Source: Solirubrobacterales bacterium
Lineage (GTDB): Bacteria; Actinomycetota; Thermoleophilia; Solirubrobacterales; 70-9
Assembly (NCBI GenBank): GCA_035264245.1
Contig: DATFQO010000049.1
Coordinates: forward strand, 1,731-65,730
DNA length: 64,000 bases
Direction of reading: 5' to 3'
The notes below the pieces were generated by a model, which saw only the letters and a list, made by a program, of their open reading frames with translations, ran no database searches and was not told the origin of the DNA. Shown in pieces: positions 1 to 64,000 of the stretch (position 1 is its first letter; each line of letters opens with the position of its first letter). The position numbers were made by a program, and so were the translations under genes.

Positions 1-54
1 TGGGTTGATTTTGCTTAGGCTAGATTCAGGATTAGAACTTCTTAGCGAGGTCCC

Positions 55-1014
55 ATGACCCGCGCGGGCACCGAGCCTCTATCTCTACTTGCGGCGCCGC
101 TCCATCTCCACATGCTCAAAGCCTTGCAGCAGGGTCCGCTGGAGCCGCTCGATCTACATCGCGCTGTCGGCTCCCCGCCACAGAGCACGATGCGCGTCTA
201 TTCGCGCAGGCTAGAAAAGCTGGGGCTCCTCGAGCGACGGCGGCGGAGCGAGCTCCAAGCCGCAACGCAGTACCGCAGTACACCGGCAGGGGAGTCCCTC
301 CTGGGCGTCGCGGCGTATCTGCAGGAGTGGCTCGGGGAGGCCCCGGACGGACCAATCATGCTCGGCAGCATCGCAGCGAAGAGCGCGACCAAGGCGCTGA
401 TCGGCGGCTGGTCGTCCAACATCGTGCGAGCCGTGGCAGCCCGGCCATTGTCGCTGACCGACTTGAACAAGCTGATCCTCAGGATCAGCTACCCCTCTCT
501 CGAGCGCAAGCTGATCGCGATGCGGATCGCAAAAATGGTCGAGCCGCAACCCGGCGACAGTCGAGGCACTCCATATAGAGCGACCGAATGGCTACACCGC
601 GCAGTCGTACCCCTTACGGCTGCGGCCGCGTGGGAGTTGAAATACATCCAGCTGCCCGCTGCGGCGATTAGCCGTACGGATATAGAGGCAGTTTTCCTTC
701 TCGCGGTCCCGTTGATGTCGCTGGACTCCCAGGTCACCGGCCGGTTCCGCTTTTCCGTAGAGCTTCGAGGTGGGACCACTCCCACCCACGCGGGCGTTCT
801 CGTCCACGTGGAGAAGGGGAGGGTCGTCTCCTGCTCCACCAGCCTGGAAGGAGAAGCCCAAACCTCAATCTCAGGCTCTCCCATGGATTGGATGCGGCAG
901 ATGAACGGGGGTCCCCGCGGTCAACTCGAGATCAGCGGTAACCGCTCCGTTGCGCAAAGGCTGCTGGATGCTCTTCGGGCAACGCCGAAATCCCTTGTGC
1001 TCGAGATGGGATAA
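55..1014 (+). CDS. winged-helix transcriptional regulator (two HxlR/MarR-like wHTH units, possible SCP2-like C-terminal region)
   Basis: 319-aa ORF. Two wHTH-like segments (LKALQQGPLEPLDLHRAVG..RRLEKLGLLERR and RPLSLTDLNKLI..SLERKLIAMRIAKMVE). AT-richer leader at 1-54. Family call is motif recall only. Confidence 0.55.
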   Translation: MTRAGTEPLSLLAAPLHLHMLKALQQGPLEPLDLHRAVGSPPQSTMRVYSRRLEKLGLLERRRRSELQAATQYRSTPAGESLLGVAAYLQEWLGEAPDGPIMLGSIAAKSATKALIGGWSSNIVRAVAARPLSLTDLNKLILRISYPSLERKLIAMRIAKMVEPQPGDSRGTPYRATEWLHRAVVPLTAAAAWELKYIQLPAAAISRTDIEAVFLLAVPLMSLDSQVTGRFRFSVELRGGTTPTHAGVLVHVEKGRVVSCSTSLEGEAQTSISGSPMDWMRQMNGGPRGQLEISGNRSVAQRLLDALRATPKSLVLEMG

Positions 1015-1088
1015 GTCTCAGAGCCGGGACCCTCGATACAGGGACCAAGCCAACCACCCCCCTTCCCGGTGCTGCGTAGGCTGGTCCC

Positions 1089-1955
1089 ATGCCCGCCCCC
1101 CTGCTTGCCGTCGATGCGCCCTCGATGCTGTTCCGCGCCTTCTACGCGCTGCCGAGCAAGATCGTCGGGCCGGACGGACGGCCGGTGAACGCGCTGCTGG
1201 GGACGGCGAACCTGATCCTGCGCGAGGTCGAAGTGCACCGGCCGCGGGCGGTCGTGCTCTGCTTCGGCCCCGACGCGGCCGCCTACCGGACCGCGCTCTA
1301 TCCCGCCTACCACGCCGAGCGCGAGGCGGCGATGCCCGACGAGCTGCCGCACCAGTTCGCCGACGCGCGCGAGTTCTTCGAAGCCTTCGGTTGGACGGTC
1401 GCGGTCGCCGACGACCTCGAGGCCGACGACCTGCTCGGCAGCTACGCGAAGCTCGAGGCCGAGGCCGGAGGCCGGGCGCTGTTGCTGACCGGCGACCGCG
1501 ACATGTACCAGTGCGCGGGGAAGGACGTGACGGTCCTCTACGTCCGCACCGGTGGCGGCAAAGGCGCCGAAGAGGTCGGGCCGGCGGAGGTGCGCGAGCG
1601 CTATGGGATCGATCCCGAGCTGGTGCCGGACTTCATCGCCCTGCGCGGAGATCCCTCCGACGGGCTGCCGGGCGCCAAGGGCGTCGGGCCGAAGACCGCG
1701 GCGGAGCTGCTGAAGGCGCACGGCTCGCTGGAGGCGATCCTCGACGGCGCGATCCGCGAGCGGCGACCGGCGCTGCGCGCGGCGCTGATCGAAGGACGCG
1801 AGGACCTGCTCAAGTTCAAGGACATCGCGACGCTGCGCGATGCCGGGGTGAAGCGGCCAAAGGACCGGGCGACCGACTGGGCCGGCGCCGCCGAGGCGGC
1901 GCGGGCGCGGGGGATGAAAAAACTTGCGGAGCGACTGGAGGCGAACGCCTCCTGA
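1089..1955 (+). CDS. 5'-3' exonuclease (FEN/Pol I N-terminal-like)
   Basis: 288 aa. Motifs LLTGDRDMYQC and FIALRGDPSDGLPGAKGVGPKTAAELL are typical of the 5'-3' exonuclease PIN plus H3TH domains. Confidence 0.9.
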   Translation: MPAPLLAVDAPSMLFRAFYALPSKIVGPDGRPVNALLGTANLILREVEVHRPRAVVLCFGPDAAAYRTALYPAYHAEREAAMPDELPHQFADAREFFEAFGWTVAVADDLEADDLLGSYAKLEAEAGGRALLLTGDRDMYQCAGKDVTVLYVRTGGGKGAEEVGPAEVRERYGIDPELVPDFIALRGDPSDGLPGAKGVGPKTAAELLKAHGSLEAILDGAIRERRPALRAALIEGREDLLKFKDIATLRDAGVKRPKDRATDWAGAAEAARARGMKKLAERLEANAS

Positions 1956-1970
1956 TGCTGGGCGACTTTG

Positions 1971-2210
1971 TCAACCAGTGGTTTGCAAAATCGCCCTGCT
2001 CAGACCCCAGGCGCTGACGATCGCCCAGACTCCCTCGAGCAGGACGAAGCCCCACTGCGCCGCGGCGATCGCGAGCATGGCGAGGATCGCTGAGCCGGCG
2101 AGGTTGAGTGCCAGGTAGAGGCGCGAGTCGGGCCGCATCCGGTCGAACTGGACCGCCGCAAAGGCGGCGAGGATCAGCAGCGCGCCGACGATCTGGGTCA
2201 GCTGGTCCAT
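1971..2210 (-). CDS. small integral membrane protein (2-3 TM helices)
   Basis: 79-aa hydrophobic ORF with GC-rich third positions, convergent with the exonuclease gene. Confidence 0.55.
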   Translation of the reverse strand: MDQLTQIVGALLILAAFAAVQFDRMRPDSRLYLALNLAGSAILAMLAIAAAQWGFVLLEGVWAIVSAWGLSRAILQTTG

Positions 2211-2227
2211 CGCGCGAGCCTATTGAG

Positions 2228-2266
2228 GTGTCGACTTCGTCTCCCTGGAGAGGACAAAGTCGACAC
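2228..2266. promoter_or_regulatory. 10-bp perfect inverted repeat GTGTCGACTT-N19-AAGTCGACAC in a divergent intergenic region
   Basis: Arms at 2228-2237 and 2257-2266, with an inner CTCC/GGAG pairing. Lies between the membrane-protein start (2210) and the DUF2804-like start (2286). Confidence 0.5.
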
Positions 2267-2285
2267 GGCCGGGTACCTTCGCCCG

Positions 2286-3068
2286 ATGGATCCCGCCCCC
2301 CTTCCCCTCTTCGACCACGGCCAGCTGCGCAAGCGCTGGCGCTACGTCGGCCTCTTCGCCGAGGAGCTGATGCTCTGCGCGGCGCGGGCCGAGGTCGGGC
2401 CGCTGACCCAGTCCTTCTGGGTGCTTCTGGACCGGCAGACCGGCCAGCAGTGGCACCACACCGCGCTGGTCCCCGGCAGCAAGGAGGTGACGCTGGATGG
2501 ACCGCGGCTGGAAATCGACGGGCCGAGCCTGCGAGCCAGCCTGCGGATCGGCGAGTGCGAGGCGATCGAGACGACCTGCCCGAGCGGCCGCTCCCTGGCC
2601 TGGACCCGCAAGCGGGTGGGGATGGCGATCGAGGGGACGGTCGAGGTGCCGGGACGGCGCTGGCAGGTCTCGGGGCGCGGCGTCGACGACGAGTCCGCCG
2701 GCCACCACAAGCGCGAGACCAGCTGGCGCTGGTCGGCGGGTGTCGGGGCCGCCGCCGATGGCCGGCCCGTCGCCTGGAACCTGGTCGAGGGGATCAACGA
2801 TCCGCCGAGTGGCAGCGAGCGGGCGATCTGGATCGATGGCGCGCCAAGCGAGCCGCCGCCCTCTCGATTCGACCGGCCCGATGAGATCGCCCTTGGTGAC
2901 GGCGGGTCCCTGCAGTTCAGCGGCGAGTCCGAACATACCCACGACGACAACTACCTCTTGATCCGCTCCCGCTACCGCCACCGCTTCGGCAGCTTCAGTG
3001 GCGCGCTCGGGGGTATCGAGCTGGCCCAGGGCCTCGGGGTGATGGAGGAGCACGATGCCCGCTGGTAG
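2286..3068 (+). CDS. DUF2804-like hypothetical protein
   Basis: The ORF opens at 2223, but the first ATG (2286, MDPAPLPLF..) follows the 2228-2266 palindrome. The RKRWRYVG motif resembles DUF2804. Weak family call. Confidence 0.5.
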   Translation: MDPAPLPLFDHGQLRKRWRYVGLFAEELMLCAARAEVGPLTQSFWVLLDRQTGQQWHHTALVPGSKEVTLDGPRLEIDGPSLRASLRIGECEAIETTCPSGRSLAWTRKRVGMAIEGTVEVPGRRWQVSGRGVDDESAGHHKRETSWRWSAGVGAAADGRPVAWNLVEGINDPPSGSERAIWIDGAPSEPPPSRFDRPDEIALGDGGSLQFSGESEHTHDDNYLLIRSRYRHRFGSFSGALGGIELAQGLGVMEEHDARW

Positions 3069-3741
3069 CGGCAAGCGCCGCAAGCTGACCCGGGTCCAGG
3101 TTGCCTGGCTGCGCCGCTCCGCCCGCAAGCGGGAGCGCTTCGTCGCCGAGTTCGAGTTCCCCAGCTACCTCTGGGACCGGGTGCGCAAACGTCTGCCGAA
3201 GCTGACGCCGGAGGAGATCGAGCTGGTCGAGCGCGGCCTGCGCCAGTGGTTCGTCTGCTGCGCCTGGCAGTGGAACACCCTGCTCGGGATGCCGTCCCGG
3301 GCGGTGGACGAGGCGTGGCATGAGTTCATCCTCGACACCCGCACCTACACCTCCTTCTGCCACGCGGCCTTCGGCCGCTACCTGCACCACACGCCGGACG
3401 AGGCGATGGGGACGCCGATGGGCGACGCACTGGCGGAGACCGTCCGCGCCTGGGACCGCTCGGACATGGGGCGGCTGGAGGATTCGATCCTCTGGGACCT
3501 CGACGAACGGCTCGGGCTGGAGCAGCCGCTGGGGATCGACGGCCTCCATCTCGCCGCCGTGCGCTCCCACACCAGCGGCCTCACCGTCCCGACCGGGGCC
3601 TACGCCGGGTACGTCGGTGGCTGCTTCGTCAGCCCGAGCGGGGGTGGCGAATCGGGCGGTTGCGGCGGCGGCGGAGGCTGCTCGGGTGGGGGCGGCTGCT
3701 CCGGCGGTGGGGGTGGTTGCGGAGGAGGGGGCGGCAGCTAG
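3055..3741 (+). CDS. glycine-rich-domain (GRDP/DUF1399-like) protein with Gly/Cys repeat tail
   Basis: 228 aa. The core VDEAWHEFILDTRTYTSFCHAAFGRYLHHTP resembles GRDP-type domains. The C-terminus is GGGESGGCGGGGGCSGGGGCSGGGGGCGGGGGS. Overlaps the preceding gene by 14 nt. Confidence 0.7.
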   Translation: MPAGSGKRRKLTRVQVAWLRRSARKRERFVAEFEFPSYLWDRVRKRLPKLTPEEIELVERGLRQWFVCCAWQWNTLLGMPSRAVDEAWHEFILDTRTYTSFCHAAFGRYLHHTPDEAMGTPMGDALAETVRAWDRSDMGRLEDSILWDLDERLGLEQPLGIDGLHLAAVRSHTSGLTVPTGAYAGYVGGCFVSPSGGGESGGCGGGGGCSGGGGCSGGGGGCGGGGGS

Positions 3742-3793
3742 AACGCAACCGACTTTCGCCCCACCCCGCTGTGCCAGGAGTCGGATGCGCCGC

Positions 3794-4501
3794 TCAGACC
3801 CGGTGCTCGGGGTTCGGGAAGTCGAAGTCGCAGCCCGCTTCCCACTCCTTCGGCTGATTGCCGTGGGCGGGGATGCCGCCGGCGTCCTTGAGGATGCGCG
3901 CCAGGTGCATCATGTTCCAGGCGGCGAAGGTGGTGTTGCGGTTGGTGAAGTCGTTGTCGGGGCCGCCTGAGCCCTCGTCCAGGTAGGAGGGGCCGGGACC
4001 GGCCTCGCCGATCCAGCCCGAGTCGGCCTGCGGCGGGATCGTGTAGCCGAGGTGCTGCAGCGAGTAGAGGACGTTCATCGCGCAGTGCTTGATCCCGTCC
4101 TCGTTGCCGGTGACGATGCAGCCGCCGACGCGCCCGTAGTAGGCCCACTGGCCGCGGTCGTTGAGCAGGCTCGAGTTGCCGTACAGGCGCTCGATCACGT
4201 GGGTCGCGACCGAGGACTTCTCCCCCAGCCAGATCGGCATCCCGAGGACGAGGATGTCCGCCGCCATCACCTGCTCGTAGATCACCGGCCACTCGTCGCG
4301 CTCCCAGCCGTGTTCGGTCATGTCGGGCCAGACGCCGATCGCGATCTCGTGGTCGATCGCCCGGATCGAGTCGACCTCGACCCCGTTGGCGCGCATCACC
4401 GCGATCGACTTGTCCATCAGCCCCTCGGTGTTCGAGGTCTCGGGGCTGCGTTTCAGCGTGCAGTTGATGAACAGCGCCTTGAGGTCGGAGTAGTCGGTCA
4501 T
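3794..4501 (-). CDS. flavodoxin-like NAD(P)H-dependent FMN reductase family protein
   Basis: Flavodoxin-fold motifs (KALFINCTLKRSP, ADILVLGMPIWLGE). ATG at 4501 is preceded by GAAAGGAA. An alternative GTG at 4519 forms a GTGA overlap with the upstream gene's stop. Confidence 0.8.
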   Translation of the reverse strand: MTDYSDLKALFINCTLKRSPETSNTEGLMDKSIAVMRANGVEVDSIRAIDHEIAIGVWPDMTEHGWERDEWPVIYEQVMAADILVLGMPIWLGEKSSVATHVIERLYGNSSLLNDRGQWAYYGRVGGCIVTGNEDGIKHCAMNVLYSLQHLGYTIPPQADSGWIGEAGPGPSYLDEGSGGPDNDFTNRNTTFAAWNMMHLARILKDAGGIPAHGNQPKEWEAGCDFDFPNPEHRV

Positions 4502-4515
4502 GGGTTCCTTTCGTG

Positions 4516-6078
4516 TCACCAGGTGTCAACGAAGCGGTGGGCGCCTGGCGGTCGGGCGCTGCCGGCGGCGATCAGGGTGGCGGCGATCAGGCCGCGGGTC
4601 GCGGCCGGGTCGACAACGTCGTCAAGCTCGAACAGCGCCGCCGCGTTCAGCGCCTTCGCATTCTCTTCGGCCTGTGCGGTGAGGTCGCGGACCCGCTGCT
4701 CGCGCTCGGCCTCGTCGGCGATCGCCTCGAGCTCCTTGCGCAGCGCCAGGCGCACCGCCCCCTCCAGCCCCATCGGCCCGAGGTGGGCGCTCGGCCAGGC
4801 GACCGTCAGCAGCGGCTCGTGCAGGCTGCCCCCGACCATCGCCTGGGCGCCGAGGCCGTAGCCGCGCCGCAGCACCACCGCGATCAGCGGCACCCGCAGG
4901 GCCGCCCCGGCGACCAGCAGGCGCGAGGCGTGGCGGACGAGGCCGGTCGCCTCGGCCTCGGTCCCGACCATGTAGCCGGGGGTGTCGACGAGGGAGAGGA
5001 CCGGCAGCCCGAAGGCGTCGCAGAGCTGCAGCAGGCGCGCCGCCTTGTCGCTGGCGTCGCTGGTCAGGCCGCCGGCGGTGTGGCGGGTGTCGTTGGCGAT
5101 GATCCCCAGCGGCCGTCCCTCGATCCGCGCCAGCGCGGTCACCATCTCCGGCGCGAAGCGCTCGCGCAGGAAGGTGACGCTGCCCTCGTCGCAGAGGGTC
5201 TCGACGATCGGCCGCGGGTCGTAGGCGCGGCGCTTGCGCTCCGGGATCGCCTCGCGCAGCCGCGCCTGGTCGGGTTCGGCGCCGGGCTCGGTCGCTCCCT
5301 GGAAGTAGGCGAGCAGTTTCTTCGTCACCGCCGTCGCCTCGGCCTCGTCGGCGACGGCGACGTCGACGACCCCGTTAGGCGCCTGCATCTCGATCGGCCC
5401 CACAGCGTCGGGATGAACCTCGCCGAGGCCGCCGCCGGCGATCATCGCCGGGCCGCCCATCCCCAGCGAGCTCTGCTCGGTGGCGACGATCAGGTCGGCG
5501 CAGCCGGCCAGCACCGCGTTGCCGGCGAAACAGCGCCCGTGGACTATCGCGATCCGCGGCACCAGCCCGGAGAGCTTCGCCCAGAGCGCGAAGGCGCGGG
5601 TGTCGAGGGCGGAGACGACCGGGTAATCGGTGTCGCCGGGCCGCCCTCCCCCGCCCTCGGCGTAGAAGACGACGGGGAGGCGCATCCGCTCGATCAGCCC
5701 GAAGAGGCGGTCCTTCTTGCGGTGGCCGAGGGCGCCCTGGGTGCCGGCGAGGACGGTGTAGTCATAGGAAAGGACCGCGCAGGCGGCGCGCTCGGGCGCG
5801 AAGAGGTCGCCGTTGACGCGGGCGGTGCCGCCGATCAGTCCGTCGGCGGGCGTGCGGGCGATCAGGTCGTCGAGCTCACGGCGGCCGCGCTGGGCGGCGA
5901 TCGCGAAGCGGCCGTACTCGACGAAGCTGCCCGGGTCGACGAGGTCGGCGAGGTTCTCACGCGCGGTGCGCCCGCCGGCGCCGTGTCGCTTCTCGACTGC
6001 GTCGGGCCGCGCCGCGTCCTCGGTCAGCGCCCGCCGCTCGAGCAGCTCCGCCAGGTCATCTCGCTCCCCCTCGGGCAC
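4516..6078 (-). CDS. acyl-CoA carboxylase carboxyltransferase (beta) subunit
   Basis: 520 aa with both carboxyltransferase halves (VLSYDYTVLAGTQG, GRCFAGNAVLAG, SLVDTPGYMVG). Confidence 0.9.
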   Translation of the reverse strand: MPEGERDDLAELLERRALTEDAARPDAVEKRHGAGGRTARENLADLVDPGSFVEYGRFAIAAQRGRRELDDLIARTPADGLIGGTARVNGDLFAPERAACAVLSYDYTVLAGTQGALGHRKKDRLFGLIERMRLPVVFYAEGGGGRPGDTDYPVVSALDTRAFALWAKLSGLVPRIAIVHGRCFAGNAVLAGCADLIVATEQSSLGMGGPAMIAGGGLGEVHPDAVGPIEMQAPNGVVDVAVADEAEATAVTKKLLAYFQGATEPGAEPDQARLREAIPERKRRAYDPRPIVETLCDEGSVTFLRERFAPEMVTALARIEGRPLGIIANDTRHTAGGLTSDASDKAARLLQLCDAFGLPVLSLVDTPGYMVGTEAEATGLVRHASRLLVAGAALRVPLIAVVLRRGYGLGAQAMVGGSLHEPLLTVAWPSAHLGPMGLEGAVRLALRKELEAIADEAEREQRVRDLTAQAEENAKALNAAALFELDDVVDPAATRGLIAATLIAAGSARPPGAHRFVDTW

Positions 6079-6094
6079 GCGATGACTCTACGGG

Positions 6095-6340
6095 CTAGCC
6101 GCGGATCGCCTTGCCGACGATGTGCTTGAGGCGGGTTTTGTCCCGCTTGCTGAGGCTGTCCGGCCGGCCCTTCGACTTCTTCAGCAGGTTCCAGAACTCG
6201 GTCTGCTCGCTCTGGGTCAGGTTCTGCTCGATCCGGTCCCTGCCTTTCTTCAACAGCCAGAGGGAGACCACCCAGACTTTCGCCCACGGCACCCGCTTCC
6301 AGAGGTGGGGTGCGGCTTTGCGTGCGATCCAGAACGGCAT
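6095..6340 (-). CDS. small basic hypothetical protein
   Basis: 81-aa ORF with GC-rich third positions, same strand as its neighbours. No recognisable motif. Confidence 0.4.
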   Translation of the reverse strand: MPFWIARKAAPHLWKRVPWAKVWVVSLWLLKKGRDRIEQNLTQSEQTEFWNLLKKSKGRPDSLSKRDKTRLKHIVGKAIRG

Positions 6341-6355
6341 GGGACGGGAGTCTCG

Positions 6356-6799
6356 CTATTCGACGACTTCGACGCTGCCGTGCATCGTCGGGTGGATTTC
6401 ACAGAAGTAGGTGAAGGTGCCCGCTTCCTTGAAGGTCTCCGAGCCGATCTTGCCTTTCTCGATCGTTCCGGTGTCGAAGCTGCCGTCGTCGGCGGTCGCG
6501 GTGTGCGGGGCGGTGTCCTGGTTCTGCCAGATCACCTTGCCGCCGACCCCGACCACGACCGGATCCGGCTGGTAGGTGAATTCGACGATGTCGACTTTTT
6601 CGGACTTCGAGGCCTCCCCGCTGGGGGCGGGTTCGCTTTCCGTCGATTCGGTTTCTTCGGTGGTCGTTTCTTCGCTCGCCGGCGGGGTGGTTTCCGCTTC
6701 TGAAGAGCTGGAATCGGAGCCGCCGCCACCGCATGCGGCAAGGCCGAGGGAGAGTGCGACCAGGGCAGCGATGAGCAGCGGCTTCAATTCCATGAGCAT
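6356..6799 (-). CDS. cupredoxin (plastocyanin/azurin-like) copper-binding lipoprotein
   Basis: Lipobox LGLAACGGGG, a Ser/Glu/Thr-rich linker, and type-1 Cu ligand pattern HTATADDG ... YFCEIHPTMHG. Confidence 0.8.
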   Translation of the reverse strand: MLMELKPLLIAALVALSLGLAACGGGGSDSSSSEAETTPPASEETTTEETESTESEPAPSGEASKSEKVDIVEFTYQPDPVVVGVGGKVIWQNQDTAPHTATADDGSFDTGTIEKGKIGSETFKEAGTFTYFCEIHPTMHGSVEVVE

Positions 6800-6865
6800 C
6801 CGGTTACCCGCCAGGGCGAAGTCGAATCAGTCATTTGCTGTGCAGGGCCCTAATACGCTGCCGCT

Positions 6866-8956
6866 GTGGTCACCGGATCACGAGGACGATGGCTCGCGGT
6901 CGCGGTCTGGCTGCTGATCGGCGCTGCCGGGCTGATCGCCCACGCCCACATCGACGACGTCACCGCCGCCGGGCAGAGCAGCTTCCTGCCGGCCGATTCG
7001 GAATCGACGCGGGCGCTCGACGCGCTCCAGCACGCCTCCTCCGGCCGGGAAGACGTCCCGGTCGTGATCGTCTTCGAACGCCGCGGCGGGCTCGAGGGGG
7101 CGGACCTGAAGGCGATCGGCCGGATCGGCGACGGCCTCGGCAAGCTCGGGCTGTCCGGCGCGACGCCGATCGCCGATCCCTTCTCCGGCGAATACCGCAA
7201 CCAGCTGACCAGGGTGGCGCGGCTGGCGAACGGGATCGGCCCAGTCTCGCGCGACGGCGAAGCGGCGCTGCTGGTGCTGGCGCTCGACGCCGAGGATCGC
7301 GGCGCGGTGGTTGAAGGTGTCGAGCAGATCCGCCGCTACCTGCGAGCGCACGATCGGCCGGGGCTCCATGCCTACGTAACCGGGCCGGGCGGGATCGCCG
7401 CCGACCTCGAGGCGATCGCCGCCGACGCCGGCCGCACCCTGCTCGTGGCCACCCTCGGACTCGTCCTCCTGCTGCTGCTCGTCGTCTACCGGGCGCCGCT
7501 GCTGGCCCTGCTGCCGCTGCTGGTCGTCGGCCTCGCCTACCTGGTCGCGATCGGGATCGCCTACCTGCTGATCGAGGCCGGCTGGATCACCGTCAACAGC
7601 GAGGGGACGATGCTCCTCCTGGTCCTCGTCTTCGGCGCTGGCACGGACTACTCGCTGCTGCTCGTGCACCGGTATCGCGAAGAGCAGGATCTCGCGCTCG
7701 CAGTCCGCGAGACCCGCCCCGCAATCCTTGCCAGTGGCGGCACCGTAATCGCCGCGATGCTGGTCCTCCTCTTCGCCGACCTGGAGTCGACTCACTGGCT
7801 CGGCCCGGTGCTGGCAATCGGCATCGCGGTGATGCTCGCCGCGGCCTTCACCCTGCTGCCGGCGCTGCTGGCGATTCTCGGGGACCGGGCCTTCTGGCCC
7901 GCCTCTTTGCCGAAACCGCAGGAGACGTCGAATATCGACGTCTCTCGCGGTCTCGGCGGCTGGGAGCGGGTGGCGGGGTTGGTTCGCAGACGCTCGGGGC
8001 GAATCGTCGTCTCCGTGCTGGCCCTGCTGGCGGTTCTTGCGCTCGGCAACCTGACGCGCCATGACACGCTCGGGTTCGGGCAGGGGGTGACGCGGCCGAC
8101 CAACTCCAGCCGCGGGACCGAAGCGCTGGAACGGCACTTCCCCGCCGGCCTCGGCGCGCCGCTGACCGCGGTCGTCGGGGCCGAGGCGGCCCCGAGGGTG
8201 GCGCGGGAGATGGAACGGCTCGACGCGGTGCAACTGGTGCTGCCCGCTCCGGCGCCGGGCGACGCGGCAGAGGCGGTGATCCTCCTCGTCCTCCGCGACG
8301 ACCCCTACGGTCGCGACGCCGAAGGCGCGGTTGAAGAGATCCGCGAACGCCTCCACGCCATCGCCCCGAGCGGGCTGCTCGGCGGCGTCCCGGTCGAGAA
8401 CCTCGACGTCGAGGAAGCCAACGCGCGGGACACGAAGCTGATCGTGCCGCTGGTGCTGCTCGTCGTCGGCCTGATCCTGATCGCGGTCCTGCGGGCGCTG
8501 GTCGCCCCTGCCTACCTGATCGCGACCGTGGTTGCCTCCTTCGCCGCCACGCTCGGCCTCGCCACCTTCGCCTTCACCGAGGTCTTCCAGACCGAAGGCC
8601 TCGCCTTCAACCTCGAGCTGATGGCCTTCATCTTCCTCGTCGCCCTCGGGGTCGACTACAACATCTTCCTGATGACCCGGGCCCGCGAGGAGGCGGCCGC
8701 GCGGGGCACCCGCGAGGGAACGCTCACCGCCCTGGTCGGCACCGGCGGCGTCGTCACCGGCGCCGGCCTGATCCTCGCCGGCACCTTCGCCACCCTGACC
8801 CTGCTGCCGCTCGAGGAGCTGGTCCAGATCGGCGCCACCGTCGCCGTCGGCGTCCTCCTCGACACCTTCCTCGTCCGCGCCCTGCTGATCCCAGCGATCA
8901 CCTACCGGCTCGGCGAGCGCGCCTGGTGGCCCGGCCGGGCCGACGACCCCGGCTAG
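6866..8956 (+). CDS. MMPL family (RND superfamily) membrane transporter
   Basis: 696 aa with two 6-TM bundles and periplasmic loops. GAGTDYSLLLVHRYREE and ALGVDYNIFLMTRAREE are typical MMPL motifs. Confidence 0.9.
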   Translation: MVTGSRGRWLAVAVWLLIGAAGLIAHAHIDDVTAAGQSSFLPADSESTRALDALQHASSGREDVPVVIVFERRGGLEGADLKAIGRIGDGLGKLGLSGATPIADPFSGEYRNQLTRVARLANGIGPVSRDGEAALLVLALDAEDRGAVVEGVEQIRRYLRAHDRPGLHAYVTGPGGIAADLEAIAADAGRTLLVATLGLVLLLLLVVYRAPLLALLPLLVVGLAYLVAIGIAYLLIEAGWITVNSEGTMLLLVLVFGAGTDYSLLLVHRYREEQDLALAVRETRPAILASGGTVIAAMLVLLFADLESTHWLGPVLAIGIAVMLAAAFTLLPALLAILGDRAFWPASLPKPQETSNIDVSRGLGGWERVAGLVRRRSGRIVVSVLALLAVLALGNLTRHDTLGFGQGVTRPTNSSRGTEALERHFPAGLGAPLTAVVGAEAAPRVAREMERLDAVQLVLPAPAPGDAAEAVILLVLRDDPYGRDAEGAVEEIRERLHAIAPSGLLGGVPVENLDVEEANARDTKLIVPLVLLVVGLILIAVLRALVAPAYLIATVVASFAATLGLATFAFTEVFQTEGLAFNLELMAFIFLVALGVDYNIFLMTRAREEAAARGTREGTLTALVGTGGVVTGAGLILAGTFATLTLLPLEELVQIGATVAVGVLLDTFLVRALLIPAITYRLGERAWWPGRADDPG

Positions 8957-8988
8957 GCGAAGCGGGCGCGGTGGGCGCCGCCCGCGCC

Positions 8989-10365
8989 TTAAAAGCCCGG
9001 ACTGCGCTTCATCTTCTTGCGCTCGTGAGGGTGGGCGCCGCCCTTCTTCTCCAGCGTCTCGCAGGCTTCCTTGATGTCGTCGGCGAGACGGTCGACCTGA
9101 GCGCGGCTCAGCGTCTCCTTGACCAGCGCGCGCATGATCTTCACGTCTTCGGCTTCCGGCGGCATCGTGTAGGCGGGGAGCATCCAGCCGCGCTCGGCCG
9201 AGAGCTGCCAGGAGACGTCGAACTCGTCGTAGTCGTGCCCGTCGGTGAGCCTGAAGGCGACCAGCGGCAGCTGCTCTTTGTCAGCGCCGATCAGCTCGAA
9301 GTTGCCGTTCGCCTCCAGCTTCCCCGCCAGCGCTTTCGCGTTCTGGTTCATCGCCTCCATCACGTGGGTGTAGCCCTCGTGCCCGAGCCGGACGAAGTTG
9401 TAGTACTGGGCGAGCACCATCGAAGCGCCGGTGGAGAAGTTGAGCGTGAAGGTCGCGTCGGTCTTGCCGAGGTAATTCTCGTAGAAAACGAGGTCCTCTG
9501 CCAGGTCGGATTTCTCGCGGAAGACGAGCCAGCCGATCCCCGGGTAGACGAGCCCGAACTTGTGGCCGGAGACGTTGATCGAGCGCACCTGCTCGAGCCG
9601 GAAGTCCCACTCGGAATGCGGGTAGAGGAAGGGCCAGACGAAGCCGCCGCTGGCGGCGTCGACGTGGAGCGGCACGTCGAGCCCCTGGGTCTCCTTGATC
9701 CGCAGCAGCAGGTCGTTGATCCCGGGGATGTCGTCGGCGTGGCCGGTGAAGGTGGTGCCGAGGACGGCGGCGACGCCGATCGTGTTCTCGTCGACGTGGG
9801 GCTCGACGTCCTCGGGCCCGATCACGAACTTGTCCTCCCGCAGGCGGACGATCCGCGGTTCGACGTCGAAGTAGCGGCAGAACTTTTCCCAGACGACGTG
9901 GACGTCGCCGCCGAAGACGAGGTTCGGCTTGTCGACGGGCTTCCCGGCCGCTTCCCGGCGCTGCTTCCACTTCCACTTCAGCGAGAGCGCCCCGAGCATG
10001 ATCGCCTCCGAGGAGCCCTGGGTGCGACAGCCGGTCGTCTCCCCGGGAGCGTGGTAGAGGTCGGCCAGCATGCGGATGCAGCGCTGCTCGATCTCGGCCG
10101 TGATCGGGTACTCGGCGTGGTCGATGAAGTTGCGGTGCAGGTTCTCGCTGACGATCCGCTGCGCCTCGGGCTCCATCCAGGTGGTGACGAAGGTGGCGAG
10201 GTTGCGCCAGGGATCCCCCTCCAGCACCAGTTCCTCGTCGACCAGCCGCATCGCGTCGAGCGCCGGCATCCCGGTGGCGGGGAAGTCCTTGGCGGGCGCG
10301 TCTTCGGTCAGGAAGCGGTTGCCGTAGAGCCTCGCGGCGTCCTCGGGGTTCTGGGACTGGTTCAT
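8989..10365 (-). CDS. gadB: glutamate decarboxylase (PLP-dependent)
   Basis: 458 aa. PLHVDAASGGF and the PLP-lysine motif SINVSGHKFGLVYPGIGW match the Gad family along the whole length. Confidence 0.93.
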   Translation of the reverse strand: MNQSQNPEDAARLYGNRFLTEDAPAKDFPATGMPALDAMRLVDEELVLEGDPWRNLATFVTTWMEPEAQRIVSENLHRNFIDHAEYPITAEIEQRCIRMLADLYHAPGETTGCRTQGSSEAIMLGALSLKWKWKQRREAAGKPVDKPNLVFGGDVHVVWEKFCRYFDVEPRIVRLREDKFVIGPEDVEPHVDENTIGVAAVLGTTFTGHADDIPGINDLLLRIKETQGLDVPLHVDAASGGFVWPFLYPHSEWDFRLEQVRSINVSGHKFGLVYPGIGWLVFREKSDLAEDLVFYENYLGKTDATFTLNFSTGASMVLAQYYNFVRLGHEGYTHVMEAMNQNAKALAGKLEANGNFELIGADKEQLPLVAFRLTDGHDYDEFDVSWQLSAERGWMLPAYTMPPEAEDVKIMRALVKETLSRAQVDRLADDIKEACETLEKKGGAHPHERKKMKRSPGF

Positions 10366-10477
10366 CGTCGGAAGCTCCTTCTCGGGGTCGAGGCGAGACT
10401 AACCGCCCCGGGTCTGGGCCGTGTACGCATAGGGTGAACGCATCGAGGTCCGGCTCACCCACATCGGCGGTCCCACG

Positions 10478-11230
10478 GTGCTGATCGAGTTCGGCGGCTG
10501 GCGGCTGCTGACCGACCCGACCTTCGATCCGGCCGGTGGCAAGTGCCGCTTCGGCTGGGGCACGGGCTCGACCAAGCTGACCGAGCCCTCGATCGCCGCC
10601 GGGGAGCTGGGGCCGATCGACGCGGTCCTGCTCAGCCACGACCATCACGACGACAACCTCGACGCCGCCGGCCGGGCGCTGCTGCCGCGGGCCGGGACGG
10701 TGCTGACGACCGAGGCCGGCGCGCGGCGCCTCGGCGGCAACGCCCGCGGGCTCGCGCCGTGGGGAACCGCCGAGCTCACGGCCGAGGGCAAACCGCGGAT
10801 CGAGGTCACCGCCACCCCCTGCCGTCACGGCCCGCCGCTGAGCAAGCCGCTGGTCGGCGATGTCGTCGGCTTCGCGCTGCGCTGGGAGGGACAGGAGCAC
10901 GGCGCGTTCTGGATCTCCGGTGACACCGTCCTCTACGACGGCGTCCGCGAGGTCGCCGACCGCCTCGAGGTCGGCACCGCGCTCGTCCACCTCGGCGGAG
11001 TCCGCTTCCCGGTCACCGGCCCGCTCCGCTACACGATGACCGCCGCCGAGGCGGTCGAGCTGCTCAGCTCGTTGCAGCCGCGGACGGCGATCCCGATCCA
11101 CTACGAGGGCTGGCGCCACTTCCGCCAGGGCCGGGAGCAGGTCGAGGCCGAGTTCGCCGCGGCACCGGCCGAGTTCGGCGAGCGTGTCCGCTGGCTGCCG
11201 CTCGGAGCAGGGACCACGGTCACCGTCTAG
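10478..11230 (+). CDS. MBL-fold metallo-hydrolase
   Basis: LLSHDHHDDNLD metal motif. The first canonical start is GTG 10478, but the conserved-looking N-terminal strand IEVRLTHIGGPT lies in frame upstream of it (see findings). Confidence 0.8.
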   Translation: MLIEFGGWRLLTDPTFDPAGGKCRFGWGTGSTKLTEPSIAAGELGPIDAVLLSHDHHDDNLDAAGRALLPRAGTVLTTEAGARRLGGNARGLAPWGTAELTAEGKPRIEVTATPCRHGPPLSKPLVGDVVGFALRWEGQEHGAFWISGDTVLYDGVREVADRLEVGTALVHLGGVRFPVTGPLRYTMTAAEAVELLSSLQPRTAIPIHYEGWRHFRQGREQVEAEFAAAPAEFGERVRWLPLGAGTTVTV

Positions 11231-11326
11231 CGCAACGGATCGCTGATCTTCATCCGAGCCGGAGGGGCATCGCGCTATGTTGACCCGGCTGCATAAGAAT
11301 TTCTTCCTAAAGAGAGGGCCGGGCCG

Positions 11327-11764
11327 ATGGAGATGACGAGTGAGATGGGGCCGATCGATTACCTGCTCGTCGAGTGGCCCGGGCGGCAGCCGAACGGCGA
11401 GGTGGCGCCCTACTTGGTCGACCTCGTCGACCGCGGCCTGGTCAGGATCCTCGACCTGAGCTTCATCGCCAAGGACGAGGACGGGACCGTCGTCGGCCTC
11501 GAGCTGTCCGACCTCGGTGATGGCGCCGCGGAGCTCTCGGTCTTCGAGGGCGCCTCCTCGGGCCTGCTCTCAGACGAAGATGTCAACGAGGCCGCCGGGG
11601 CGATGGAGCCCGGGACCTCGGCCGCCCTGCTCGTCTTCGAAAACACCTGGGCCGGGCCCTTCGCCGCCGCGGTCCGCCGCTCCGGTGGGCAGCTCGTCGC
11701 CAGCGGCCGCATCCCCGTTCAAGCCGTCCTCGCCGCGCTCGACGAGGCCGAGGCAAACGCCTAA
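11327..11764 (+). CDS. DUF6325/DUF1269-like protein
   Basis: 145 aa. The N-terminus GPIDYLLVEWPG...VRILDLSFIAKDEDGTV matches my recollection of the DUF6325 family. Confidence 0.6.
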   Translation: MEMTSEMGPIDYLLVEWPGRQPNGEVAPYLVDLVDRGLVRILDLSFIAKDEDGTVVGLELSDLGDGAAELSVFEGASSGLLSDEDVNEAAGAMEPGTSAALLVFENTWAGPFAAAVRRSGGQLVASGRIPVQAVLAALDEAEANA

Positions 11765-11778
11765 GAGAGGAATCACCC

Positions 11779-12048
11779 ATGCCAGGACTACTTCGAGGCG
11801 TCGCCCGCACCGCGGTCATCGCCGGCACCGCCACCTCCGTCAGCAACCGCGTCTCCAAACGGCAGGGCGAGCGCTGGTCGCAGCAGGAAGAACAGCAGCA
11901 GGCCGTCGCGCCGCCGCCGCCCGCTCCAGCAGCGCCGGCCGCGAGTTCGCCAATCGAGCAACTGAAGGAACTGGGCGAGCTGAAAGCCCAGGGCATCCTC
12001 ACCGAGGACGAGTTCGCGGCGCAGAAGGCGAAGATCCTCGGCTCTTAA
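11779..12048 (+). CDS. SHOCT domain protein
   Basis: The C-terminus IEQLKELGELKAQGILTEDEFAAQKAKILG is a textbook SHOCT motif. Confidence 0.75.
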   Translation: MPGLLRGVARTAVIAGTATSVSNRVSKRQGERWSQQEEQQQAVAPPPPAPAAPAASSPIEQLKELGELKAQGILTEDEFAAQKAKILGS

Positions 12049-12752
12049 TAGGAGAGCGAGTAGAAGACGTGAGCGACGCCGGGGGCCTCGACCACCCGCG
12101 TCTGCTCCAGCTTCACGCTCGGCGGGATCCCGTCGAGCAGGCGGGTCCCGCCGCCCAGGACCACCGGCACCTGGTTGACCAGCAGCTCGTCGAGCAGGCC
12201 GGCGCGGATCGTCTCCTGGATCGTTTCGCCGCCGCCGCCGATCGAGACATGGCCGCCGCCGGCAGCCTCGCGGGCCTGGGCGACGGCGCTCTCGATCCCG
12301 TCGGTGACGAAGTGGAAGGTCGTCTTGCCGAGGGTCACCGGCTCGCGCTCGTGGTGGGTGAGGACGAAGACGGGGACGCCGAACGGCGGCTCGTCCCCCC
12401 ACCAGCCGTTCCACAACGGCTCGGTCCACGGACCGCGGACGGGGCCGAACATGTTGCGGCCCATGACGATGGCGTTGCTGTCGGCCGAGGCCTCGCGCAC
12501 GACCTCGTCGCTGATCCCCCCTTCGCCGCCCTCGCGCCCGTGGATTTCCTGGAAGAAGCGCGTCTTGAAGGCCCAATCGTGCAGCGCCTCGGCGCCTTCG
12601 CCTAATCCGTGCTCCTCGCTCTGGTTGGGCCCGGCGAGGAAGCCGTCGGCGGAGACGGAGATCTGGCACTTGACCTTGCCCACGGCCCCACCGTTGCGCC
12701 CGGCGAACGTGTCTGAGCTTTTCCCCCGTATGTGACGGGAAAGCTCAGACAC
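12045..12752 (-). CDS. dihydrofolate reductase family protein (RibD C-terminal domain)
   Basis: KCQISVSADGFLAGP ... VFVLTHH ... LLDELLVNQVPVVLGGG pattern. The true start is probably an internal GTG near VGKVKCQ. Confidence 0.8.
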   Translation of the reverse strand: MSELSRHIRGKSSDTFAGRNGGAVGKVKCQISVSADGFLAGPNQSEEHGLGEGAEALHDWAFKTRFFQEIHGREGGEGGISDEVVREASADSNAIVMGRNMFGPVRGPWTEPLWNGWWGDEPPFGVPVFVLTHHEREPVTLGKTTFHFVTDGIESAVAQAREAAGGGHVSIGGGGETIQETIRAGLLDELLVNQVPVVLGGGTRLLDGIPPSVKLEQTRVVEAPGVAHVFYSLSY

Positions 12753-12829
12753 CCCTAGGGCAGGCCCTTGACGCGGAAACTATCGGCGCTATCCTGTTGG
12801 AGGACTAACTACAGAAAGTGGACTTGGTT

Positions 12830-15121
<2,292 letters not shown>

Positions 15122-15129
15122 GAATCGAG

Positions 15130-15438
15130 ATGACCCCCCGCTGCCGCAATTGCAATCCGGTCCCGACCGAGCTCCGCGCCGCCGCCGGGATCCTCGAGCG
15201 CCGCTGGACGATGGCGACGATCTACGCCTGCTCCAGCGGCGCCGCCCGCTTCAACGAGTTCCGCCAGTCCCTCCCCGGCGTCTCCCCGACGACCCTCTCC
15301 GAGCGGCTCGAGCAGCTGGAGGCGGCGGGAATCGTCGAGCGCCACCTCGTCCCCGGCCGTCCCCCCCACACCGAGTACGTGCTCACCGCGCGAGGCGAGC
15401 GCGTGGCTCGAGCCGTGGCCGGCCTGCTCCAGCACTAA
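15130..15438 (+). CDS. HxlR family transcriptional regulator
   Basis: 102 aa. CPV..A..ILERRWTMATIY....ARFNEFRQSLPGVSPTTLSERLEQLEAAGIVER is the HxlR signature. Confidence 0.85.
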   Translation: MTPRCRNCNPVPTELRAAAGILERRWTMATIYACSSGAARFNEFRQSLPGVSPTTLSERLEQLEAAGIVERHLVPGRPPHTEYVLTARGERVARAVAGLLQH

Positions 15439-15447
15439 CGCCCCGCC

Positions 15448-15490
15448 GAGACCGCAAAAACTGTCCTTGAGAGACCGTCTTTGCGGTCTC
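15448..15490. repeat. hairpin repeat copy 1 (GAGACCGCAAAAAC...TTTGCGGTCTC)
   Basis: 11-bp perfect outer stem, extendable to ~18 bp with 2 mismatches. Lies directly after the HxlR gene stop. Confidence 0.8.
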
Positions 15491-15494
15491 GCGC

Positions 15495-15716
15495 TCAGCT
15501 GAGGCGAGGTGGAAGGTCGGTAGGCGCGGGGGCTGCGGGGCGCTGGCGGTGGATCTCCACCAGGCGGAAGTAGAGGACCGAGGCGATCAGGGCGGCGACC
15601 GGCGCCGCGGCCGTCTGGGCGAGGACGGTGAAGACGAGGTGGACGACACGGCGGCGCTCGATCACGATCACCGGCGCGACCACCGCCCACGCCGCCAGCA
15701 GGTAGACGCCGGGCAC
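15495..15716 (-). pseudogene. possible truncated membrane-protein remnant
   Basis: The hydrophobic reading frame is open only from the stop at 15793-15795. It has a GTG start and no SD, and is bracketed by two copies of a hairpin repeat. Confidence 0.3.
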
Positions 15717-15919
15717 GACGAGGAGGAAGAGACCGCCGGCGACGCCGAGCGCGGTCAGGAAGCTGGCGCCGAGCAGCGGCCAGAAGACCGATCATGGAAG
15801 CTCTGACGATCGACGTGCTCGCCCGCACTCCAATCCGCGTCGGCGCGCTATCACCCCAACCGCAACTGGTTTGCATTTCGCGACCGAGGTCCACCGGGGG
15901 CTTACATCCTGTCGCTGCC

Positions 15920-15961
15920 GAGACGCAAAAACGGTCCTCCAAGAACCGTTTTTGCGGTCTC
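15920..15961. repeat. hairpin repeat copy 2 (GAGACGCAAAAACGGT...ACCGTTTTTGCGGTCTC)
   Basis: 16/17-bp stem with one bulge. It shares its arms and the trailing CGCG with copy 1 and lies 35 nt upstream of the HDAC gene. Confidence 0.8.
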
Positions 15962-15995
15962 GCGAATTTGTGCTTGCGCCGGGTAGATTCACCCG

Positions 15996-16937
15996 ATGCT
16001 CTACTTCAGCCATCCGGCCTGCTTGGAGCACGATCCGCGGCAGGGGCTGCCCGGCCACCCTGAGTCGCCGCAGCGGTTGCGGGCGATCGAGGCGGCGCTG
16101 GAGGAGCGCGGCTGGCTCGGCTGGGAGCGGCGCGAGGCACCTGCCGCGACCGAGGCGGAGCTGGAGCTCGTCCATCCACCCGGGCACGTCGAGCGGATCC
16201 ACGACCTCTGCCGCTCCGGCGGCGGCGCGATCGACGCCGACACCTCCGCCGGCGGGGCTTCCTGGGAGGCGGCGCTGCGCTCGGCCGGGGCGGCCTGCGA
16301 GATGACCCGCTCGCTGCTCCGCCGCGAGGCCGAGGTCGGCTTCGCGGCTGGCCGCCCGCCCGGCCACCATGCCGAACCCGAGCGGGCGATGGGCTTCTGC
16401 CTCTTCGACAACGTCGCCGTCGCCGCCGCGCTGGCGATCGCCGAGTTCGGCCTCGAGCGGGTGTTCATCCTCGACTGGGACGTCCACCACGGCAACGGCA
16501 CCGCCGAGATCTTCCGCGAGCGCGCCGACGTCCTCTTCGCCAGCATCCACCAGGGCGGGATCTTCCCCGGCAGCGGCGCCCGCGAGGACACCGGCTCCGG
16601 CGCGGGCGAGGGCTTCACGATCAACCGGCCGGTTGCGGCGGGCAGTGGCGAGGACGTCTGGCTGACGCTGCTCGCGGAGGAGCTGCTGCCCGCGGCCGCC
16701 CGGTTCGAGCCGCAGCTGGTACTGATCTCGGCCGGGTTCGACGCCCACCGCGACGACCCGCTCGCGGAGTGCCGGCTGGAGACCGCGTCCTTCGCCCGCA
16801 TGGCCGACCTCGTCCGCGCCGCCGCGGCGGACTGGGGCGCGCCAGTCGGCGCCGTGCTCGAGGGCGGTTACGCTCTCGACGCGCTGGCCGGGTCTGTGGT
16901 GGCTACGATGGCCGCGCTCGGGGGCGGAGAGCGCTGA
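15996..16937 (+). CDS. histone deacetylase family (AcuC/Aph-like) deacetylase
   Basis: 313 aa. GRPPGHHAE, DWDVHHGNGT and GGY motifs of class I/II HDAC-type zinc deacetylases. Confidence 0.9.
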   Translation: MLYFSHPACLEHDPRQGLPGHPESPQRLRAIEAALEERGWLGWERREAPAATEAELELVHPPGHVERIHDLCRSGGGAIDADTSAGGASWEAALRSAGAACEMTRSLLRREAEVGFAAGRPPGHHAEPERAMGFCLFDNVAVAAALAIAEFGLERVFILDWDVHHGNGTAEIFRERADVLFASIHQGGIFPGSGAREDTGSGAGEGFTINRPVAAGSGEDVWLTLLAEELLPAAARFEPQLVLISAGFDAHRDDPLAECRLETASFARMADLVRAAAADWGAPVGAVLEGGYALDALAGSVVATMAALGGGER

Positions 16938-18286
16938 TGGCGGCGCTGCGCGAGGTGGCGATCGAGGCCGCTCCCCTGGAGCGCTTCCGCCCGCTGGTCG
17001 GCGACCGTTTCGCGGCGATCGAAGCCGCCGCGGAGGCGGCCCGCGAGAGCTTCGACGGGCGGCGGATCTGGCACGTCAACTCGACCTCACAGGGGGGCGG
17101 GGTGGCCGAGATGCTGCGAGCCCTGCTGCCCTACGCGAGCGGCGCCGGAGTCGACGTCCGCTGGGTTGTCCTCGACGGGGACGACCGCTTCTTCGAGCTG
17201 ACCAAGCGCATCCACAACCGCCTGCACGGAGACGAGGGCGACGGTGGGAAACTCGACCGTGCGGCGCGGCAGGCGTACGCCGACGCCTCCGCCCAGTCCG
17301 CCGAGCGGCTGAGCGCGATGGTCGAGCCCGGCGACGTGATCTACCTCCACGACCCGCAGCCTGCGGGTTTGGTGCCGGCGATGAAGGAGGCGGGCCTGAC
17401 CGTCGTCTGGCGCTGCCACATCGGCGTCGACGAGCCGAACGATGTCGCCCGCGAGGCCTGGGACTTCCTGCGCCCCTACGTCGAGCCGGCCGACGCCTAC
17501 GTCTTCTCCCGCCGCGCCTACCTCTGGGAGGGGCTGGACCAGAGCAAGGCCTGGATCATGCCGCCGGTGATCGACCCCTTCTCGGCCAAGAACGAGGACC
17601 TGGACGACGAGCGGATCGCGGCGGTTCTGGCCACGGTCGAGAAGCGGGCGACGATCCTGCAGGAGGAACCGGTGCCGGCCGGGGCGACTGTCGTGACCCA
17701 GGTCTCCCGCTGGGACCGCCTCAAGGACCACGAGGGCCTGCTCCAGACCCTCGCGCGGCACCTCGACGACCCCTCGCTCCACCTCTGCCTCGTCGGCCCC
17801 GAGACCGAGGGCGTCCACGACGACCCGGAGGGCGCCGCCGTCTACGAGCGGGTCGCGGCCCGCTGGCGCGACCTCGAGGATGAGCGCCGCCGCCGCGCCC
17901 ACCTCTTCAGCCTGCCGATGGACGACCTGACTCAGAACGCCGCGATGGTCAACGCGCTGCAGCGCCGCAGTGACCTGATCGTCCAGAAGAGCCTCGCCGA
18001 GGGCTTCGGGTTGACCGTGGCGGAGGCGATGTGGAAGTCCAAGCCGGTGGTCGCCAGCCGCGTCGGCGGCATCCAGGACCAGGTGATCGACGGGCAGACC
18101 GGGGTCCTGATCGACGACCCCCGCGACCTGCCGGCCTTCGCCGCGGCGATCTGCGCTCTCGCCGCCGACCCGAGCCGAGCCGCCGAGCTCGGCGCCGCCG
18201 GACGCGAGCACGTGCGCGACAGCTACCTCGCGATCGACCGCCTGCGCGAATACGTCGAGCTGCTCGGCGCCCTCGTCTCCGACTAG
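16937..18286 (+). CDS. GT4 glycosyltransferase, trehalose synthase (TreT)-like
   Basis: ATG at 16937 overlaps the HDAC stop (TGATG). The N-terminus IWHVNSTSQGGGVAEMLRALLPY..VDVRWVVL..FFELTKRIHNRLHG is typical of TreT-type enzymes. C-terminal E-x7-E region LAEGFGLTVAEAMW. Confidence 0.8.
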   Translation: MAALREVAIEAAPLERFRPLVGDRFAAIEAAAEAARESFDGRRIWHVNSTSQGGGVAEMLRALLPYASGAGVDVRWVVLDGDDRFFELTKRIHNRLHGDEGDGGKLDRAARQAYADASAQSAERLSAMVEPGDVIYLHDPQPAGLVPAMKEAGLTVVWRCHIGVDEPNDVAREAWDFLRPYVEPADAYVFSRRAYLWEGLDQSKAWIMPPVIDPFSAKNEDLDDERIAAVLATVEKRATILQEEPVPAGATVVTQVSRWDRLKDHEGLLQTLARHLDDPSLHLCLVGPETEGVHDDPEGAAVYERVAARWRDLEDERRRRAHLFSLPMDDLTQNAAMVNALQRRSDLIVQKSLAEGFGLTVAEAMWKSKPVVASRVGGIQDQVIDGQTGVLIDDPRDLPAFAAAICALAADPSRAAELGAAGREHVRDSYLAIDRLREYVELLGALVSD

Positions 18287-18295
18287 CCGCGCCCT

Positions 18296-20548
18296 CTAAG
18301 GAGCGACGGGTTGTGGGACGGTCCGCCGCTGGACGACGTCGCCGCCGCCGTTGAAGCGCCGCCAGGTCATCGCCAGGGTTCCGCCGGGCCCCCAGACGAG
18401 CGCGGGGTCGCTTGCCGCACGACCGGCGACCGAGAGGTTCTGGGTGGTGCCGAGGGTGCCGTTGCCGAGCAGGTCGCGTCGCTGGGCGATGAAGTTGGCG
18501 CCGTCGAACCGGCTCCAGAGAATCGTGGCCAAGCCCCCCGGGGAGATCGCGACCTGGGGATCGGCGGCATCGCGGCCCACCGCCGAGAGGTCGACTACCG
18601 ACGCGCCGACCACGCCGGCCGAATCGAGGCGGCGCGCCTGGACGACGAAGCTGCTGCCGTCGAAGCGGTCCCAGACCACGGTGGCGACGCCGTTGGAGCC
18701 GACGGCGACGTGGGGCTCGGCGGCATTCCGCCCCGTCGCCGAGAGGTTGTTCACGCCCCCGGCAAGCGCCCCGGCGGCGGTCAGCCGCCGCTCCTGGACG
18801 ATCCAGTTGGCGCCGTTGAACCTGTTCCAGACGACGGTCGGCACGCCGCCGGGACCGATCCCGAGCTGCGGCTGGAGCCCGCTCTCGCCGCTGGCGGAGA
18901 GGTTCAGGATCGTGGCCCTGGGCGCCCCTCCCACGGCGATCTGCCGCCCCTGGACGATCCCGTCGTAACCGTCGTAGCGGCTCCAGACCACCGTCGCGGT
19001 GCCGTCGCCGGCGACCGCCACCTGAGGTTCGACGGCGTCCTGGCCCGTCGCGGAGAGAATGTGAGCAGAGCTCTCCACCGCCCCGGTGGCGAAGATCTGG
19101 CGCTCCTGGACGTAGTAGTGGGCGCCGTCGAACCGCTTCCAGACCACCGTCGCGGTGCCGTCGGCGGCGACCGCCACCTGCGGGGCCGCCGCGTCCTGCC
19201 CCGTGCCCGAGAGGGTCTTGGTGCTTTCCTCCGGCGTCCCCGCAGCCGTGATCCGCCGCGCCTGAACGACGAAGTTGGCGCCGTCGGAGCGGACCCAGGT
19301 GACGACCGCCAGGCCCCCCGCGGTCACGGCGACCTGGGGCGCGAGCGCATCCTGTCCCGAGGTGGAGAGCTGGCGGATCGTGCCGAGCGTGCCGTTGGGA
19401 GCGATCCTGCGGGTGAAGACCGTGAAGGCGCCGCCGCTGCCGCGGGCGCTCCAGACGACGGTCGAGGTGCCGTCACGGGCGACGCCGACGTCGGGCCCGC
19501 TCGCCATCTCGGCCGCGGGCGACAGGTCGGCGGCCTGCGCCGCTTCGCCGCTGGTGGCGGCCGGGGCCTTCACTTTGGTCAGCGCCGGCAGGGACAGCGG
19601 CCGGGGGACGAAGAGGCCGCTCTGGACCGCCTTGCGGAACTGCTGCTGTGCCGGTGCCGAGCTCTCGATCGGCCAGTCCTCCCGTGATCCGTTCTTCAGC
19701 AGGTTCCAGTTGAACCAGAGATAGGCCTTGATCTCCGGGTGGTGCGGCAGGTAGGTGGTCAGCATTTCCCGGATCCAGTCGGTCTTGTTGCCGCCGTACT
19801 CGGTCGAGGCGTTCTCGACGATGATCAGTGGCTTGGTCGGCGCGACCGCCCTGATGATCTTCAGCGTCGGCGTGATCGTCTGCTCGGGGGTGATCCACTT
19901 GTCCGGCTGGGCGGGCATCCGGCCCCAGTTGTAGGAGTCGAGCCCGGTCCAGTCGACGTAGGCGTCGCCTGGGTAGTACTTGGTCGGATTGGATTCGGGG
20001 TCGAACCAGACGCTGTTGGCGACCCAGGTCCAGGTGACGTTGGTCGCTCCCTGGCCGACGACCAGGTCGTGGAAGCGGCGCCAGGCGGCGACGAAGTCGG
20101 GGCTGCGGCCCCAGGCGAACCAGGCGCCGTTCATCTCCCACCAGGGGGCGAAGAGGAACGGGTATCCCCACGCCTTCGCTTCCTGCGCCCACCTCTTGAT
20201 CGCCGCGTCCTGGCTGCCGTTGGCGATGTCGGCGAGCTTCATTTCCTTGCCCAGCCCCATCGTCACCAGCGGGATCGCGCCGCGGGCGCGGGTCGCCTCC
20301 ACCTCGTACTTGTCGAAGCTGGTCCACGACTGCCCCTGGTTGACGATCGCGGCCTTCTTGCCGGCGTGGCGCTCGAAGAGGTCCCAGGCCTGGAGGTTGT
20401 TGGGGGCGTTGCCGGTCTGGCCGTAGGTCTCGCCGCTGATCGTGGCGCCGAAGTACATCGACGCGCTCGCGCCGGACGGCGCGAACAGCAGCAACGCCAG
20501 CGCGCACAGGCACGCGGCGATCGCCTTGGCAAGTCCTCCCGAGGCCAC
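18296..20548 (-). CDS. secreted GH26-like glycoside hydrolase with 8 C-terminal ~47-aa propeller-like repeats
   Basis: Signal peptide. GH26-type acid/base region FAPWWEMNGAWFAWG and nucleophile region IIVENASTEYG. Eight repeats of type TVVWxRFDGxxxxVQxRR. Confidence 0.85.
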   Translation of the reverse strand: MASGGLAKAIAACLCALALLLFAPSGASASMYFGATISGETYGQTGNAPNNLQAWDLFERHAGKKAAIVNQGQSWTSFDKYEVEATRARGAIPLVTMGLGKEMKLADIANGSQDAAIKRWAQEAKAWGYPFLFAPWWEMNGAWFAWGRSPDFVAAWRRFHDLVVGQGATNVTWTWVANSVWFDPESNPTKYYPGDAYVDWTGLDSYNWGRMPAQPDKWITPEQTITPTLKIIRAVAPTKPLIIVENASTEYGGNKTDWIREMLTTYLPHHPEIKAYLWFNWNLLKNGSREDWPIESSAPAQQQFRKAVQSGLFVPRPLSLPALTKVKAPAATSGEAAQAADLSPAAEMASGPDVGVARDGTSTVVWSARGSGGAFTVFTRRIAPNGTLGTIRQLSTSGQDALAPQVAVTAGGLAVVTWVRSDGANFVVQARRITAAGTPEESTKTLSGTGQDAAAPQVAVAADGTATVVWKRFDGAHYYVQERQIFATGAVESSAHILSATGQDAVEPQVAVAGDGTATVVWSRYDGYDGIVQGRQIAVGGAPRATILNLSASGESGLQPQLGIGPGGVPTVVWNRFNGANWIVQERRLTAAGALAGGVNNLSATGRNAAEPHVAVGSNGVATVVWDRFDGSSFVVQARRLDSAGVVGASVVDLSAVGRDAADPQVAISPGGLATILWSRFDGANFIAQRRDLLGNGTLGTTQNLSVAGRAASDPALVWGPGGTLAMTWRRFNGGGDVVQRRTVPQPVAP

Positions 20549-20557
20549 GAGGTTCCC

Positions 20558-23248
20558 CTACCCGCGGAGCTTCTTCTTCAGCCGCAGGCTGAGGTCGCGG
20601 CTGTTCGGCAGCCCGCCGCGCGGGACGAAGGTGACGGTCAGCCTCAGGCGCACGCTGCCGCCGCGGCTGAGGGCCTGGCGGGCCGGACGTTTGGGAGCGA
20701 CCCGCAGGGTCACCTTGCCGGCCGCCTCGACCTGACGTTGCCGGGGCACGGCGCCGTCGAGGGCGAGCATCCCCGGCCCAGGCACCGCGATCACCAGCTT
20801 GGCGGTCCCGTGGGCGCGGTCGAGACGGATGGCGCTGATCTGGAACGAGTTGTCAGGGGCGACGGCGGTCGCGGCAGGCGGGGTGCCCACCCCGTCCCCA
20901 TCGGACCGCGGCTCGGGATCCGGATCCGTCGTCGGCGGTGGTGGCGGAGGAGGTGGTGGCGGAGGAGGTGGCGGAGGAGGTGGTGGCGGAGGAGGTGGTG
21001 GCGGAGGAGGCTGAACGCTGTTCGCCTGCACGACCGCGCCGCGCCCGGCTGAGCGCCGCCAGACCATCGCCAGGGTCCCGTCCCCGCCGCGGGCGAGGCT
21101 CGGATCACCGGCGCTGCGGCCCGCCGCCGAGAGCGTGACGGTGGCGGCGAGGGCGCCCGCGCCGTCGAGGTCGCGCCGCTGCACGACCCAGTTGGCGCCG
21201 TCGAAGCGGCTCCAGAGCACGGTCGCGCCGCCGCCGGGCCCAGCCCCGACATGCGGGTCGCCGGCGTCGCGGCCGGCGGCCGAGAGCTGGACCGGTGCCG
21301 CGAGCGGGTTGCCGGCGGCGTCGAGCCGCCGCGCCTGGACGACGAAGTTGGCGCCGTCGTAGCGGTCCCAGACAACCGTCGCGGTGCCGTCGGCGCCGAC
21401 CGCGAGTTGGGGCTCGGCGGCGCTGCGGGTGGTGGCGGAGAGGTTGAGGACGCCTCCCGCGGGCGCGGCGCCGGAGGTGAGCCGCTGGCCCTGGACGATC
21501 CAGTTGGCGCCGTCGAAGCGGTTCCAGACGACCGTCGCCCCGCCACCGGGGCCGATCCCCACCTGCGGTTGAATCGCGCTCTCGCCGGTCGCCGAGAGGT
21601 TGGTCGTGGTCGCGGCCGGGGTCCCGGAGGGTTCGACCCGCCGCGCCTGGACGATCGAGTCGGAGCCGTCGAGGCGACTCCAGGCCACCGTCGCGGTGCC
21701 GTCGTCGGCGACCGCGACGGCCGGTTCGACCGCGTCCTGGCCGGATTCCGAGAGCCGCTGCGAGGATCCTTCGGAGGTCCCGTCGGTGGCGATGCGCCGC
21801 ACCTGCGCGAGGTAGTGGAAGCCGTCGAAGCGCTTCCACACCACGGTCGCCTCGCCGTCGGGGGCGACGTCGACCCGCGGCGCCAGCGCGTTCTGCCCGG
21901 AGCCCGAGAGCGTCCGCGTCGCCGCCTCGACCGCACCATCGGCGGCAATCCGCCGCTCCTGGATGCGGAAGTTGGCGCCATCCCAGCCGATCCAGACGGC
22001 GACCGCGGTCCCGTCGGGGGCCACCGCGACTTGCGGCGCCAGCGCGTCGCCGCCCGGCGTTGAGAGCTGCTGGGCCGCCCGGCGCGACCCGTCGGCCTTT
22101 ATCTGCCGCGCGAAGACGGCGAACTCGCCGGCACTGCGCGCGCTCCAGACGACGGTCGCGGTCCCGTCGTCGCCGGCGTCGACGTCGGGACCGGCGGCCA
22201 TTTCCGCCGCAGGGGCCAGGTCCGCAGCTTGCGCCGGGTCCGCGCTCCCGCCGCTCGGCGGCGGCACTTTGGTCAGCGCCGGCAGCGAGACCGGCCCGGG
22301 TACGAAGAGGCTGCTCTGAATCCCCTTGCGGAACTCCTGCTGGGCCGGCGCCGAGCTCTCGATCGGCCAGTCGGCGCGTTTATCGCCCTTCTCGAAGTTC
22401 CAGTTGAACCAGAGGAAGGCGCCGATCTCCGGGTGGTGCGGGAGGTAGGTGGTCAGCATCTCCCGGGTCCAGTCGGTCTTGTTGCCGCCGTACTCGCTCG
22501 AGGCGGTCTCGACGATCGCCAATGGCTTCGTCGGCGCCACTTCCCTGATGATGTCCAGGGTCGGGGTGATCGTCTGCTCGGGATTGATCCACTTGTCCGG
22601 CTGGGCGGGGTTGCGGCCCCAGTTGTAGGTGTCGAGGCCGGTCCAGTCGACGTAGGCGTCGCCCGGGTAGTAGGGCGAGGGGTTCGAGGCCGGGTCGTAC
22701 CAGATGCTGTTCACGACCCAGGTCCAGGTGACGTTGGTCGCGCCCTGACCGACGACGAGGTCGTGGAAGCGACGCCAGGCTGCGATGAAGTCGGGGCTCC
22801 GCCCCCAGGCGTACCAGCCGCCGTTCATCTCCCACCAGGGCGCGAAGAGGAACGGGTGCCCGAAGGCTTTCGCTTCCTGCGCCCATTTTTTGATCGCCGC
22901 GTCCTGTTTGCCGGCGGCGACGTCGGCAAGGGTGATGCCTTCGCCAAGGCCCATCGTCACCAGCGGGATCGCGCCGCGGGCGGCGGTCGCGTCGACCTCC
23001 AGCTGGTCGAACGTCGCCCATTTCTGCCCCTGGTTGAGGATCGCGACCTTCCGGCCGGCGTGACGCTCGAACAGGTCCCAGGCTTCGAGGCTGCGCGGGG
23101 CGTTGCCGGTCTTGCCGTACGTTTCGGCGCTGATCGTCGCGCCAAAGTACATTGCCGCGCCAGCAGGCGCGGCAGCCAACGTCGACGCGATCAGCGCGAG
23201 CGCGCACAAGCACACGATCGCCGACTTGGCAAGACCCCCCTGGACCAT
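20558..23248 (-). CDS. secreted GH26-like glycoside hydrolase paralogue with 8 repeats, Pro26 linker and basic C-terminal domain
   Basis: By eye about 80 percent identical to the neighbouring gene over the catalytic domain. Has 8 repeats, 26 consecutive Pro codons (20933-21010) and a ~130-aa C-terminal extension. Confidence 0.85.
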   Translation of the reverse strand: MVQGGLAKSAIVCLCALALIASTLAAAPAGAAMYFGATISAETYGKTGNAPRSLEAWDLFERHAGRKVAILNQGQKWATFDQLEVDATAARGAIPLVTMGLGEGITLADVAAGKQDAAIKKWAQEAKAFGHPFLFAPWWEMNGGWYAWGRSPDFIAAWRRFHDLVVGQGATNVTWTWVVNSIWYDPASNPSPYYPGDAYVDWTGLDTYNWGRNPAQPDKWINPEQTITPTLDIIREVAPTKPLAIVETASSEYGGNKTDWTREMLTTYLPHHPEIGAFLWFNWNFEKGDKRADWPIESSAPAQQEFRKGIQSSLFVPGPVSLPALTKVPPPSGGSADPAQAADLAPAAEMAAGPDVDAGDDGTATVVWSARSAGEFAVFARQIKADGSRRAAQQLSTPGGDALAPQVAVAPDGTAVAVWIGWDGANFRIQERRIAADGAVEAATRTLSGSGQNALAPRVDVAPDGEATVVWKRFDGFHYLAQVRRIATDGTSEGSSQRLSESGQDAVEPAVAVADDGTATVAWSRLDGSDSIVQARRVEPSGTPAATTTNLSATGESAIQPQVGIGPGGGATVVWNRFDGANWIVQGQRLTSGAAPAGGVLNLSATTRSAAEPQLAVGADGTATVVWDRYDGANFVVQARRLDAAGNPLAAPVQLSAAGRDAGDPHVGAGPGGGATVLWSRFDGANWVVQRRDLDGAGALAATVTLSAAGRSAGDPSLARGGDGTLAMVWRRSAGRGAVVQANSVQPPPPPPPPPPPPPPPPPPPPPPPPPPTTDPDPEPRSDGDGVGTPPAATAVAPDNSFQISAIRLDRAHGTAKLVIAVPGPGMLALDGAVPRQRQVEAAGKVTLRVAPKRPARQALSRGGSVRLRLTVTFVPRGGLPNSRDLSLRLKKKLRG
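20933..21010 (-). repeat. coding microsatellite (CCN)26 encoding poly-proline
   Basis: The plus strand reads imperfect GGTGGTGGCGGAGGA units. In the frame of the 896-aa ORF it gives 26 Pro between NSVQ and TTDPDPEP. Confidence 0.95.
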
Positions 23249-23279
23249 TGTTCGATGCTGGCGAAGCTCGGGCTGTTAG

Positions 23280-24803
23280 TCAAGCGGCGGGGGTAGGGGG
23301 AACCGGCGGTTCAGTCCCCTTCCCGGGGAGCGACTGAGGCTTCTGGGCCTGGGGCGGCAGACTGGGTGCCGCCCCCTGAGGAGGGTTTTCGGACGCCCCT
23401 TTCGGTGGCGGAGCCGGCGGTTCTGAATCCGGCGGAGAGGACGGTTCCGCCGGAGCCGCATCGGGAGCCACCTCCTTTTCCTTGTCCTTTTCCTTGGCCC
23501 CGCCTTCGTCCGGCGGCGGCTTGTTCTCGGCTGCGGTTTCCTGTCCGCCCGCGGCGGGCTGCGACGGTTGCTTTTCCTGACCGTGGCCCCCAGCGTTCTC
23601 GGCTGGCGCGCCCTGCGCCTGGGGGACGGCGGGGCCCTCAGCAGGTTGATGGCCGTGCCCCCTGGCCTGCGACTGGCCATGAGCGGCCTGGTCGCTGCTG
23701 CTGCCGACACCGGTCTCGCCCTTCCCCGACCCGACCGCCGGCTTCTCCCCCGTCTTCGCCCCGCCGGCAACGTTGCCGGCGCCCGCGCCGGGCTCGGAGG
23801 AGCTTCCCTTTTCGTGCGACGGGTGGCTCGCCCCCGGGGCCGCCGGGCCAGACTTGCCGCTGCTCTCGCCCGGCAGGCCGAGGTGGATGACGCCGCCGCG
23901 GTCGGCGGCGGTGACCCCTACCGCGGCGACGACCGCGACCGTCGCCAGCCCTTTAGCCGCCGCCGAGGCGCCGATCGTTTTCGCCGCGCCGCCCCCGAGC
24001 GCCGTCGCCAGGCCACCGCCGGAGGCGGCCTGCGAGCCGCCGCCCAGCAGTCCCTGCAACATGCCCGCCGCCGCCACCCCGGAGAGGGGCGCCAGCGCCG
24101 CCAGGTCCTGCCGACGGCCCTTGAGTTCGTCTCCGAAAGCGCGGCAGCTGGCGCAGGAGCGCAGATGGGCGCGCACGTCGCGGCGACGGGTAACCCGTCC
24201 GTCGCCGTCGGACAGCGCCCGGGTCACCGCATCGCAACCCATCTCACGCCCCTCCTCCATCTGCCGCAGGCTTTTCCGCGCCTCGTAGAGGGTCTGCCGG
24301 GCAACCGCGCCGCTGGTCTCCAGCGCGGCGCCGATCTCCTCGAAGTCCAAGCCGGAAAGCTCGCGCAGCACCAGCACCTCGCGCTGGCGCTCCGGCAGCT
24401 CGCGCAGGTCGACGAGCAGGCGCCGCAGGCGTTCCCGCGTCGCCGCGTCCTCGGCCAGGCCGTACCCCGGAGCGATCTGCTCGACGTCGAGCTCGCGCGT
24501 CTCCCGCCGCCGCCGCAGCAGGTCGATCGACTCGTTGTGGGCGATCCGGTAGAGCCAGGGCTTCAGCTCGATCTTGCGCTCCTCCCCCGGCAACGCCCGC
24601 AGCACCTTGATCATCGTGTTCTGCAGGGCGTCCTGAGCGTCCTCCGGATTGCCGACGATCGCCAGGCAGAAGCGGTAGAGGCTCTGGTGGTAGCGGCGGA
24701 AGATCGCCGCGAAGGCCCGCTCGTCGCCGCCAACGGCACGGCGGGTCAAGCGCTCGTCGGAGAGCATGCGGCTGAAACCCGCCGGGGCAGCTGCTTCGCT
24801 CAT
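23280..24803 (-). CDS. ECF sigma factor fused to a zf-HC2 anti-sigma-like segment and a long disordered tail
   Basis: Sigma-70 regions 2 and 4 in residues ~1-190, then CDAVTRALSDGDG....AHLRSCASC (zf-HC2 pattern), a Gly/Ala-rich hydrophobic stretch and ~230 aa of low-complexity Pro/Gly/Glu/Lys sequence. Confidence 0.8.
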   Translation of the reverse strand: MSEAAAPAGFSRMLSDERLTRRAVGGDERAFAAIFRRYHQSLYRFCLAIVGNPEDAQDALQNTMIKVLRALPGEERKIELKPWLYRIAHNESIDLLRRRRETRELDVEQIAPGYGLAEDAATRERLRRLLVDLRELPERQREVLVLRELSGLDFEEIGAALETSGAVARQTLYEARKSLRQMEEGREMGCDAVTRALSDGDGRVTRRRDVRAHLRSCASCRAFGDELKGRRQDLAALAPLSGVAAAGMLQGLLGGGSQAASGGGLATALGGGAAKTIGASAAAKGLATVAVVAAVGVTAADRGGVIHLGLPGESSGKSGPAAPGASHPSHEKGSSSEPGAGAGNVAGGAKTGEKPAVGSGKGETGVGSSSDQAAHGQSQARGHGHQPAEGPAVPQAQGAPAENAGGHGQEKQPSQPAAGGQETAAENKPPPDEGGAKEKDKEKEVAPDAAPAEPSSPPDSEPPAPPPKGASENPPQGAAPSLPPQAQKPQSLPGKGTEPPVPPTPAA

Positions 24804-24991
24804 TAGACGATCTTCCCATTGCGGGCCATCCGATCAAGGGTAGAGGCGTGCCAACTTTCGATGAAACGGATCCTCCCGCGCGGTTGTCAGTGCCTTGTTG
24901 GGAATGGCCTGACAGATTGGAGACGCGTCCGTTTGTTAAAGAAATCAGTCCAATGGCGGGGTATCTCGCCGGGGGAGACAGGAGGGTCTAC

Positions 24992-25126
24992 ATGATTGGA
25001 GCGCTGATCGGGCTGCTCATCATCGTCGCGATCGTGCTGGTGCTGCTCAACGTCGCGGTCGCCGGAGGAGTCCTGGGCCTGATCGCGCTGATCCTCCTGA
25101 TCCTCCTCCTCCTGGGCCGGATCTGA
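24992..25126 (+). CDS. 44-aa hydrophobic micro-protein (two predicted TM helices)
   Basis: ATG at 24992 is preceded by AGGAGG 7 nt upstream. Sequence MIGALIGLLIIVAIVLVLLNVAVAGGVLGLIALILLILLLLGRI. Confidence 0.4.
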   Translation: MIGALIGLLIIVAIVLVLLNVAVAGGVLGLIALILLILLLLGRI

Positions 25127-25178
25127 GCCTCATCACCGGAAAAATCTGCCTGGCTTATCGCCAGGCGAGGAGGGTACG

Positions 25179-26840
25179 GTGGAGGCGATGAAACTCGTCC
25201 TCGGTCCGCTGCTGCGCTACGTCTCCGACACCGAGGCGACGGTCTGGGTCGAGACCAGCGAGGCCTGCGAGGTCGAGATCCTCGGCCGCACGGAGCACAC
25301 CTTCCGGGTCGAGGGGCACCACTACGCCCTCGTCTCCATCGACGACCTCGAGCCGGGCACGCGCTACGAGTACGAGGTCAAGCTCGACAGCGAAGTCCAC
25401 TGGCCCGAGCCTGATTCCGACCTGCCGCCGAGCGCGATCCGCACGATCGACGCCGACCGCGACCTCGACATCTGCTTCGGCTCCTGCCGCGTCGCCGTCC
25501 CCCACGAGGCGCCCTTCACCGAACCGAAAGACGAGACCGAAATCGGCCACGAGGTCGACGCCCTCTGGGTGCTGGCGAAACAGATGTGCGAGGGCGAGCG
25601 CGACGACTGGCCCGAGCAGCTGTTCCTGCTCGGCGACCAGGTCTACGTCGACGAGGGCTCACCGAAGACGCGGAAGAAGATCAAGGACCGGCGCGGCACC
25701 GACACGCCCCCGTTCGACGAGGTGACCGACTTCGAGGAGTACACCTGGCTCTACCGCGAGAGCTGGGAGGAGCCGCTGATCCGCTGGCTCTTCTCCTGCG
25801 TCTCGGTCTCGATGCTGTGGGACGACCACGACATGAGCGACGACTGGAACATCTCCCGCGGCTGGCTGCTGGAGATGCAGCAGAAGTCCTGGTGGCACCG
25901 GCGCGTGGTCGGCTGCGTCGCCAGCTACTGGATCTACCAGCACATCGGCAACCTCTCCCCGCGCGAGCTGGCCGAGAACGAGGTCTACCAGCGGATGCGC
26001 GGCAACCAGAAAGGCGAGGAAGAGCTGTTCGCCTGGGCGCACCGGATCCAGGCGATGGGCGACGGGACGCGCTGGAGCTTCTGCCGCGACTTCGGCCGCA
26101 CCCGGGCGGTCTTCATCGACGCCCGCGCGGCGCGGGTGCTCGAGGACGGGCGGCGGGCGATCGTCGACGACGAGGAGTGGGAATGGATCGTCGAGCACGC
26201 GAGCGGCGACTTCGACCACCTGCTGATCTGCACGACGATCCCGTGGCTCCTCTCCCCCGCCTTCGAGCGGATCGAGGCCTGGAACGAGCACGTCTGCGAC
26301 GGCGCCTGGGGGCAGCCGGCAGCCTGGGCGAGCGAGAAGCTGCGGCGCGAAGTCGACTTCGACCACTGGCCCGCCTTCGGCGAGTCCTTCGCCAAGCTGC
26401 GCGACCTCCTGCACGAGGTCGCCAGCGGCGAGCGCGGCAAGGTGCCGGCCTCGGTCGTCGTCCTCTCCGGCGACGTCCACCACGCCTACCTCAGCGAGGT
26501 CGCCTTTCCGAAGCCGGCCGACGGAGACGGCGCCGACCGCGCTCCCGTCTACCAGGCGGTCTGCTCCCCCTACCGCAACCCGCTCGACGAAAAAGAGCGG
26601 CGGGTGGTGCGCACCGGCTTCGGCAAACCGCTGACCGTCGTCGCGCGGCTGCTGGCCAAGGCGGCCGGGGCGCCGGACCCGGGCATCCGCTGGCGCACCC
26701 TGGAGGGACCCTGCTTCGACAACCAGGTCGCGACCCTCGAAATCGACGGCCGCCAGGCCCTGATGCGCCTCGACAAGACCGTGCCCGGCGAAGACGGCAA
26801 GGACGCGCTCGAGGAAAGCTTCTCCCGCCGCCTCGCCTGA
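25179..26840 (+). CDS. PhoD-like alkaline phosphatase / metallophosphoesterase family protein
   Basis: N-terminal FN3-like strand pattern (EATVWVETS..YEYEV), LFLLGDQVYVDE, MLWDDHDMSDDWN, LSGDVHHAY. Confidence 0.72.
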   Translation: MEAMKLVLGPLLRYVSDTEATVWVETSEACEVEILGRTEHTFRVEGHHYALVSIDDLEPGTRYEYEVKLDSEVHWPEPDSDLPPSAIRTIDADRDLDICFGSCRVAVPHEAPFTEPKDETEIGHEVDALWVLAKQMCEGERDDWPEQLFLLGDQVYVDEGSPKTRKKIKDRRGTDTPPFDEVTDFEEYTWLYRESWEEPLIRWLFSCVSVSMLWDDHDMSDDWNISRGWLLEMQQKSWWHRRVVGCVASYWIYQHIGNLSPRELAENEVYQRMRGNQKGEEELFAWAHRIQAMGDGTRWSFCRDFGRTRAVFIDARAARVLEDGRRAIVDDEEWEWIVEHASGDFDHLLICTTIPWLLSPAFERIEAWNEHVCDGAWGQPAAWASEKLRREVDFDHWPAFGESFAKLRDLLHEVASGERGKVPASVVVLSGDVHHAYLSEVAFPKPADGDGADRAPVYQAVCSPYRNPLDEKERRVVRTGFGKPLTVVARLLAKAAGAPDPGIRWRTLEGPCFDNQVATLEIDGRQALMRLDKTVPGEDGKDALEESFSRRLA

Positions 26841-26909
26841 GCGTCGGGGTTCCAGTACCGAGTATCGGGTAGAGAGAGCTCGTCCCTGGGAACGAGGAGC
26901 GGAGAGCTT

Positions 26910-29099
26910 GTGAGCAAGGTGCGGTGTAGGTCGATGTCGGGCGCTGCGGTGCTTGCGCTACTGGCGGTCTTGATGCTCGCGCCGACGGCCCAGGCCGACT
27001 TCGCGACCCTCTACGGCGGCGACGTCGCCTGCGCCGCGCAGCCGGCCAACGGCGACGTCCGCCTCTGCGGCGGCGAGACGACCACCTGGGACGGGAAAAC
27101 GCAGATCGACCTCAACGTCGTCCTGCCGCCGCCGCCGAGCGCGGGTGACGACGGGCCGTACCCCCTGATCGGCGTCTTCCACGGCTGGGGTGGCCACAAG
27201 ATCGGGCTCGAAGACGCCCGCGTCCAGGACTGGGCGGAGGCCGGCTACGCGGTGTTCAGCATCAGCGATCGCGGCTGGGGCGAATCGTGCGGCGGTCAGG
27301 ACCCCGACCGGCTGACCGAACCCGAAGCCTGCGCCGCCGGATACAACCATCTGCTCGACACGCGCTACGAGGTCCGCGACGCCCAGTACCTGATCTCGGT
27401 CCTCGCCGACGAAGAGGTCGCCGAGCCGAAGAAGATCGGCGCCACCGGCGTCTCCTACGGCGGCGGCATGTCGCTGGCGCTGGCGGCATTGCGCAACCGC
27501 ACGATGCTGCCCGACGGCTCGCTGGTCCCCTGGAAAAGCCCCGCCGGCACGGCGATGGAACTCGCCGCCGCGGTCCCGCAATGGCCCTGGAGCGACCTCG
27601 CCTACTCGCTGATGCCGAATGGCGGCACCCTCGACTACGCCACCGACTCCCCCTACCGCGGCACCGACGGCAACGCCCCGATCGGGGTCGAGAAGTCCTC
27701 ATACGTGAGCGGCCTCTACGGCCTCGGCCTCGCCAGCAGCAACTACGCCCCGCCAGGGACCGACCCCGACGCCGACCTGACCACCTGGTACGGGCTGATC
27801 AACGCCGGCGAGCCCTACGACTCCAACCCGCTGGCGAACTCGATCATCGACGAGATCACCGCCCACCACTCCTCCTATTACATCGACCACTCGCAGGCGC
27901 CGGCGCCGCTGCTGATCCAGAGCGGCTGGAACGACGACCTCTTCCCGGTTGACGAGGGGGTGCGCTTCTACAACCGCACCCGGGCGCAGTATCCGGGTGA
28001 CCCGATCTCCCTCTTCCTGATGGACGACGGCCACGCCCGCAGCCAGAACAAGCCGGCCGACGAGGCACTCTTCCTGCAGCGCGAGAACGCTTGGTTCGAC
28101 CACTACCTGAAGGGGGCGGGGACGACGCCAAGCTCCAGCGCCGAGGCGCTGACCACCACCTGCGGCGGCCCCTCCGAAGGCCCGTTCGAGGCCGGGGACT
28201 GGCAGAGCCTCTCACCCGGCGAGATCCGCTTCGGCGGCGAGGCGGCTCAGACCGTCCTCCCGGCGGCGGGGGATCCCTCGATCGGCGCCGCCTTCGATCC
28301 GATCGCCGGCAGCGGCGCCTGCGCCACCGCTTCGGGCACCGACCAGGCCGGCGCCGCGAACTACCGTCTCTCCGTCCCGGCGCCCGGCTTCACCCTGCTC
28401 GGCTCGCCGACGGTGATCGCCGACCTGGGGACCGCCAACGCTGACTCGGCCCTCGCCGCCCGCCTGCTCGACGTCGGTCCCGACGGCAAAGAGCGCCTCG
28501 TCGCCCGCGGCCTGCTGCGTCCCGGCAGCGGCGGCGCGGACATCGTCTTCCAGCTCCACCCGCAGGGCTACCGCTTCACCGGCGGCGACACGGTGAAGCT
28601 CGAGCTGCTGCCCTCCGACCCGCCCTACTCGCGGCCGTCGAACATGCAGGCGCCGATCACGGTCTCCAACCTCGAGCTGCGCCTGCCGGTGCGCGAGCAA
28701 CCGGGGGATCTCGGCGGCCTGGTGCAGACCCCGACGGCGCCCGGGCGTGCCGCCGAGCCTTCGCGGGATGGCACCGCCGCTGCCGCACCCATGGGAATCG
28801 CGGGCCTCGTCGGGCGGCTGCGCGCAACGCGCAAGGCGGTACGGGCGCCGATTCAATGTGCCGGCGGCAACTGCAGCGGCAAGCTGTCCCTGAAGCTCGG
28901 CCGGCGGACGCTGACCGCCGGCCCCTACGCAACGCCAGTCGGCCGCTCCCGCCTCACCCTCCCGCTGACCAAATCCGGCCGCCGGGCGCTAGCCAACAAG
29001 CGCCGCGCCGGCAAACGAGGTCTGCGAGTCAAGCTCCACCTGGAAGACGCCGGCCGCCACGCCCCAGTCGACCTAACCCGCCGCCTCCGCCTGCGTTAG
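26910..29099 (+). CDS. secreted alpha/beta hydrolase, CocE/NonD (S15 X-Pro dipeptidyl-peptidase-like) family, with basic C-terminal extension
   Basis: Signal peptide, nucleophile elbow GVSYGGGMS, beta-sandwich C-domain, then a ~100-aa Arg/Lys/Leu-rich tail. Confidence 0.75.
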   Translation: MSKVRCRSMSGAAVLALLAVLMLAPTAQADFATLYGGDVACAAQPANGDVRLCGGETTTWDGKTQIDLNVVLPPPPSAGDDGPYPLIGVFHGWGGHKIGLEDARVQDWAEAGYAVFSISDRGWGESCGGQDPDRLTEPEACAAGYNHLLDTRYEVRDAQYLISVLADEEVAEPKKIGATGVSYGGGMSLALAALRNRTMLPDGSLVPWKSPAGTAMELAAAVPQWPWSDLAYSLMPNGGTLDYATDSPYRGTDGNAPIGVEKSSYVSGLYGLGLASSNYAPPGTDPDADLTTWYGLINAGEPYDSNPLANSIIDEITAHHSSYYIDHSQAPAPLLIQSGWNDDLFPVDEGVRFYNRTRAQYPGDPISLFLMDDGHARSQNKPADEALFLQRENAWFDHYLKGAGTTPSSSAEALTTTCGGPSEGPFEAGDWQSLSPGEIRFGGEAAQTVLPAAGDPSIGAAFDPIAGSGACATASGTDQAGAANYRLSVPAPGFTLLGSPTVIADLGTANADSALAARLLDVGPDGKERLVARGLLRPGSGGADIVFQLHPQGYRFTGGDTVKLELLPSDPPYSRPSNMQAPITVSNLELRLPVREQPGDLGGLVQTPTAPGRAAEPSRDGTAAAAPMGIAGLVGRLRATRKAVRAPIQCAGGNCSGKLSLKLGRRTLTAGPYATPVGRSRLTLPLTKSGRRALANKRRAGKRGLRVKLHLEDAGRHAPVDLTRRLRLR

Positions 29100-29135
29100 C
29101 CGGGGATCGACCGGCGCCAAGAGCAGCCGCGCGCC

Positions 29136-29186
29136 GAAGTCGTGGTTCCTTTTTCACCTATGGCGTCTAAAAGGAACCACGACTTC
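29136..29186. repeat. perfect 18-bp-stem hairpin (core CGTGGTTCCTTT / AAAGGAACCACG)
   Basis: GAAGTCGTGGTTCCTTTT (29136-29153), 15-nt loop, AAAAGGAACCACGACTTC (29169-29186). No U-tract follows. Confidence 0.9.
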
Positions 29187-29207
29187 CACTCCGAGGCCCG
29201 CTGCGCC

Positions 29208-29256
29208 ATCCCGTGGTTCCTTTGTCCTGACATAGCGGACAAAGGAACCACGGGAT
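29208..29256. repeat. perfect 20-bp-stem hairpin sharing the same core
   Basis: ATCCCGTGGTTCCTTTGTCC (29208-29227), 9-nt loop, GGACAAAGGAACCACGGGAT (29237-29256). Confidence 0.9.
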
Positions 29257-29264
29257 TCGCTGCG

Positions 29265-30251
29265 CTACCCGGAAGCCTCCGGGGCTAAGAAGGTCGCCGG
29301 GAGCTTCGCTTCCTGGCGCCGCTCCCACCAGGTCCAGGCCGCCATCACCGCGCCGGCGTAGACCCAGCCTAGGGCGACGTCGAAGAAGTAGTGCTCGCCG
29401 GTCGCCATCAGGGTCAGGCCCATCAGCAGCGGATAGAGAAGCAGCAGCGGTCGCAGCCAGCGGCGCCGCACCCGGCTCCAGAGGAAGAGCGCGACCAGGG
29501 TGACGAAGGCGGTATGCAGCGAGGGGACCGCGGCGACGAGGTTGCTGCTCGCCTGGCCCTTGGAGAAGAGCGAGGCGGTGCCGACGCTGACCACTTCCCA
29601 GCCCTTGCCGGTGGTGCGGTGGACTTCGTCGATCAGGCCCATTTCGCCCGCCATCCAGGGCGGTGCCGCCGGGAAGAGGATGTAGGTCGCGAGCCCGGCC
29701 AGCGCCAGGGTCACCAGCCGCCGGGTGAAGCGATGGAAGGCGCCGCGGTCACGAGCCCAGAGGTAGCCGGCCAGCGCGAAGGGGACGATGAAGTAGGAGG
29801 TGTAGACGAAGGTGAAGAGGACGTCCCACCAGTGGACGACGCCGGGATCGTAGAGCCGGTCCTGCAGCCACTCGGTCGGGGTTTCGCCGAAGAAGACGAA
29901 GCTGTCGAGGTCGATCATCGTGTGGACGTGGACGCCGATCCCGAAGGAGTCGGCCGCCCCTCGGGTCAAGTCGTAGACCCAGAGCACCGCGACGATCGGC
30001 AGCCAGTCGAGCACCAGCTGGACGATTTCCCGCGGCGGCCGCCCGATCGAGGCGCAGGCCAGCGCGCCGCAGGTCCAGAGGATGACCAGCTCACGCTGGA
30101 CCGGGATCCCGTAAGTGGCGGTCCAGAGGATCAGCGCGACGGCGTAGAGGCCGAACGCGTAGGGACGGAACGCCGCCCAGGAGGCGAAGCGGAAGTCCGC
30201 TTCCTGCTCGCTTCGGTTCTCTACATATTCACCGCCGGCCATGCCCGCCAT
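29265..30251 (-). CDS. PAP2 superfamily membrane phosphatase/phosphotransferase
   Basis: Multi-TM protein with the PSLHTAF ... GEHYFFDV PAP2_3-type motifs. Confidence 0.8.
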   Translation of the reverse strand: MAGMAGGEYVENRSEQEADFRFASWAAFRPYAFGLYAVALILWTATYGIPVQRELVILWTCGALACASIGRPPREIVQLVLDWLPIVAVLWVYDLTRGAADSFGIGVHVHTMIDLDSFVFFGETPTEWLQDRLYDPGVVHWWDVLFTFVYTSYFIVPFALAGYLWARDRGAFHRFTRRLVTLALAGLATYILFPAAPPWMAGEMGLIDEVHRTTGKGWEVVSVGTASLFSKGQASSNLVAAVPSLHTAFVTLVALFLWSRVRRRWLRPLLLLYPLLMGLTLMATGEHYFFDVALGWVYAGAVMAAWTWWERRQEAKLPATFLAPEASG

Positions 30252-30284
30252 GCTAGGCGGGCGCTCGGAGGAGCGGGGTCGCGC

Positions 30285-31307
30285 TCAGCCTGGCGGCGCG
30301 ATCGGGCTGTTCTGGATCGCCCCGAACACGTTCTGCTCGAACCCGCGCCGCAGTTCCCGGCCGAAAGCGCCGGCGGCGGCCGCGGAGTCGAGCGGCCAGT
30401 CGATCCCGCCGTCGATCTTGTTGAACCAGATCAGGGCCCGGACCTTGTCGAAGCGATGGCGCAGGGCGGCGAACATGCCGTGGATCCAGTAGGCCTTGGC
30501 TTCCGGGGTTCCGCTGGTGGCGACCTCGCCGATCATCATCGGCTTGTGGGGCGCGATCCGCTCGACGATGCGGTGGTAGGTGGGGCCGAGGAGCTCGGGG
30601 AAGCTGTGCCACGGCTGCGAGGCTTCGGGGCCCCAGTTGTAGGTGTCGAGGCAGGTCCAGTCGACGTAGCGGTTGCCGGGATAGAAGGGCCGCAGTCGCA
30701 GCGACTTGGTGCCGCTGGCGTAGGGGCACCAGACCCAGGTCGCGTTGGTCGCCCCGGCCTGGTCGAAGAACTTCTGGACCCGTCGCCAGGCGGTCCTGAA
30801 TTCAGCCGCGGTGTTGCCGTTGACACCCGCGCCCCAGACAAACCAGGGGCCGTTCATCTCCCAGTTGAAGCGAAGGAAGAAGGGGTGGCCCCAAGCGGCG
30901 GCGGCGGCGGCGAATTCCTGGATGTAGGCGTCGTAGCGCCCCGCATTGAGGTCGGCGAGCTGAAAGTCAGCCGGATCGCCGCCGGAGGCGCCGGAATTCC
31001 AACCGAAGACGGGGATCGCCCCGTAGGCGCGGATCTTTTCCATCTCCGTGGTCGGGAAGGTGTAGAAGCTGCACTCGCCCTCCTCGCAGCGGGCGAACGG
31101 AGCCGAGAACTGCAGCAGCGAGAGCCCGCTGCCGACCTTGGCTTCCAGGCTGCTGGCGGCGGCCATGTCCCAGGGCGCTTCCCGCCCGGTCAGCTGCGAC
31201 CCGATCCAGGCGCCCCAGTAGAGCTCGCGCGGCTGCGCCGCGGCCGCGGCACTCGGCGCCGCCAGTAGGACCAGGACTCCGAATATGTAGATGGCCGCAC
31301 GCCTCAC
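30285..31307 (-). CDS. secreted GH26-like glycoside hydrolase (catalytic domain only)
   Basis: GTG at 31305-31307 gives VRRAAIYIFGVLVLLAAPSAAAAA (signal peptide). FFLRFNWEMNGPWFVWG and MMIGEVATSG motifs. The longer 682-aa track ORF upstream overlaps the SBP gene and is rejected. Confidence 0.8.
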   Translation of the reverse strand: MRRAAIYIFGVLVLLAAPSAAAAAQPRELYWGAWIGSQLTGREAPWDMAAASSLEAKVGSGLSLLQFSAPFARCEEGECSFYTFPTTEMEKIRAYGAIPVFGWNSGASGGDPADFQLADLNAGRYDAYIQEFAAAAAAWGHPFFLRFNWEMNGPWFVWGAGVNGNTAAEFRTAWRRVQKFFDQAGATNATWVWCPYASGTKSLRLRPFYPGNRYVDWTCLDTYNWGPEASQPWHSFPELLGPTYHRIVERIAPHKPMMIGEVATSGTPEAKAYWIHGMFAALRHRFDKVRALIWFNKIDGGIDWPLDSAAAAGAFGRELRRGFEQNVFGAIQNSPIAPPG

Positions 31308-31384
31308 CGTCGCGCGCCTACTCTGGCAGCCCCAGGTCGCCGGTAGGACCGCGGAGGGATGAAATTCGACCAGTCGGCGCCGGC

Positions 31385-33022
31385 CTATTCGGCGAGCGCG
31401 AGGGTGGCCAGGTCCTGGCCGTAGATCGGGCTGACGACGAGCTCGTCGAGATCGATCGAGTCGGAGACGAAGGTGCCGAGGGTGAGCGTCCCGAACGGCG
31501 CCCAGGGCGCCTGCTTCATCACCGTCCGGTCGAGGTCGGCGTATTCGCCTTCCTGCCGCGGGCCGAGCTGCTGCCGCGCCAGCTGGTTGATCTTCGCGTC
31601 GACCGACGGGTCGGCGAAACGGGCCCAGTTGGTGTTGCCGTTGGCGATGATGCTTTCGCCCGAGAGCTGCGGCTGGAAATAGTCGTTCGGATGCGGGTAG
31701 TCGAGCAGCCAGTTGGCGAAGCCGGTGTCGAGGTCGGGCGTGCTGGCGTTGCCGATCACGGTGAAGTAGTTGGCCGCGTCGATGATTTTCAGCTGGGCGT
31801 CGAAGCCGAGCTTGGCCAGGACCTGCTGGTAGTACTCGCCCGCTTCGTCGGTCGGCGCCAGGTTGAAGGTCCAGACCGTGACCTCGCGATCGGTCGGGTC
31901 GGCGCGTTCGATCAGCCGCTTGGCCCGCTCGAGGTCGTGCGGGTAGAACTCGAAGTGGCGGTAGCCCGGCATCTGCGGCGGCAGGACCTGCTGGGTCGGT
32001 TGCACCGTCCCGGCGAAGATCCGTTCCAGCGCTTCCGGATCGATCGCGTAGTTGACCGCGCGCCGCACCCGCAGGTCGTCGAACGGCGGCTGCTGGGTGT
32101 TCATCCAGAAGTAATAGACGCTGATCGTGGGCGCCTGGCGGAACTGGGTCCCCTCGAAGCGCTGCTTCACTTCCGCGTAGCGCTGGACGGGCGGCGGGTT
32201 CCTCATGAAGTCGGTCTTGCCGCGTTCGACTTCGTCGACCTGGGTGTTCTGGTTCGCCTGGACGCGGAAGACGATCTTGTCGGCGTGGCCATCGGGGAAG
32301 TCCGGCATCGCCGGACCGTTGGCGCTCGCCCAATTCGGATTGCGCTCGTATTCCCAGCCGCGGCCGGGACGGACCTCGGTGATCACGTAGGGACCGGTCG
32401 CCGGCGGCGGGTTGCGGGTCTGGTCCTCGACCGGCGTGTCCGGCGGCAGCGGCGCGCTGAACGGCAGCGCCAGGACGTAGGAGAAGGTGCCGCTCGGTTC
32501 GGTCAGATGGATGACGATCGTGCCGCTGTCATCGTCGGTCTCGATCCCTTTGATCCCGCCCTTCTTCGTCGTCATGAACCGTTCGGCGCCGACGATCCCC
32601 GCGTAGAAGGAAGCGCCGGCGGAATTGAGCCGGATCAGCCGTTCGACCGCGAAGCGGAAGTCCGAGGCGCGCACCGGCGTCCCGTCGGAGTACTCGAGGC
32701 CGGGTCGCAGGCGCAGCGTGTAGCGGCGGCCGCCCGCGTCGATCTTCGGCAGGCTGCGCGCCAGCCCGGGGATCAGCTTCGTCCCGGCTTTGCCGTCGGC
32801 GGAGGGATAGGTGAGCAGCGGGATGTAGCTGTCGTGCAGCGCGGTCGCCGCTTCGAGGCTGAAGGCCAGCGCCGGATCGAGGTAGTCGGGAAAGGAGGCG
32901 TCGGTGCCTTCGATCGTCTGGTCCTCGCTCGAGCCCTCGCCGCCGGATCCGCAGCCCGCCAGGGCGATGCAGACGACGACCGCGATCGCGATCCAGCTGA
33001 AGGTAGATTTCGATTTCCTCAC
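31385..33022 (-). CDS. ABC transporter substrate-binding lipoprotein, family 5 (peptide/nickel type)
   Basis: Lipobox LAGCGSGG. Full-length resemblance to DppA/OppA-type SBPs. The GTG start forms a GTGA overlap with the upstream K+ channel stop. Confidence 0.88.
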   Translation of the reverse strand: MRKSKSTFSWIAIAVVVCIALAGCGSGGEGSSEDQTIEGTDASFPDYLDPALAFSLEAATALHDSYIPLLTYPSADGKAGTKLIPGLARSLPKIDAGGRRYTLRLRPGLEYSDGTPVRASDFRFAVERLIRLNSAGASFYAGIVGAERFMTTKKGGIKGIETDDDSGTIVIHLTEPSGTFSYVLALPFSAPLPPDTPVEDQTRNPPPATGPYVITEVRPGRGWEYERNPNWASANGPAMPDFPDGHADKIVFRVQANQNTQVDEVERGKTDFMRNPPPVQRYAEVKQRFEGTQFRQAPTISVYYFWMNTQQPPFDDLRVRRAVNYAIDPEALERIFAGTVQPTQQVLPPQMPGYRHFEFYPHDLERAKRLIERADPTDREVTVWTFNLAPTDEAGEYYQQVLAKLGFDAQLKIIDAANYFTVIGNASTPDLDTGFANWLLDYPHPNDYFQPQLSGESIIANGNTNWARFADPSVDAKINQLARQQLGPRQEGEYADLDRTVMKQAPWAPFGTLTLGTFVSDSIDLDELVVSPIYGQDLATLALAE

Positions 33023-33909
33023 GTGCTCACGGGTCCATGTTCGGAGCGATAGTGGCGGAGCGTCTCGTCGGTTCCCTCGCCGGGCATCCGCAGCCGCGTC
33101 CGCAGCGTCTCGGCAAAATCGTCGATCGCCATCTCAAGTATCTCTGCTCGCACCCTCAGTGAGTGCGGACGGCCCTCCTCCCCCGCCTCGGCGGCGAGCG
33201 AGTGGAGGAACGGGAGCAGCCCGGCAAGCGCCCGCTCCTCGTCCTCGGTGCGGAAGTAATGGGTGATCGGAAAGTGGATCACGTCGCGGCGGGCGCGGAT
33301 CAGCTGCGGCGCGAACCCGGCGAGCAGCGACTCCAGCAGCCCCGGGTCGGCGTCGGCGAGTTTCTCCCCCAGCCGCTCCTCGGTCTCCTTCGCCAGGTGC
33401 ACCTCGTGCGCGAACGAGTCGCGGTGGGCGATCGCGCCGTAGATCGAGAGCAGCCAGGAGATGCTGGCGGTCAGCAGGCCAAGGCCGAACATGGTCTCCA
33501 CCGGTCCCAGGATCCGCAGCAGCGGCGCCGCGGGTGAGATGTCGCCGTAGCCGAGGCTGGTCAGGTTGACGAGCGAGACGTAGAGCGCGTCGGCGAAGCC
33601 GGAGTGCCGCGCCGGGTCGAGGGCGGGGTCGAAGTTGAAGCCGCCCGGCAGCTGCGGCCAGAAGACCAGCGCCCAGCCCACCGCCAGCAGCGCCGCCCAG
33701 GTGCCGACCACGGCGACGTAGCCGAGGGGGCCCGCCAGCAGGCCGAGGGTGCCGCCCCCGCCGGGGAACTTCCGCGCCAGCGCGGCGACGCCGCGCACCA
33801 CCCGCCGCGCCACCATTCCGCGACCCAGCGGGTGGAAGAGGACGTCGAAGATGTCCCGTAGCGCGACGAGAATCAGGGCGACGCCGAGCAGGGTCCAGAC
33901 GATGTCCAC
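33019..33909 (-). CDS. potassium channel family protein (2-TM pore domain plus cytoplasmic domain)
   Basis: Selectivity filter TSLGYGD. Confidence 0.85.
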   Translation of the reverse strand: MDIVWTLLGVALILVALRDIFDVLFHPLGRGMVARRVVRGVAALARKFPGGGGTLGLLAGPLGYVAVVGTWAALLAVGWALVFWPQLPGGFNFDPALDPARHSGFADALYVSLVNLTSLGYGDISPAAPLLRILGPVETMFGLGLLTASISWLLSIYGAIAHRDSFAHEVHLAKETEERLGEKLADADPGLLESLLAGFAPQLIRARRDVIHFPITHYFRTEDEERALAGLLPFLHSLAAEAGEEGRPHSLRVRAEILEMAIDDFAETLRTRLRMPGEGTDETLRHYRSEHGPVST

Positions 33910-33918
33910 TCCTAGACG

Positions 33919-35286
33919 CTAGTTGACCCCGGGCCGATCGGGGGCCGATGCGGTATCGATCGTGCGGACGACCCCCGCCAGCTCCTCCCCCAGACGCGAC
34001 CAGGAGAAGCGCTCGACCGCCTCCGCCCGCGCCCGCTCGCCGCGCCGCCGGCGGCCGGCCTCGTCGTCGACCGCGGCGACGATCGCCCGGGCGAGCGCAT
34101 CGACGTCGTCGGGCTCGACCAGCCAGCCGGTCTCCGGATCGTCAACGATCGTCGCCGGGCCGCCGCGCTCGACGGCGATCACGGGCAGGCCACAGGCCAT
34201 CGCCTCGACCAGCACCTGGCCGAAGGCCTCCCAGACCGAGGCGTGGACCAGCAGATCGCCGGCGCGCAGCGAGGGCGTCAGCTCGTCGTGGCGGTGCCAG
34301 CCGGCGAGGAAGACGTTGCGGGCCCCGATGCGCTCGACCGTCTCCAGCGGATGCTCTCCCTCCCACTCGCCGGGATGGCCGCCGATCAGGATCAGCGCCG
34401 CCCGTTCCTCGAGCTCGTCCTGGGCGCGGGCGAAGGCTTCGACCAGCAACGGCAGCCGCTTGACCTCGGTGAAGCGGCCGACCGCCAGCAGCACGACGCC
34501 GTCGAGGGCATCGAGGTCGCGCTCTTCATAAGAGACGCTCCCCGGCGCCTCGCCGGGCCGCCAGCCGCGCGGCTCCTCGACGAGGTGGCGGCGCCAGTGG
34601 GCGCGGCGGTCGATCGGCGCCGGGGTGAAGATCGGATCGAAGCCGTTGGGGACGCAGGCGAAGCGGTCCCGGTCGAGGTCGAGCAGCTCGGCGGCGCGCT
34701 CGAGGCCGCTGCGGTCGTTGACGACGATGCGGCCGCAGGCGGCGGCCCAGCGGCAGATCCGCTCCCGCCACTCCTCGGCGTGGGTCCAGCTGGCGGGCGC
34801 CCCGGCGGCGATCCGTTCCAGCATCAGCAGCTCGGTGCCGTGCACGTGGCCGACGATCGGGACCTCCGGCAGGACCCGCGCGGCAGCCTCGTTCAGCGGC
34901 GTCAGGTGGTGCAGGTAAAGGACGTCGACCCCCGGGGCGGCGGCCGCGCCCATCGCCTCCGCCCAGACCTCGACCTGCCGCTCGAAGGCTTCGTCGTCGA
35001 AGCCGGCAAGTACGCGATCGGGCGCCCCGGGCCGGTCCTCGTAGGAGCCGTGGATCGGCGCCGGCCCGGCGGGCTCGAACTCGACCGCGTGCAGGTCGAT
35101 GCCCGCGTAGAAGTCCGCCGCCCGGGCCTCGCCGCCGAGATCGGAGCGCGACCCGGCGAGCAGGGTGACCTCGAGCCCGTTCGTCGCGAGCTCGCGGGCG
35201 ATCGAGCGGCAGGAGTGGGCGGACCCGCCGCGAGGATAGAAGTAGATCCCGATCAGCACTCTCTTCGACTCGGGATCCACGACCAC
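33919..35286 (-). CDS. GT4 glycosyltransferase
   Basis: N-terminus RVLIGIYFYPRGGSAHSCRSIARELATNG and C-terminal EAFGQVLVEAMACGLPVIA. GTG start at 35286 (or 35280). The rest of the 827-aa track ORF overlaps the methyltransferase gene and is rejected. Confidence 0.85.
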   Translation of the reverse strand: MVVDPESKRVLIGIYFYPRGGSAHSCRSIARELATNGLEVTLLAGSRSDLGGEARAADFYAGIDLHAVEFEPAGPAPIHGSYEDRPGAPDRVLAGFDDEAFERQVEVWAEAMGAAAAPGVDVLYLHHLTPLNEAAARVLPEVPIVGHVHGTELLMLERIAAGAPASWTHAEEWRERICRWAAACGRIVVNDRSGLERAAELLDLDRDRFACVPNGFDPIFTPAPIDRRAHWRRHLVEEPRGWRPGEAPGSVSYEERDLDALDGVVLLAVGRFTEVKRLPLLVEAFARAQDELEERAALILIGGHPGEWEGEHPLETVERIGARNVFLAGWHRHDELTPSLRAGDLLVHASVWEAFGQVLVEAMACGLPVIAVERGGPATIVDDPETGWLVEPDDVDALARAIVAAVDDEAGRRRRGERARAEAVERFSWSRLGEELAGVVRTIDTASAPDRPGVN

Positions 35287-35391
35287 CGAGGCTACCGATG
35301 CGGCTGCCTCAGGTTCGGCGGCGCGGCGCGAAGTGCAGGACGGTGGCGACAGCACCGGCAGGACGCGACCGCCGCCGACTAGGATCGGGCG

Positions 35392-36156
35392 ATGCAAGGC
35401 GGCGACGCGGCAAAGCAGGCCTACGACGTCATCGCCCCGACCTACGACGAGTTCGTGCACGGCTACATGTACGAGCGCTGGACCGCCCGCCTGCTCGAGG
35501 AGGCACGCGCCCACGGCCTGGAGGGGAAACGGCTGCTCGACGTCGGCTGCGGCACCGGGCTGAGCCTGATCTCGATGGTCGAGCGCGGCTGGGAGGTGAC
35601 CGGCTGCGACATCTCCGCCGAGATGCTCGAGCTGGCGCGGGCGAAGGTGAGCGGGCGCGCCGAGCTGGTCGTCGCCGACATGCGCGAGCTGCCGGTCCTT
35701 GGCGGGTTCGACCTGGTCTGGGCCGTCAACAACCCCTTCAACTACCTGCTCGGCGTCGATGAGCTCGTCGCCACCCTGAGCGGGATGCGCGGCAACCTGG
35801 CGCCCGGTGGGATCGTCCTCTTCGACCTCGCCACGTTGGCGACCTTCCGCGGCCTCTTCAGCGAGGAGCACAAGGTCGAGGCCGACGGGCGATCCCTGCT
35901 CTGGCAGGGCCAGGCGGCCGCTGGCGACCTGCTCCCGGGAGCGACCGCCGAGGCGAGCTACGAGGCGAGCGGCGAGCCGGCCAGCGCCCACGTCCACCGC
36001 CAGCGCCACTTCGCCGAAGCCGAAGTCACGGCCGCGATCGGGGCCGCGGGCCTGCGCTGCCTCGGCGTCTCCGGCGAGCTGGAGAGCGACCTCCACCAGC
36101 CGCTCGACGAAGAGCGCCACAACATGGCCGTCTACGTCTGCGCCGCGGCAAGATGA
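35392..36156 (+). CDS. class I SAM-dependent methyltransferase
   Basis: Motif [12 protein letters not shown], followed by ADMRELP. Confidence 0.85.
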
Positions 36157-37157
36157 TCCCGCTCTCGATCCTCGACCTCGCCGCCGTCGGCCGCGAGGAG
36201 ACGATCGCCGAGAGCTTCGCCGGCAGCGTCGAGCTGGCGCGGGCGGCCGAGCGCGGCGGCTACCGCCGGGTCTGGTACGCCGAGCACCACAACATCTCCT
36301 CGATCGCCTCCTCGGCGACCGCAGTCCTCGTCGCCCACGTCGCCGCCCACACCGAGACGATCCGGCTCGGCGCCGGCGGGGTGATGCTGCCCAACCACTC
36401 ACCGCTGGTGATCGCCGAGCAGTTCGGGACGCTGGAGACGCTGCACCCGGGGCGGATCGACCTCGGCCTGGGCCGCGCGCCGGGCACCGACCAGCGGACC
36501 TGGATGGCGCTGCGGTGCGACCCGGCCGCCAGCGACCGTTTCCCCCAGGACGTGGTCGAGCTGCAGCGCTTCCTCGCCGACGAGGAGCCGCTACCGGGAC
36601 TGCGGGCGATCCCCGGCCAGGGCACCAGGGTGCCGCTCTACATCCTCGGCTCCTCCCTCTTCGGCGCCGAACTGGCCGCCCAGCTGGGGCTGCCCTACGC
36701 TTTCGCCTCCCACTTCGCGCCGCGCCACCTGCACGAGGCGCTCGCGGCCTACCGCCGCGAGTTCAAACCCTCCCAGCAGTTGTCGGAGCCCTACGCGATC
36801 GCCGGCGTCGGCGTGATCGCCGCCGAGAGCGAGGAGAGCGCCCGTGCCCAGCACGAGGCCGCCCGCCGGATCCGCGCCCGCGCCCTCTTCGGCCGCGGCC
36901 GCAAGCTCAGCGAAAACGACGTCACCACCCTGCTCGAGTCCCCGCAGGCCGCGGTCGTCGACGAAATGCTCGCCTACACCGCCGTCGGCGTCGCCGAGGA
37001 GGTCACCGCCTACCTGGAGCGCTTCGCCGCCGACACCGGCGCCGACGAGTTGATCACCGCGCATTACTCCGACTCGGTGCCGAACCGTCTGCGCTCGGTC
37101 GAGCTGGTCGCACCGGGCACGCACGGGCTGAGGAAGAGCTGGGCTCAGCGGCAGTAG
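36153..37157 (+). CDS. LLM class (luciferase-like) flavin-dependent oxidoreductase
   Basis: ILDLA...[16 protein letters not shown]...[42 protein letters not shown]. 4-nt overlap with the methyltransferase stop. Confidence 0.9.
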
Positions 37158-37211
37158 ACGTAGACGGTCATCTTCGCGGACTCCGTCGGGATCTCCACGA
37201 ACCCACAGGCC

Positions 37212-38741
37212 TCATCTGATCCGGTACCGGGCGAGGGCGAGTCCCTGGCCGGTCGCGAGAGCCCCGAGGGAGACTGGACCAGCAAGCAGGAAGCGGTTCG
37301 AACTCGGGAAGAGGACCTCACTGGCAGCAGCGGTCGATCGCGACCCGAAACGGGTCTCGAGCAAGCCGGCGTCCCCAAAGCTCCGGTCGCGCCTGCCCGC
37401 GGGCGAATACCGCGCGGCCGCAAAGGAGGAGTTGCGAAAGGGCCGGACCACACGCCGAATCCGAACTCCCGCCAGCACCACACCATTGCGTCGATCGACA
37501 GCGAGCGAATTGAAGTGGCTATGGCGGCCCGGGATGCGAGCCAGCGCGCGGCCAGCGCGGGCAAAGCTCCGGTCGATCGCGCCGCTCGGGCTCAGCCTGA
37601 ACAGTGCCGCCAGCTTGAACCTGGGTCTCGGCGGCCGTTCGACAGGCGTCCCCGGTTCGGAGCCGAGCACGAGAATCCGCCCCTGGCGGTCGAGGGCCAG
37701 GTCCCGCGGGGATTCCTCCTGTCGCGGCAGCGGCCTCCAGCCATCGCCGTCGAAGGCTTGGTCGAGGTTTCCGCCTGGATCGAGCCGCCCGACGCCGCCA
37801 GGCCGCAGGCCATCGCAGCCGGTGTACCGGGCTGCGGGGTAAAGGATGCGACCGCGCCGGTCAAGCAGGGGCGAGCCAACCGCGCGCAAGCCGGGGTCGA
37901 CCCTGACCCCGCCGACGGCGAAGCTCTCGTCAAGCCCTCCGTCCGGCAGGAGCCGGGTTATAAAGGCCTCAGTGACAGCTTCGATCGACTCCCGGCAGAA
38001 TTCCTCGATGGCGTAGAAGGACCCGGTGAGAACGATGCGACCAGTCGCATCGAGGGAGAGGCCGGTGACGGTTAGCGCCGGAGGCAGACTTTCCCTCGGG
38101 AGCCGCAGGACCGGCGCCGGCAGTCCGAGGTCGGTGACGAGGATGCCGCCGACGCCGAAGGCCGGATCGGGACTGCCGTCAGACAGGAGGCGAACCAGCA
38201 CCGCCCGTTCCCGCCGTACCGGGCTCGCAGCTCCGTCGGGAACGTACGTGGGCTGGGAGTCGGAGAGAAGAGTACCGCCGACGACGACGCGCCCCTGGTC
38301 ATCGGCGGCAAGCCCTGCAAGGTCGAATTCAGTACCGGCAAGCAAGGGCACCGTGGCGATGCCGGCTTCTCCAAAGAACGGATCGAGGCGGCCATCGGAG
38401 CGGTAGCGGGCAACGGCGGTGGACTTTGCGACCAGCAGGCCGCCGTCGACATAGCGTGCCGCCTGCACCCTCGCCGGCCCTTGGGGCAGCGTCGTCACCA
38501 CGCGGCCGTTCGTACCGAAGCTCGGGTCCAGCTCGACCGGGCTGGCCACGGCGGTCGCGGCGGACACCACCAGGGCCAGGGCGAGCAAGGCGGTGAGAAC
38601 AGCGGGGAAGTGAAGGGTATGCCGATGCAAAGGTCTCCCTATCTGTCTTCTGGCAGAGATGCTGTCCCAACCCGAGGGGCCGGCAGAGGTTGCGTAGGCC
38701 GCGGCTTCAGAGAACGAATCGTCATCGGGCGGGCCTTTCAT
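37212..38741 (-). CDS. secreted delta-60 repeat (beta-propeller type) protein
   Basis: At least 7 repeats of type G.LD.SFG..G (LDPSFGTNGRVV, LDPFFGEAGIA, PDPAFGVGGIL, LDESFAVGGVR, LDQAFDGDGW, IDRSFARAGRA, RDRSFGDAGLL). A TTG at 38630 just before the signal peptide is a likelier start. Confidence 0.72.
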   Translation of the reverse strand: MKGPPDDDSFSEAAAYATSAGPSGWDSISARRQIGRPLHRHTLHFPAVLTALLALALVVSAATAVASPVELDPSFGTNGRVVTTLPQGPARVQAARYVDGGLLVAKSTAVARYRSDGRLDPFFGEAGIATVPLLAGTEFDLAGLAADDQGRVVVGGTLLSDSQPTYVPDGAASPVRRERAVLVRLLSDGSPDPAFGVGGILVTDLGLPAPVLRLPRESLPPALTVTGLSLDATGRIVLTGSFYAIEEFCRESIEAVTEAFITRLLPDGGLDESFAVGGVRVDPGLRAVGSPLLDRRGRILYPAARYTGCDGLRPGGVGRLDPGGNLDQAFDGDGWRPLPRQEESPRDLALDRQGRILVLGSEPGTPVERPPRPRFKLAALFRLSPSGAIDRSFARAGRALARIPGRHSHFNSLAVDRRNGVVLAGVRIRRVVRPFRNSSFAAARYSPAGRRDRSFGDAGLLETRFGSRSTAAASEVLFPSSNRFLLAGPVSLGALATGQGLALARYRIR

Positions 38742-40425
38742 GCTTCGAGTCGACGATTCCCGACCCCAGGTAGGCGGTCGCGCGGAAAACGGTGCCGTCC
38801 GCCACGCCAGGGTAGTCCGCGGCCTTCGCGTTGAAGATCATTTCGGCCTGCGAGAGGATCCTCGAGGTGCGTGGATCGAAGATGTACTGGCGACCGAATC
38901 CGCGTTCCCTGAGCCAGGCGATCGCGTCGCCCCGGCGACCGGCGACATCGGCCACGTCGCGCTCGAACCCGATACCCGGTATTTCGGCAAGTGCCCTGAA
39001 GGCGGCCGCGCGCAGGGCCGGGCTGGCGAGCGGTTCGCCGAGGATTTCCAGGAGCCTTTCGACCGTCGCGCCGCCGCGGGGCGAGGTGGCCGGCGAGGGT
39101 TCGAGCGGCAAGTCCCCGCCCCGGCGGTGTTCCGCCGCCAGGCGCAGGGCTTCGGGCTCGGTTGGCAATTGGGAGAGCCTTGACATGTAGGTGAATTCGT
39201 GGCGGCCCCGAAACGCCATGGACGCGAAATCCTTCACCAGGCGCCCGGAGGCGTCGCGGCCCACGTCGTGTTCGCCGGGATCGAAGGCCCAGGGTGGGGG
39301 CGAGCCCGCCTCCTCCCAGCGGAGCTGGTCGTCCGCGGAGAGGAACTCGACCCCGCTCAGGGTTTCGCGCTCGCGGGTCTTCCCGTTCGAATCCGTCCAG
39401 ACCTGCTTCAGGGTCGACACCAGGGCGGGCATCGCACTGCTCTCGCCCAGCTGCCTGTCGGTGAAGTACCTCGGCTTCGTCTTGGACCCAGAAGGATTGC
39501 TGGGGTCCCAGGCTTCGAGGTGGGCCTCGATCGTCTTCACGTAGAGGAGCTCGCCGGGACCGGGCGGCGCCTCGACCTGGGGGTCGGATGCTTCGGCAAC
39601 GGAGGCGGCGCGGCGCAGATCGGCGGCGATGGCGGCATGGCCCAGGGACTTGTCGCCGCGCGGGATGTAGCCGGGGCCTCCTCCTGGGCTCAGCCCGAAG
39701 GGCCCGCCGCTGCCGCTGGGCAGCGCCGGTACCGGCTCGCAAGGTTCGGCCGGGCCTTCGGCGATTCCGAACTTCGCGATGCTCCCCCCTTCGGGGTCAC
39801 CGTCATAGGGAGCGGGAGATCCGGAGAGGACCACGCTCTGATCGCGGCGGAACTGCGCGGGGTCGAGGGTGACGTTCCCGGTCGCGGCGTAGAACTCCTC
39901 GCCGGAGATCTCCCCGCGGAAGTATCTCCGGCGCTGGGCACGGTACTCCTCGGTGCTCATCACCCCGATCGTCCAGACCTCCGGGCCGCCCCCGCTGAAC
40001 CCGCCGATTTTTCCGCCCAGGGCCGTTTTCACCTCCGACGGCGTGTAGTGCGGTTCGCGGCAGGTCATCCCGGCCGGCAGCCAGTTGACCTGCGACGGAA
40101 TCCCAGCGTCGGCCAGCGCCTCTTCCAGGCCCGCGGATTCTTCGAGGCTGTAGACCCTGATCGTCACCCCGCCGCCCTCCTGCGGTTCGACGGCAAAGGC
40201 CCTGGAGGAGTTGCCGCCGCCGGCGCTGACGATCAGCGCGACCGCGACGGCGACAAGGGCCACGACGCCGCCCAGCGCCAGGCGCGGTCCGCGCCGGCGC
40301 AAGGCGGTCGCGGGCCGGCGGGGTACCTCGTCAGCGCGGACCGCCTCGACGAGCGCCGCCCGGCGCGCCTTCAGGGTCGCGTCGTCGGGCAGGAGAGGTG
40401 AAAGGTCTGGCTTGGGCTTGGTCAC
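38722..40425 (-). CDS. single-pass membrane protein, probable ECF anti-sigma partner with large extracytoplasmic domain
   Basis: GTG at 40425 forms a GTGA overlap with the sigma-factor stop. Short cytoplasmic N-terminus, TM LALGGVVALVAVAVALIV, and a ~480-aa outside domain. Confidence 0.7.
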   Translation of the reverse strand: MTKPKPDLSPLLPDDATLKARRAALVEAVRADEVPRRPATALRRRGPRLALGGVVALVAVAVALIVSAGGGNSSRAFAVEPQEGGGVTIRVYSLEESAGLEEALADAGIPSQVNWLPAGMTCREPHYTPSEVKTALGGKIGGFSGGGPEVWTIGVMSTEEYRAQRRRYFRGEISGEEFYAATGNVTLDPAQFRRDQSVVLSGSPAPYDGDPEGGSIAKFGIAEGPAEPCEPVPALPSGSGGPFGLSPGGGPGYIPRGDKSLGHAAIAADLRRAASVAEASDPQVEAPPGPGELLYVKTIEAHLEAWDPSNPSGSKTKPRYFTDRQLGESSAMPALVSTLKQVWTDSNGKTRERETLSGVEFLSADDQLRWEEAGSPPPWAFDPGEHDVGRDASGRLVKDFASMAFRGRHEFTYMSRLSQLPTEPEALRLAAEHRRGGDLPLEPSPATSPRGGATVERLLEILGEPLASPALRAAAFRALAEIPGIGFERDVADVAGRRGDAIAWLRERGFGRQYIFDPRTSRILSQAEMIFNAKAADYPGVADGTVFRATAYLGSGIVDSKHERPAR

Positions 40426-41000
40426 AGGACTTCCTCCGCGGGTCTGGTCTCCGTCGGGGCGGGAAAGGCATCGCCGAGGCGGGTCCGGGCGCGGGCGAGG
40501 CGGGAGCGCACCGTGCCGATCGGCAGGCCAAGGGCTGCGGCGATCTCGCCATACGACAGATCGCTCCATGCGAGCAGGGCGAGCACCTCACGCTCACGCT
40601 TCGGCAACCCGCGGATCGCCGCGCCACCCGCGCGCAGCTGGTGGATCGCGTCGATCCGGGCGATCGCCTCGTCCTCGAGGTCGGTGGGATTCTGGCCGGC
40701 GTTTCGCACCCGCTCGAGCGTGTCTCGATAGCGTCGCTGGCTCCGCCACTGGCGGCGGACGACGTTGTTGGCGATCCCCAGCAGCAGCGGCGCGGCGCTG
40801 TCGGTGCTCAGGGTCAGGCGCTGTCGCTTTCGCCAGGCTTCGAGAAAGACGGTCGCCGTGGCGTCCTCGGCGGCGAGGACATCAGCTGTGCGCCAGAGGC
40901 AATAGGAATGGACCGCGCGCGCGTGGCGCTCGTAGAGGTCGCCGAACGCCTCGGCGTCGCCGGACCGAGTGCGCTCCCATAGCTGCGAGTCGTCTGCCAT
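40422..41000 (-). CDS. ECF (group 4) RNA polymerase sigma factor
   Basis: 192 aa. Region 2 (FGDLYERHARAVHSYCLWR) and region 4 (REVLALLAWSDLSYGEIAAALGLPIGTVRSRLARAR). Confidence 0.9.
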   Translation of the reverse strand: MADDSQLWERTRSGDAEAFGDLYERHARAVHSYCLWRTADVLAAEDATATVFLEAWRKRQRLTLSTDSAAPLLLGIANNVVRRQWRSQRRYRDTLERVRNAGQNPTDLEDEAIARIDAIHQLRAGGAAIRGLPKREREVLALLAWSDLSYGEIAAALGLPIGTVRSRLARARTRLGDAFPAPTETRPAEEVL

Positions 41001-41065
41001 TACGTCTACATGCCCGCGAGCGGCGAATCGGTTCCCATTTCAGTCTGGTGCAACACCATCCACGT

Positions 41066-42109
41066 TCAGCGGGGACCCCGTACGAGCTCACATCGCCCAT
41101 CGCGCAGGACGTCCTTCCGGTCGGCCACCGCTTCGTCCGCGCCCGTGCCACAGCTGATCGCATCGGCGCCTCCGCGGCGGGCGTCGATGTAGTCGTCGCC
41201 GGAGCCGCCGGAATAGGAGTCGGGCGGAATGTCGGGCCGCTCGGCTGAACGTCCTTGGCCGTAGATGAAGTCGGCGCCCGGCCCGCCGACCGTGAGGTCG
41301 GAGCCGGCGCTTGGATAGAGGAAGTCGCGCCCGCCGCGGCCAAAAAGGCGGTCGGGCCCCACGCCACCCTCCAAATGGTCTTCCCGTTCGGTGCCGAGCA
41401 ATGCGTCCTTGCCGTCGTCGCCCGCGAGGAGCAGGGAGCGGACCAGGCCGCGATGACCGTCGAAGCTCCGAGCGTCGAGCACATCGCCCCCGCCCCCGCC
41501 ATGAAGCTTCAATTCAACCGTTTGCGGCGGCGCGCTGAGGATCAGATCGGGGTCCAGCGCGTCGCCCTCGGGCCAGGACCCGAGGCTCACCGCCAGGCGG
41601 CCACCGACGCCGTCGACGCGGATGCTGTCACGCCCGTCGCCGGCGAGAATCTGTACGTGGGGGCGGGCCTGCGGCTGTGGCGGCAGGACCACTTCGACCT
41701 CGATCTCCGAGTCGACGGCCTCCGGGCTCGCCCCGGGTCCCAGCGGGCCCTCCCGCTCGTCGAGGAGAATCTGGTGTTCCCGCCGCAGCGGCAACGGGAC
41801 TCCCCGGTACACGACCCGGTCGATGTTCGTCACCGTCGCCTCCTGACCGCAGGTCACCGGCTCGAAGTCGCGGGGCCCGTTGCCGGCGCTGGTGCCGACG
41901 AGGATCAGGTTCCCCTCGCGCCGAACCTGAGCGTTGTCGTTGCCCGTGACCTCGAGGAAGTTGCCGGCCGCCCCCGGTGGCCCGCCGTCGACGTATTCGC
42001 AGTCGAGCCAACGCGGCTCTGCCCGCGCCGAGACCGGCATAAGGGCCAGGGCAAGAAGGGCAACCAAAGGGGCGAACAACAGGGATTGGGTGCGGAGATT
42101 CCGTTGCAT
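41066..42109 (-). CDS. secreted calcium-binding protein with RTX/hemolysin-type repeats
   Basis: Signal peptide from MQRNLRTQSLLFAPLVALLALALMPVSARA. C-terminal nonapeptide-like repeats (GGGGGDVLDA, GDDGKDALLG, GGVGPDRLFG, GGPGADFIYG, GGSGDDYIDA). Confidence 0.7.
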   Translation of the reverse strand: MQRNLRTQSLLFAPLVALLALALMPVSARAEPRWLDCEYVDGGPPGAAGNFLEVTGNDNAQVRREGNLILVGTSAGNGPRDFEPVTCGQEATVTNIDRVVYRGVPLPLRREHQILLDEREGPLGPGASPEAVDSEIEVEVVLPPQPQARPHVQILAGDGRDSIRVDGVGGRLAVSLGSWPEGDALDPDLILSAPPQTVELKLHGGGGGDVLDARSFDGHRGLVRSLLLAGDDGKDALLGTEREDHLEGGVGPDRLFGRGGRDFLYPSAGSDLTVGGPGADFIYGQGRSAERPDIPPDSYSGGSGDDYIDARRGGADAISCGTGADEAVADRKDVLRDGRCELVRGPR

Positions 42110-42172
42110 TTCATTCACGGTGACAAGAAAAGGTGACCCGAATCGAGCCAAGATTGGCCCGAAGCAGCCAGC

Positions 42173-42730
42173 TCAGACGAGCACCAGCTCGCAGTAGCTG
42201 CCGGCGACGAGGTCGTCGTCCCCCACTCCAAGAGCGTTCCGCAGCTCCCCGAGAACCTTTTCGCGGCCGGCTCGGTCGCCGCCGGCCGGATCCGCCAAGG
42301 CCTCCAGCTCGATGAAGCGACCCAATCCCTCCACCCGGTCGAGGTGGATCCGGACTCCGTCATAGAGGAAGAGGCGCCTGGTTTTCCGTACCTCCACCAC
42401 GACTCCCAAGGCGGCGGACAGAGCAGCCTCGAGTTCGGCCGCCGCAATCACCGGCATGACGCGATAGCGACTCGCCTTTACTCCCTGGTCGTCGGGGCGC
42501 TCGTAAGCGATCAGCTGAGCGATGCCGTCGTTCTCATATCGCAGCTTGAGGCGGCCGTGGGGGACGCTGAAATAGACGTCCCGCTGCCGCAGAACCCCTC
42601 CCCCCTCGGCACCGAGCTCTTCGCATGCCCGCACGGTGCGCTCAGGCGCGGAATCCCGCGCCTTCAGCTCCAGATTGAGACTCTCGTCCACGGACTGCAG
42701 GCTAACACCCGCGCAAAAGGTTAAAACCAT
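42173..42730 (-). CDS. CYTH domain protein / class IV adenylate cyclase (CyaB-like)
   Basis: LELKAR ... QRDVYF ..GRLKLR .. LIAYERPD ... KTRRLFLYDGVRIHLDRVEGLGRFIELEA. The start is uncertain (ATG 42730 or GTG 42691). Confidence 0.8.
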   Translation of the reverse strand: MVLTFCAGVSLQSVDESLNLELKARDSAPERTVRACEELGAEGGGVLRQRDVYFSVPHGRLKLRYENDGIAQLIAYERPDDQGVKASRYRVMPVIAAAELEAALSAALGVVVEVRKTRRLFLYDGVRIHLDRVEGLGRFIELEALADPAGGDRAGREKVLGELRNALGVGDDDLVAGSYCELVLV

Positions 42731-42977
42731 TCATCTGTCTATAAAGAACCATGCACACTTTCGATCTAGATCGCTCCGAGGCCGAATCGAGCTTCCGCTG
42801 CCGGCTTGATTCGCGGCCCTGCGCCACTTGCCGCTCGCCGCGCGGCTACCTCGTCCGCCCCGGCCGCCACGCCTTCCGGCTCCACGCACCGACACAGCTG
42901 GAAACCGAGATTCCACTCCCGCTGCCTTCCACTTCAGGGTTCGCCGGGCAGCCTGAGTGCTGACAGCGTCTGGTGAC

Positions 42978-44009
42978 TTACGCAGCGCTCCTGCTTCGCC
43001 ACATTTTCATGAAGTAGAAGCCGCTTATCAGCACGGCAGCCGCCCACAGGAGGGTCAGCCATACACCCGGCAGCCCAGACCGCCCCTCATCCGGAGATGC
43101 GACTTCCCCATTCAGGATCGCCACCGGTTGATTGGCGTTGGCCGCGAGGGCCTGAAGTTCGAGCTTGAACTCTCCGGTCTTCTTGCCGACGACGCGGAAT
43201 ATGCCGCTCCTCCTTCCAGTCAGGTCACCGAACCAAATCGTTCGTCGACCGACGATCCGGAATTCGTCCCCTGGTATCAATATCTCGACCCCAACCCCGT
43301 GCGCCGGGGCGTCGCCGATGTTCTCGAGATCGAAGCCGACCTCGAACTCCTGGCCGACTCTGGGCACCTGCTCCGGCTCGTCAGGCTCCAGCGCAAGTTG
43401 CGCGCGATAGGTATCGCTTACCTCGAGGCCCGAGCTCGGCAAAACGACGGCTCGATCGAGCTTGATACCGCCGATCTTCTGCAGCACGAACTGCAACCGC
43501 GTCCTCCCCGGCTTGACTCCGCAAAAGGGAAGGTAATTGGAGAACTTCAGACGCTGGGTCCGATCCTTCACCCTTCGACTGCGGATGCCGTGGATCAACT
43601 CCGTGGTGTTCCAGCTGATGATCGGAGTCCGTCCGGGTCGCCGCCGGACATGCACGTTCATCTGCGCACTGGGGCATCCGTTCGTGATGCCGCTGATAAC
43701 CGCCACCCCACTACCGCTGAATCGGCTCACCTCCAAGAGCAGGTTCATATGGATGAGATAGGACAATGATCGGGGGGACGGCTGCCGCGGCTGACTGGCG
43801 GCCGGCGGGAAGGCCACCGGAACCGATCGTCGCCCGACCTTCCCCTCCACCGGCAGGCGAAGCCCGGTCGCACCGAGCTCCGGGAGCGTCCAGCTGCCCT
43901 GCCCGTGCAGTACGACCGGGCTGTCTTGCTCACCAGCCGCGGCTGGGGCAGCCGCCAGCGAGCCGGCAACCGCCACGGCAACCGCCAAAGCCAAACCAGC
44001 AGGCTTCAC
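42978..44009 (-). CDS. membrane-anchored surface protein with CARDB-like domain
   Basis: Signal peptide MKPAGLALAVAVAVAGSLAAAPAAA. CARDB-like segment VGQEFEVGFDLENIGDAPAHGVGVEILIP. C-terminal TM WLTLLWAAAVLISGFYF plus basic tail. Last gene of the giant-protein operon. Confidence 0.6.
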   Translation of the reverse strand: MKPAGLALAVAVAVAGSLAAAPAAAGEQDSPVVLHGQGSWTLPELGATGLRLPVEGKVGRRSVPVAFPPAASQPRQPSPRSLSYLIHMNLLLEVSRFSGSGVAVISGITNGCPSAQMNVHVRRRPGRTPIISWNTTELIHGIRSRRVKDRTQRLKFSNYLPFCGVKPGRTRLQFVLQKIGGIKLDRAVVLPSSGLEVSDTYRAQLALEPDEPEQVPRVGQEFEVGFDLENIGDAPAHGVGVEILIPGDEFRIVGRRTIWFGDLTGRRSGIFRVVGKKTGEFKLELQALAANANQPVAILNGEVASPDEGRSGLPGVWLTLLWAAAVLISGFYFMKMWRSRSAA

Positions 44010-44037
44010 CGAGGGTTCGTCGCCCTAGGGTCGGGCA

Positions 44038-45669
44038 TCACGGGTTGTACGTGTACCCAAGTGACATCTCCGTCGTCTGACCTTCGCAATTAGATTGGGC
44101 GGAGACGAAATGTCCGCCCGGATACCAGCAGCGGTAGATCTGAAGCGTGGGGACCCCGGGAGGGGGAGAATCGTAGGCGTACCCCTCTAGCGCGAGGTAC
44201 TCCTGCCCCTCGCAATTACGATTAAGACTGATGAAGTGATCTCGGGCGCTGGCGTTGTGCCTGCACGAATAAAGCGGGTGGCGATTCGCCGCATAACCCT
44301 GAACCAGCTGCCCCATGAAGCCCTCGAGGGTGGCCCCGGCTGGACCTCGGCCAGTCGTCACATGATGGTCGACTCCTCCGCCGAGGTATCGTCGGAGTGG
44401 GCCGGAGCCCTTCAGGTATCCCAGGGACCCCCGGATCGGATAGCTTTCGCACGTCGTGCTCTCGAAGATCTCATTGCCTATCCGGCAGCTTTTCAACGGA
44501 GTGGAAGCGGCCACGCTCTGCGACGTGTAAATGTAACCTACGATCCCATCATTGTCACCAGGGTCGCAACTCACGTCCCGAGAGAGGAAGTGTTCAGTTG
44601 CGTTCTCCTCACATTCGTAAAGTGGTGCGGTCCCGGGTACGAGACTCGTCTCAAGGAATCCGAGCGTCCCCTCGACGACGTCGTAGGTGGAATCAGCTTT
44701 TCCCGTGGTGACCCAGTGGTCCCCACTCCCCCCTCCTTCGTGGTAGTTGTAGTAGCGCGTCAACGCCGCGGAGGGATAGGGGTTGAATGGTTCCCCAGGA
44801 GGGACGGTGCTGGCGCTGGCAGCTGCATTGAGGACGATCCGACTCGCCCTACCGTCGCTCAGCCAGATGTGATTACCATCCGTACGGCCCGTCAATCCGG
44901 TGCCCTCAACGGGGAACCCATCTCCAACCTCACGATTTGCCATCCACACCTTGTCAGAGTAGACGGCCCTGACTCCTGAAGATAGCTGGCGGGCCTTTGC
45001 TACAACCCAGTTCTCGACCCTCTCGCTGTTGCCGAACCATTGGAACCCGTGGTTGTAGTGGAAAGTGTGGCCGGCTACCGTCCACTGACACTCATTGTGG
45101 TCCTCGTGCGAGGTCGCAAATACGTAGTAGGTCCACTGCGGCGAATACATTGAGTCTGCGCGTGCTCCGCGATAGTCGAGGGGCTCTCGTGGAGCATAGA
45201 TACGGATATGGTGGGTTCCTTTGTTTGGGCCTGTCCCAATATGAAGGTCATCCTTGGCGCTGCACCCGTAATCCTTCATTCCCTTGTCGGTGTCGCAGAA
45301 CCCATGGGTGCTGTCGGACGCACAGCCGGTCATCGGGCTACGCGACTGCTTCCAAATGAAATCCGGGATCGGCTCGTCGTTCGTCTGGGAAATGTGGTGC
45401 GGAAAGAACGGGCTGAAAACGCTGTTGACGATCGGAACCGATGCTCCGTTCGTGAAGAAGAGATTGACAGGCCAATCGTATTCCTTGATCTCCCCATCTT
45501 CGAGCTTGTAATCGTAGTTGAGGATTCTGTCCTCTCGAATCGGCTGGTAGCCCGGGAAATTGTTAGGCGTTGCCGCAGTTACCTGGCGCAACCCAACAGC
45601 AACCGGCAGGCTCGCCACCAGCACGAACAAGACGACACCGACCAGAGTGAGTCTTGCGTTCTGGCTCAT
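44038..45669 (-). CDS. secreted protein: His-rich N-terminal domain of unknown fold plus five Cys-containing DUF5648-like repeats
   Basis: ATG at 45669 overlaps the upstream stop (TGATG). Signal/anchor LTLVGVVLFVLVASLPVAVG. C-terminal repeats of type PLY.C......DHF.S....CEG......GY.Y. Confidence 0.65.
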   Translation of the reverse strand: MSQNARLTLVGVVLFVLVASLPVAVGLRQVTAATPNNFPGYQPIREDRILNYDYKLEDGEIKEYDWPVNLFFTNGASVPIVNSVFSPFFPHHISQTNDEPIPDFIWKQSRSPMTGCASDSTHGFCDTDKGMKDYGCSAKDDLHIGTGPNKGTHHIRIYAPREPLDYRGARADSMYSPQWTYYVFATSHEDHNECQWTVAGHTFHYNHGFQWFGNSERVENWVVAKARQLSSGVRAVYSDKVWMANREVGDGFPVEGTGLTGRTDGNHIWLSDGRASRIVLNAAASASTVPPGEPFNPYPSAALTRYYNYHEGGGSGDHWVTTGKADSTYDVVEGTLGFLETSLVPGTAPLYECEENATEHFLSRDVSCDPGDNDGIVGYIYTSQSVAASTPLKSCRIGNEIFESTTCESYPIRGSLGYLKGSGPLRRYLGGGVDHHVTTGRGPAGATLEGFMGQLVQGYAANRHPLYSCRHNASARDHFISLNRNCEGQEYLALEGYAYDSPPPGVPTLQIYRCWYPGGHFVSAQSNCEGQTTEMSLGYTYNP

Positions 45670-48600
45670 CAGTATTCCCATCCATTCGGGTCGATTTCGA
45701 ATCCTTCGAGGGTTTCGGGGCTATAAGTGACTTCGCCGGCTTCGTCGGCGACCGGTTCGATCATCACTACTTCGCCGCCGACAAGATTGCCGTTAACGTC
45801 GGTTTCCGCATCCAGCTGCACGATCAGGGTCGTCACCTCGGTGGCCGCAGCTTTCATTTCTGCTTCCAGGTACGTGCCCTCCGCGTAGTAGCTCGGATCC
45901 TCCAAGTCATAGCCAATCACGGGCCATACCCTGTCCTCCCAGTCATGGGGGGTGACCATCGCCACCGTTGCGGTGACACCCACTAGGTTGGTCGTTTGAG
46001 TGGCCGTCGTCTCCGTCCAGGGCCCAACGGTCATCGCGTAGTTGTCACCCTGGATCGCCGACTGGAAGGCTGGGTCGGCCGCGATCAGCGTCTGCGCTTC
46101 TTCAACCTGTTCTTCGGTCAGTGTGGGCGCTGGATCGGTGAGCTCCAAGGCCGGCTCTCCGCTCTCCGGCGTGGCCGAAATGTCCGGCGTGCTGAGCGCC
46201 AAGTCGGTCTGCGTGCCGGAATCGAAGCTCGTGCCGACGGCCGCGCAGTCCGCTGCCGCTGGACATGAAATCGCACTCAGCTTGCTGTTAGGGGTGCTGA
46301 TGCCGTTAGCTCGGTTAGGGGTCGGCTCCACGTACCAGCCTGTTCCGTTCCAGCTCATCGCCAGCGTGTGGAAACCAGAAGCTTCTTTCGCTTGGTAATG
46401 CCCCACCGCCACACACCGGCCCTGGCCGAAGCAGGAAACATCGCTGAGGTAGGTGGCCGTTGCGTTTTCAGGAGCTGGGATGGCCAATTGGTTCCAGCTG
46501 GTTCCGTTCCAACTCACCGACAACGGGTAGGAAGACACCCCGATCGTGTATTGACCGACCGCTTTGCAGCTGGTGTTGGACTGACAGTCCACCCCCATCA
46601 CTTCGGTCCCGGCACTCGCCGGCGCATCCGCTACCGTCACCACGGACCAGACAGTCCCGTTCCATCGCTCGCCCAGTGGCCGCTTTACCCCGCTGGCGTC
46701 CTTGTAGGTGCCGACCGCCATACAGCTGTTCGAGGCCGGACAGGACACGTCTTCCAACCAGGCCTGGGTCGCACCGGCCGGAAGTGGGGCAGTCTGCGTG
46801 GACCACGACGTGCCATTCCAGACCTCGATCAGGACTACGGCTTTGGAGGCGCTCGTGTATCTGCCTACAGCTACGCAGCTGTTGCTCGACGGGCATGACA
46901 GCCCAGCGAGAGAATGCGCACTTCCCGTGGGGTTCGGCGTGGGCAGTACGGACCACTGGATCCCATCCCAACGCTCTGCCAACGTGCCCGCGGCCTGAGA
47001 TCCGACGGCAGTGCAGGAGCTCAGGCTCGCGCATGCGACGTCGAGGAGCGAGCCTTCCCGAACACCGGGCATCGCCTGTGCCGTCCAGCCGGAGTCTTCG
47101 AGCTGCCACGCCACCTCCGTTCGATCCGCTAGGCCGGATTCGATCCTGCCCACGGCCATGCAGCCCGCCTGAAGGCAGGTGATTCCTGCAAGGCCTGACA
47201 TCTCCCCTCGGTTGTCAAGCTCGGCGCCCCAGATCTGAACCAGGGCTCGTTTCTGGACTTTTTCGTCGCTGAAGTTGCCCACCGCCAAACAGGGCGAGGT
47301 GGAGCCCCCGTAGGTTCCGCAAGAGACGCCCTGCGGACTCGCCCCGCTGAATGGGTACGGTTCCTCGACCGTGCTATTGGCCCACGCCGTCCCGTTCCAC
47401 GCCTGAATCAGCTCCGTGAGCGGGATGCCAGACACCTGGGACACGCCGACTGCCACGCAGGACGTGGATGACGTGCAGGTGACGTCCCTCAGTTCACTTC
47501 CGTATCCGCTGAGACCGTTCGGAGTGCCTACGGTCGTCCACACCGTCCCGTTCCAGATCACTCCGCGCGTTTTTCGTTCCGTGCTGATCGTGTCGTAGCC
47601 GACTGCGGCGCACCAAGTCGTAGACGTACAGGCGACACCTGTGAGGGCGCTTCCTTTCGATTCGCTGTTGATCGGAATAGCCACCGCCGACCAGGAAGTC
47701 CCATTCCATTTCATCGCGAGGTTCTTGGCGGTGGATTCCGTATAGGTGCCAGTCGCCATACAGAAGTTTGTTGCGGTACAGGAGACGGCTTGGAGTTCGC
47801 TGGGAACCGTGCTACCGCCAGGGGCCGGAGTCGCCACAACGGACCACGCCGATCCATTCCAGCTCATCGCGAGGGTCTTTTTCACGCCGGAAAGGGTGTA
47901 ATCGCCGACCGCGGTGCAGGAAATGGCGGAGACACAAGCCACTCCCGTCAGCTCGCTTGCCGTCGCCCCTGCCGGCGAGGGCACTGAAGCGATGGACCAC
48001 GCCGTACCGTTCCATTCCATCGCCAGTGATTTCTTTACACCCGAAGAGGTGTAATTACCAACGGCCGTGCAGCCGGTCGCGCTTGAACAATGGACGTCCA
48101 CCAGCTCGGTTGCTGACGCACCGGCGGGTTTGGGGGTGCTGGCAATGGTCCAGTCGCCGGGGTACCCCGTTGCGGAAAACGGCCCAGCCGCCCCCGATAC
48201 GGTGGCCTTACCCACCGCCACGCAGCTCGCGGAAGCGAAGCAGAAGACATCACGCAGTTCGCCGCTGGATGCCCCGCTTGGTTCGGCTGAGGAATCGACA
48301 GCCCAGGTTGCGCCCGACCAATTCGCCACGATGACCCGGCGGGTCGCCCAGTTGTCGAGGTGATCGCCGATTGCCATGCAGCCAGTTCCCGAGAGACAGG
48401 CGATCGATCGCAGGCTCCATTCATCGGTTTTTGCAGGCTCGGGAGCCCGGCCCAGAGTCCAAGCTCCACCGGTGCCGTTGAGCACCAGTCCCTGACGGTG
48501 CCCGGCCTCGTCGGCGTACTCCCCTACCGCAACGCAGGCGGAGGGGGAGATGCAGTCGACCCCGAAGAGCTTCGTCCACCGCGATTCGCCCGGACTCGGC

Positions 48601-50561
48601 AACGAGATGGCGGACCAGGACGTCCCACCGCTCCAGCGGAGGTTGAGGCCATGAACGATGCCTGACGGGTCCCGGTAGCTGCCTACGGTCGAGCAGAAGG
48701 TGGGGCCAGCGCAGCTGATTCCGGTGAGGGCGGTACCCAGTGCACCAGTTGGCTCCGCCGGAAGCGAGGCGATCGACCACGCCGAGCCATTCCAATCGAG
48801 AGCCAGCTGATGGGTGGTGTTGCCGTCTTCGAAGATGCCAACCGCCTTGCAAAGGGCGGTGCTCGTGCAGGACACGTCTTGTAGCGATACACCGACGGCG
48901 CCGCTCACGGTGGGAGTCGACGCGATCGACCATGCGGTGCCGTTCCAGCTCATCGCCAAGGCGCGCTTTTCCCCTCCCGAATCGACATAGCGCCCAACCG
49001 CCGCACAGGAACCGGTGACGCACGAGACCCCGGACAGATGGCTGGCCAGCGAACCGCTCGGAGCGGGAGTCGTCCCGCTGGACCAGGCGGTTCCATTCCA
49101 GGTGACGCTGAGAGAACGTTCGCTTCCGGTCGAATCGAGGTAGACACCGACCGCGACGCAGTCGGAGGTGCTGCGGCAAGCCACACCCTCGAGGGCGGTC
49201 GATTTGGCACCAGCGGGAAAGGGGACATATTGCGCAGCCCAGGTAAATCCGGTCCAGCGCTGTATGAAAGCCCGTTCCACGTCCCTGCCGCGCTGGTAGG
49301 TGCCGACCCGAATGCACCACGAGAGTGAGGCGCAGGCAAGTCCCATCCTTTCGGCAGCACCGCTCTGCCCCGGAGACTGGTCCGACCAGGTCCGCTCGTA
49401 GCCGCCTGCTTCGGTCAGAGCCCACCCCGTCCCGTCGTATCTGAGGGCGAGGTTGCGATTGGCGGCGACATGGCCGTAAACAATTGACCCGCTGGCGTGA
49501 CAGAACGTTTGCGTTAAACATGCGACAGCGGTCAAATCGCTCCCGACCGCACCGACGCTCGAGATGTCCACGGACTGCAGGCTCCAGGAGGTTCCATTCC
49601 ACCACAGCGCATGCGGAAGATCGTCCTGCCCTTTGTGGAAGGTACCTACCGCGGAGCAGACCGAGGCAGAGCTGCAGGAGATTGCTTTGAGCTGGCTGCT
49701 GGTCCCGGACGGCTCCGGCGCCGACATGATCGTCCAAGTGCTGCCGAGCCACTGCACCGCGAAAGACTTCTGGATTCCGACGGAATCGAAATAGCTACCT
49801 ACTGCCTTGCAGTTGTTGGTAAGGCACGAGACTCCGGACAGGGACCCGAAGGTCGCGCCACTGGGTATCGGGATTGAGCTGGTTGACCAGGAGGTGCCGT
49901 TCCACGAGAGTGCCAGTGGTTTCGTTACCCCCGTTGAATCGGCGTAGTTCCCAACCGCAAAGCATGAGGTCGCACTGGAGCAGGAAATCGAGCTCAGATC
50001 GTTCGATTTGGAACCGCCGATGTTCGGCGAGGAGGCGACGCTCCATGAGCCTCCGTTGAAACTGATTGCGAGCGTCTGTCGAGCATTGGACGAGTTCACG
50101 TACGTCCCAACCGCCTTACAGGCCGAAGCGGAGGTACAAGCGAGGTCCGTAAGCCAGCTTGCCTTCGTACCGCTGGGCTCGGAAACAGTGGAGACCGTCC
50201 ATGCGGAGCCGTTCCATGCCATAGCCAGAGCGTGTTTCACGTTCATGCCATCGGTAGCGCTCCCAACCGCGAAGCAGGTGCTTGCCCCGGGGCAAGCAAC
50301 GCCCGAGAGAGAGCTGAGGCTGGCCCCGTCCGGCACCGGAGTGGTCTGCCTGGCCCACACCGTGCCATTCCACGCTGCGGCCTGCACCTGACTCGTCCCG
50401 ATCACATCGGAGCCTCCCACGGCAATGCAACTACTTGACGACGGGCAGGCCATATCCGCGAAATCACTCGTGGCGGATGCGGCGGCGGGTGCGAAGAGCA
50501 GCAACAGACCCAGGACCAACGCCAGTCGAGCAGTCCAGACCGTCTTTTGACCTGGGTTCAT
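45669..50561 (-). CDS. giant secreted repeat protein (1630 aa, about 27 repeats of ~48 aa)
   Basis: ATG at 50561 gives MNPGQKTVWTARLALVLGLLLLFAPAAASA. Repeat consensus L.gVSC.S...C.AVG.Y......k.LA..WNGT.WS....P.P.G. Non-repetitive acidic ~170-aa C-terminal domain. Confidence 0.85.
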   Translation of the reverse strand: MNPGQKTVWTARLALVLGLLLLFAPAAASATSDFADMACPSSSSCIAVGGSDVIGTSQVQAAAWNGTVWARQTTPVPDGASLSSLSGVACPGASTCFAVGSATDGMNVKHALAMAWNGSAWTVSTVSEPSGTKASWLTDLACTSASACKAVGTYVNSSNARQTLAISFNGGSWSVASSPNIGGSKSNDLSSISCSSATSCFAVGNYADSTGVTKPLALSWNGTSWSTSSIPIPSGATFGSLSGVSCLTNNCKAVGSYFDSVGIQKSFAVQWLGSTWTIMSAPEPSGTSSQLKAISCSSASVCSAVGTFHKGQDDLPHALWWNGTSWSLQSVDISSVGAVGSDLTAVACLTQTFCHASGSIVYGHVAANRNLALRYDGTGWALTEAGGYERTWSDQSPGQSGAAERMGLACASLSWCIRVGTYQRGRDVERAFIQRWTGFTWAAQYVPFPAGAKSTALEGVACRSTSDCVAVGVYLDSTGSERSLSVTWNGTAWSSGTTPAPSGSLASHLSGVSCVTGSCAAVGRYVDSGGEKRALAMSWNGTAWSIASTPTVSGAVGVSLQDVSCTSTALCKAVGIFEDGNTTHQLALDWNGSAWSIASLPAEPTGALGTALTGISCAGPTFCSTVGSYRDPSGIVHGLNLRWSGGTSWSAISLPSPGESRWTKLFGVDCISPSACVAVGEYADEAGHRQGLVLNGTGGAWTLGRAPEPAKTDEWSLRSIACLSGTGCMAIGDHLDNWATRRVIVANWSGATWAVDSSAEPSGASSGELRDVFCFASASCVAVGKATVSGAAGPFSATGYPGDWTIASTPKPAGASATELVDVHCSSATGCTAVGNYTSSGVKKSLAMEWNGTAWSIASVPSPAGATASELTGVACVSAISCTAVGDYTLSGVKKTLAMSWNGSAWSVVATPAPGGSTVPSELQAVSCTATNFCMATGTYTESTAKNLAMKWNGTSWSAVAIPINSESKGSALTGVACTSTTWCAAVGYDTISTERKTRGVIWNGTVWTTVGTPNGLSGYGSELRDVTCTSSTSCVAVGVSQVSGIPLTELIQAWNGTAWANSTVEEPYPFSGASPQGVSCGTYGGSTSPCLAVGNFSDEKVQKRALVQIWGAELDNRGEMSGLAGITCLQAGCMAVGRIESGLADRTEVAWQLEDSGWTAQAMPGVREGSLLDVACASLSSCTAVGSQAAGTLAERWDGIQWSVLPTPNPTGSAHSLAGLSCPSSNSCVAVGRYTSASKAVVLIEVWNGTSWSTQTAPLPAGATQAWLEDVSCPASNSCMAVGTYKDASGVKRPLGERWNGTVWSVVTVADAPASAGTEVMGVDCQSNTSCKAVGQYTIGVSSYPLSVSWNGTSWNQLAIPAPENATATYLSDVSCFGQGRCVAVGHYQAKEASGFHTLAMSWNGTGWYVEPTPNRANGISTPNSKLSAISCPAAADCAAVGTSFDSGTQTDLALSTPDISATPESGEPALELTDPAPTLTEEQVEEAQTLIAADPAFQSAIQGDNYAMTVGPWTETTATQTTNLVGVTATVAMVTPHDWEDRVWPVIGYDLEDPSYYAEGTYLEAEMKAAATEVTTLIVQLDAETDVNGNLVGGEVVMIEPVADEAGEVTYSPETLEGFEIDPNGWEY

Positions 50562-50827
50562 CTCAGCACCAGACGTCGCATCATGACCCTCCGAAATGCA
50601 CACTTGCAACTCATTGGCGAAGCCCCCCTGCGAACCAGACGCATTTGCATCGTTGGCGAGATTGATAGACAAACACATGTTCTTGTGAAGGAAGGAACAT
50701 GGTTTTAGTTACGGGATCTATACCACAAATCTAGATCCAGCTCTAACTCGGGTCCGATCACCGCCAAGCAGGGAAGGGTCGACTTGGCTCACACGCTACG
50801 GCGGCCCACGGAAACCGTGATCTATCC

Positions 50828-50856
50828 TTGACAAAACCTTTGACTAGGACTAGGTT
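50828..50856 (+). promoter_or_regulatory. near-consensus sigma-70-type promoter TTGACA-N17-TAGGTT
   Basis: TTGACA 50828-50833, 17-nt spacer, TAGGTT 50851-50856. No protein gene lies downstream on this strand, only the leader-like segment and the terminator. Confidence 0.45.
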
Positions 50857-50861
50857 GTCTT

Positions 50862-51030
50862 GGCAGCTGCTTCGGGGAGGACTGGCCGATGGCGAGCCCC
50901 CGGCGTGTCCGGACAACGGTTTCCCTGCCGCTCCGGGTTTAGGGCTGCACCCCACCCCGGCTACCTCGCCTTCCCTGTCGAGGTGAGCCCGTAAAACGAC
51001 TCCCGGTTCCCCGCCGGGGGTCGTTTTATG
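50862..51030 (+). ncRNA. candidate ~165-nt orphan transcript homologous to the TetR gene leader (sRNA or deletion scar)
   Basis: Lies between the 50828 promoter and the 50993-51027 terminator. Four colinear blocks are shared with 61780-61917 (see findings). Only a 3-codon ORF (GTG AGC CCG TAA, 50983-50994) sits where the TetR start aligns. Confidence 0.3.
50993..51027. terminator. bidirectional intrinsic terminator
   Basis: AAAACGACTCCCGG / loop TTCCCCG / CCGGGGGTCGTTTT: a 14-bp stem (one G-U) with an A-run on one side and a T-run on the other. It lies 11 nt past the stop of the 51038 gene on the minus strand and is also correctly oriented for the plus strand. Confidence 0.75.
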
Positions 51031-51037
51031 GGGGCTC

Positions 51038-51823
51038 CTATCCGCGCGCGCGGCAGCTGCGGATCAAGGTGGAGCTGAGGGTCTTGCCACCGTCGAAGCC
51101 GAAGCTCGTCCGCGCAAGGGGGAAGACGGCGCTCGAAAAGCCGGCGGGGGCAGGACAGCCGGCGAGGAGGTAGCTGCGGCTGCGGCCGCCGGCGCGGAAG
51201 CTGCGACCCAGGGTGAGCTGGATGCCGGTGACGAAGCCGGCCTGGCCGGTGACTTGCGGCAGCGAGGCGCTCAACGTGGTCGCAAAGGTGCCCTTGGCGT
51301 GGCCGATGAACAGGGGCAGCGTGTAGGAGGTGGGAACGGGGTCGGTGCCGTAGACGTGGGCAAAGATCACCGGGCGGCCGCCTTCGACGCCGTTGAAGGC
51401 GATCACCTTGCCGCGCGAGGGGAAGGGAGCCTGGCCGGGGATCGCGACGTTGGCGGAGAAGCGGCCTTCCCCCACCTTCGCGCCGCGGCAGGCCGCCAAC
51501 GCCTTCTGGGTCGTGGAGGGCTGGATCTGTTCGAGCCTGCAGGCGGGGAGGCCCTGGCGGTCGATGCGGCCCTCGCGGTTGATCGCGATCTCGATGCGAC
51601 GAAGCTGCGGCGGTTCGGAGCCGTCGGCGGTGGTGATCCTGCCGCCGATGCGGACGGTGACCGGGCGGGTGCCCTGGCGGGGCAGCTCGTGGGGAGTCAG
51701 CTGGCCGTCGAACTTCACCCGCAGACCACCCTGTTGGGCGGTCTCCGCCTCAGAGGCCGCGGCGAAGGCGGCGAGCCCCGCAAAGGCGACAAGGCCCGCG
51801 AGCTTGAGCGAGCGCAGCCTCAT
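51038..51823 (-). CDS. secreted protein C1 (single Cys-pair module, unknown family)
   Basis: ATG at 51823 forms an ATGA overlap with the B1 stop. Signal peptide MRLRSLKLAGLVAFAGLAAFAAASEA. Clear paralogue of 63225-63998. Confidence 0.75.
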   Translation of the reverse strand: MRLRSLKLAGLVAFAGLAAFAAASEAETAQQGGLRVKFDGQLTPHELPRQGTRPVTVRIGGRITTADGSEPPQLRRIEIAINREGRIDRQGLPACRLEQIQPSTTQKALAACRGAKVGEGRFSANVAIPGQAPFPSRGKVIAFNGVEGGRPVIFAHVYGTDPVPTSYTLPLFIGHAKGTFATTLSASLPQVTGQAGFVTGIQLTLGRSFRAGGRSRSYLLAGCPAPAGFSSAVFPLARTSFGFDGGKTLSSTLIRSCRARG

Positions 51824-54729
51824 CGCCGCCCGCGCTTTCGCTTGTGCTGCTTGTGCTTGGCGCATTTGACGGCGATCGGCGGCGCCGATATCGCGGTGGA
51901 GTTGTCGTGGGCGATGAAGCGGGCGCTGGCCAGTTGCGGGGCGGAGCAGAGGTTCTCGGAGTTGACGAGCAGGCCGTGCTTACCGCCGGCGAGGTTCATG
52001 GTGAACTTCGTGACGGGGGCATCAGGCAGGAGTTCGAAGGTTCCGCGCAGGCCGCCCCCCCGCGCCCTGTCGATCCGGCCCACGACTTCGACCTCGAAGC
52101 CCTGGCCGGAGAGATAGGCGACCACGTCAGGTAACAGGTTGGTCGAGGAGCGCAGGTAGACGGGGCCGCTGAGCGGTTCGGCGAGCAGTGGAGTGAGAGC
52201 TCTGGCGTAGCCGATTCGCGAGTTGGCTGGACAGGTCTTGGCCCGGAAGCGTGGCATCGTGCAGACCTGGCCGATGTGCTCCTGGGCCAAGAAGACCGAG
52301 TTCGGCAGGCTGACTGCAACTGACTTCAGGTTGGGGTCGCCGGGGCGGGGCGTGTAGGTGGCTTTCAGGGCCGGGTAGCGCCCCCGCTTCGTGCCACCCT
52401 TCAGCTTCAGGTGCAGCCTCGGCTTGAAGATGAACCCGGAGCAGTCGCTGAGCTGGAAGCGATCGCTGCTGGTAGTGGCGGGGTCGTCGGCAGGGCTGTA
52501 GAGATCCAGGCCGGCGCCGGTCAGGGTCGAGATGGTCGTGAGCGGGTCGCAGTTGGTCGGGTTGAGCGTGAAGTCGGGGCGATCGACGTCGACGCGGATA
52601 TCGCGCAGGTGGATCGGGATGCCCCTGATGATGTGGGGGATCGGATCTGAGCCGGCGGAGTCGATCGAGGCTTGCGCGCTGCGGGGGTCGATGCGGATCG
52701 CCGAGCGCACCACGACCACTCCGAGGTCGAAGGGACCGACAACGGCCGAGTCGATCGCAACCGTGGAGAGTTGGGCGCCGTGGTAGGGGCCGGCGAGGTA
52801 GAGGGCACCGGGGGCATATGCGAGGGTCCCCCCCACTCCGTAGCCGGCGAGGGTGGTGCCGATTCGGCTGGAGGCGGGGCAGCTGGGCCCCGCCAGCTCT
52901 TCGGCGCCGCCGTGGATTCCGGTGCGGGCCCGGGCGGCGGCGATCGCGGAGTCGGGGCAGACCCCGACCCCGGCCAGCTTCGCCAGGAGGCCCGGTGGGA
53001 AGGTGGCCGAGTAGGAGGTGATCTCCTGCTCGGCGTCGGTGCGGGTCATGCGCAGCTCGAAGGGCGAGTAGAAGCCGGCGGTGGGATTGAGCGAGCCTGC
53101 CTCCAGGCCCGGGTGGAAAGGCGGCAGGCCCGGGGGCGGGCACTCGCCGCCGTCGGCGCCGCGGTTGATCGGGAAGCTGGAGAAGCTCTCGAGGCGAAGG
53201 CCCGGGTCTGACCAGGGCCAGTAGTGCAACTGGGCGATGTGGGCGCCGCAGGTCGGTGGGGAGACCATCGCCGCGCGCTGGCCTTCGCGCAGGTTCAAGG
53301 TGAAGAGGTCGTAGTGGATCGGGGGCAGGTCTTCGAAGCTGACCACCAAGCGCCCGGTGGCGGGGTCGGGCTCGGCCTTGCCAAAGGACTTGAAGTAGAG
53401 ACCGCGGCGCGGCGAGGAGAGGGTGATGTAGAGCGCTATCAGGTTCTTGGCGGGGTTGGCGAAGGGGGTGGCGAGGAAGACCGAGCCTTTGAGGACTGCG
53501 GGAAGGCCTAGCAAGCCGTTGACAGAGACGGTGCCGATCTTCGAGTTGTTGGGGCAACCCGAACCCGGGAGCGAGGTGGCGCTCTCACGGACGAACTCGG
53601 CTTCGGAGCAGGTTCCGAGACCGGCGCCGAGGGACGGGTTGATGCTGAGCCCTTCGGGCAGGAGGGCGCTGACCCGTTGGATCGGCGAGCGGACCCGGCC
53701 GTTGACGTTGAGAAAGCCACCGCCGTCGTTGACGTTCAGCTCGAAGGCGATGCCGGTGGCCGCGGCGGCGCGATCGGTGAGCAGACGCAGCCTCGGGATC
53801 GCCAACACCTCGATGCAGTCGCTGACGGTGAGCGGGTCACCGCCGCTATCGCGGGAGAGGACGTTCCTGTGCTCCGCGCCGCCCTGCCAAGAGCTGACCG
53901 CCGCGCCCCATTGCAGCTGCCCGCCGCAGGTGGTGGGCAGGGTCAGGTAGGAATGGATGTGGTCGAGCGAAAGCGAGATGAAACAGGTGCCCGCGTGGAA
54001 TTCCGGGTCAGTGCTTGGATAGCGCCGCTCGATCCCGTCTTTCCAGTAGGAGGCCTCACCGTTGAAGTCGGCCGGGCTCACCTCGTTGAGGCAGTTGCCG
54101 CGTTCGACGTCGTATTTGTATTCCCACGGGGTGCCCCAGAGGGTGAGGTCGAGCGACTGGATGTTCAGCGCCTGAGTGAGGTTCTTGAGCTCGAAGTCGA
54201 GGGTGGCTTGGTCGCTGCGGTAGCGCCCGGCGAGGATCACCGGCACCCCGAAGGGGGCGAAGCCGATCGCCTCGGCGCTGCCGAAGGGTGCGGCGAGGTT
54301 GAAGAGGCCGAAGTGGCGGGTCGTGCCGCCGGCGCCGCCGGTGTGGACGGCGACGACGCCGATCTGGCTGGAGCCGGGACAGCTCTCCCCGGAGAGGCTC
54401 GCTTCGTAGGGAGAAGAGCGCCGGGTGACGAACTCACCGGCGGAGCACTCGTCGAGGGCGGCAGGGTTGGCGATCACACCGGCGGGGAGGGTAAGCCGGA
54501 GGTCGCGCAGGTCACCGTCGCTGTAATCGCCGGCCGTGTTGAGGGCAAGGTGGACCTGAAGCAGGTCAGGATGGGTGCCGGCGCCGCTCACCGGCGCGCC
54601 TTCACGCTCGATCGCGACGTCGAAGCCTTCAGGGCCTGGGAGCAGGCCAAAATCGGCGCTGGCGCTGGCCGGGGCGATAACCACCAGGCCCAGCGCGGCC
54701 AGGGCCAGCCACAGCGCCGGGTGCCTCAT
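51820..54729 (-). CDS. large secreted protein B1 (four Cys-pair modules, polybasic C-terminal tail, unknown family)
   Basis: ATG at 54729 forms an ATGA overlap with the A1 stop. Signal peptide MRHPALWLALAALGLVVIAPASASA. Paralogue of B2. Tail KCAKHKQHKRKRGRR. Confidence 0.8.
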   Translation of the reverse strand: MRHPALWLALAALGLVVIAPASASADFGLLPGPEGFDVAIEREGAPVSGAGTHPDLLQVHLALNTAGDYSDGDLRDLRLTLPAGVIANPAALDECSAGEFVTRRSSPYEASLSGESCPGSSQIGVVAVHTGGAGGTTRHFGLFNLAAPFGSAEAIGFAPFGVPVILAGRYRSDQATLDFELKNLTQALNIQSLDLTLWGTPWEYKYDVERGNCLNEVSPADFNGEASYWKDGIERRYPSTDPEFHAGTCFISLSLDHIHSYLTLPTTCGGQLQWGAAVSSWQGGAEHRNVLSRDSGGDPLTVSDCIEVLAIPRLRLLTDRAAAATGIAFELNVNDGGGFLNVNGRVRSPIQRVSALLPEGLSINPSLGAGLGTCSEAEFVRESATSLPGSGCPNNSKIGTVSVNGLLGLPAVLKGSVFLATPFANPAKNLIALYITLSSPRRGLYFKSFGKAEPDPATGRLVVSFEDLPPIHYDLFTLNLREGQRAAMVSPPTCGAHIAQLHYWPWSDPGLRLESFSSFPINRGADGGECPPPGLPPFHPGLEAGSLNPTAGFYSPFELRMTRTDAEQEITSYSATFPPGLLAKLAGVGVCPDSAIAAARARTGIHGGAEELAGPSCPASSRIGTTLAGYGVGGTLAYAPGALYLAGPYHGAQLSTVAIDSAVVGPFDLGVVVVRSAIRIDPRSAQASIDSAGSDPIPHIIRGIPIHLRDIRVDVDRPDFTLNPTNCDPLTTISTLTGAGLDLYSPADDPATTSSDRFQLSDCSGFIFKPRLHLKLKGGTKRGRYPALKATYTPRPGDPNLKSVAVSLPNSVFLAQEHIGQVCTMPRFRAKTCPANSRIGYARALTPLLAEPLSGPVYLRSSTNLLPDVVAYLSGQGFEVEVVGRIDRARGGGLRGTFELLPDAPVTKFTMNLAGGKHGLLVNSENLCSAPQLASARFIAHDNSTAISAPPIAVKCAKHKQHKRKRGRR

Positions 54730-56327
54730 CGCCCCGCCTTCGCGCGTTCGGAGCGCCCGCCCTCGTGCCGGTGGTGGGCACGGTGGTGGCGGCGCTTGCA
54801 CCCCTTGTGCTTGCGCCTCTGCTTGTGTGGCTTGCAGTTGCGAGGGAAGCTGACCGCGCGATTGCCGAGCCCCGGCAGCGAGGCGGTGGGCGGAGGTTCA
54901 TAGTCGGGCACCGGTGAGGGGCCCTGGCAGTCATCGCCGAAGCAGACCTGGGCTTCGGGTTCGGGGAAGCCACCGCCGACGCGGGCGTCATAGAGGTCGA
55001 GGGCGGCGTCGGGGTCCCGGGGCAGCAGCGGGGCACTGGTGACGAAGTAGGCATCGTCGCCCGAGGCACTGGCGCCGGCGAAGGCAGCGCCGCCGAGGCG
55101 CCCGTCAGAGATCAGAGCGAGGCAGCCGCCCGCCTGCACGCAGGTGCCCCGGCCCCCCGCCTCCCACTCATAGACGTCGGCGCTGCCGTCGGTGTCGTGG
55201 AAGAGGAGCGCGGCGGGCGAGGTGAAGAAGAAGCGGGCGCCGTCGGCGCTGGCCTGGGCACGTCCGCTCGCCGGCGGGAGGGTCGAAGGCCCAGTGGCGA
55301 GGAGCCGGGTTGAGGCACCGGCGGCAAAGCGGTGCAGGCCGTTGCTGGTGACGTAGTAGATGACGCCACCGTCGTCAGAGAGGCCGATGACGGCGAGTGC
55401 CCCGCCTGCGGAGGTGAGGTCGCTGAGGGCTTCGCTCGTCGCCTGGTAGCGGTACAGGTGTTCGCCCTGGATGAAGTAGGCCCGGGAACCGTCTCGAGAG
55501 GCAGTCTGGAAAGAGGCACCGGCGGCAACCAGGCGGCTGCCGCCGCCTTCGCGCAGGTGCAGGTTGCCGGCGAGGGTCCAGTAGACGCGCGAGCCGTCGG
55601 CGGAGACGGCGCCGGGCCCGCTGGCGAGGGCGGCGCCGGGGTCGGAGCTGATGACTTCGACGAAGCCCTCGCTCCACTCATAGAGGCTGCCCTCGGCGGA
55701 GAAGACGACGTGGTGCAGGTCGGGGCTGGCGCCTTCGAAGGCGAGCTGGAAGTCCTGAGGTTCGCTCGGCAGACTCGGAAAGGTGCTGGTGACGAGCGGC
55801 GTGAAGGTGTCGGCCTCCCGCAGGTAGAGGTTGCGGTAGCCCGGCGGAGCCCCAGGGGCCAGCGGTGGGTTCTCCACCGCGCAGGAGCCAGAGCCGTCGC
55901 GACAGCGCCAGCCGTTGTTGAGGATCGCGCTGCCGAGGTCGGCGGAGAAGAGCTCGTAGGCACCGGCGCTGTAGGTGCCGGAGAGGGCGGAGGGGGTCAC
56001 GTTCTCGCTGCTCCAGCCGGCGGCGCCGCGGGTGGCGAGGTACTGGTTGACCGGCAGTGAGCCGACCGCCTCGCCGAAGGAGGCGGGCGAGCCAAAGGCA
56101 ACTGCTCCGTCCTGCACGCCGGCCTGCAGGACGCCTGTGAAGAAGCTACCCGGCGGCCCGACCACGCCGCCGTTCTTCTCGACCGGGGAGACCAGCTCGA
56201 AGGCGCGGGAATCGAGCCCGCCGGGCGGCCCCGCCGCCGTGGCTGGGCCGGCGAGGGCGAGCAAGGCGGCGGCGCAAAGCGCCGCCGCGATTCCCGCCGC
56301 GCGGGGGTGCCGAGAGCCCGCGCTCAC
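54726..56327 (-). CDS. secreted PD40/TolB-like beta-propeller protein A1 with Cys-containing polybasic tail
   Basis: GTG at 56327 forms a GTGA overlap with the B2 stop. Signal peptide. PD40-like strands (VSADGSRVYWT, ASRDGSRAYF, ASADGARFFFTS, DVYEW). C-terminal LDLYDARVGGGFPEP..C.GDDCQG plus tail. Confidence 0.8.
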   Translation of the reverse strand: MSAGSRHPRAAGIAAALCAAALLALAGPATAAGPPGGLDSRAFELVSPVEKNGGVVGPPGSFFTGVLQAGVQDGAVAFGSPASFGEAVGSLPVNQYLATRGAAGWSSENVTPSALSGTYSAGAYELFSADLGSAILNNGWRCRDGSGSCAVENPPLAPGAPPGYRNLYLREADTFTPLVTSTFPSLPSEPQDFQLAFEGASPDLHHVVFSAEGSLYEWSEGFVEVISSDPGAALASGPGAVSADGSRVYWTLAGNLHLREGGGSRLVAAGASFQTASRDGSRAYFIQGEHLYRYQATSEALSDLTSAGGALAVIGLSDDGGVIYYVTSNGLHRFAAGASTRLLATGPSTLPPASGRAQASADGARFFFTSPAALLFHDTDGSADVYEWEAGGRGTCVQAGGCLALISDGRLGGAAFAGASASGDDAYFVTSAPLLPRDPDAALDLYDARVGGGFPEPEAQVCFGDDCQGPSPVPDYEPPPTASLPGLGNRAVSFPRNCKPHKQRRKHKGCKRRHHRAHHRHEGGRSERAKAGR

Positions 56328-59300
56328 CGCTCCGTGGCGCGCTTGCCCTTGCGGCCCTTACCGCAATCGGCCTTGAGCGCCGGCCTGCTGTCGCCGATCC
56401 TGCCGTTTTGGCCGTCGAACTCGGCGATCGCCCTGTGGGTCGCCGCACAGAGGTCGGCGCTGTTTTCCAACAGGCCCTTCTTGCCACCCTGCATCGAGAG
56501 CACGAACTTCGTGACCGGGGCGTCGGGGACGTCTTCGAACGTGGTGCGGATGCCGCCGTCCATGGAGTCGATCCGACCCACCAGGTTGACGTCGATCTGC
56601 CCGTGCAGGGCAGCCACCAGGTCCGGTAGCGAGTTATCGGAGGAGCGCAGGTAGACCGGGCCGGCAAGCGGGTAATCGAGCAGCGGGCTGGTGGCCCTCG
56701 CCCTGCCGTAGATCGACCGCTTGGGGCAGCCGCCGCCGTTGCCGCCGCCGGCGGCAAACTGGACCCGGGTACAGATGGTGCGGATGTGGCCCTGGGCCAA
56801 GAACTCCGAGTGCGGCAGGGCGACCGAGGCGCGCTCGACATTGGCACCGCCCAGGGGCATCGTCAGGGTCGCCCGCAGCGCCGGGTGCTTGCTGCGGGTC
56901 GTCCCGCCCTCGAGCGCCAGGGTTAGCTTGGGCTTGAAGGCCAGGGCGCCGCAGTCAGAGGCCTGGAAGCGATCGGAGACGTTGGCTACGTCGCCATTGC
57001 TGGCTTCGATGGCGGCCCTGACCGCTTGCGGTTCGCAGCTGGTCGGGTTGAGGGTGAAGCCGGGCCGATCGACCAGCACTCGCAGGTCGCGGTAGGAGAC
57101 CGGGATGCCGCCATAGATCTGGGGCAGCGGGTCCGAGAGGACCGTGGCCTGGGTGGTGGTGGGATTGATCTGGAGGGCCGAGCGCACCGCAACCGTGCCG
57201 AGGTCGAAGGGACCGGCCTGGGCGGGTACCGAGGCGATGACGCTGTAGGGGGCGGATTTGTAGGGGCCGGCCAGGTAGACGGCGCTGGGGGCCTTCCCCG
57301 GTTGGGGCAGGAAGAGCGGTAGGGAGCCCTCGCCGATACCGGTCTGCACGCTGCCGATGCGGCTGGCAGCCGGACAGGCCAGGGCTGCCGCCTCGGCATC
57401 GGAGCAGACGCCGACGCCGGCGAGCTTTGCCAGCTCGCCCTCGGGCAGGGTGGCGTCGATGCGGGAGATGTTGGGTTGGCCGGAGTCGCGGGTGACCCGC
57501 AGGAGGAGGGGCGAGAAGGCGCCCGCCTTGGAATCGGTGACGCCCGCCCGGAAGCCGGGCGCGAAGCCAGGTGCATTGCAGCCCTGGTCGACGCTGATGC
57601 CGGGTGCGAGCTTGACCGTCTTGCCGTTCCAGCCGGTCAGGGTTGCTTGGGCGGCGTAGGTGCCGCAGGCCTGCGGCGTCGTCAGCGGCGCCCGCGGACC
57701 GGTCTTCAGTTGCATATGCATCGATTCGAAGGGCAGCTGCGGCAGGTCTTCGAACGTGGTCGTCAGCTGGCCGGTCGTCTTGTTCACCACCAGCGAGCCG
57801 GGCAGTTTCACGTCAACTCCGCGCTCGGCCGAATGCAGGACGATCGCGAGCCGGTACATCTGGCCCGATTCGGGGTCCTGCGAGTTCTGGGTCCGCAGGT
57901 AAACCGAGCCGCCGATCGCTTCGGCGAGCAGCGGCGTGTCGACTTCAACGGAGCCGAGTCTCGAGGCTTCGGGGCACTCCGCAGGCCCCTCGCGCCCAAT
58001 CCGCAGTTGCGCGTCAGTGCAAGTGGCGAGCCCGTCCGCGGCCGCGGGGTTGAGGGAGATGCCCCGGGGCATCTCCAGGGAGACGCTTTTCACGTCGGCA
58101 GTGGCGATTCCGTCAGGCCCACTTCCCTGGGGCAAGGTCAGGTCGACTGCAAGACCACTCGCGCTGTGGGCGGAGCCGTCGGTCGGAGCCAGACTTACGT
58201 GGGGTTCGAAGGGAACACTGTCGCATCCAGTGGTCGCCGGCGTGGTGGCGGATCTCCTATGGAGGATATCCGGGTGCAGGTAAGTATCCATTTCCATCTC
58301 CCACCGCAGCGGTTCGCCGGAGCATGAGGTCGGAAGCCGTAACAACGGAGACTTCGAAGCACTGGAAAGTAGGCACCTTTCGCCGCTGGCGCCAGAAAGA
58401 CCCCGAATGCATTGAGGCCGAAGGTCGTCATGGAAGCTGTCGGCGGGGGTGCCCCAGAAAACGGTCTGGATGCTCGTCAGCTGGTCAGCAGTGGCTGCCC
58501 GGACCGTATAGAGATCCACTCCGTAGTCAGAGGGGCGCAATTTGGCCGGAATGATGACGGGCACTCCCTGGTAGTAGAGCCCAAACTCTGCCGGGACCCC
58601 CGCGGAAGGCACCAAGTTGTACATCGGCGTCAGATCCTTACCATTGAGCAGAGCGTAGCCCACCTGACTGTCATCGGGGCAACTCGGTACCTGATTGTTT
58701 TTGGCGTCAGGGTCGTGATTGGAAAACGACAATTGCCCAGCCGTACACCGCGAGCCGGTGGCCGTGGGATCTCCGACGAATCCAACCGGTAGGTGCGTCG
58801 ACAGGTTGCGGAAGCTCTCAGGCGTTGCAATGAAGGTGAAAGCTGGTTCGAGATCCAGCGGCGTTGCGGCATGGCCATAGAACGAGGCCCTAGCGGACAC
58901 TTCGCGTGGATGGGACCCCGCCTGTGCGGTGGGCAGTTTAGGATTGTCGGCGATCGCCATTTCGAAGGCCTTGAACTGGAAGGGGCCAACAGGACCGGTA
59001 TCGAAGCTGAGCGGATAGGTGGCCGGGTTGGATGCTCCGCCGCCGGTAACCTGGACCTCAGCGTTGAGCGTGCTTTCGGCTCCGGCTTCGACAAACGTAA
59101 GGAGCTTGAAGGTCATCAGGTGATGGGGGGCCATGACGCTGGCGTCAGCGGTGCATTCGACTTCCTGAGCGGATGACGTGCAGACGGTGTTTTCCGGCAA
59201 TGCTTCGGAATCGGCGAACGATGAGGCGAGTCCCTCATCAAACGTGTATCGAAGGGTGAGGGTGCCGCTCATCGCTTCATCGCCTTCATTGTGGATGGCG

Positions 59301-59482
59301 ACTATCATTGCCAACCACTTTCCCGGAGTGACCTGGTCCGGAGAAGATCCGGTGATGCTCAGCACCGGCGCAGCGCTGGCAGCGGAAGCGGCGGCGCCAA
59401 AGGCGCCGATCGCAGCCAGTGCTGCCAGTGCGAACGACACGAGGCGACGCGTGACGCGGTTTTGACGGAAGGGTCGGTTCAT
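56324..59482 (-). CDS. large secreted protein B2 (CARDB-like N-domain plus four Cys-pair modules, polybasic tail)
   Basis: ATG at 59482 is preceded by AAGGAGA and gives the signal peptide MNRPFRQNRVTRRLVSFALAALAAIGAFGAAASAASA. An upstream in-frame ATG at 59545 would make an ATGA overlap with the A2 stop. Tail DCGKGRKGKRATER. Confidence 0.8.
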   Translation of the reverse strand: MNRPFRQNRVTRRLVSFALAALAAIGAFGAAASAASAAPVLSITGSSPDQVTPGKWLAMIVAIHNEGDEAMSGTLTLRYTFDEGLASSFADSEALPENTVCTSSAQEVECTADASVMAPHHLMTFKLLTFVEAGAESTLNAEVQVTGGGASNPATYPLSFDTGPVGPFQFKAFEMAIADNPKLPTAQAGSHPREVSARASFYGHAATPLDLEPAFTFIATPESFRNLSTHLPVGFVGDPTATGSRCTAGQLSFSNHDPDAKNNQVPSCPDDSQVGYALLNGKDLTPMYNLVPSAGVPAEFGLYYQGVPVIIPAKLRPSDYGVDLYTVRAATADQLTSIQTVFWGTPADSFHDDLRPQCIRGLSGASGERCLLSSASKSPLLRLPTSCSGEPLRWEMEMDTYLHPDILHRRSATTPATTGCDSVPFEPHVSLAPTDGSAHSASGLAVDLTLPQGSGPDGIATADVKSVSLEMPRGISLNPAAADGLATCTDAQLRIGREGPAECPEASRLGSVEVDTPLLAEAIGGSVYLRTQNSQDPESGQMYRLAIVLHSAERGVDVKLPGSLVVNKTTGQLTTTFEDLPQLPFESMHMQLKTGPRAPLTTPQACGTYAAQATLTGWNGKTVKLAPGISVDQGCNAPGFAPGFRAGVTDSKAGAFSPLLLRVTRDSGQPNISRIDATLPEGELAKLAGVGVCSDAEAAALACPAASRIGSVQTGIGEGSLPLFLPQPGKAPSAVYLAGPYKSAPYSVIASVPAQAGPFDLGTVAVRSALQINPTTTQATVLSDPLPQIYGGIPVSYRDLRVLVDRPGFTLNPTSCEPQAVRAAIEASNGDVANVSDRFQASDCGALAFKPKLTLALEGGTTRSKHPALRATLTMPLGGANVERASVALPHSEFLAQGHIRTICTRVQFAAGGGNGGGCPKRSIYGRARATSPLLDYPLAGPVYLRSSDNSLPDLVAALHGQIDVNLVGRIDSMDGGIRTTFEDVPDAPVTKFVLSMQGGKKGLLENSADLCAATHRAIAEFDGQNGRIGDSRPALKADCGKGRKGKRATER

Positions 59483-59541
59483 GGAAGGGTCTCCTTGGTC
59501 CAAAGTCGAGAAGCCGGTAGTCAGCGCCTGCTCACGACCCC

Positions 59542-61605
59542 TCATCGAGAGGTCCCGAGGCGGGCGGAGGACTCGCGCTTGCGGCCCGCGCGGTGTTTCT
59601 TGCGCTTCACGCAACGCACCTTTCCGTGCCGCTTGAGATGACGTTGGTTTTTGCCGCAGGGCCTCCGCGGCCTGAGGTTGCCGCGAGCGACGGCCCCCGA
59701 AGCGACGGAAGGGCCGAGGGGCGAAGCAGCGGACCCACCCTGACAGGCTTCGCCGGAGCAGGGGCCGACGGGCGTGCCTCTGGGTTCGTCGAATCCACCG
59801 CCGACGCGGGAGTCGTAGAGGTCGATGAAATCATCGGAGTCGGAGGGGACGAGCCGGGAGCGGGTAACGAAGAAGACATCGTCGCCGCTCTTGCTGGCGT
59901 CGGCGAATTCGCTCGGTTCGCTGCTTACGCCCGAACTGACGAGGCTCAACTGGCCGGTGGGGCCATCGTAGGAGTAGACGTCGGGGACACCGTTGGTGTC
60001 CTGCGGAAGCAAGCTGTTCGCGGTGGTAAAGAAAACACGGCCGTCATCGGTGAGGTAGCGCGAGCGAAAACCGGGGGGTTCGACGCCTCCCGAAGCGGTC
60101 AAGGTGGGAACATAGGCGGCTTCCTCCCGAAATTGGAAAAGTTCACCAGGACAGGTGGTGCAGGTCACCGTTCCGGCGTCGTGGTTATAAAGAAAAAGCT
60201 GCCCTCCTGCAACATATGCAAGCCACTTGCCGTCCGGTGACACTCGAGAGTATCCGGGATTTGCTGAGGCGAGTCTCAATACGCGAGACTTGTAGGCTTC
60301 CTCGGCAACACTTCGAATAAAGGTACTCGTACCCGCCTCCAACACTCTGAGGTCGCCGTTATTCTCCTTGGTGTAGACACGGGTTCCGTCATCGCTCATT
60401 CCGACTAGTGCCCCGGTAGTGCCATCGAAGCTCGTAATCGCGCTGCCGCTGTTGGTCAGCAAAGTGAGGTTCGGTTCGTGCTCGGGGTCTGGGCCGAAGG
60501 TCCAGCGATAGAGGTCTGGGCCACCTGCCGTGTCGCCGGGAAGCAAGGGCGACTCGGTGGTGAAGAAGAGGGTTTCGCCATCCGGGGTCATGCCTTCAAA
60601 ATGGACGTTCTGCGCTTCTTCGGCGAAGGCCGGGTTTTCCGACTCCGATACCAGGACGGTATAGCTGTCGTCCACCCGCAGGAAGACCTGCTTGGGGCCG
60701 AACGCCGGGGCCGAAAAGGGGAGTCGGGAGCCGTCTACCGAGATCCCTCCCCTGTAGCTCTCTGGTTCAAGGGTCGAGCCACCTGGCGGCACCGTGCCGT
60801 CGGGGAGAATGCCGGCGAGATGGATGGTTCCTTCGTCCCAGCTATAGGCGTTTTTACTGGCGTTCGGGTATTCGCCTGGGATCGCGGGGACCAGCTGTCC
60901 CGTTGCCGCGAAGCTGAGATGATGGAGATCGGGGGAGTTGCCCCATCCCTCTTCGGCGAGAAAATTGCCAAAGAAGTACTTGATCGGGTCGCCTTCGCCG
61001 GTCTGAGAACCGGTGACGGACTGCAGTTTGCGATCAGCGGTGTCCTCGATATAGAGGTTCATGCGATCAGGGGTATCGTCGACCGCGTCAGGAAGGTCAT
61101 AGGCGCGCGTTAGGACATGGGACATGTCCTCTGAGAAGACCTCGGTGTAGGTGCCAACCCTGACGAGGTTGGCGTCCGGGTTCCCCCTGGGGGTGAGGGC
61201 GTGAGTCGTCCAGCCGGCCGCGCCACGCTCGGAGAAATAGGTAATGCGCCCTTGTGCACCCGATCCTTCGCTATCGGCGAAGCCGATCCGCGATTCGAAG
61301 GCGGCGGCGTTACCGTCGGCGCCAGCGGTTATTCCGCCATTCTCGGCCACGATGTCACCGCCCCCCTTGTCGGCGGGGGTCACGCGCTCGAAGGCGCGGC
61401 AGCCGCCGACCTGCGTCGCGCGCTGGGCAATCCGGATCGCTTCGTTGGCGCACGCCCCGTCAGCGCCGGCAGGCGGGGCGCCGGCCCCAAGCAGAGATGC
61501 GAAGGCGACGGCGCTGGCAAAAGCCAACAGCGCCCCCAACAGGATCATGCTCCGGTGCGTGCCGGATCGGCCAGCCGTGGCTGCGGAAACGTCCCTTGCC
61601 TTCAA
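59542..61605 (-). CDS. secreted PD40/TolB-like beta-propeller protein A2 with Cys-containing polybasic tail
   Basis: TTG at 61605 is preceded by AAGGAG plus a 6-nt spacer. Signal peptide MILLGALLAFASAVAFASLLGA region. VSPDGKWLAYV and DVYSYDG strands. IDLYDSRVGGGFDEP..CSGEACQG plus tail. Confidence 0.8.
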   Translation of the reverse strand: MKARDVSAATAGRSGTHRSMILLGALLAFASAVAFASLLGAGAPPAGADGACANEAIRIAQRATQVGGCRAFERVTPADKGGGDIVAENGGITAGADGNAAAFESRIGFADSEGSGAQGRITYFSERGAAGWTTHALTPRGNPDANLVRVGTYTEVFSEDMSHVLTRAYDLPDAVDDTPDRMNLYIEDTADRKLQSVTGSQTGEGDPIKYFFGNFLAEEGWGNSPDLHHLSFAATGQLVPAIPGEYPNASKNAYSWDEGTIHLAGILPDGTVPPGGSTLEPESYRGGISVDGSRLPFSAPAFGPKQVFLRVDDSYTVLVSESENPAFAEEAQNVHFEGMTPDGETLFFTTESPLLPGDTAGGPDLYRWTFGPDPEHEPNLTLLTNSGSAITSFDGTTGALVGMSDDGTRVYTKENNGDLRVLEAGTSTFIRSVAEEAYKSRVLRLASANPGYSRVSPDGKWLAYVAGGQLFLYNHDAGTVTCTTCPGELFQFREEAAYVPTLTASGGVEPPGFRSRYLTDDGRVFFTTANSLLPQDTNGVPDVYSYDGPTGQLSLVSSGVSSEPSEFADASKSGDDVFFVTRSRLVPSDSDDFIDLYDSRVGGGFDEPRGTPVGPCSGEACQGGSAASPLGPSVASGAVARGNLRPRRPCGKNQRHLKRHGKVRCVKRKKHRAGRKRESSARLGTSR

Positions 61606-61726
61606 CTCTCTCTCCTTGTGTCTCGAGGGCCCCCTGGTGGCCCTTTTCCCTTAGGGCGGCGGCTACCCGAGCCGCCTCCCTTCTCCTGCCATCGCCCGAA
61701 CACCGGCCGTATGGAAAAGCAGCGGT

Positions 61727-61756
61727 ACCCTAGCGAATGATTTGTGGTGATGTCAA
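61727..61756 (-). promoter_or_regulatory. candidate promoter of the A2-B2-A1-B1-C1 operon (TTGACA-N18-TAGGGT)
   Basis: The minus strand reads TTGACA (61756-61751), an 18-nt spacer, then TAGGGT (61732-61727). This implies a ~115-nt 5' UTR containing two short hairpins (61626-61644, 61658-61676). Confidence 0.4.
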
Positions 61757-61779
61757 GGATGAGTTCTGGTTTCCCGGAA

Positions 61780-61815
61780 AAGACTTAATGGTCTTGGCAG
61801 CTCGTCAAGGGGAGG
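61780..61815 (+). promoter_or_regulatory. conserved block AAGACTTAATGGTCTTGGCAGCT-N6-GGGGAGG (candidate TetR operator / leader 5' end)
   Basis: Contains the inverted repeat AAGAC-N6-GTCTT. It matches 50846-50868 at 18 of 23 positions, and GGGGAGG follows in both loci. Confidence 0.4.
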
Positions 61816-61907
61816 GGATCTGCGCTGCAAGCCGGATCGAACGCCGATGGGAGCTCCATTTAGAAGTACCGGTGTACCCTTGAGCACCCACGCCTCCGGA
61901 GGTCGAG

Positions 61908-63218
61908 TTGGCCGGTTATGTTCCGCCCGAAATGGTCACCACGCCCTGGGGAGACGCGAGCACTCTGCGGGATCGCCGCCTCTCCCCGGGACGGGGCACG
62001 CCGCGCGAGGAGGTATGTCAGAACCAGCGCGAACGGCTCTTCGCAGCGATGGTGGCGGTGACCGCGGAGAAGGGGTACGCCGAGACCTCGGTCGCCGACC
62101 TCGTGGAGCTCTCGGGAGTCTCGAGCCGCAGCTTCTACCAGCACTTCGCGGACAAGGAGGAGTGCTTCCTGGCCGCGATGGACGAGATCCTCGGCGGTGT
62201 GCAGGGGCGGACGACGGTCGCGCTGCAGGGGGACGGCGATCAGCGCAAGCGGGTGGAGGACACCGGGAAGAAGCTGATCGAAACGCTGGCGCTGCAGCCC
62301 GCGGCGGCAAGGCTGTGGCTGGTGGAGTCCTTCTGCGCGGGCGAGCGGGCACAGGCGCGCATGAACCAGGCGCTCGACGGCTTCGCCCCGCTGCTGCAGG
62401 CGGTCCTCGACCAGATCCCCGAGCGGCGGGGGATGCCGCCGCAGCTGACCGAGGCCCTGCTCGGCGGCGTCTCCGGAGTGATCTACGGCCGCCTTGCGAA
62501 CGGGAAGGTCGACTCGGTGCGACGCCTGGCGCCGGCCCTCTCAGAGTGGGCGTTGAGCATCCCGCCACCGCCCCATGCGCTGCGCTCACCGGATCGGCGC
62601 AAGCGGATTCCCGGCACGAACCCGCCGCCCTTCGCCGCGCACGTGCCGGGGGAGCGGATCCTGCGCGGCTTCACCTCGGTGGTCGCGGAAAAGGGGTACG
62701 CGGCGGCGACGATCGCCGACACGGCGGCGGCCGCGTCGATCTCCCAGAACACCTTCTACGCGCACTTCCGTGACAAGGAGGACGCCCTGCATGCCGCCCT
62801 CGACTCCAGCGGCGCCCAGCTCGTCGCGGCGACCCTGCCGGCGGTGCGCCGAGCGCCGCCGTGGCCGGCGGCGCTGCGGGTGGCGCTGGAGGCGGCGTTC
62901 GGCTTCCTTGCCGCCGAGCCGGAGTTCGCACACCTGCGCGCCGTCGAGGTCTACGCGATCGGGCCGGAGGCGGTCGAGCTGCGCAACAGGCAGGGCGGGG
63001 AGATCGTGCAGGTGCTGCGATCGATGGCGGCCGATGCTCCTACCGAGATCGCCCCGATCCCGCTCGAAGCGACTCTGGCGGCGGTCAACTCACTCCTCTA
63101 CCAGTGGGTGCGCCACGAGGGCGCGCGCAGGCTGCCCGAGCTGGTGCCGCTGGCGACCTATCTGGTGTTGGCCCCCCTGATCGGGGCCGAGGAGGCCCAC
63201 GAGACCGCCTGCGGGTGA
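61908..63218 (+). CDS. tandem-duplicated TetR family regulator (two HTH plus ligand domains in one chain)
   Basis: TTG start preceded by GGAGG 5 nt upstream. Two TetR_N signatures: RLFAAMVAVTAEKGYAETSVADLVELSGVSSRSFYQHFADKEECF and ILRGFTSVVAEKGYAAATIADTAAAASISQNTFYAHFRDKEDAL. Confidence 0.85.
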   Translation: MAGYVPPEMVTTPWGDASTLRDRRLSPGRGTPREEVCQNQRERLFAAMVAVTAEKGYAETSVADLVELSGVSSRSFYQHFADKEECFLAAMDEILGGVQGRTTVALQGDGDQRKRVEDTGKKLIETLALQPAAARLWLVESFCAGERAQARMNQALDGFAPLLQAVLDQIPERRGMPPQLTEALLGGVSGVIYGRLANGKVDSVRRLAPALSEWALSIPPPPHALRSPDRRKRIPGTNPPPFAAHVPGERILRGFTSVVAEKGYAAATIADTAAAASISQNTFYAHFRDKEDALHAALDSSGAQLVAATLPAVRRAPPWPAALRVALEAAFGFLAAEPEFAHLRAVEVYAIGPEAVELRNRQGGEIVQVLRSMAADAPTEIAPIPLEATLAAVNSLLYQWVRHEGARRLPELVPLATYLVLAPLIGAEEAHETACG

Positions 63219-63224
63219 GCGACC

Positions 63225-63998
63225 TCAGCCTCCTACCCGGCAGTTGCGAATCAGGGTCGAAGACAGCGTTCCCACGGTCCTGAAGGAGAAGCTGGCTCGC
63301 GCCAGCGCAAAGACCGCCCCTGAAAACCCCTCCGGCGCCGGGCAGCCGGCGGAGACGTAGCCCCGCGTCTTCCCCCCCACCTCGAAGCGCCGGTTGAGCG
63401 TCAGCGAGATCCCGGTGACGTAGGCGACGTCGGCGGTGACCGCGGGCAAGGCGGCTCTGAGCACCGTTCCCCAGGTCCCCTTGCCGGCGCGCATGCTCAA
63501 GATCAGGGTGTAGGAGAGGGGGACGGGGAGGGTGCCGTAGACGTGGGCCAAGATCACCGGCCTGCCTTTGTCGATGCCGTTGAAAGCGACGATCTTGCCC
63601 TCGGATGGAAACGGCGATTGTTCGGGGATGAGGACATTGGCGGCGAAGGTTCCTTCGCCGACCTTGGCGGGCCCACAGGCCGCCTGGGCACCGGCCGTGG
63701 TCGAGGGCTGGATCTGGGCGTAGGTGCAGCTCGGAAGGCCTTTGGGATCGATGTGCCCGGCGCGGTTGAGCGCGATCTCGATTCCCTGCAGCTGCGGTGG
63801 CGGAGCGCCGTCGAGGGTGGCGATCCGGCCGCCGACCGTGACCGCGATCGGCGCTGCTCCCAGGCGCGGGAGCGCGGCCGGGCTGATCTTGCCGCTGAAG
63901 GAGACGCGGAGGTTGGCCTTCTGAGCGGTCTCCGCCCGGGCCAGGGGAACAGCTGCTGACAAGAGCACCGCCGCGACGAGCAGAACGGGCCTCCTCAT
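63225..63998 (-). CDS. secreted protein C2 (paralogue of C1)
   Basis: 257 aa with a signal peptide, colinear with C1 (LRV.F.G...P..LPR.G..P..V..GGRI.T.DG..PPQL..IEIA.NR.G.ID..GLP.C...QIQPSTT). The start ATG sits in an ATGA at 63995-63998. Confidence 0.75.
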   Translation of the reverse strand: MRRPVLLVAAVLLSAAVPLARAETAQKANLRVSFSGKISPAALPRLGAAPIAVTVGGRIATLDGAPPPQLQGIEIALNRAGHIDPKGLPSCTYAQIQPSTTAGAQAACGPAKVGEGTFAANVLIPEQSPFPSEGKIVAFNGIDKGRPVILAHVYGTLPVPLSYTLILSMRAGKGTWGTVLRAALPAVTADVAYVTGISLTLNRRFEVGGKTRGYVSAGCPAPEGFSGAVFALARASFSFRTVGTLSSTLIRNCRVGG

Positions 63999-64000
63999 TT

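Follow-up and report, generated by a model that had tools for sequence, protein, structure and literature searches.

Polycationic C-terminal tails on exported proteins of a Solirubrobacterales gene-cluster system: a putative electrostatic tether

The genome of the soil actinobacterium Solirubrobacterales bacterium (GCA_035264245.1) contains, on contig DATFQO010000049.1, a group of genes for large secreted proteins that end in runs of lysine, arginine and histidine. What purpose might such tails serve? A stretch of 64,000 nt of this contig, referred to here as the window, was analysed (Table 1). In a preliminary description of the window, the tails of four proteins from two unrelated families were read as a possible new sorting or anchoring signal, acting by electrostatic tethering, by recognition by a processing or attachment enzyme, or by intermolecular disulfide coupling. 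The four tail sequences and coordinates given there are exact on the minus strand (B1, A1, B2 and A2), and C1 and C2 indeed end in LIRSCRARG and LIRNCRVGG. Sec-type signal peptides are present in all six proteins (A1, A2, B1, B2, C1 and C2), and the mature part of each contains an even number of cysteines. The A1 stop codon overlaps the B1 start and the B1 stop codon overlaps the C1 start, in both cases as ATGA, while the last codons of B2 contain GGAG and a GTGA overlap with the A1 start. C2 is probably the last gene of another cluster that extends past the window edge.

Table 1. Genes and C-terminal features in the window (positions count from its first nucleotide).
Feature	Position	Strand	Description
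C1	51038..51823	-	Secreted, two beta-sandwich domains, 261 aa; basic (about +13), without tail
B1	51820..54729	-	Secreted protein, 969 aa, 18 invariant Cys
B1 tail, KCAKHKQHKRKRGRR	51823..51867	-	Residues 955-969
B1 disordered tail part	51823-51861	-	Residues 957-969; pLDDT 47 over 961-969
A1	54726..56327	-	Secreted beta-propeller protein, 533 aa; body charge about -26, last 40 residues +14
A1 C-terminal module	54729..54944	-	CFGDDCQ, then Pro-rich linker, then polybasic tail
A1 polybasic tail	54729-54839	-	Residues 497-533; contains Cys498/Cys510 pair
B2	56324..59482	-	Secreted multi-beta-sandwich protein, 1052 aa, 20 Cys; start ATG at 59482, GGAG upstream
B2 tail, DCGKGRKGKRATER	56327..56368	-	Residues 1039-1052
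B2 tail proper	56327-56362	-	12 residues past Cys1040
A2	59542..61605	-	Secreted PD40 beta-propeller protein, 687 aa; body charge about -40, last 40 residues +16
A2 C-terminal module	59545..59760	-	CSGEAC motif, then Pro/Ser-rich linker, then polybasic tail
A2 polybasic tail	59545-59673	-	Residues 645-687; contains Cys650-x14-Cys665 loop ('knuckle')
Regulator	61908..63218	+	Two TetR domains; between C2 and A2
C2	63225..63998	-	C1 paralogue

The tails far exceed chance expectation. K, R and H together make up about 12% of the residues in the proteins of this window; against that background, the 11 basic residues among the last 15 of B1 have a binomial probability of about 6e-8. An empirical criterion of at least eight K/R/H in the last 15 residues is satisfied by 44 of 78 A proteins and 61 of 126 B proteins, but by none of 73 C proteins. 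Among other proteins it picks out six of the 199 with a signal peptide, all of them A fragments or further cluster proteins, and three of the 533 without one. Such tails are thus not a feature of cytoplasmic proteins, which disposes of the concern that they are a compositional artefact of the genome. The reported lack of a hydrophobic segment also holds: the highest 12-residue Kyte-Doolittle mean across 144 homologous tails is 0.79, and the hydrophobic and aromatic residues V, L, I, M, F, W and Y jointly account for 1-3% of tail residues.

The genes A, B, D and C form a gene-cluster system that is particular to the Solirubrobacterales. Protein A folds as a PD40 beta-propeller, B is made up of beta-sandwich domains in a row, and C is a basic protein without a tail; among D and the further members are NHL propellers, a CarboxypepD_reg protein and FN3 proteins. 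The occurrence of one tail type on unrelated folds, first seen in A and B, extends to at least five domain architectures. Every tail case lies inside an A-B-(D)-C gene cluster, and the tail is absent from about 700 other proteins encoded in 1.7 Mb of related DNA and from about 190 other signal-peptide proteins outside the clusters. In A-type and D-type proteins the tail is preceded by a conserved module consisting of CxGDxCQ, a Pro-rich stretch and NPPxxF (1045 representative proteins). The Pfam domains found (PD40, NHL, FN3, Big_10, Flg_new_2 and CarboxypepD_reg) are all located in the protein bodies. Pfam identified no domain in the tails, hence no known wall-binding domain (LysM, GW/SH3, SLH, CWB1/2 or WXL). 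Foldseek searches with models of B1 and C1 gave only unspecific similarity of beta-sandwich, pilin-like and adhesin-like kinds, from which no function could be assigned; a C profile found nothing significant among the sequences of solved structures, and hhalign detected no homology between C and B. The tails also point to a large, unannotated, multi-copy secreted system, with several A-B-(D)-C loci per genome of 2.5-3 Mb.

Homologues that keep the tail number more than 1,500 for B and more than 1,700 for A, all from Solirubrobacterales metagenome genomes. Among the matches listed, tail ends made of K/R/H/G are found in 120 of 120 A proteins and in the 120 B proteins minus five B-C fusions. Orthologues lacking tails would have counted against the original proposal; those of A and B retain them. 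The residue fractions in the tail are 0.30-0.33 for K, 0.20-0.24 for R and 0.12-0.14 for H, with G at 10-16%, and D and E together reach at most 0.012, compared with 0.09-0.115 in the protein bodies. The tail is conserved in composition alone, and its sequence otherwise drifts freely. Aligned from their left ends, B tails have an identity of 0.22, where composition alone predicts 0.19 and the bodies reach 0.59, and A tails are alignable only through gaps. Across homologues the tail varies from a single residue to over 40; some B tails have just 1-4 residues, and a few B proteins stop at the Cys. In the AlphaFold2 model of B1, which is all-beta and multi-domain with a mean pLDDT of 92, confidence falls to 47 over residues 961-969. 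These are accordingly disordered polycationic tails, being of low-complexity K/R/H composition, nearly free of acidic and hydrophobic residues and predicted to be disordered. Selection on the tail works through the protein, favouring net positive charge and disfavouring acidic or hydrophobic residues.

A by-product at the nucleotide level would be the most trivial origin of such a composition. The 3' ends of A and B genes double as the initiation region of the overlapping downstream gene, where A/G-rich, unstructured RNA might simply happen to encode Lys, Arg and Gly. In keeping with this, 66 of 78 A genes and 45 of 125 B genes share four nucleotides (ATGA or GTGA) between their stop codon and the next start codon. 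Of those 66 A genes, 39 have a GGAGG no more than 18 nt from that start, the codons CGA and AGG are enriched in the tails, and C, the last gene of the operon, encodes no tail. However, tails of 25-40 codons greatly exceed an initiation region. The purine-rich Glu codons (GAG/GAA) are nearly absent from the tails while the His codon CAC is enriched, which argues that charge, not nucleotide content, is selected. The median tail score is 5.2 for B genes that are followed by no ORF over the next 400 nt, as against 5.0 in coupled genes, and the A2 tail ends 60 nt ahead of the B2 start. The polybasic stretch also survives where genes have fused without a start codon in between: it is retained in each of the five B-C fusions and in the D-C fusion P0442, lying after the last Cys and ahead of the mature C sequence. 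(The apparent A-B and D-B fusions P0379, P0407, P0480 and P0426, which have Arg/Pro-rich, out-of-frame-looking ends, were excluded.) The Shine-Dalgarno sequence of the next gene is confined to the last 3-5 tail codons, so a by-product covers only the last 3-5 residues, with their [GA]G[RK]R ending. For the remainder of the tail this explanation is largely refuted by codon and amino-acid composition, the downstream-ORF test and the gene fusions, and we regard it as exceedingly improbable.

The tails had also been characterised as Cys-containing. Cysteines are present as stated, but they are not what characterises the tail itself. The tail Cys of B proteins is the invariant final residue of the folded domain, and in 215 of 234 proteins it follows the previous Cys by 27 residues. 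Cys1040 of B2 lies at this distance from Cys1012 and closes the folded domain, while Cys956 of B1 ends the fold and is probably the partner of Cys928. A tails contain no Cys in 104 proteins, two in 77 and one in none. About 40% of A tails include a short cationic loop, the 'knuckle' C-x-K-G-x(7-9)-G-K-x-x-C-V, which is dispensable within the family. In C1, Cys257, close to the C-terminus, is one of four invariant cysteines. Judged from these sequence patterns, the tail cysteines appear to be engaged in ordinary, paired intramolecular disulfides: the Cys of B would close the last beta-sandwich, and the Cys pair present in some A tails would staple a cationic hairpin. The suggestion of intermolecular disulfide coupling or tagging through the tail Cys finds no support, given that the B Cys ends the fold and that A tails have zero or two cysteines, never one. 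A free tail Cys available for coupling or lipidation is likewise rejected on pairing and parity.

A second option was a true sorting or attachment signal that dispenses with a TM helix and is read by a dedicated enzyme, leading to cleavage or to covalent linkage, for example via Lys side chains to the wall. The position of the tail at the C-terminus of Sec-exported proteins of several unrelated folds is what such a signal would look like, as is the CxGDxCQ / Pro-rich / NPPxxF module just ahead of it in A-type and D-type proteins. Lys is more strongly enriched than Arg in a genome of 70% GC, and a C-terminal processing protease of family S41 is encoded near the cluster in eight loci. That S41 gene, however, belongs to an ftsE-ftsX-RNase R neighbourhood that accompanies one cluster copy only. 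A survey reaching 10 kb from the cluster in 79 loci revealed no conserved enzyme family; just TetR regulators recur, together with ftsEX/S41/RNase R at the one syntenic copy. The tail lacks a positional motif, its identity being close to that expected from composition, and its length is far from constant. In the fusions it is retained as an internal linker and can therefore do without a free C-terminus, and all putative substrates belong to a single cluster type. The earlier statement that the tails match no known C-terminal sorting domain is borne out: they have no TM helix, Pfam returned nothing, and NCBIfam gave no match, whether the full proteins (E <= 0.01) or only the tails (E <= 10) were searched. 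The idea of a general enzyme-read sorting signal is not supported, given the lack of a positional motif and of a conserved enzyme within 10 kb of the clusters, the restriction to one cluster type and the internal linkers, and a signal of this kind is improbable. We are similarly doubtful that the tail and the CxGDxCQ / Pro-rich / NPPxxF module together form a new TM-helix-free surface-attachment signal in Thermoleophilia, by which a putative enzyme would use, for example, Lys side chains to attach the proteins covalently either to the wall or to partner subunits and so build a lineage-specific surface structure of A, B, D and C.

Comparison with the tripartite signals (LPXTG/sortase, PEP-CTERM/exosortase, PGF-CTERM/archaeosortase, GlyGly-CTERM/rhombosortase and MYXO-CTERM/myxosortase) shows both likenesses and differences. 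Like the present tails, these are C-terminal on exported proteins of many folds, and both end in basic residues, although the terminal cluster spans 2-6 residues in tripartite signals and 10-40 here. An invariant Cys is found in MYXO-CTERM and related signals (PMC11980579; bioRxiv 10.1101/2023.06.07.544157; PMC3237569). The cysteines of the present tails, by contrast, appear to form paired disulfides, and an internal position is tolerated. The tails also differ in having neither a signature motif nor a TM helix, and no cognate enzyme was found near the clusters (within 10 kb at 79 loci).

The remaining option rests on charge. Median charges are -50 for the body and +15 for the tail in A, -11 and +7 in B, and -22 to -38 and +9 to +18 in D-like proteins, while the C body is at +13 and has no tail. 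Tail charge scales with the body acidity of the same protein: with length removed, r = -0.41 in A (p = 3e-4) and -0.31 in B (p = 6e-4), correlations that are modest and ignore kinship. It is uncorrelated with the charge of the protein body that the neighbouring gene encodes, and the dependence of the B tail on the presence of an upstream A gene is not significant (p = 0.09). We propose, with about even confidence, that the tails are a modular, disordered, polycationic C-terminal extension and a putative electrostatic tether of acidic secreted subunits to an anionic partner, not a sortase-type signal. After Sec export, the tail would hold its protein non-covalently on a polyanionic partner. The likeliest such partner would be the cell envelope, through either anionic lipids or wall glycopolymers, and the Pro-rich stretch of A-type proteins would serve as a spacer. 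Alternatively, the tails may bind the acidic bodies of proteins from the same system and thereby drive self-assembly. Since the tail is confined to one cluster type and missing even from comparably acidic secreted proteins elsewhere, and a general wall anchor should be more widely spread, a system-specific partner is favoured. The very short B tails and the missing correlation with the neighbour's charge also count against a tether. With His at 12-14% of tail residues, binding would be expected to depend on pH. Of the functions initially suggested, electrostatic tethering fits the conserved composition, disorder and charge pattern best, and we rate its chances as balanced.

The same charge pattern might instead reflect compensation within the protein itself, or an aid to export or folding (through pI, solubility or shielding from anionic-wall repulsion in transit), with no specific partner. 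Tail charge does follow the protein's own body and not its neighbour's, the basic C protein has no tail, and the tail sequence is unconstrained beyond its composition. Yet no tail is present on 13 secreted proteins outside the system that are just as acidic, the tail offsets only about one third of the A charge (+15 against -50), and a disulfide-stapled cationic hairpin with a Pro-rich spacer would be elaborate for mere pI tuning. We consider this explanation unlikely. The His content, with some A tails dominated by His (e.g. HHRKRHHRKKHRHH), could also suggest capture of Ni, Zn or Cu. B tails, however, have a median of zero His, K and R dominate, and many tails have no His at all. As composition shifts freely among K, R and H, charge is the better fit than metal coordination, and a metal-binding role is very unlikely.

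A tether of the proposed kind has partial parallels. In the GW modules of InlB and Ami and the teichoic-acid-binding domains of the Lactobacillus S-layer protein SlpA, positive charge gives non-covalent retention on anionic envelope polymers (PMC11181022, PMC5993097, PMC10714868; reviewed in PMC5817068). A plain polybasic tail is not among the entries of that review of monoderm surface display (PMC5817068). GW modules and SlpA domains are folded and sequence-conserved, with specific ligand sites, whereas the present tail is disordered, of low complexity and without a Pfam match. Another parallel is offered by mycobacterial HBHA and the laminin-binding protein Hlp, whose surface-exposed C-terminal tail, disordered and rich in Lys, attaches to polyanions, among them heparan sulfate and DNA. 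These too are actinobacterial proteins that expose a disordered cationic C-terminus at the surface. HBHA, however, has no signal peptide, its tail consists of Lys/Ala/Pro repeats with methylated Lys, and it is a single protein, whereas the tail described here is a module spread over several folds. In K-Ras4B and MARCKS a polybasic cluster with an adjacent Cys binds anionic lipids electrostatically, but those proteins are cytosolic and the Cys is lipidated; in the present proteins, which are exported, the Cys is optional and appears to be disulfide-bonded. The 'knuckle' of A tails resembles thanatin, tachyplesin and the anti-LPS factor loop, disulfide-stapled cationic beta-hairpins whose shape binds polyanionic lipids and glycans, in being a short cationic loop with one disulfide. 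It shares no sequence homology with them and is part of the tail of a large protein.

A literature search found no earlier account of C-terminal anchors of a polybasic or cationic kind in Actinobacteria or Solirubrobacterales. To our knowledge, all catalogued bacterial C-terminal surface-sorting signals use a membrane helix, and all catalogued non-covalent wall anchors are folded domains. Here, in a soil lineage that is abundant but uncultured, a plain disordered polycationic tail is conserved over thousands of exported proteins belonging to several folds. Should the tail retain proteins on the cell, it would represent a simpler route to surface retention or assembly, and would provide both a cheap sequence rule for predicting surface-retained Solirubrobacterales proteins and a portable display tag.

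The placement of the regulator with two TetR domains between C2 and A2 recurs in related loci.

The four large secreted proteins of the window, beta-propellers A1 and A2 and multi-beta-sandwich proteins B1 and B2, end in Lys/Arg/His-rich tails. All four tail sequences and positions in the preliminary description are exact, and no hydrophobic stretch is present in any of them, as had been claimed. K, R and H make up ~12% of residues in the window proteins, which gives the 11 basic residues in 15 of B1 a binomial probability of ~6e-8; the closest rival ending among ~30 other window genes belongs to a cytoplasmic PLP decarboxylase (7/15 basic). The polybasic tail is well established as a feature. 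The analysis confirms the original observation and takes it considerably further, and the interpretation first given is supported in part.

The operon has the order A2-B2-A1-B1-C1, with start/stop overlaps of GTGA at B2/A1 and ATGA at A1/B1 and B1/C1; 60 nt separate the A2 stop from the B2 start, which is preceded by GGAG. All six proteins, including the small basic paralogues C1 and C2, carry Sec-type signal peptides. The contig belongs to a Solirubrobacterales metagenome genome, and one homologue, P0001, is 100% identical to B1. The sole Pfam or NCBIfam match among the A, B and C proteins of the window is a weak PD40 repeat in A2. B1 consists of beta-sandwich domains in series, and its fold matches are only generic (integrin legs, chaperone-usher pilins and a C. 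diphtheriae surface protein; TM-scores ~0.13), while C1 has two such domains weakly resembling Gram-positive adhesin and pilin domains. Fold and domain comparisons found no enzyme features for A, B or C. The gene for a protein with two TetR domains converges with C2 and diverges from A2, a layout shared by locus L002. A TetR-like family is present in 46 of 79 related loci, and the two-TetR protein is probably the regulator of the cluster.

Positions of cluster genes and other features in the window and in related loci
Feature	Sequence	Position	Strand
C1	window	51038-51823	minus
B1	window	51820-54729	minus
A1	window	54726-56327	minus
B2	window	56324-59482	minus
A2	window	59542-61605	minus
Two-TetR regulator, 436 aa	window	61908-63218	plus
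C2, second C gene	window	63225-63998	minus
Regulator in the same layout	L002	13666-14982	
Last 18 nt of A/B genes, examples	window	54729-54746; 56327-56340	
S41 protease/FtsE/FtsX/RNase R, examples	L064; L024; L057; L025	16603-17793; 15415-16311; 15669-16580; 17826-19439	
HtaA-like protein, example	L071	13730-14857	
1669-aa secreted repeat protein	window	45669-50678	minus
ORF with Cys/Gly-rich tail	window	3055-3741	plus
GH26-like pair and ECF sigma factor gene	window	18296-20548; 20558-23248; 23280-24803	minus
Tandem ~103-aa ORFs	L005	194-1459	minus

Homologues number >1,563 for B1, >1,765 for A1 and >2,158 for C1. The named ones all belong to Solirubrobacterales or Conexibacteraceae, and none was found to contain a Pfam domain beyond PD40. 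The tails are kept in orthologues: among the best 120 of the >1,563 B homologues, 115 have a K/R/H/G tail behind the terminal pattern '...LC-x27-C' and the other five are B-C fusions, while the best 120 A homologues all carry a C-terminal module of CxGDxCQ, a Pro-rich stretch of ~25 residues, NPPxxF and 25-40 basic residues. The B tail past the last Cys has a median of 13 residues (quartiles 10 and 17; 234 proteins). A profile of the A module retrieved 1,045 representatives (50% clustering), part of which have NHL propellers instead of PD40 propellers. Across the 79 related loci, which span 1.7 Mb and had genes called by GC3, the layout A-B-(A-B)-(D)-C, D being further cluster members, recurs with a TetR neighbour, and several cluster copies occur per 2.5-3 Mb genome. 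Polybasic tails end 141 of the 1,550 coding-like ORFs of >=150 aa in these loci: 134 A or B proteins, two A/B fragments and five proteins of other folds (NHL + Flg_new_2, NHL + Big + FN3, CarboxypepD_reg/SdrD_B). The proposal that unrelated folds share the tail thus holds, all five of these proteins lying inside clusters, downstream of B, and none elsewhere. None of 73 C proteins is tailed. As a portable polycationic module, the tail is specific to the A-B-(D)-C system, an uncharacterised, lineage-specific secreted system.

The obvious rival reading makes the tail a by-product of the overlapping downstream gene's initiation region. GGAGG lies <=18 nt from the overlapping start in 39/66 A genes, and the terminal [GA]G[RK]R with CGA or CGG as last codon derives from a Shine-Dalgarno sequence plus the ATGA/GTGA overlap. 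This explanation covers no more than the last few codons, where coding constraint and translation signal occupy shared bases. The composition of the tails argues against a wider effect: D+E account for <=1.2% of tail residues versus 9-11.5% of body residues despite the purine-rich GAG codon, CAC-encoded His shows a 7- to 11-fold enrichment, and Lys exceeds Arg in a ~70% GC genome. B genes without an ORF within 400 nt downstream have a median tail score of 5.2, versus 5.0 in coupled genes. In five of five B-C fusions the C signal peptide is deleted but the polybasic stretch kept, as a linker joining B's last Cys to the mature N-terminus of C, and the linker is likewise kept in the D-C fusion P0442. 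Tail sequences drift about as far as their composition predicts (identity 0.22 versus 0.19 expected), with bodies 59% identical. Beyond its last few codons, the tail is selected as protein.

In their final 18 nt, A and B genes often encode GGRR, RAGR or GAGR, and these codons supply GGAGG and the ATGA/GTGA overlap. The natural fusions comprise B-C (P0010, P0031, P0056, P0084, P0095), NHL-propeller-C and NHL-propeller-B (P0442, P0459); the downstream partner's signal peptide is lost, the polybasic stretch serves as linker, and physical association of these proteins is implied.

Disulfide coupling of the tails, suggested earlier from their embedded Cys, is rejected. B proteins have 18 invariant Cys, an even number, the final two 27 residues apart in 215/234 proteins. 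In the B1 model (mean pLDDT 92) Cys956 sits just past the last beta-strand (951-954), and confidence drops to 47 over residues 961-969. From this position and the conserved spacing, the B 'tail Cys' closes the folded domain, probably through a Cys956-Cys928 disulfide. A tails contain no Cys in 104 proteins, two in 77 and three in one, but never one. Where present, the A pair, usually 10 or 14 residues apart, forms a dispensable stapled cationic loop, C-x-K-G-...-G-K-x-x-C-V. C proteins have four invariant Cys, one close to the C-terminus, and the mature forms of all six A, B and C proteins of the window have even Cys counts. These patterns lend no support to coupling or lipidation via a free tail Cys.

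An enzyme-read, sortase-type sorting or processing tag is unlikely, since the tail has neither motif nor TM helix, tolerates an internal position and has no cognate enzyme conserved near the clusters. The one candidate for tail processing nearby is an S41 C-terminal processing protease, which, together with FtsE, FtsX and RNase R, adjoins one syntenic cluster copy in 8-12 loci, probably through ordinary synteny. In seven loci, a secreted protein that weakly matches the HtaA domain is encoded ~20 nt from a cluster gene.

Of the options first offered, electrostatic tethering remains plausible. Median body and tail charges are -50 and +15 (plus ~4 His) for A, -11 and +7 for B, and -22 to -38 and +9 to +18 for D-like proteins; the tailless C has a median body charge of +13. 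With length removed, tail charge correlates with own body charge (r = -0.41 for A, -0.31 for B), and it shows no correlation with the neighbouring product's charge. Outside the system, 13 secreted proteins of equal acidity all lack a tail. Most likely, the tail would hold acidic subunits on a polyanion by charge. The polyanion may be the envelope, in which case the Pro-rich stretch of A would act as spacer, or it may be the acidic bodies of proteins belonging to the system. Restriction to a single cluster type speaks against the tail being a general wall anchor and leaves the system's own proteins a possible partner.

The nearest analogues in function are Lys-rich tails that bind polyanions, for example the tail of mycobacterial HBHA. 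With the known tripartite C-terminal signals, the Cys-bearing MYXO-CTERM (PMC11980579) among them, the tails described here have nothing but the basic end in common. The cationic wall binders GW modules and Lactobacillus SlpA are folded domains (PMC11181022, PMC5993097). A plain polybasic tail is absent from the listing in a review of monoderm surface display (PMC5817068), and no earlier description of such tails was found in the literature.

Just downstream of C1, in a lower-GC stretch (0.58-0.64), lies a gene for a secreted protein with ~50-aa 'WNGT.W...C...C.AVG' repeats and no Pfam match. Another ORF without a Pfam match ends in the Cys/Gly-rich tail CSGGGGCSGGGGGCGGGGGS. An ECF sigma factor gene is followed directly by tandem genes for two paralogous, secreted GH26-like proteins whose signal peptides are near-identical. 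In L005, a ~103-aa ORF with a hydrophobic N-terminus occurs in four tandem copies, ~327 nt apart, with identical C-termini.

Follow-up and report, generated by a model that had tools for sequence, protein, structure and literature searches.

Two TetR units placed on one polypeptide remain functional in engineered single-chain TetR proteins. Among natural proteins this architecture has been described in Mce3R (Rv1963c) of Mycobacterium tuberculosis, the prototype of the double TetR repressors, reported in 2013 together with the prediction of 204 other such proteins in Actinomycetes (PMC3711444). A study published in 2024 demonstrated that the Mce3R chain folds as an asymmetric M1-M2 pseudo-dimer, that it binds two non-palindromic sites of 25 bp with 53 bp between them, and that two chains pair via helix 15 (PMC11667970). 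A cryo-EM structure of this protein bound to DNA is available as 9b7y. A literature search for other names of the double-TetR architecture found nothing beyond these two reports.

Canonical TetR repressors are built differently, i.e. from two identical chains with symmetric pockets acting on palindromic operators, whereas in the regulator described here the dimer is predicted to be covalent and asymmetric. With homodimeric proteins such as TetR, QacR and EthR this regulator shares a TetR_N HTH and a helical ligand domain in each half, and with canonical TetR repressors it shares divergent pairing with its (here predicted) target and an expected ligand-released mode of repression. The engineered daisy-chained TetR fusions also carry two TetR units on one polypeptide and stay functional; in contrast to the regulator, they are synthetic, constructed from known repressors, each unit with its own operator and inducer, and no intrachain pseudo-dimer was part of their design (PMC3711444).

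The regulator is encoded within a stretch of 64,000 nt (the window) from a Solirubrobacterales bacterium, and the positions given below are those of the window (Table 1). An earlier sequence-only reading of this DNA interpreted the gene largely correctly but describes a known kind of regulator: the double-TetR architecture and the asymmetric operator are already known from Mce3R, and the regulator is not a new design. Within that kind it represents a new, lineage-restricted member with a plausible operator and an unusual class of predicted targets (secreted surface proteins, not lipid metabolism). The regulator provides a second, sequence-independent family for testing the rule derived from Mce3R (one chain, two different HTHs, a lopsided operator), and the regulator-operator pair could serve as an orthogonal single-chain switch. 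It also offers a genetic handle on an operon for large secreted proteins, as it comes with a promoter and a pair of candidate operator sites and is itself a probable repressor; the secreted proteins of this operon match no described family, and the lineage is one of uncultured soil bacteria.

Table 1. Features of the regulator locus, numbered from the first nucleotide of the 64,000-nt window.
Feature	Position	Strand	Description
Double-TetR regulator gene	61908..63218	+	436 aa from TTG 61908; SD GGAGG at 61898-61902
TetR_N HTH, unit 1, GVSSRSFYQHFADKE	62046..62177	+	residues 47-90 of the 436-aa form; Pfam 47.7 bits
Pro/Arg-rich linker between units	62556..62645	+	residues 209-238 of the 428-aa form; block pLDDT 63
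TetR_N HTH, unit 2, ASISQNTFYAHFRDKE	62676..62795	+	residues about 257-296; Pfam 39.6 bits
Predicted target operon A2-B2-A1-B1-C1	51038..61605	-	secreted proteins
A2	59542-61605	-	divergent neighbour of the regulator
A2 operon promoter, near-consensus	61727..61756	-	-35 TTGACA (61756..61751), 18-nt spacer, -10 TAGGGT (61732..61727)
Candidate operator site 1, TATGGAAAAGCAGCGGTACCCTAGCG	61710..61735	+	on the A2 promoter (-10 box and predicted start)
Candidate operator site 2, TTTAGAAGTACCGGTGTACCCTTGAG	61859..61884	+	same orientation as site 1, starts 149 bp away
TATGTT, possible -10 box of the regulator's own promoter	61917..61922	+	suggested by a conserved block

Two TetR units in one predicted fold

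The ORF of the regulator is open throughout and terminates with a TGA codon (63216-63218). Its product contains two matches to TetR_N (PF00440; curated cut-off 24 bits), both above the cut-off and separated by about 210 residues; a helical domain of its own follows each of them, just as the sequence-only reading had described. The signature of the TetR family is present twice in one ORF, and two complete units (HTH plus helical domain) reside on one polypeptide, i.e. the structure of a double TFR. The N- and C-terminal halves can be aligned with each other over 152 residues (28% identity, E 5e-10). Full-length TetR models of NCBIfam match either the first or the second half, all of them far below their equivalog cut-offs (the best by E-value, the activator FasR, scores 65 bits against a cut-off of 330 bits), and the protein is therefore a TetR-family member without an assigned subfamily.

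The AlphaFold2 model, calculated with a 120-sequence alignment (mean pLDDT 92.9, pTM 0.91), is a single, all-helical body of about 21 helices. The second HTH, whose ability to fold had been named as a check on the original interpretation, is formed in the model by helices 239-254, 261-267 and 272-278 at pLDDT 97-98, and it is as conserved as the first one (column entropy of the DNA-binding domains 1.01 bits in unit 1 and 0.96 bits in unit 2). A Foldseek comparison with the PDB returned Mce3R as the top match (9b7y_A; E 1.2e-9, 417 columns, TM 0.58/0.63, 16% identity), the only one that extends over the whole length; all others, which include Bacillus FadR (3whb/5gpa) and SlmA as the closest single-unit folds, as well as EthR and FasR, cover one unit (about 190 columns). 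With a profile made from 120 homologues, Mce3R again ranked first among PDB sequences (E 4e-13), the alignment extending in a single colinear run across the two HTHs. Given the confidence of the model and the whole-length match to an intrachain M1-M2 pseudo-dimer, the earlier claim that the chain is a covalent pseudo-dimer holds at the level of prediction, the two units being modelled as packed against each other.

In the alignment of 120 homologues, nearly or fully invariant residues occur around the HTH of unit 1 (G62, F68, Y69), around that of unit 2 (S271, T274, Y276, F279) and at several positions of the linker, including P213. The ligand/dimerisation domain is more conserved in unit 2 (62775-63215; 1.56 bits, 38 of 147 columns reaching at least 90%) than in unit 1 (62154-62555; 1.96 bits, 16 of 134 columns), and this difference hints at unequal roles of the two units.

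Different roles would also suit another arrangement, in which chains swap partners and pair unit 1 with unit 1 and unit 2 with unit 2, giving two symmetric dimers, each with a palindromic operator and a ligand specificity of its own. The length of the linker (about 30 residues) is in keeping with such an exchange, and so is its confidence in the AlphaFold2 model, which is the lowest of any stretch. We nevertheless consider it very unlikely, since AlphaFold2 confidently packs the units within one chain, the chain can be superposed along its entire length on the Mce3R intrachain pseudo-dimer, and the conserved blocks of the candidate operator sites are asymmetric (the partial palindrome GTACCGGTGTAC of site 2 is not kept in orthologues). 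Moreover, the same model was drawn as an alternative for Mce3R, and was tested and rejected for that protein (PMC11667970). The suggestion of the sequence-only reading that a fused TetR could bind two different ligands corresponds to this arrangement and is unlike the single shared ligand pocket of Mce3R (PMC11667970).

At the N terminus there is a conserved arm with the sequence TPWGD...LRxRRLxPGRG (61932-62003, corresponding to residues 1-24 when the 428-aa form is numbered), which is modelled at high confidence, and an Arg-rich LRxxxRR segment that resembles it is located in the linker and precedes unit 2. Both may be DNA-contacting arms.

Relation to Mce3R and extent of the family

The regulator resembles Mce3R in being one chain of about 400 aa with two TetR units and about 21 helices, in its (here predicted) intrachain pseudo-dimer with two non-identical HTHs, and in its divergent orientation with respect to the (here predicted) target operon. 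The Mce3R operator consists of two non-palindromic copies of about 25 bp, and here there are two candidate asymmetric sites of 26 bp. However, the sequence identity of the two proteins is only 16%. The N-terminal half matches Mce3R residues 14-156 in M1 (E 3e-5), no better than many single TetRs do, and the C-terminal half aligns best to Mce3R residues 19-174, again M1 (E 0.038), and not to M2. The correspondence of an orthologue (N-half to M1, C-half to M2) was thus not observed, and because both halves align to M1, neither orthology nor one shared fusion is supported. The DNA-contacting Arg53 of Mce3R aligns with Gln70 of the regulator (the family consensus is Glu), and Lys262 of Mce3R aligns with the nearly invariant Lys282. 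Further differences are the conserved N-terminal arm, which is a feature of this family, the predicted targets (secreted propeller and Ig-like proteins, as opposed to lipid-uptake or metabolism genes), and the distance of 149 bp between the site starts, compared with the 53-bp gap between the Mce3R sites.

A search of public proteins yielded 1,527 matches among the scored candidates, and more than 1,500 homologues with lengths of 390-470 aa have the double-TetR architecture; the best 120 of the 1,527 are 387-499 aa in length, and the few of these 120 that carry an organism name are Solirubrobacterales metagenome bins. In a tree of the separated halves, the N-halves form one clade (98/96) and the C-halves another (99/98), with matching inner topologies, which indicates a single ancestral fusion predating the family. 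Adjacent single-unit TetR arrays are common beside such genes in relatives, and the long ORF might accordingly be taken for two neighbouring TetR genes joined by a sequencing or assembly error. The homologue set refutes this explanation, whose probability is close to nil: the same architecture recurs in full-length homologues that number more than 1,500 and stem from many samples, invariant residues are present in the linker, and the trees of the halves are congruent. Therefore, the ORF is no assembly or frameshift artefact.

The source genome (a 2.76-Mb bin, 92% complete) contains 36 TetR_N matches and three ORFs with two of them, i.e. the regulator on contig C49, a paralogue on C87 (47% identical over the full length) and a third on C79. 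Full-length relatives at E 1e-40 or better were found in 8 of 151 genomes of the order, mostly within one genus of another family and in up to 7 copies per genome; a search of 401 Actinomycetota genomes that scored few candidates in each of them found no full-length match outside the order. Judged from these sequences, the family is a separate one, so far found only in Solirubrobacterales. In the related genus (loci L017-L039) the double-TetR copies often lie beside arrays of single-unit TetR genes, and a B-like neighbour (see below) occurs within 1.5 kb at only one of these loci (L033).

The divergent operon of secreted proteins

The regulator is transcribed divergently from A2, whose start is at 61605 on the minus strand, and converges on C2, whose minus-strand stop codon (63225-63227) is separated from the end of the regulator (63218) by 6 nt; these coordinates agree with the arrangement noted from the sequence. 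Since the stops are only 6 nt apart and a consensus terminator scan of 61400-63400 revealed no terminator-like hairpin between them (63216-63227), the convergent transcripts should overlap. Read-through from the C2 operon would run antisense across the regulator gene toward A2. The downstream neighbour is not conserved in the relatives read, and the convergence on C2 is therefore a local feature. To the right of the regulator, up to the contig end, lie C2 (294 aa), a B gene (942 aa) and a partial B gene, which were read at positions 2956-7563 of L014 (the regulator's own contig C49, 62000-69562). The A/B/C cassette thus continues to the contig end and places the regulator in the middle of an array of paralogous secreted-protein genes, for whose products a Pfam search gave no firm family.

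Among the five closest relatives for which the genomic context was examined, four have an A-like divergent neighbour. In three of them (L120, L121 and L001, with 85%, 83% and 81% identity, respectively) an A-like gene and then a B-like gene are located divergently upstream, and in L123 (66%) a large A-like gene; the fifth relative, L122 (71%; a Logan contig), has an ECF sigma gene and a 564-aa gene in this position. Of 80 metagenome loci with 41-59% identity, 27 have at least 6 kb upstream, and A-like plus B-like genes lie on the opposite strand upstream in 15 of these. In the 2.76-Mb genome the B-like genes are confined to five clusters, and a rough estimate puts about 4% of all positions at 6 kb or less from such a gene. 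The association (56% against some 4% expected) is therefore far above chance, with the reservation that the loci, being related, do not count as independent. A divergent operon with A-like and B-like genes also accompanies the C87 paralogue.

It might still be supposed that the regulator controls only itself or distant genes, that its neighbourhood is meaningless, and that the candidate sites are promoter elements and not operators. The remaining 12 of the 27 loci, which are devoid of A-like and B-like genes within 6-8 kb, and the different neighbour in L122 are consistent with this view. On the other hand, the divergent A/B genes are far more frequent than the background would give, and each of the three double TetRs of the source genome has a B-like gene, or a gene for a giant secreted protein, no farther away than about 11 kb. 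We therefore regard the absence of a link as quite unlikely, a judgement to which the candidate sites themselves also contribute.

Candidate operator sites and the proposed regulation

The alignment of ten orthologous upstream regions revealed three conserved blocks: the A2 promoter, 61859-61884 (site 2) and 61627-61643. The promoter is conserved in the nine relatives with an A-type neighbour and, read from the sequence, is degenerate in L122; a consensus promoter scan of 61400-63400 listed no promoter, TTGACA-18-TAGGGT included. From the position of its boxes, the A2 transcript is predicted to start near 61720, with a leader of about 115 nt. Immediately upstream of the -35 box there is a conserved block, AACCACAATCC (minus strand).

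Site 2 starts 73 nt before ATG 61932 and occupies a position about 50-70 bp upstream of the regulator ATG; throughout the family the spacing between its core (GTACC, 1-2 nt, TTGA) and the start codon is nearly constant. Common to sites 1 and 2 is the pattern T.TRGAAR, seven bases, GTACC.T. When nine upstream regions (668 positions each) were searched with a site-2 matrix derived from the other orthologues, site 1 came out as the best other match in 8 of them, in register and with the strand unchanged, a count to be read in the light of the resemblance having been spotted before testing and of the orthologues not being independent. When both strands of the 64-kb window were searched with a site-1 matrix (other orthologues), site 2 was the best non-self match (17.1 bits versus 10.5 bits for the next one), and in the reverse search with the site-2 matrix site 1 ranked second among non-self matches. 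The degenerate pattern, with at most one mismatch, occurs three times in the 2.76-Mb genome (site 1, site 2 and one intragenic position on contig C45), which shows uniqueness and not significance, since the pattern was derived from the two sites. The C45 match was rejected as an operator, as it lies inside an ORF and is probably due to chance.

Part of the conservation of site 1 can be attributed to its position on the -10 box and start region of a promoter. This coincidence, and the fact that the minus strand of site 2 can be read as a weak promoter (TCGACC-19-AAGGGT), would be expected if the sites were promoter elements only. Nevertheless, the similarity between the sites runs past the -10 box into the TRGAAR block, and the spacer of this weak promoter, at 19 nt, is too long, for which reason a minus-strand promoter was rejected as the primary explanation of site 2. 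A sigma-70 promoter on the plus strand was rejected in the same sense: no more than 8 nt separate TAGAAG from TACCCT, and there is no -10 box 17 nt from TTGAGC.

Among orthologues the spacing between the two sites varies from 108 to 195 bp and is not helically phased. In a subfamily of roughly 45% identity the site-2 core CGTACCnnTTGA is present at a fixed distance from the ATG and a second copy of the site-2 motif was not found; the two-site layout is therefore established only for the regulator's own subclade. L122 is devoid of site 2 and of most of the leader.

We consider it probable that the regulator is a double-TetR pseudo-dimer which represses the A2 operon via two asymmetric sites of about 26 bp and is released by a ligand. 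The two unlike HTHs of one chain would read the unlike halves of the asymmetric 26-bp site, which occurs twice, in the same orientation, in the putative control region between the genes (61606-61931). The asymmetric operator anticipated by the sequence-only reading finds its analogy in the experiments with Mce3R (PMC11667970) and would fit these two candidate sites. Because site 1 lies over the -10 box and the predicted start, binding there would repress the A2 operon, i.e. its occupancy would block the TTGACA-18-TAGGGT promoter and with it the expression of A2-B2-A1-B1-C1. Site 2 might serve in autoregulation, or might cooperate with site 1 if two chains pair as they do in Mce3R, and a small ligand would release the protein from DNA.

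The proposal that this protein is the regulator of the A/B/C genes is thus favoured for one of the two intergenic regions initially considered. It gains support from the conserved divergent synteny and from the position of site 1 on the A2 promoter, whereas the region 50690-51037 contains no candidate site. A matrix search of both strands found no further copy of the site in that region or elsewhere in the window, and direct control is therefore predicted only for the A2-to-C1 operon and the regulator itself. More tentatively, we suggest as a possibility short of probable that the regulator represents a separate Solirubrobacterales lineage, with a fusion of its own, which acts as a switch of secreted surface proteins (A, a propeller; B, an Ig-like chain; and C) through two direct-repeat asymmetric operators, with a ligand that is possibly envelope-related or environmental.

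The start codon of the regulator was considered on comparative grounds. ATG 61932 is the start in the public gene call, which gives a product of 428 aa (P0002, 100% identical to the window product). The sequence GGAGG, followed after 5 nt by an in-frame TTG, GTG or ATG eight codons before this ATG, is present in the window and in L120, L001, L040 and L043, the five being the closest relatives that keep the GGAGG block in the alignment of ten upstream regions; this favours the 436-aa form. The block GGATATNNT (61914-61934, before the ATG) is conserved family-wide regardless of frame (it is out of frame in L104 and L115), which points to a -10 box and to an mRNA that would begin, nearly leaderless, at ATG 61932. 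Such an mRNA would conflict with the SD and TTG start of the closest relatives, and the comparative evidence decides for neither TTG 61908 nor ATG 61932.

Site 2 is located upstream of the regulator's likely core promoter with the putative -10 box TATGTT, a position that also suits activation. A protein of the same architecture could be mainly an activator or a dual regulator, recruiting RNA polymerase by binding site 2 and the flank of the A2 promoter, where the conserved AACCACAATCC lies just upstream of the -35 box; the best NCBIfam model is also that of an activator (FasR), at a score far below the cut-off. We consider activation as the main function unlikely, since the promoter that site 1 overlaps, at its -10 box and predicted start, is near-consensus already, so that site 1 occupies a repressor's classic position, and most characterised TetR-family proteins, Mce3R included, are repressors (PMC11667970, PMC3511530).

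The intergenic region contains two further short elements. The region 50690-51037 was rejected as a second copy of the leader: only the 12-mer GTCTTGGCAGCT, located upstream of the regulator (61791-61802) and at 50857-50868, is common to both, and it is not conserved in orthologous leaders. Two matches were obtained in 4 of 100 shuffles, and the sharing of the 12-mer is probably due to chance or very recent. At 50857-50868 it lies at the start of a small-RNA candidate near 50.85 kb. The A2 5'UTR was rejected as a structured RNA (fold z-score only -1.2), and Rfam gave no match in 61400-62100 at E up to 1. The second element, the hairpin-like GGGCCCCCTGGTGGCCC of 17 nt (61627-61643; minus-strand RNA GGGCCACCAGGGGGCCC), adjoins the A2 ribosome-binding site on its upstream side. 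Of 10 orthologous loci, 8 retain it almost unchanged, the loop as well, whereas it is missing in L122 and L043; the gene occupying the place of A2 in L122 is not of the A type. The hairpin-like sequence might function within the mRNA leader or as a further site of protein binding.
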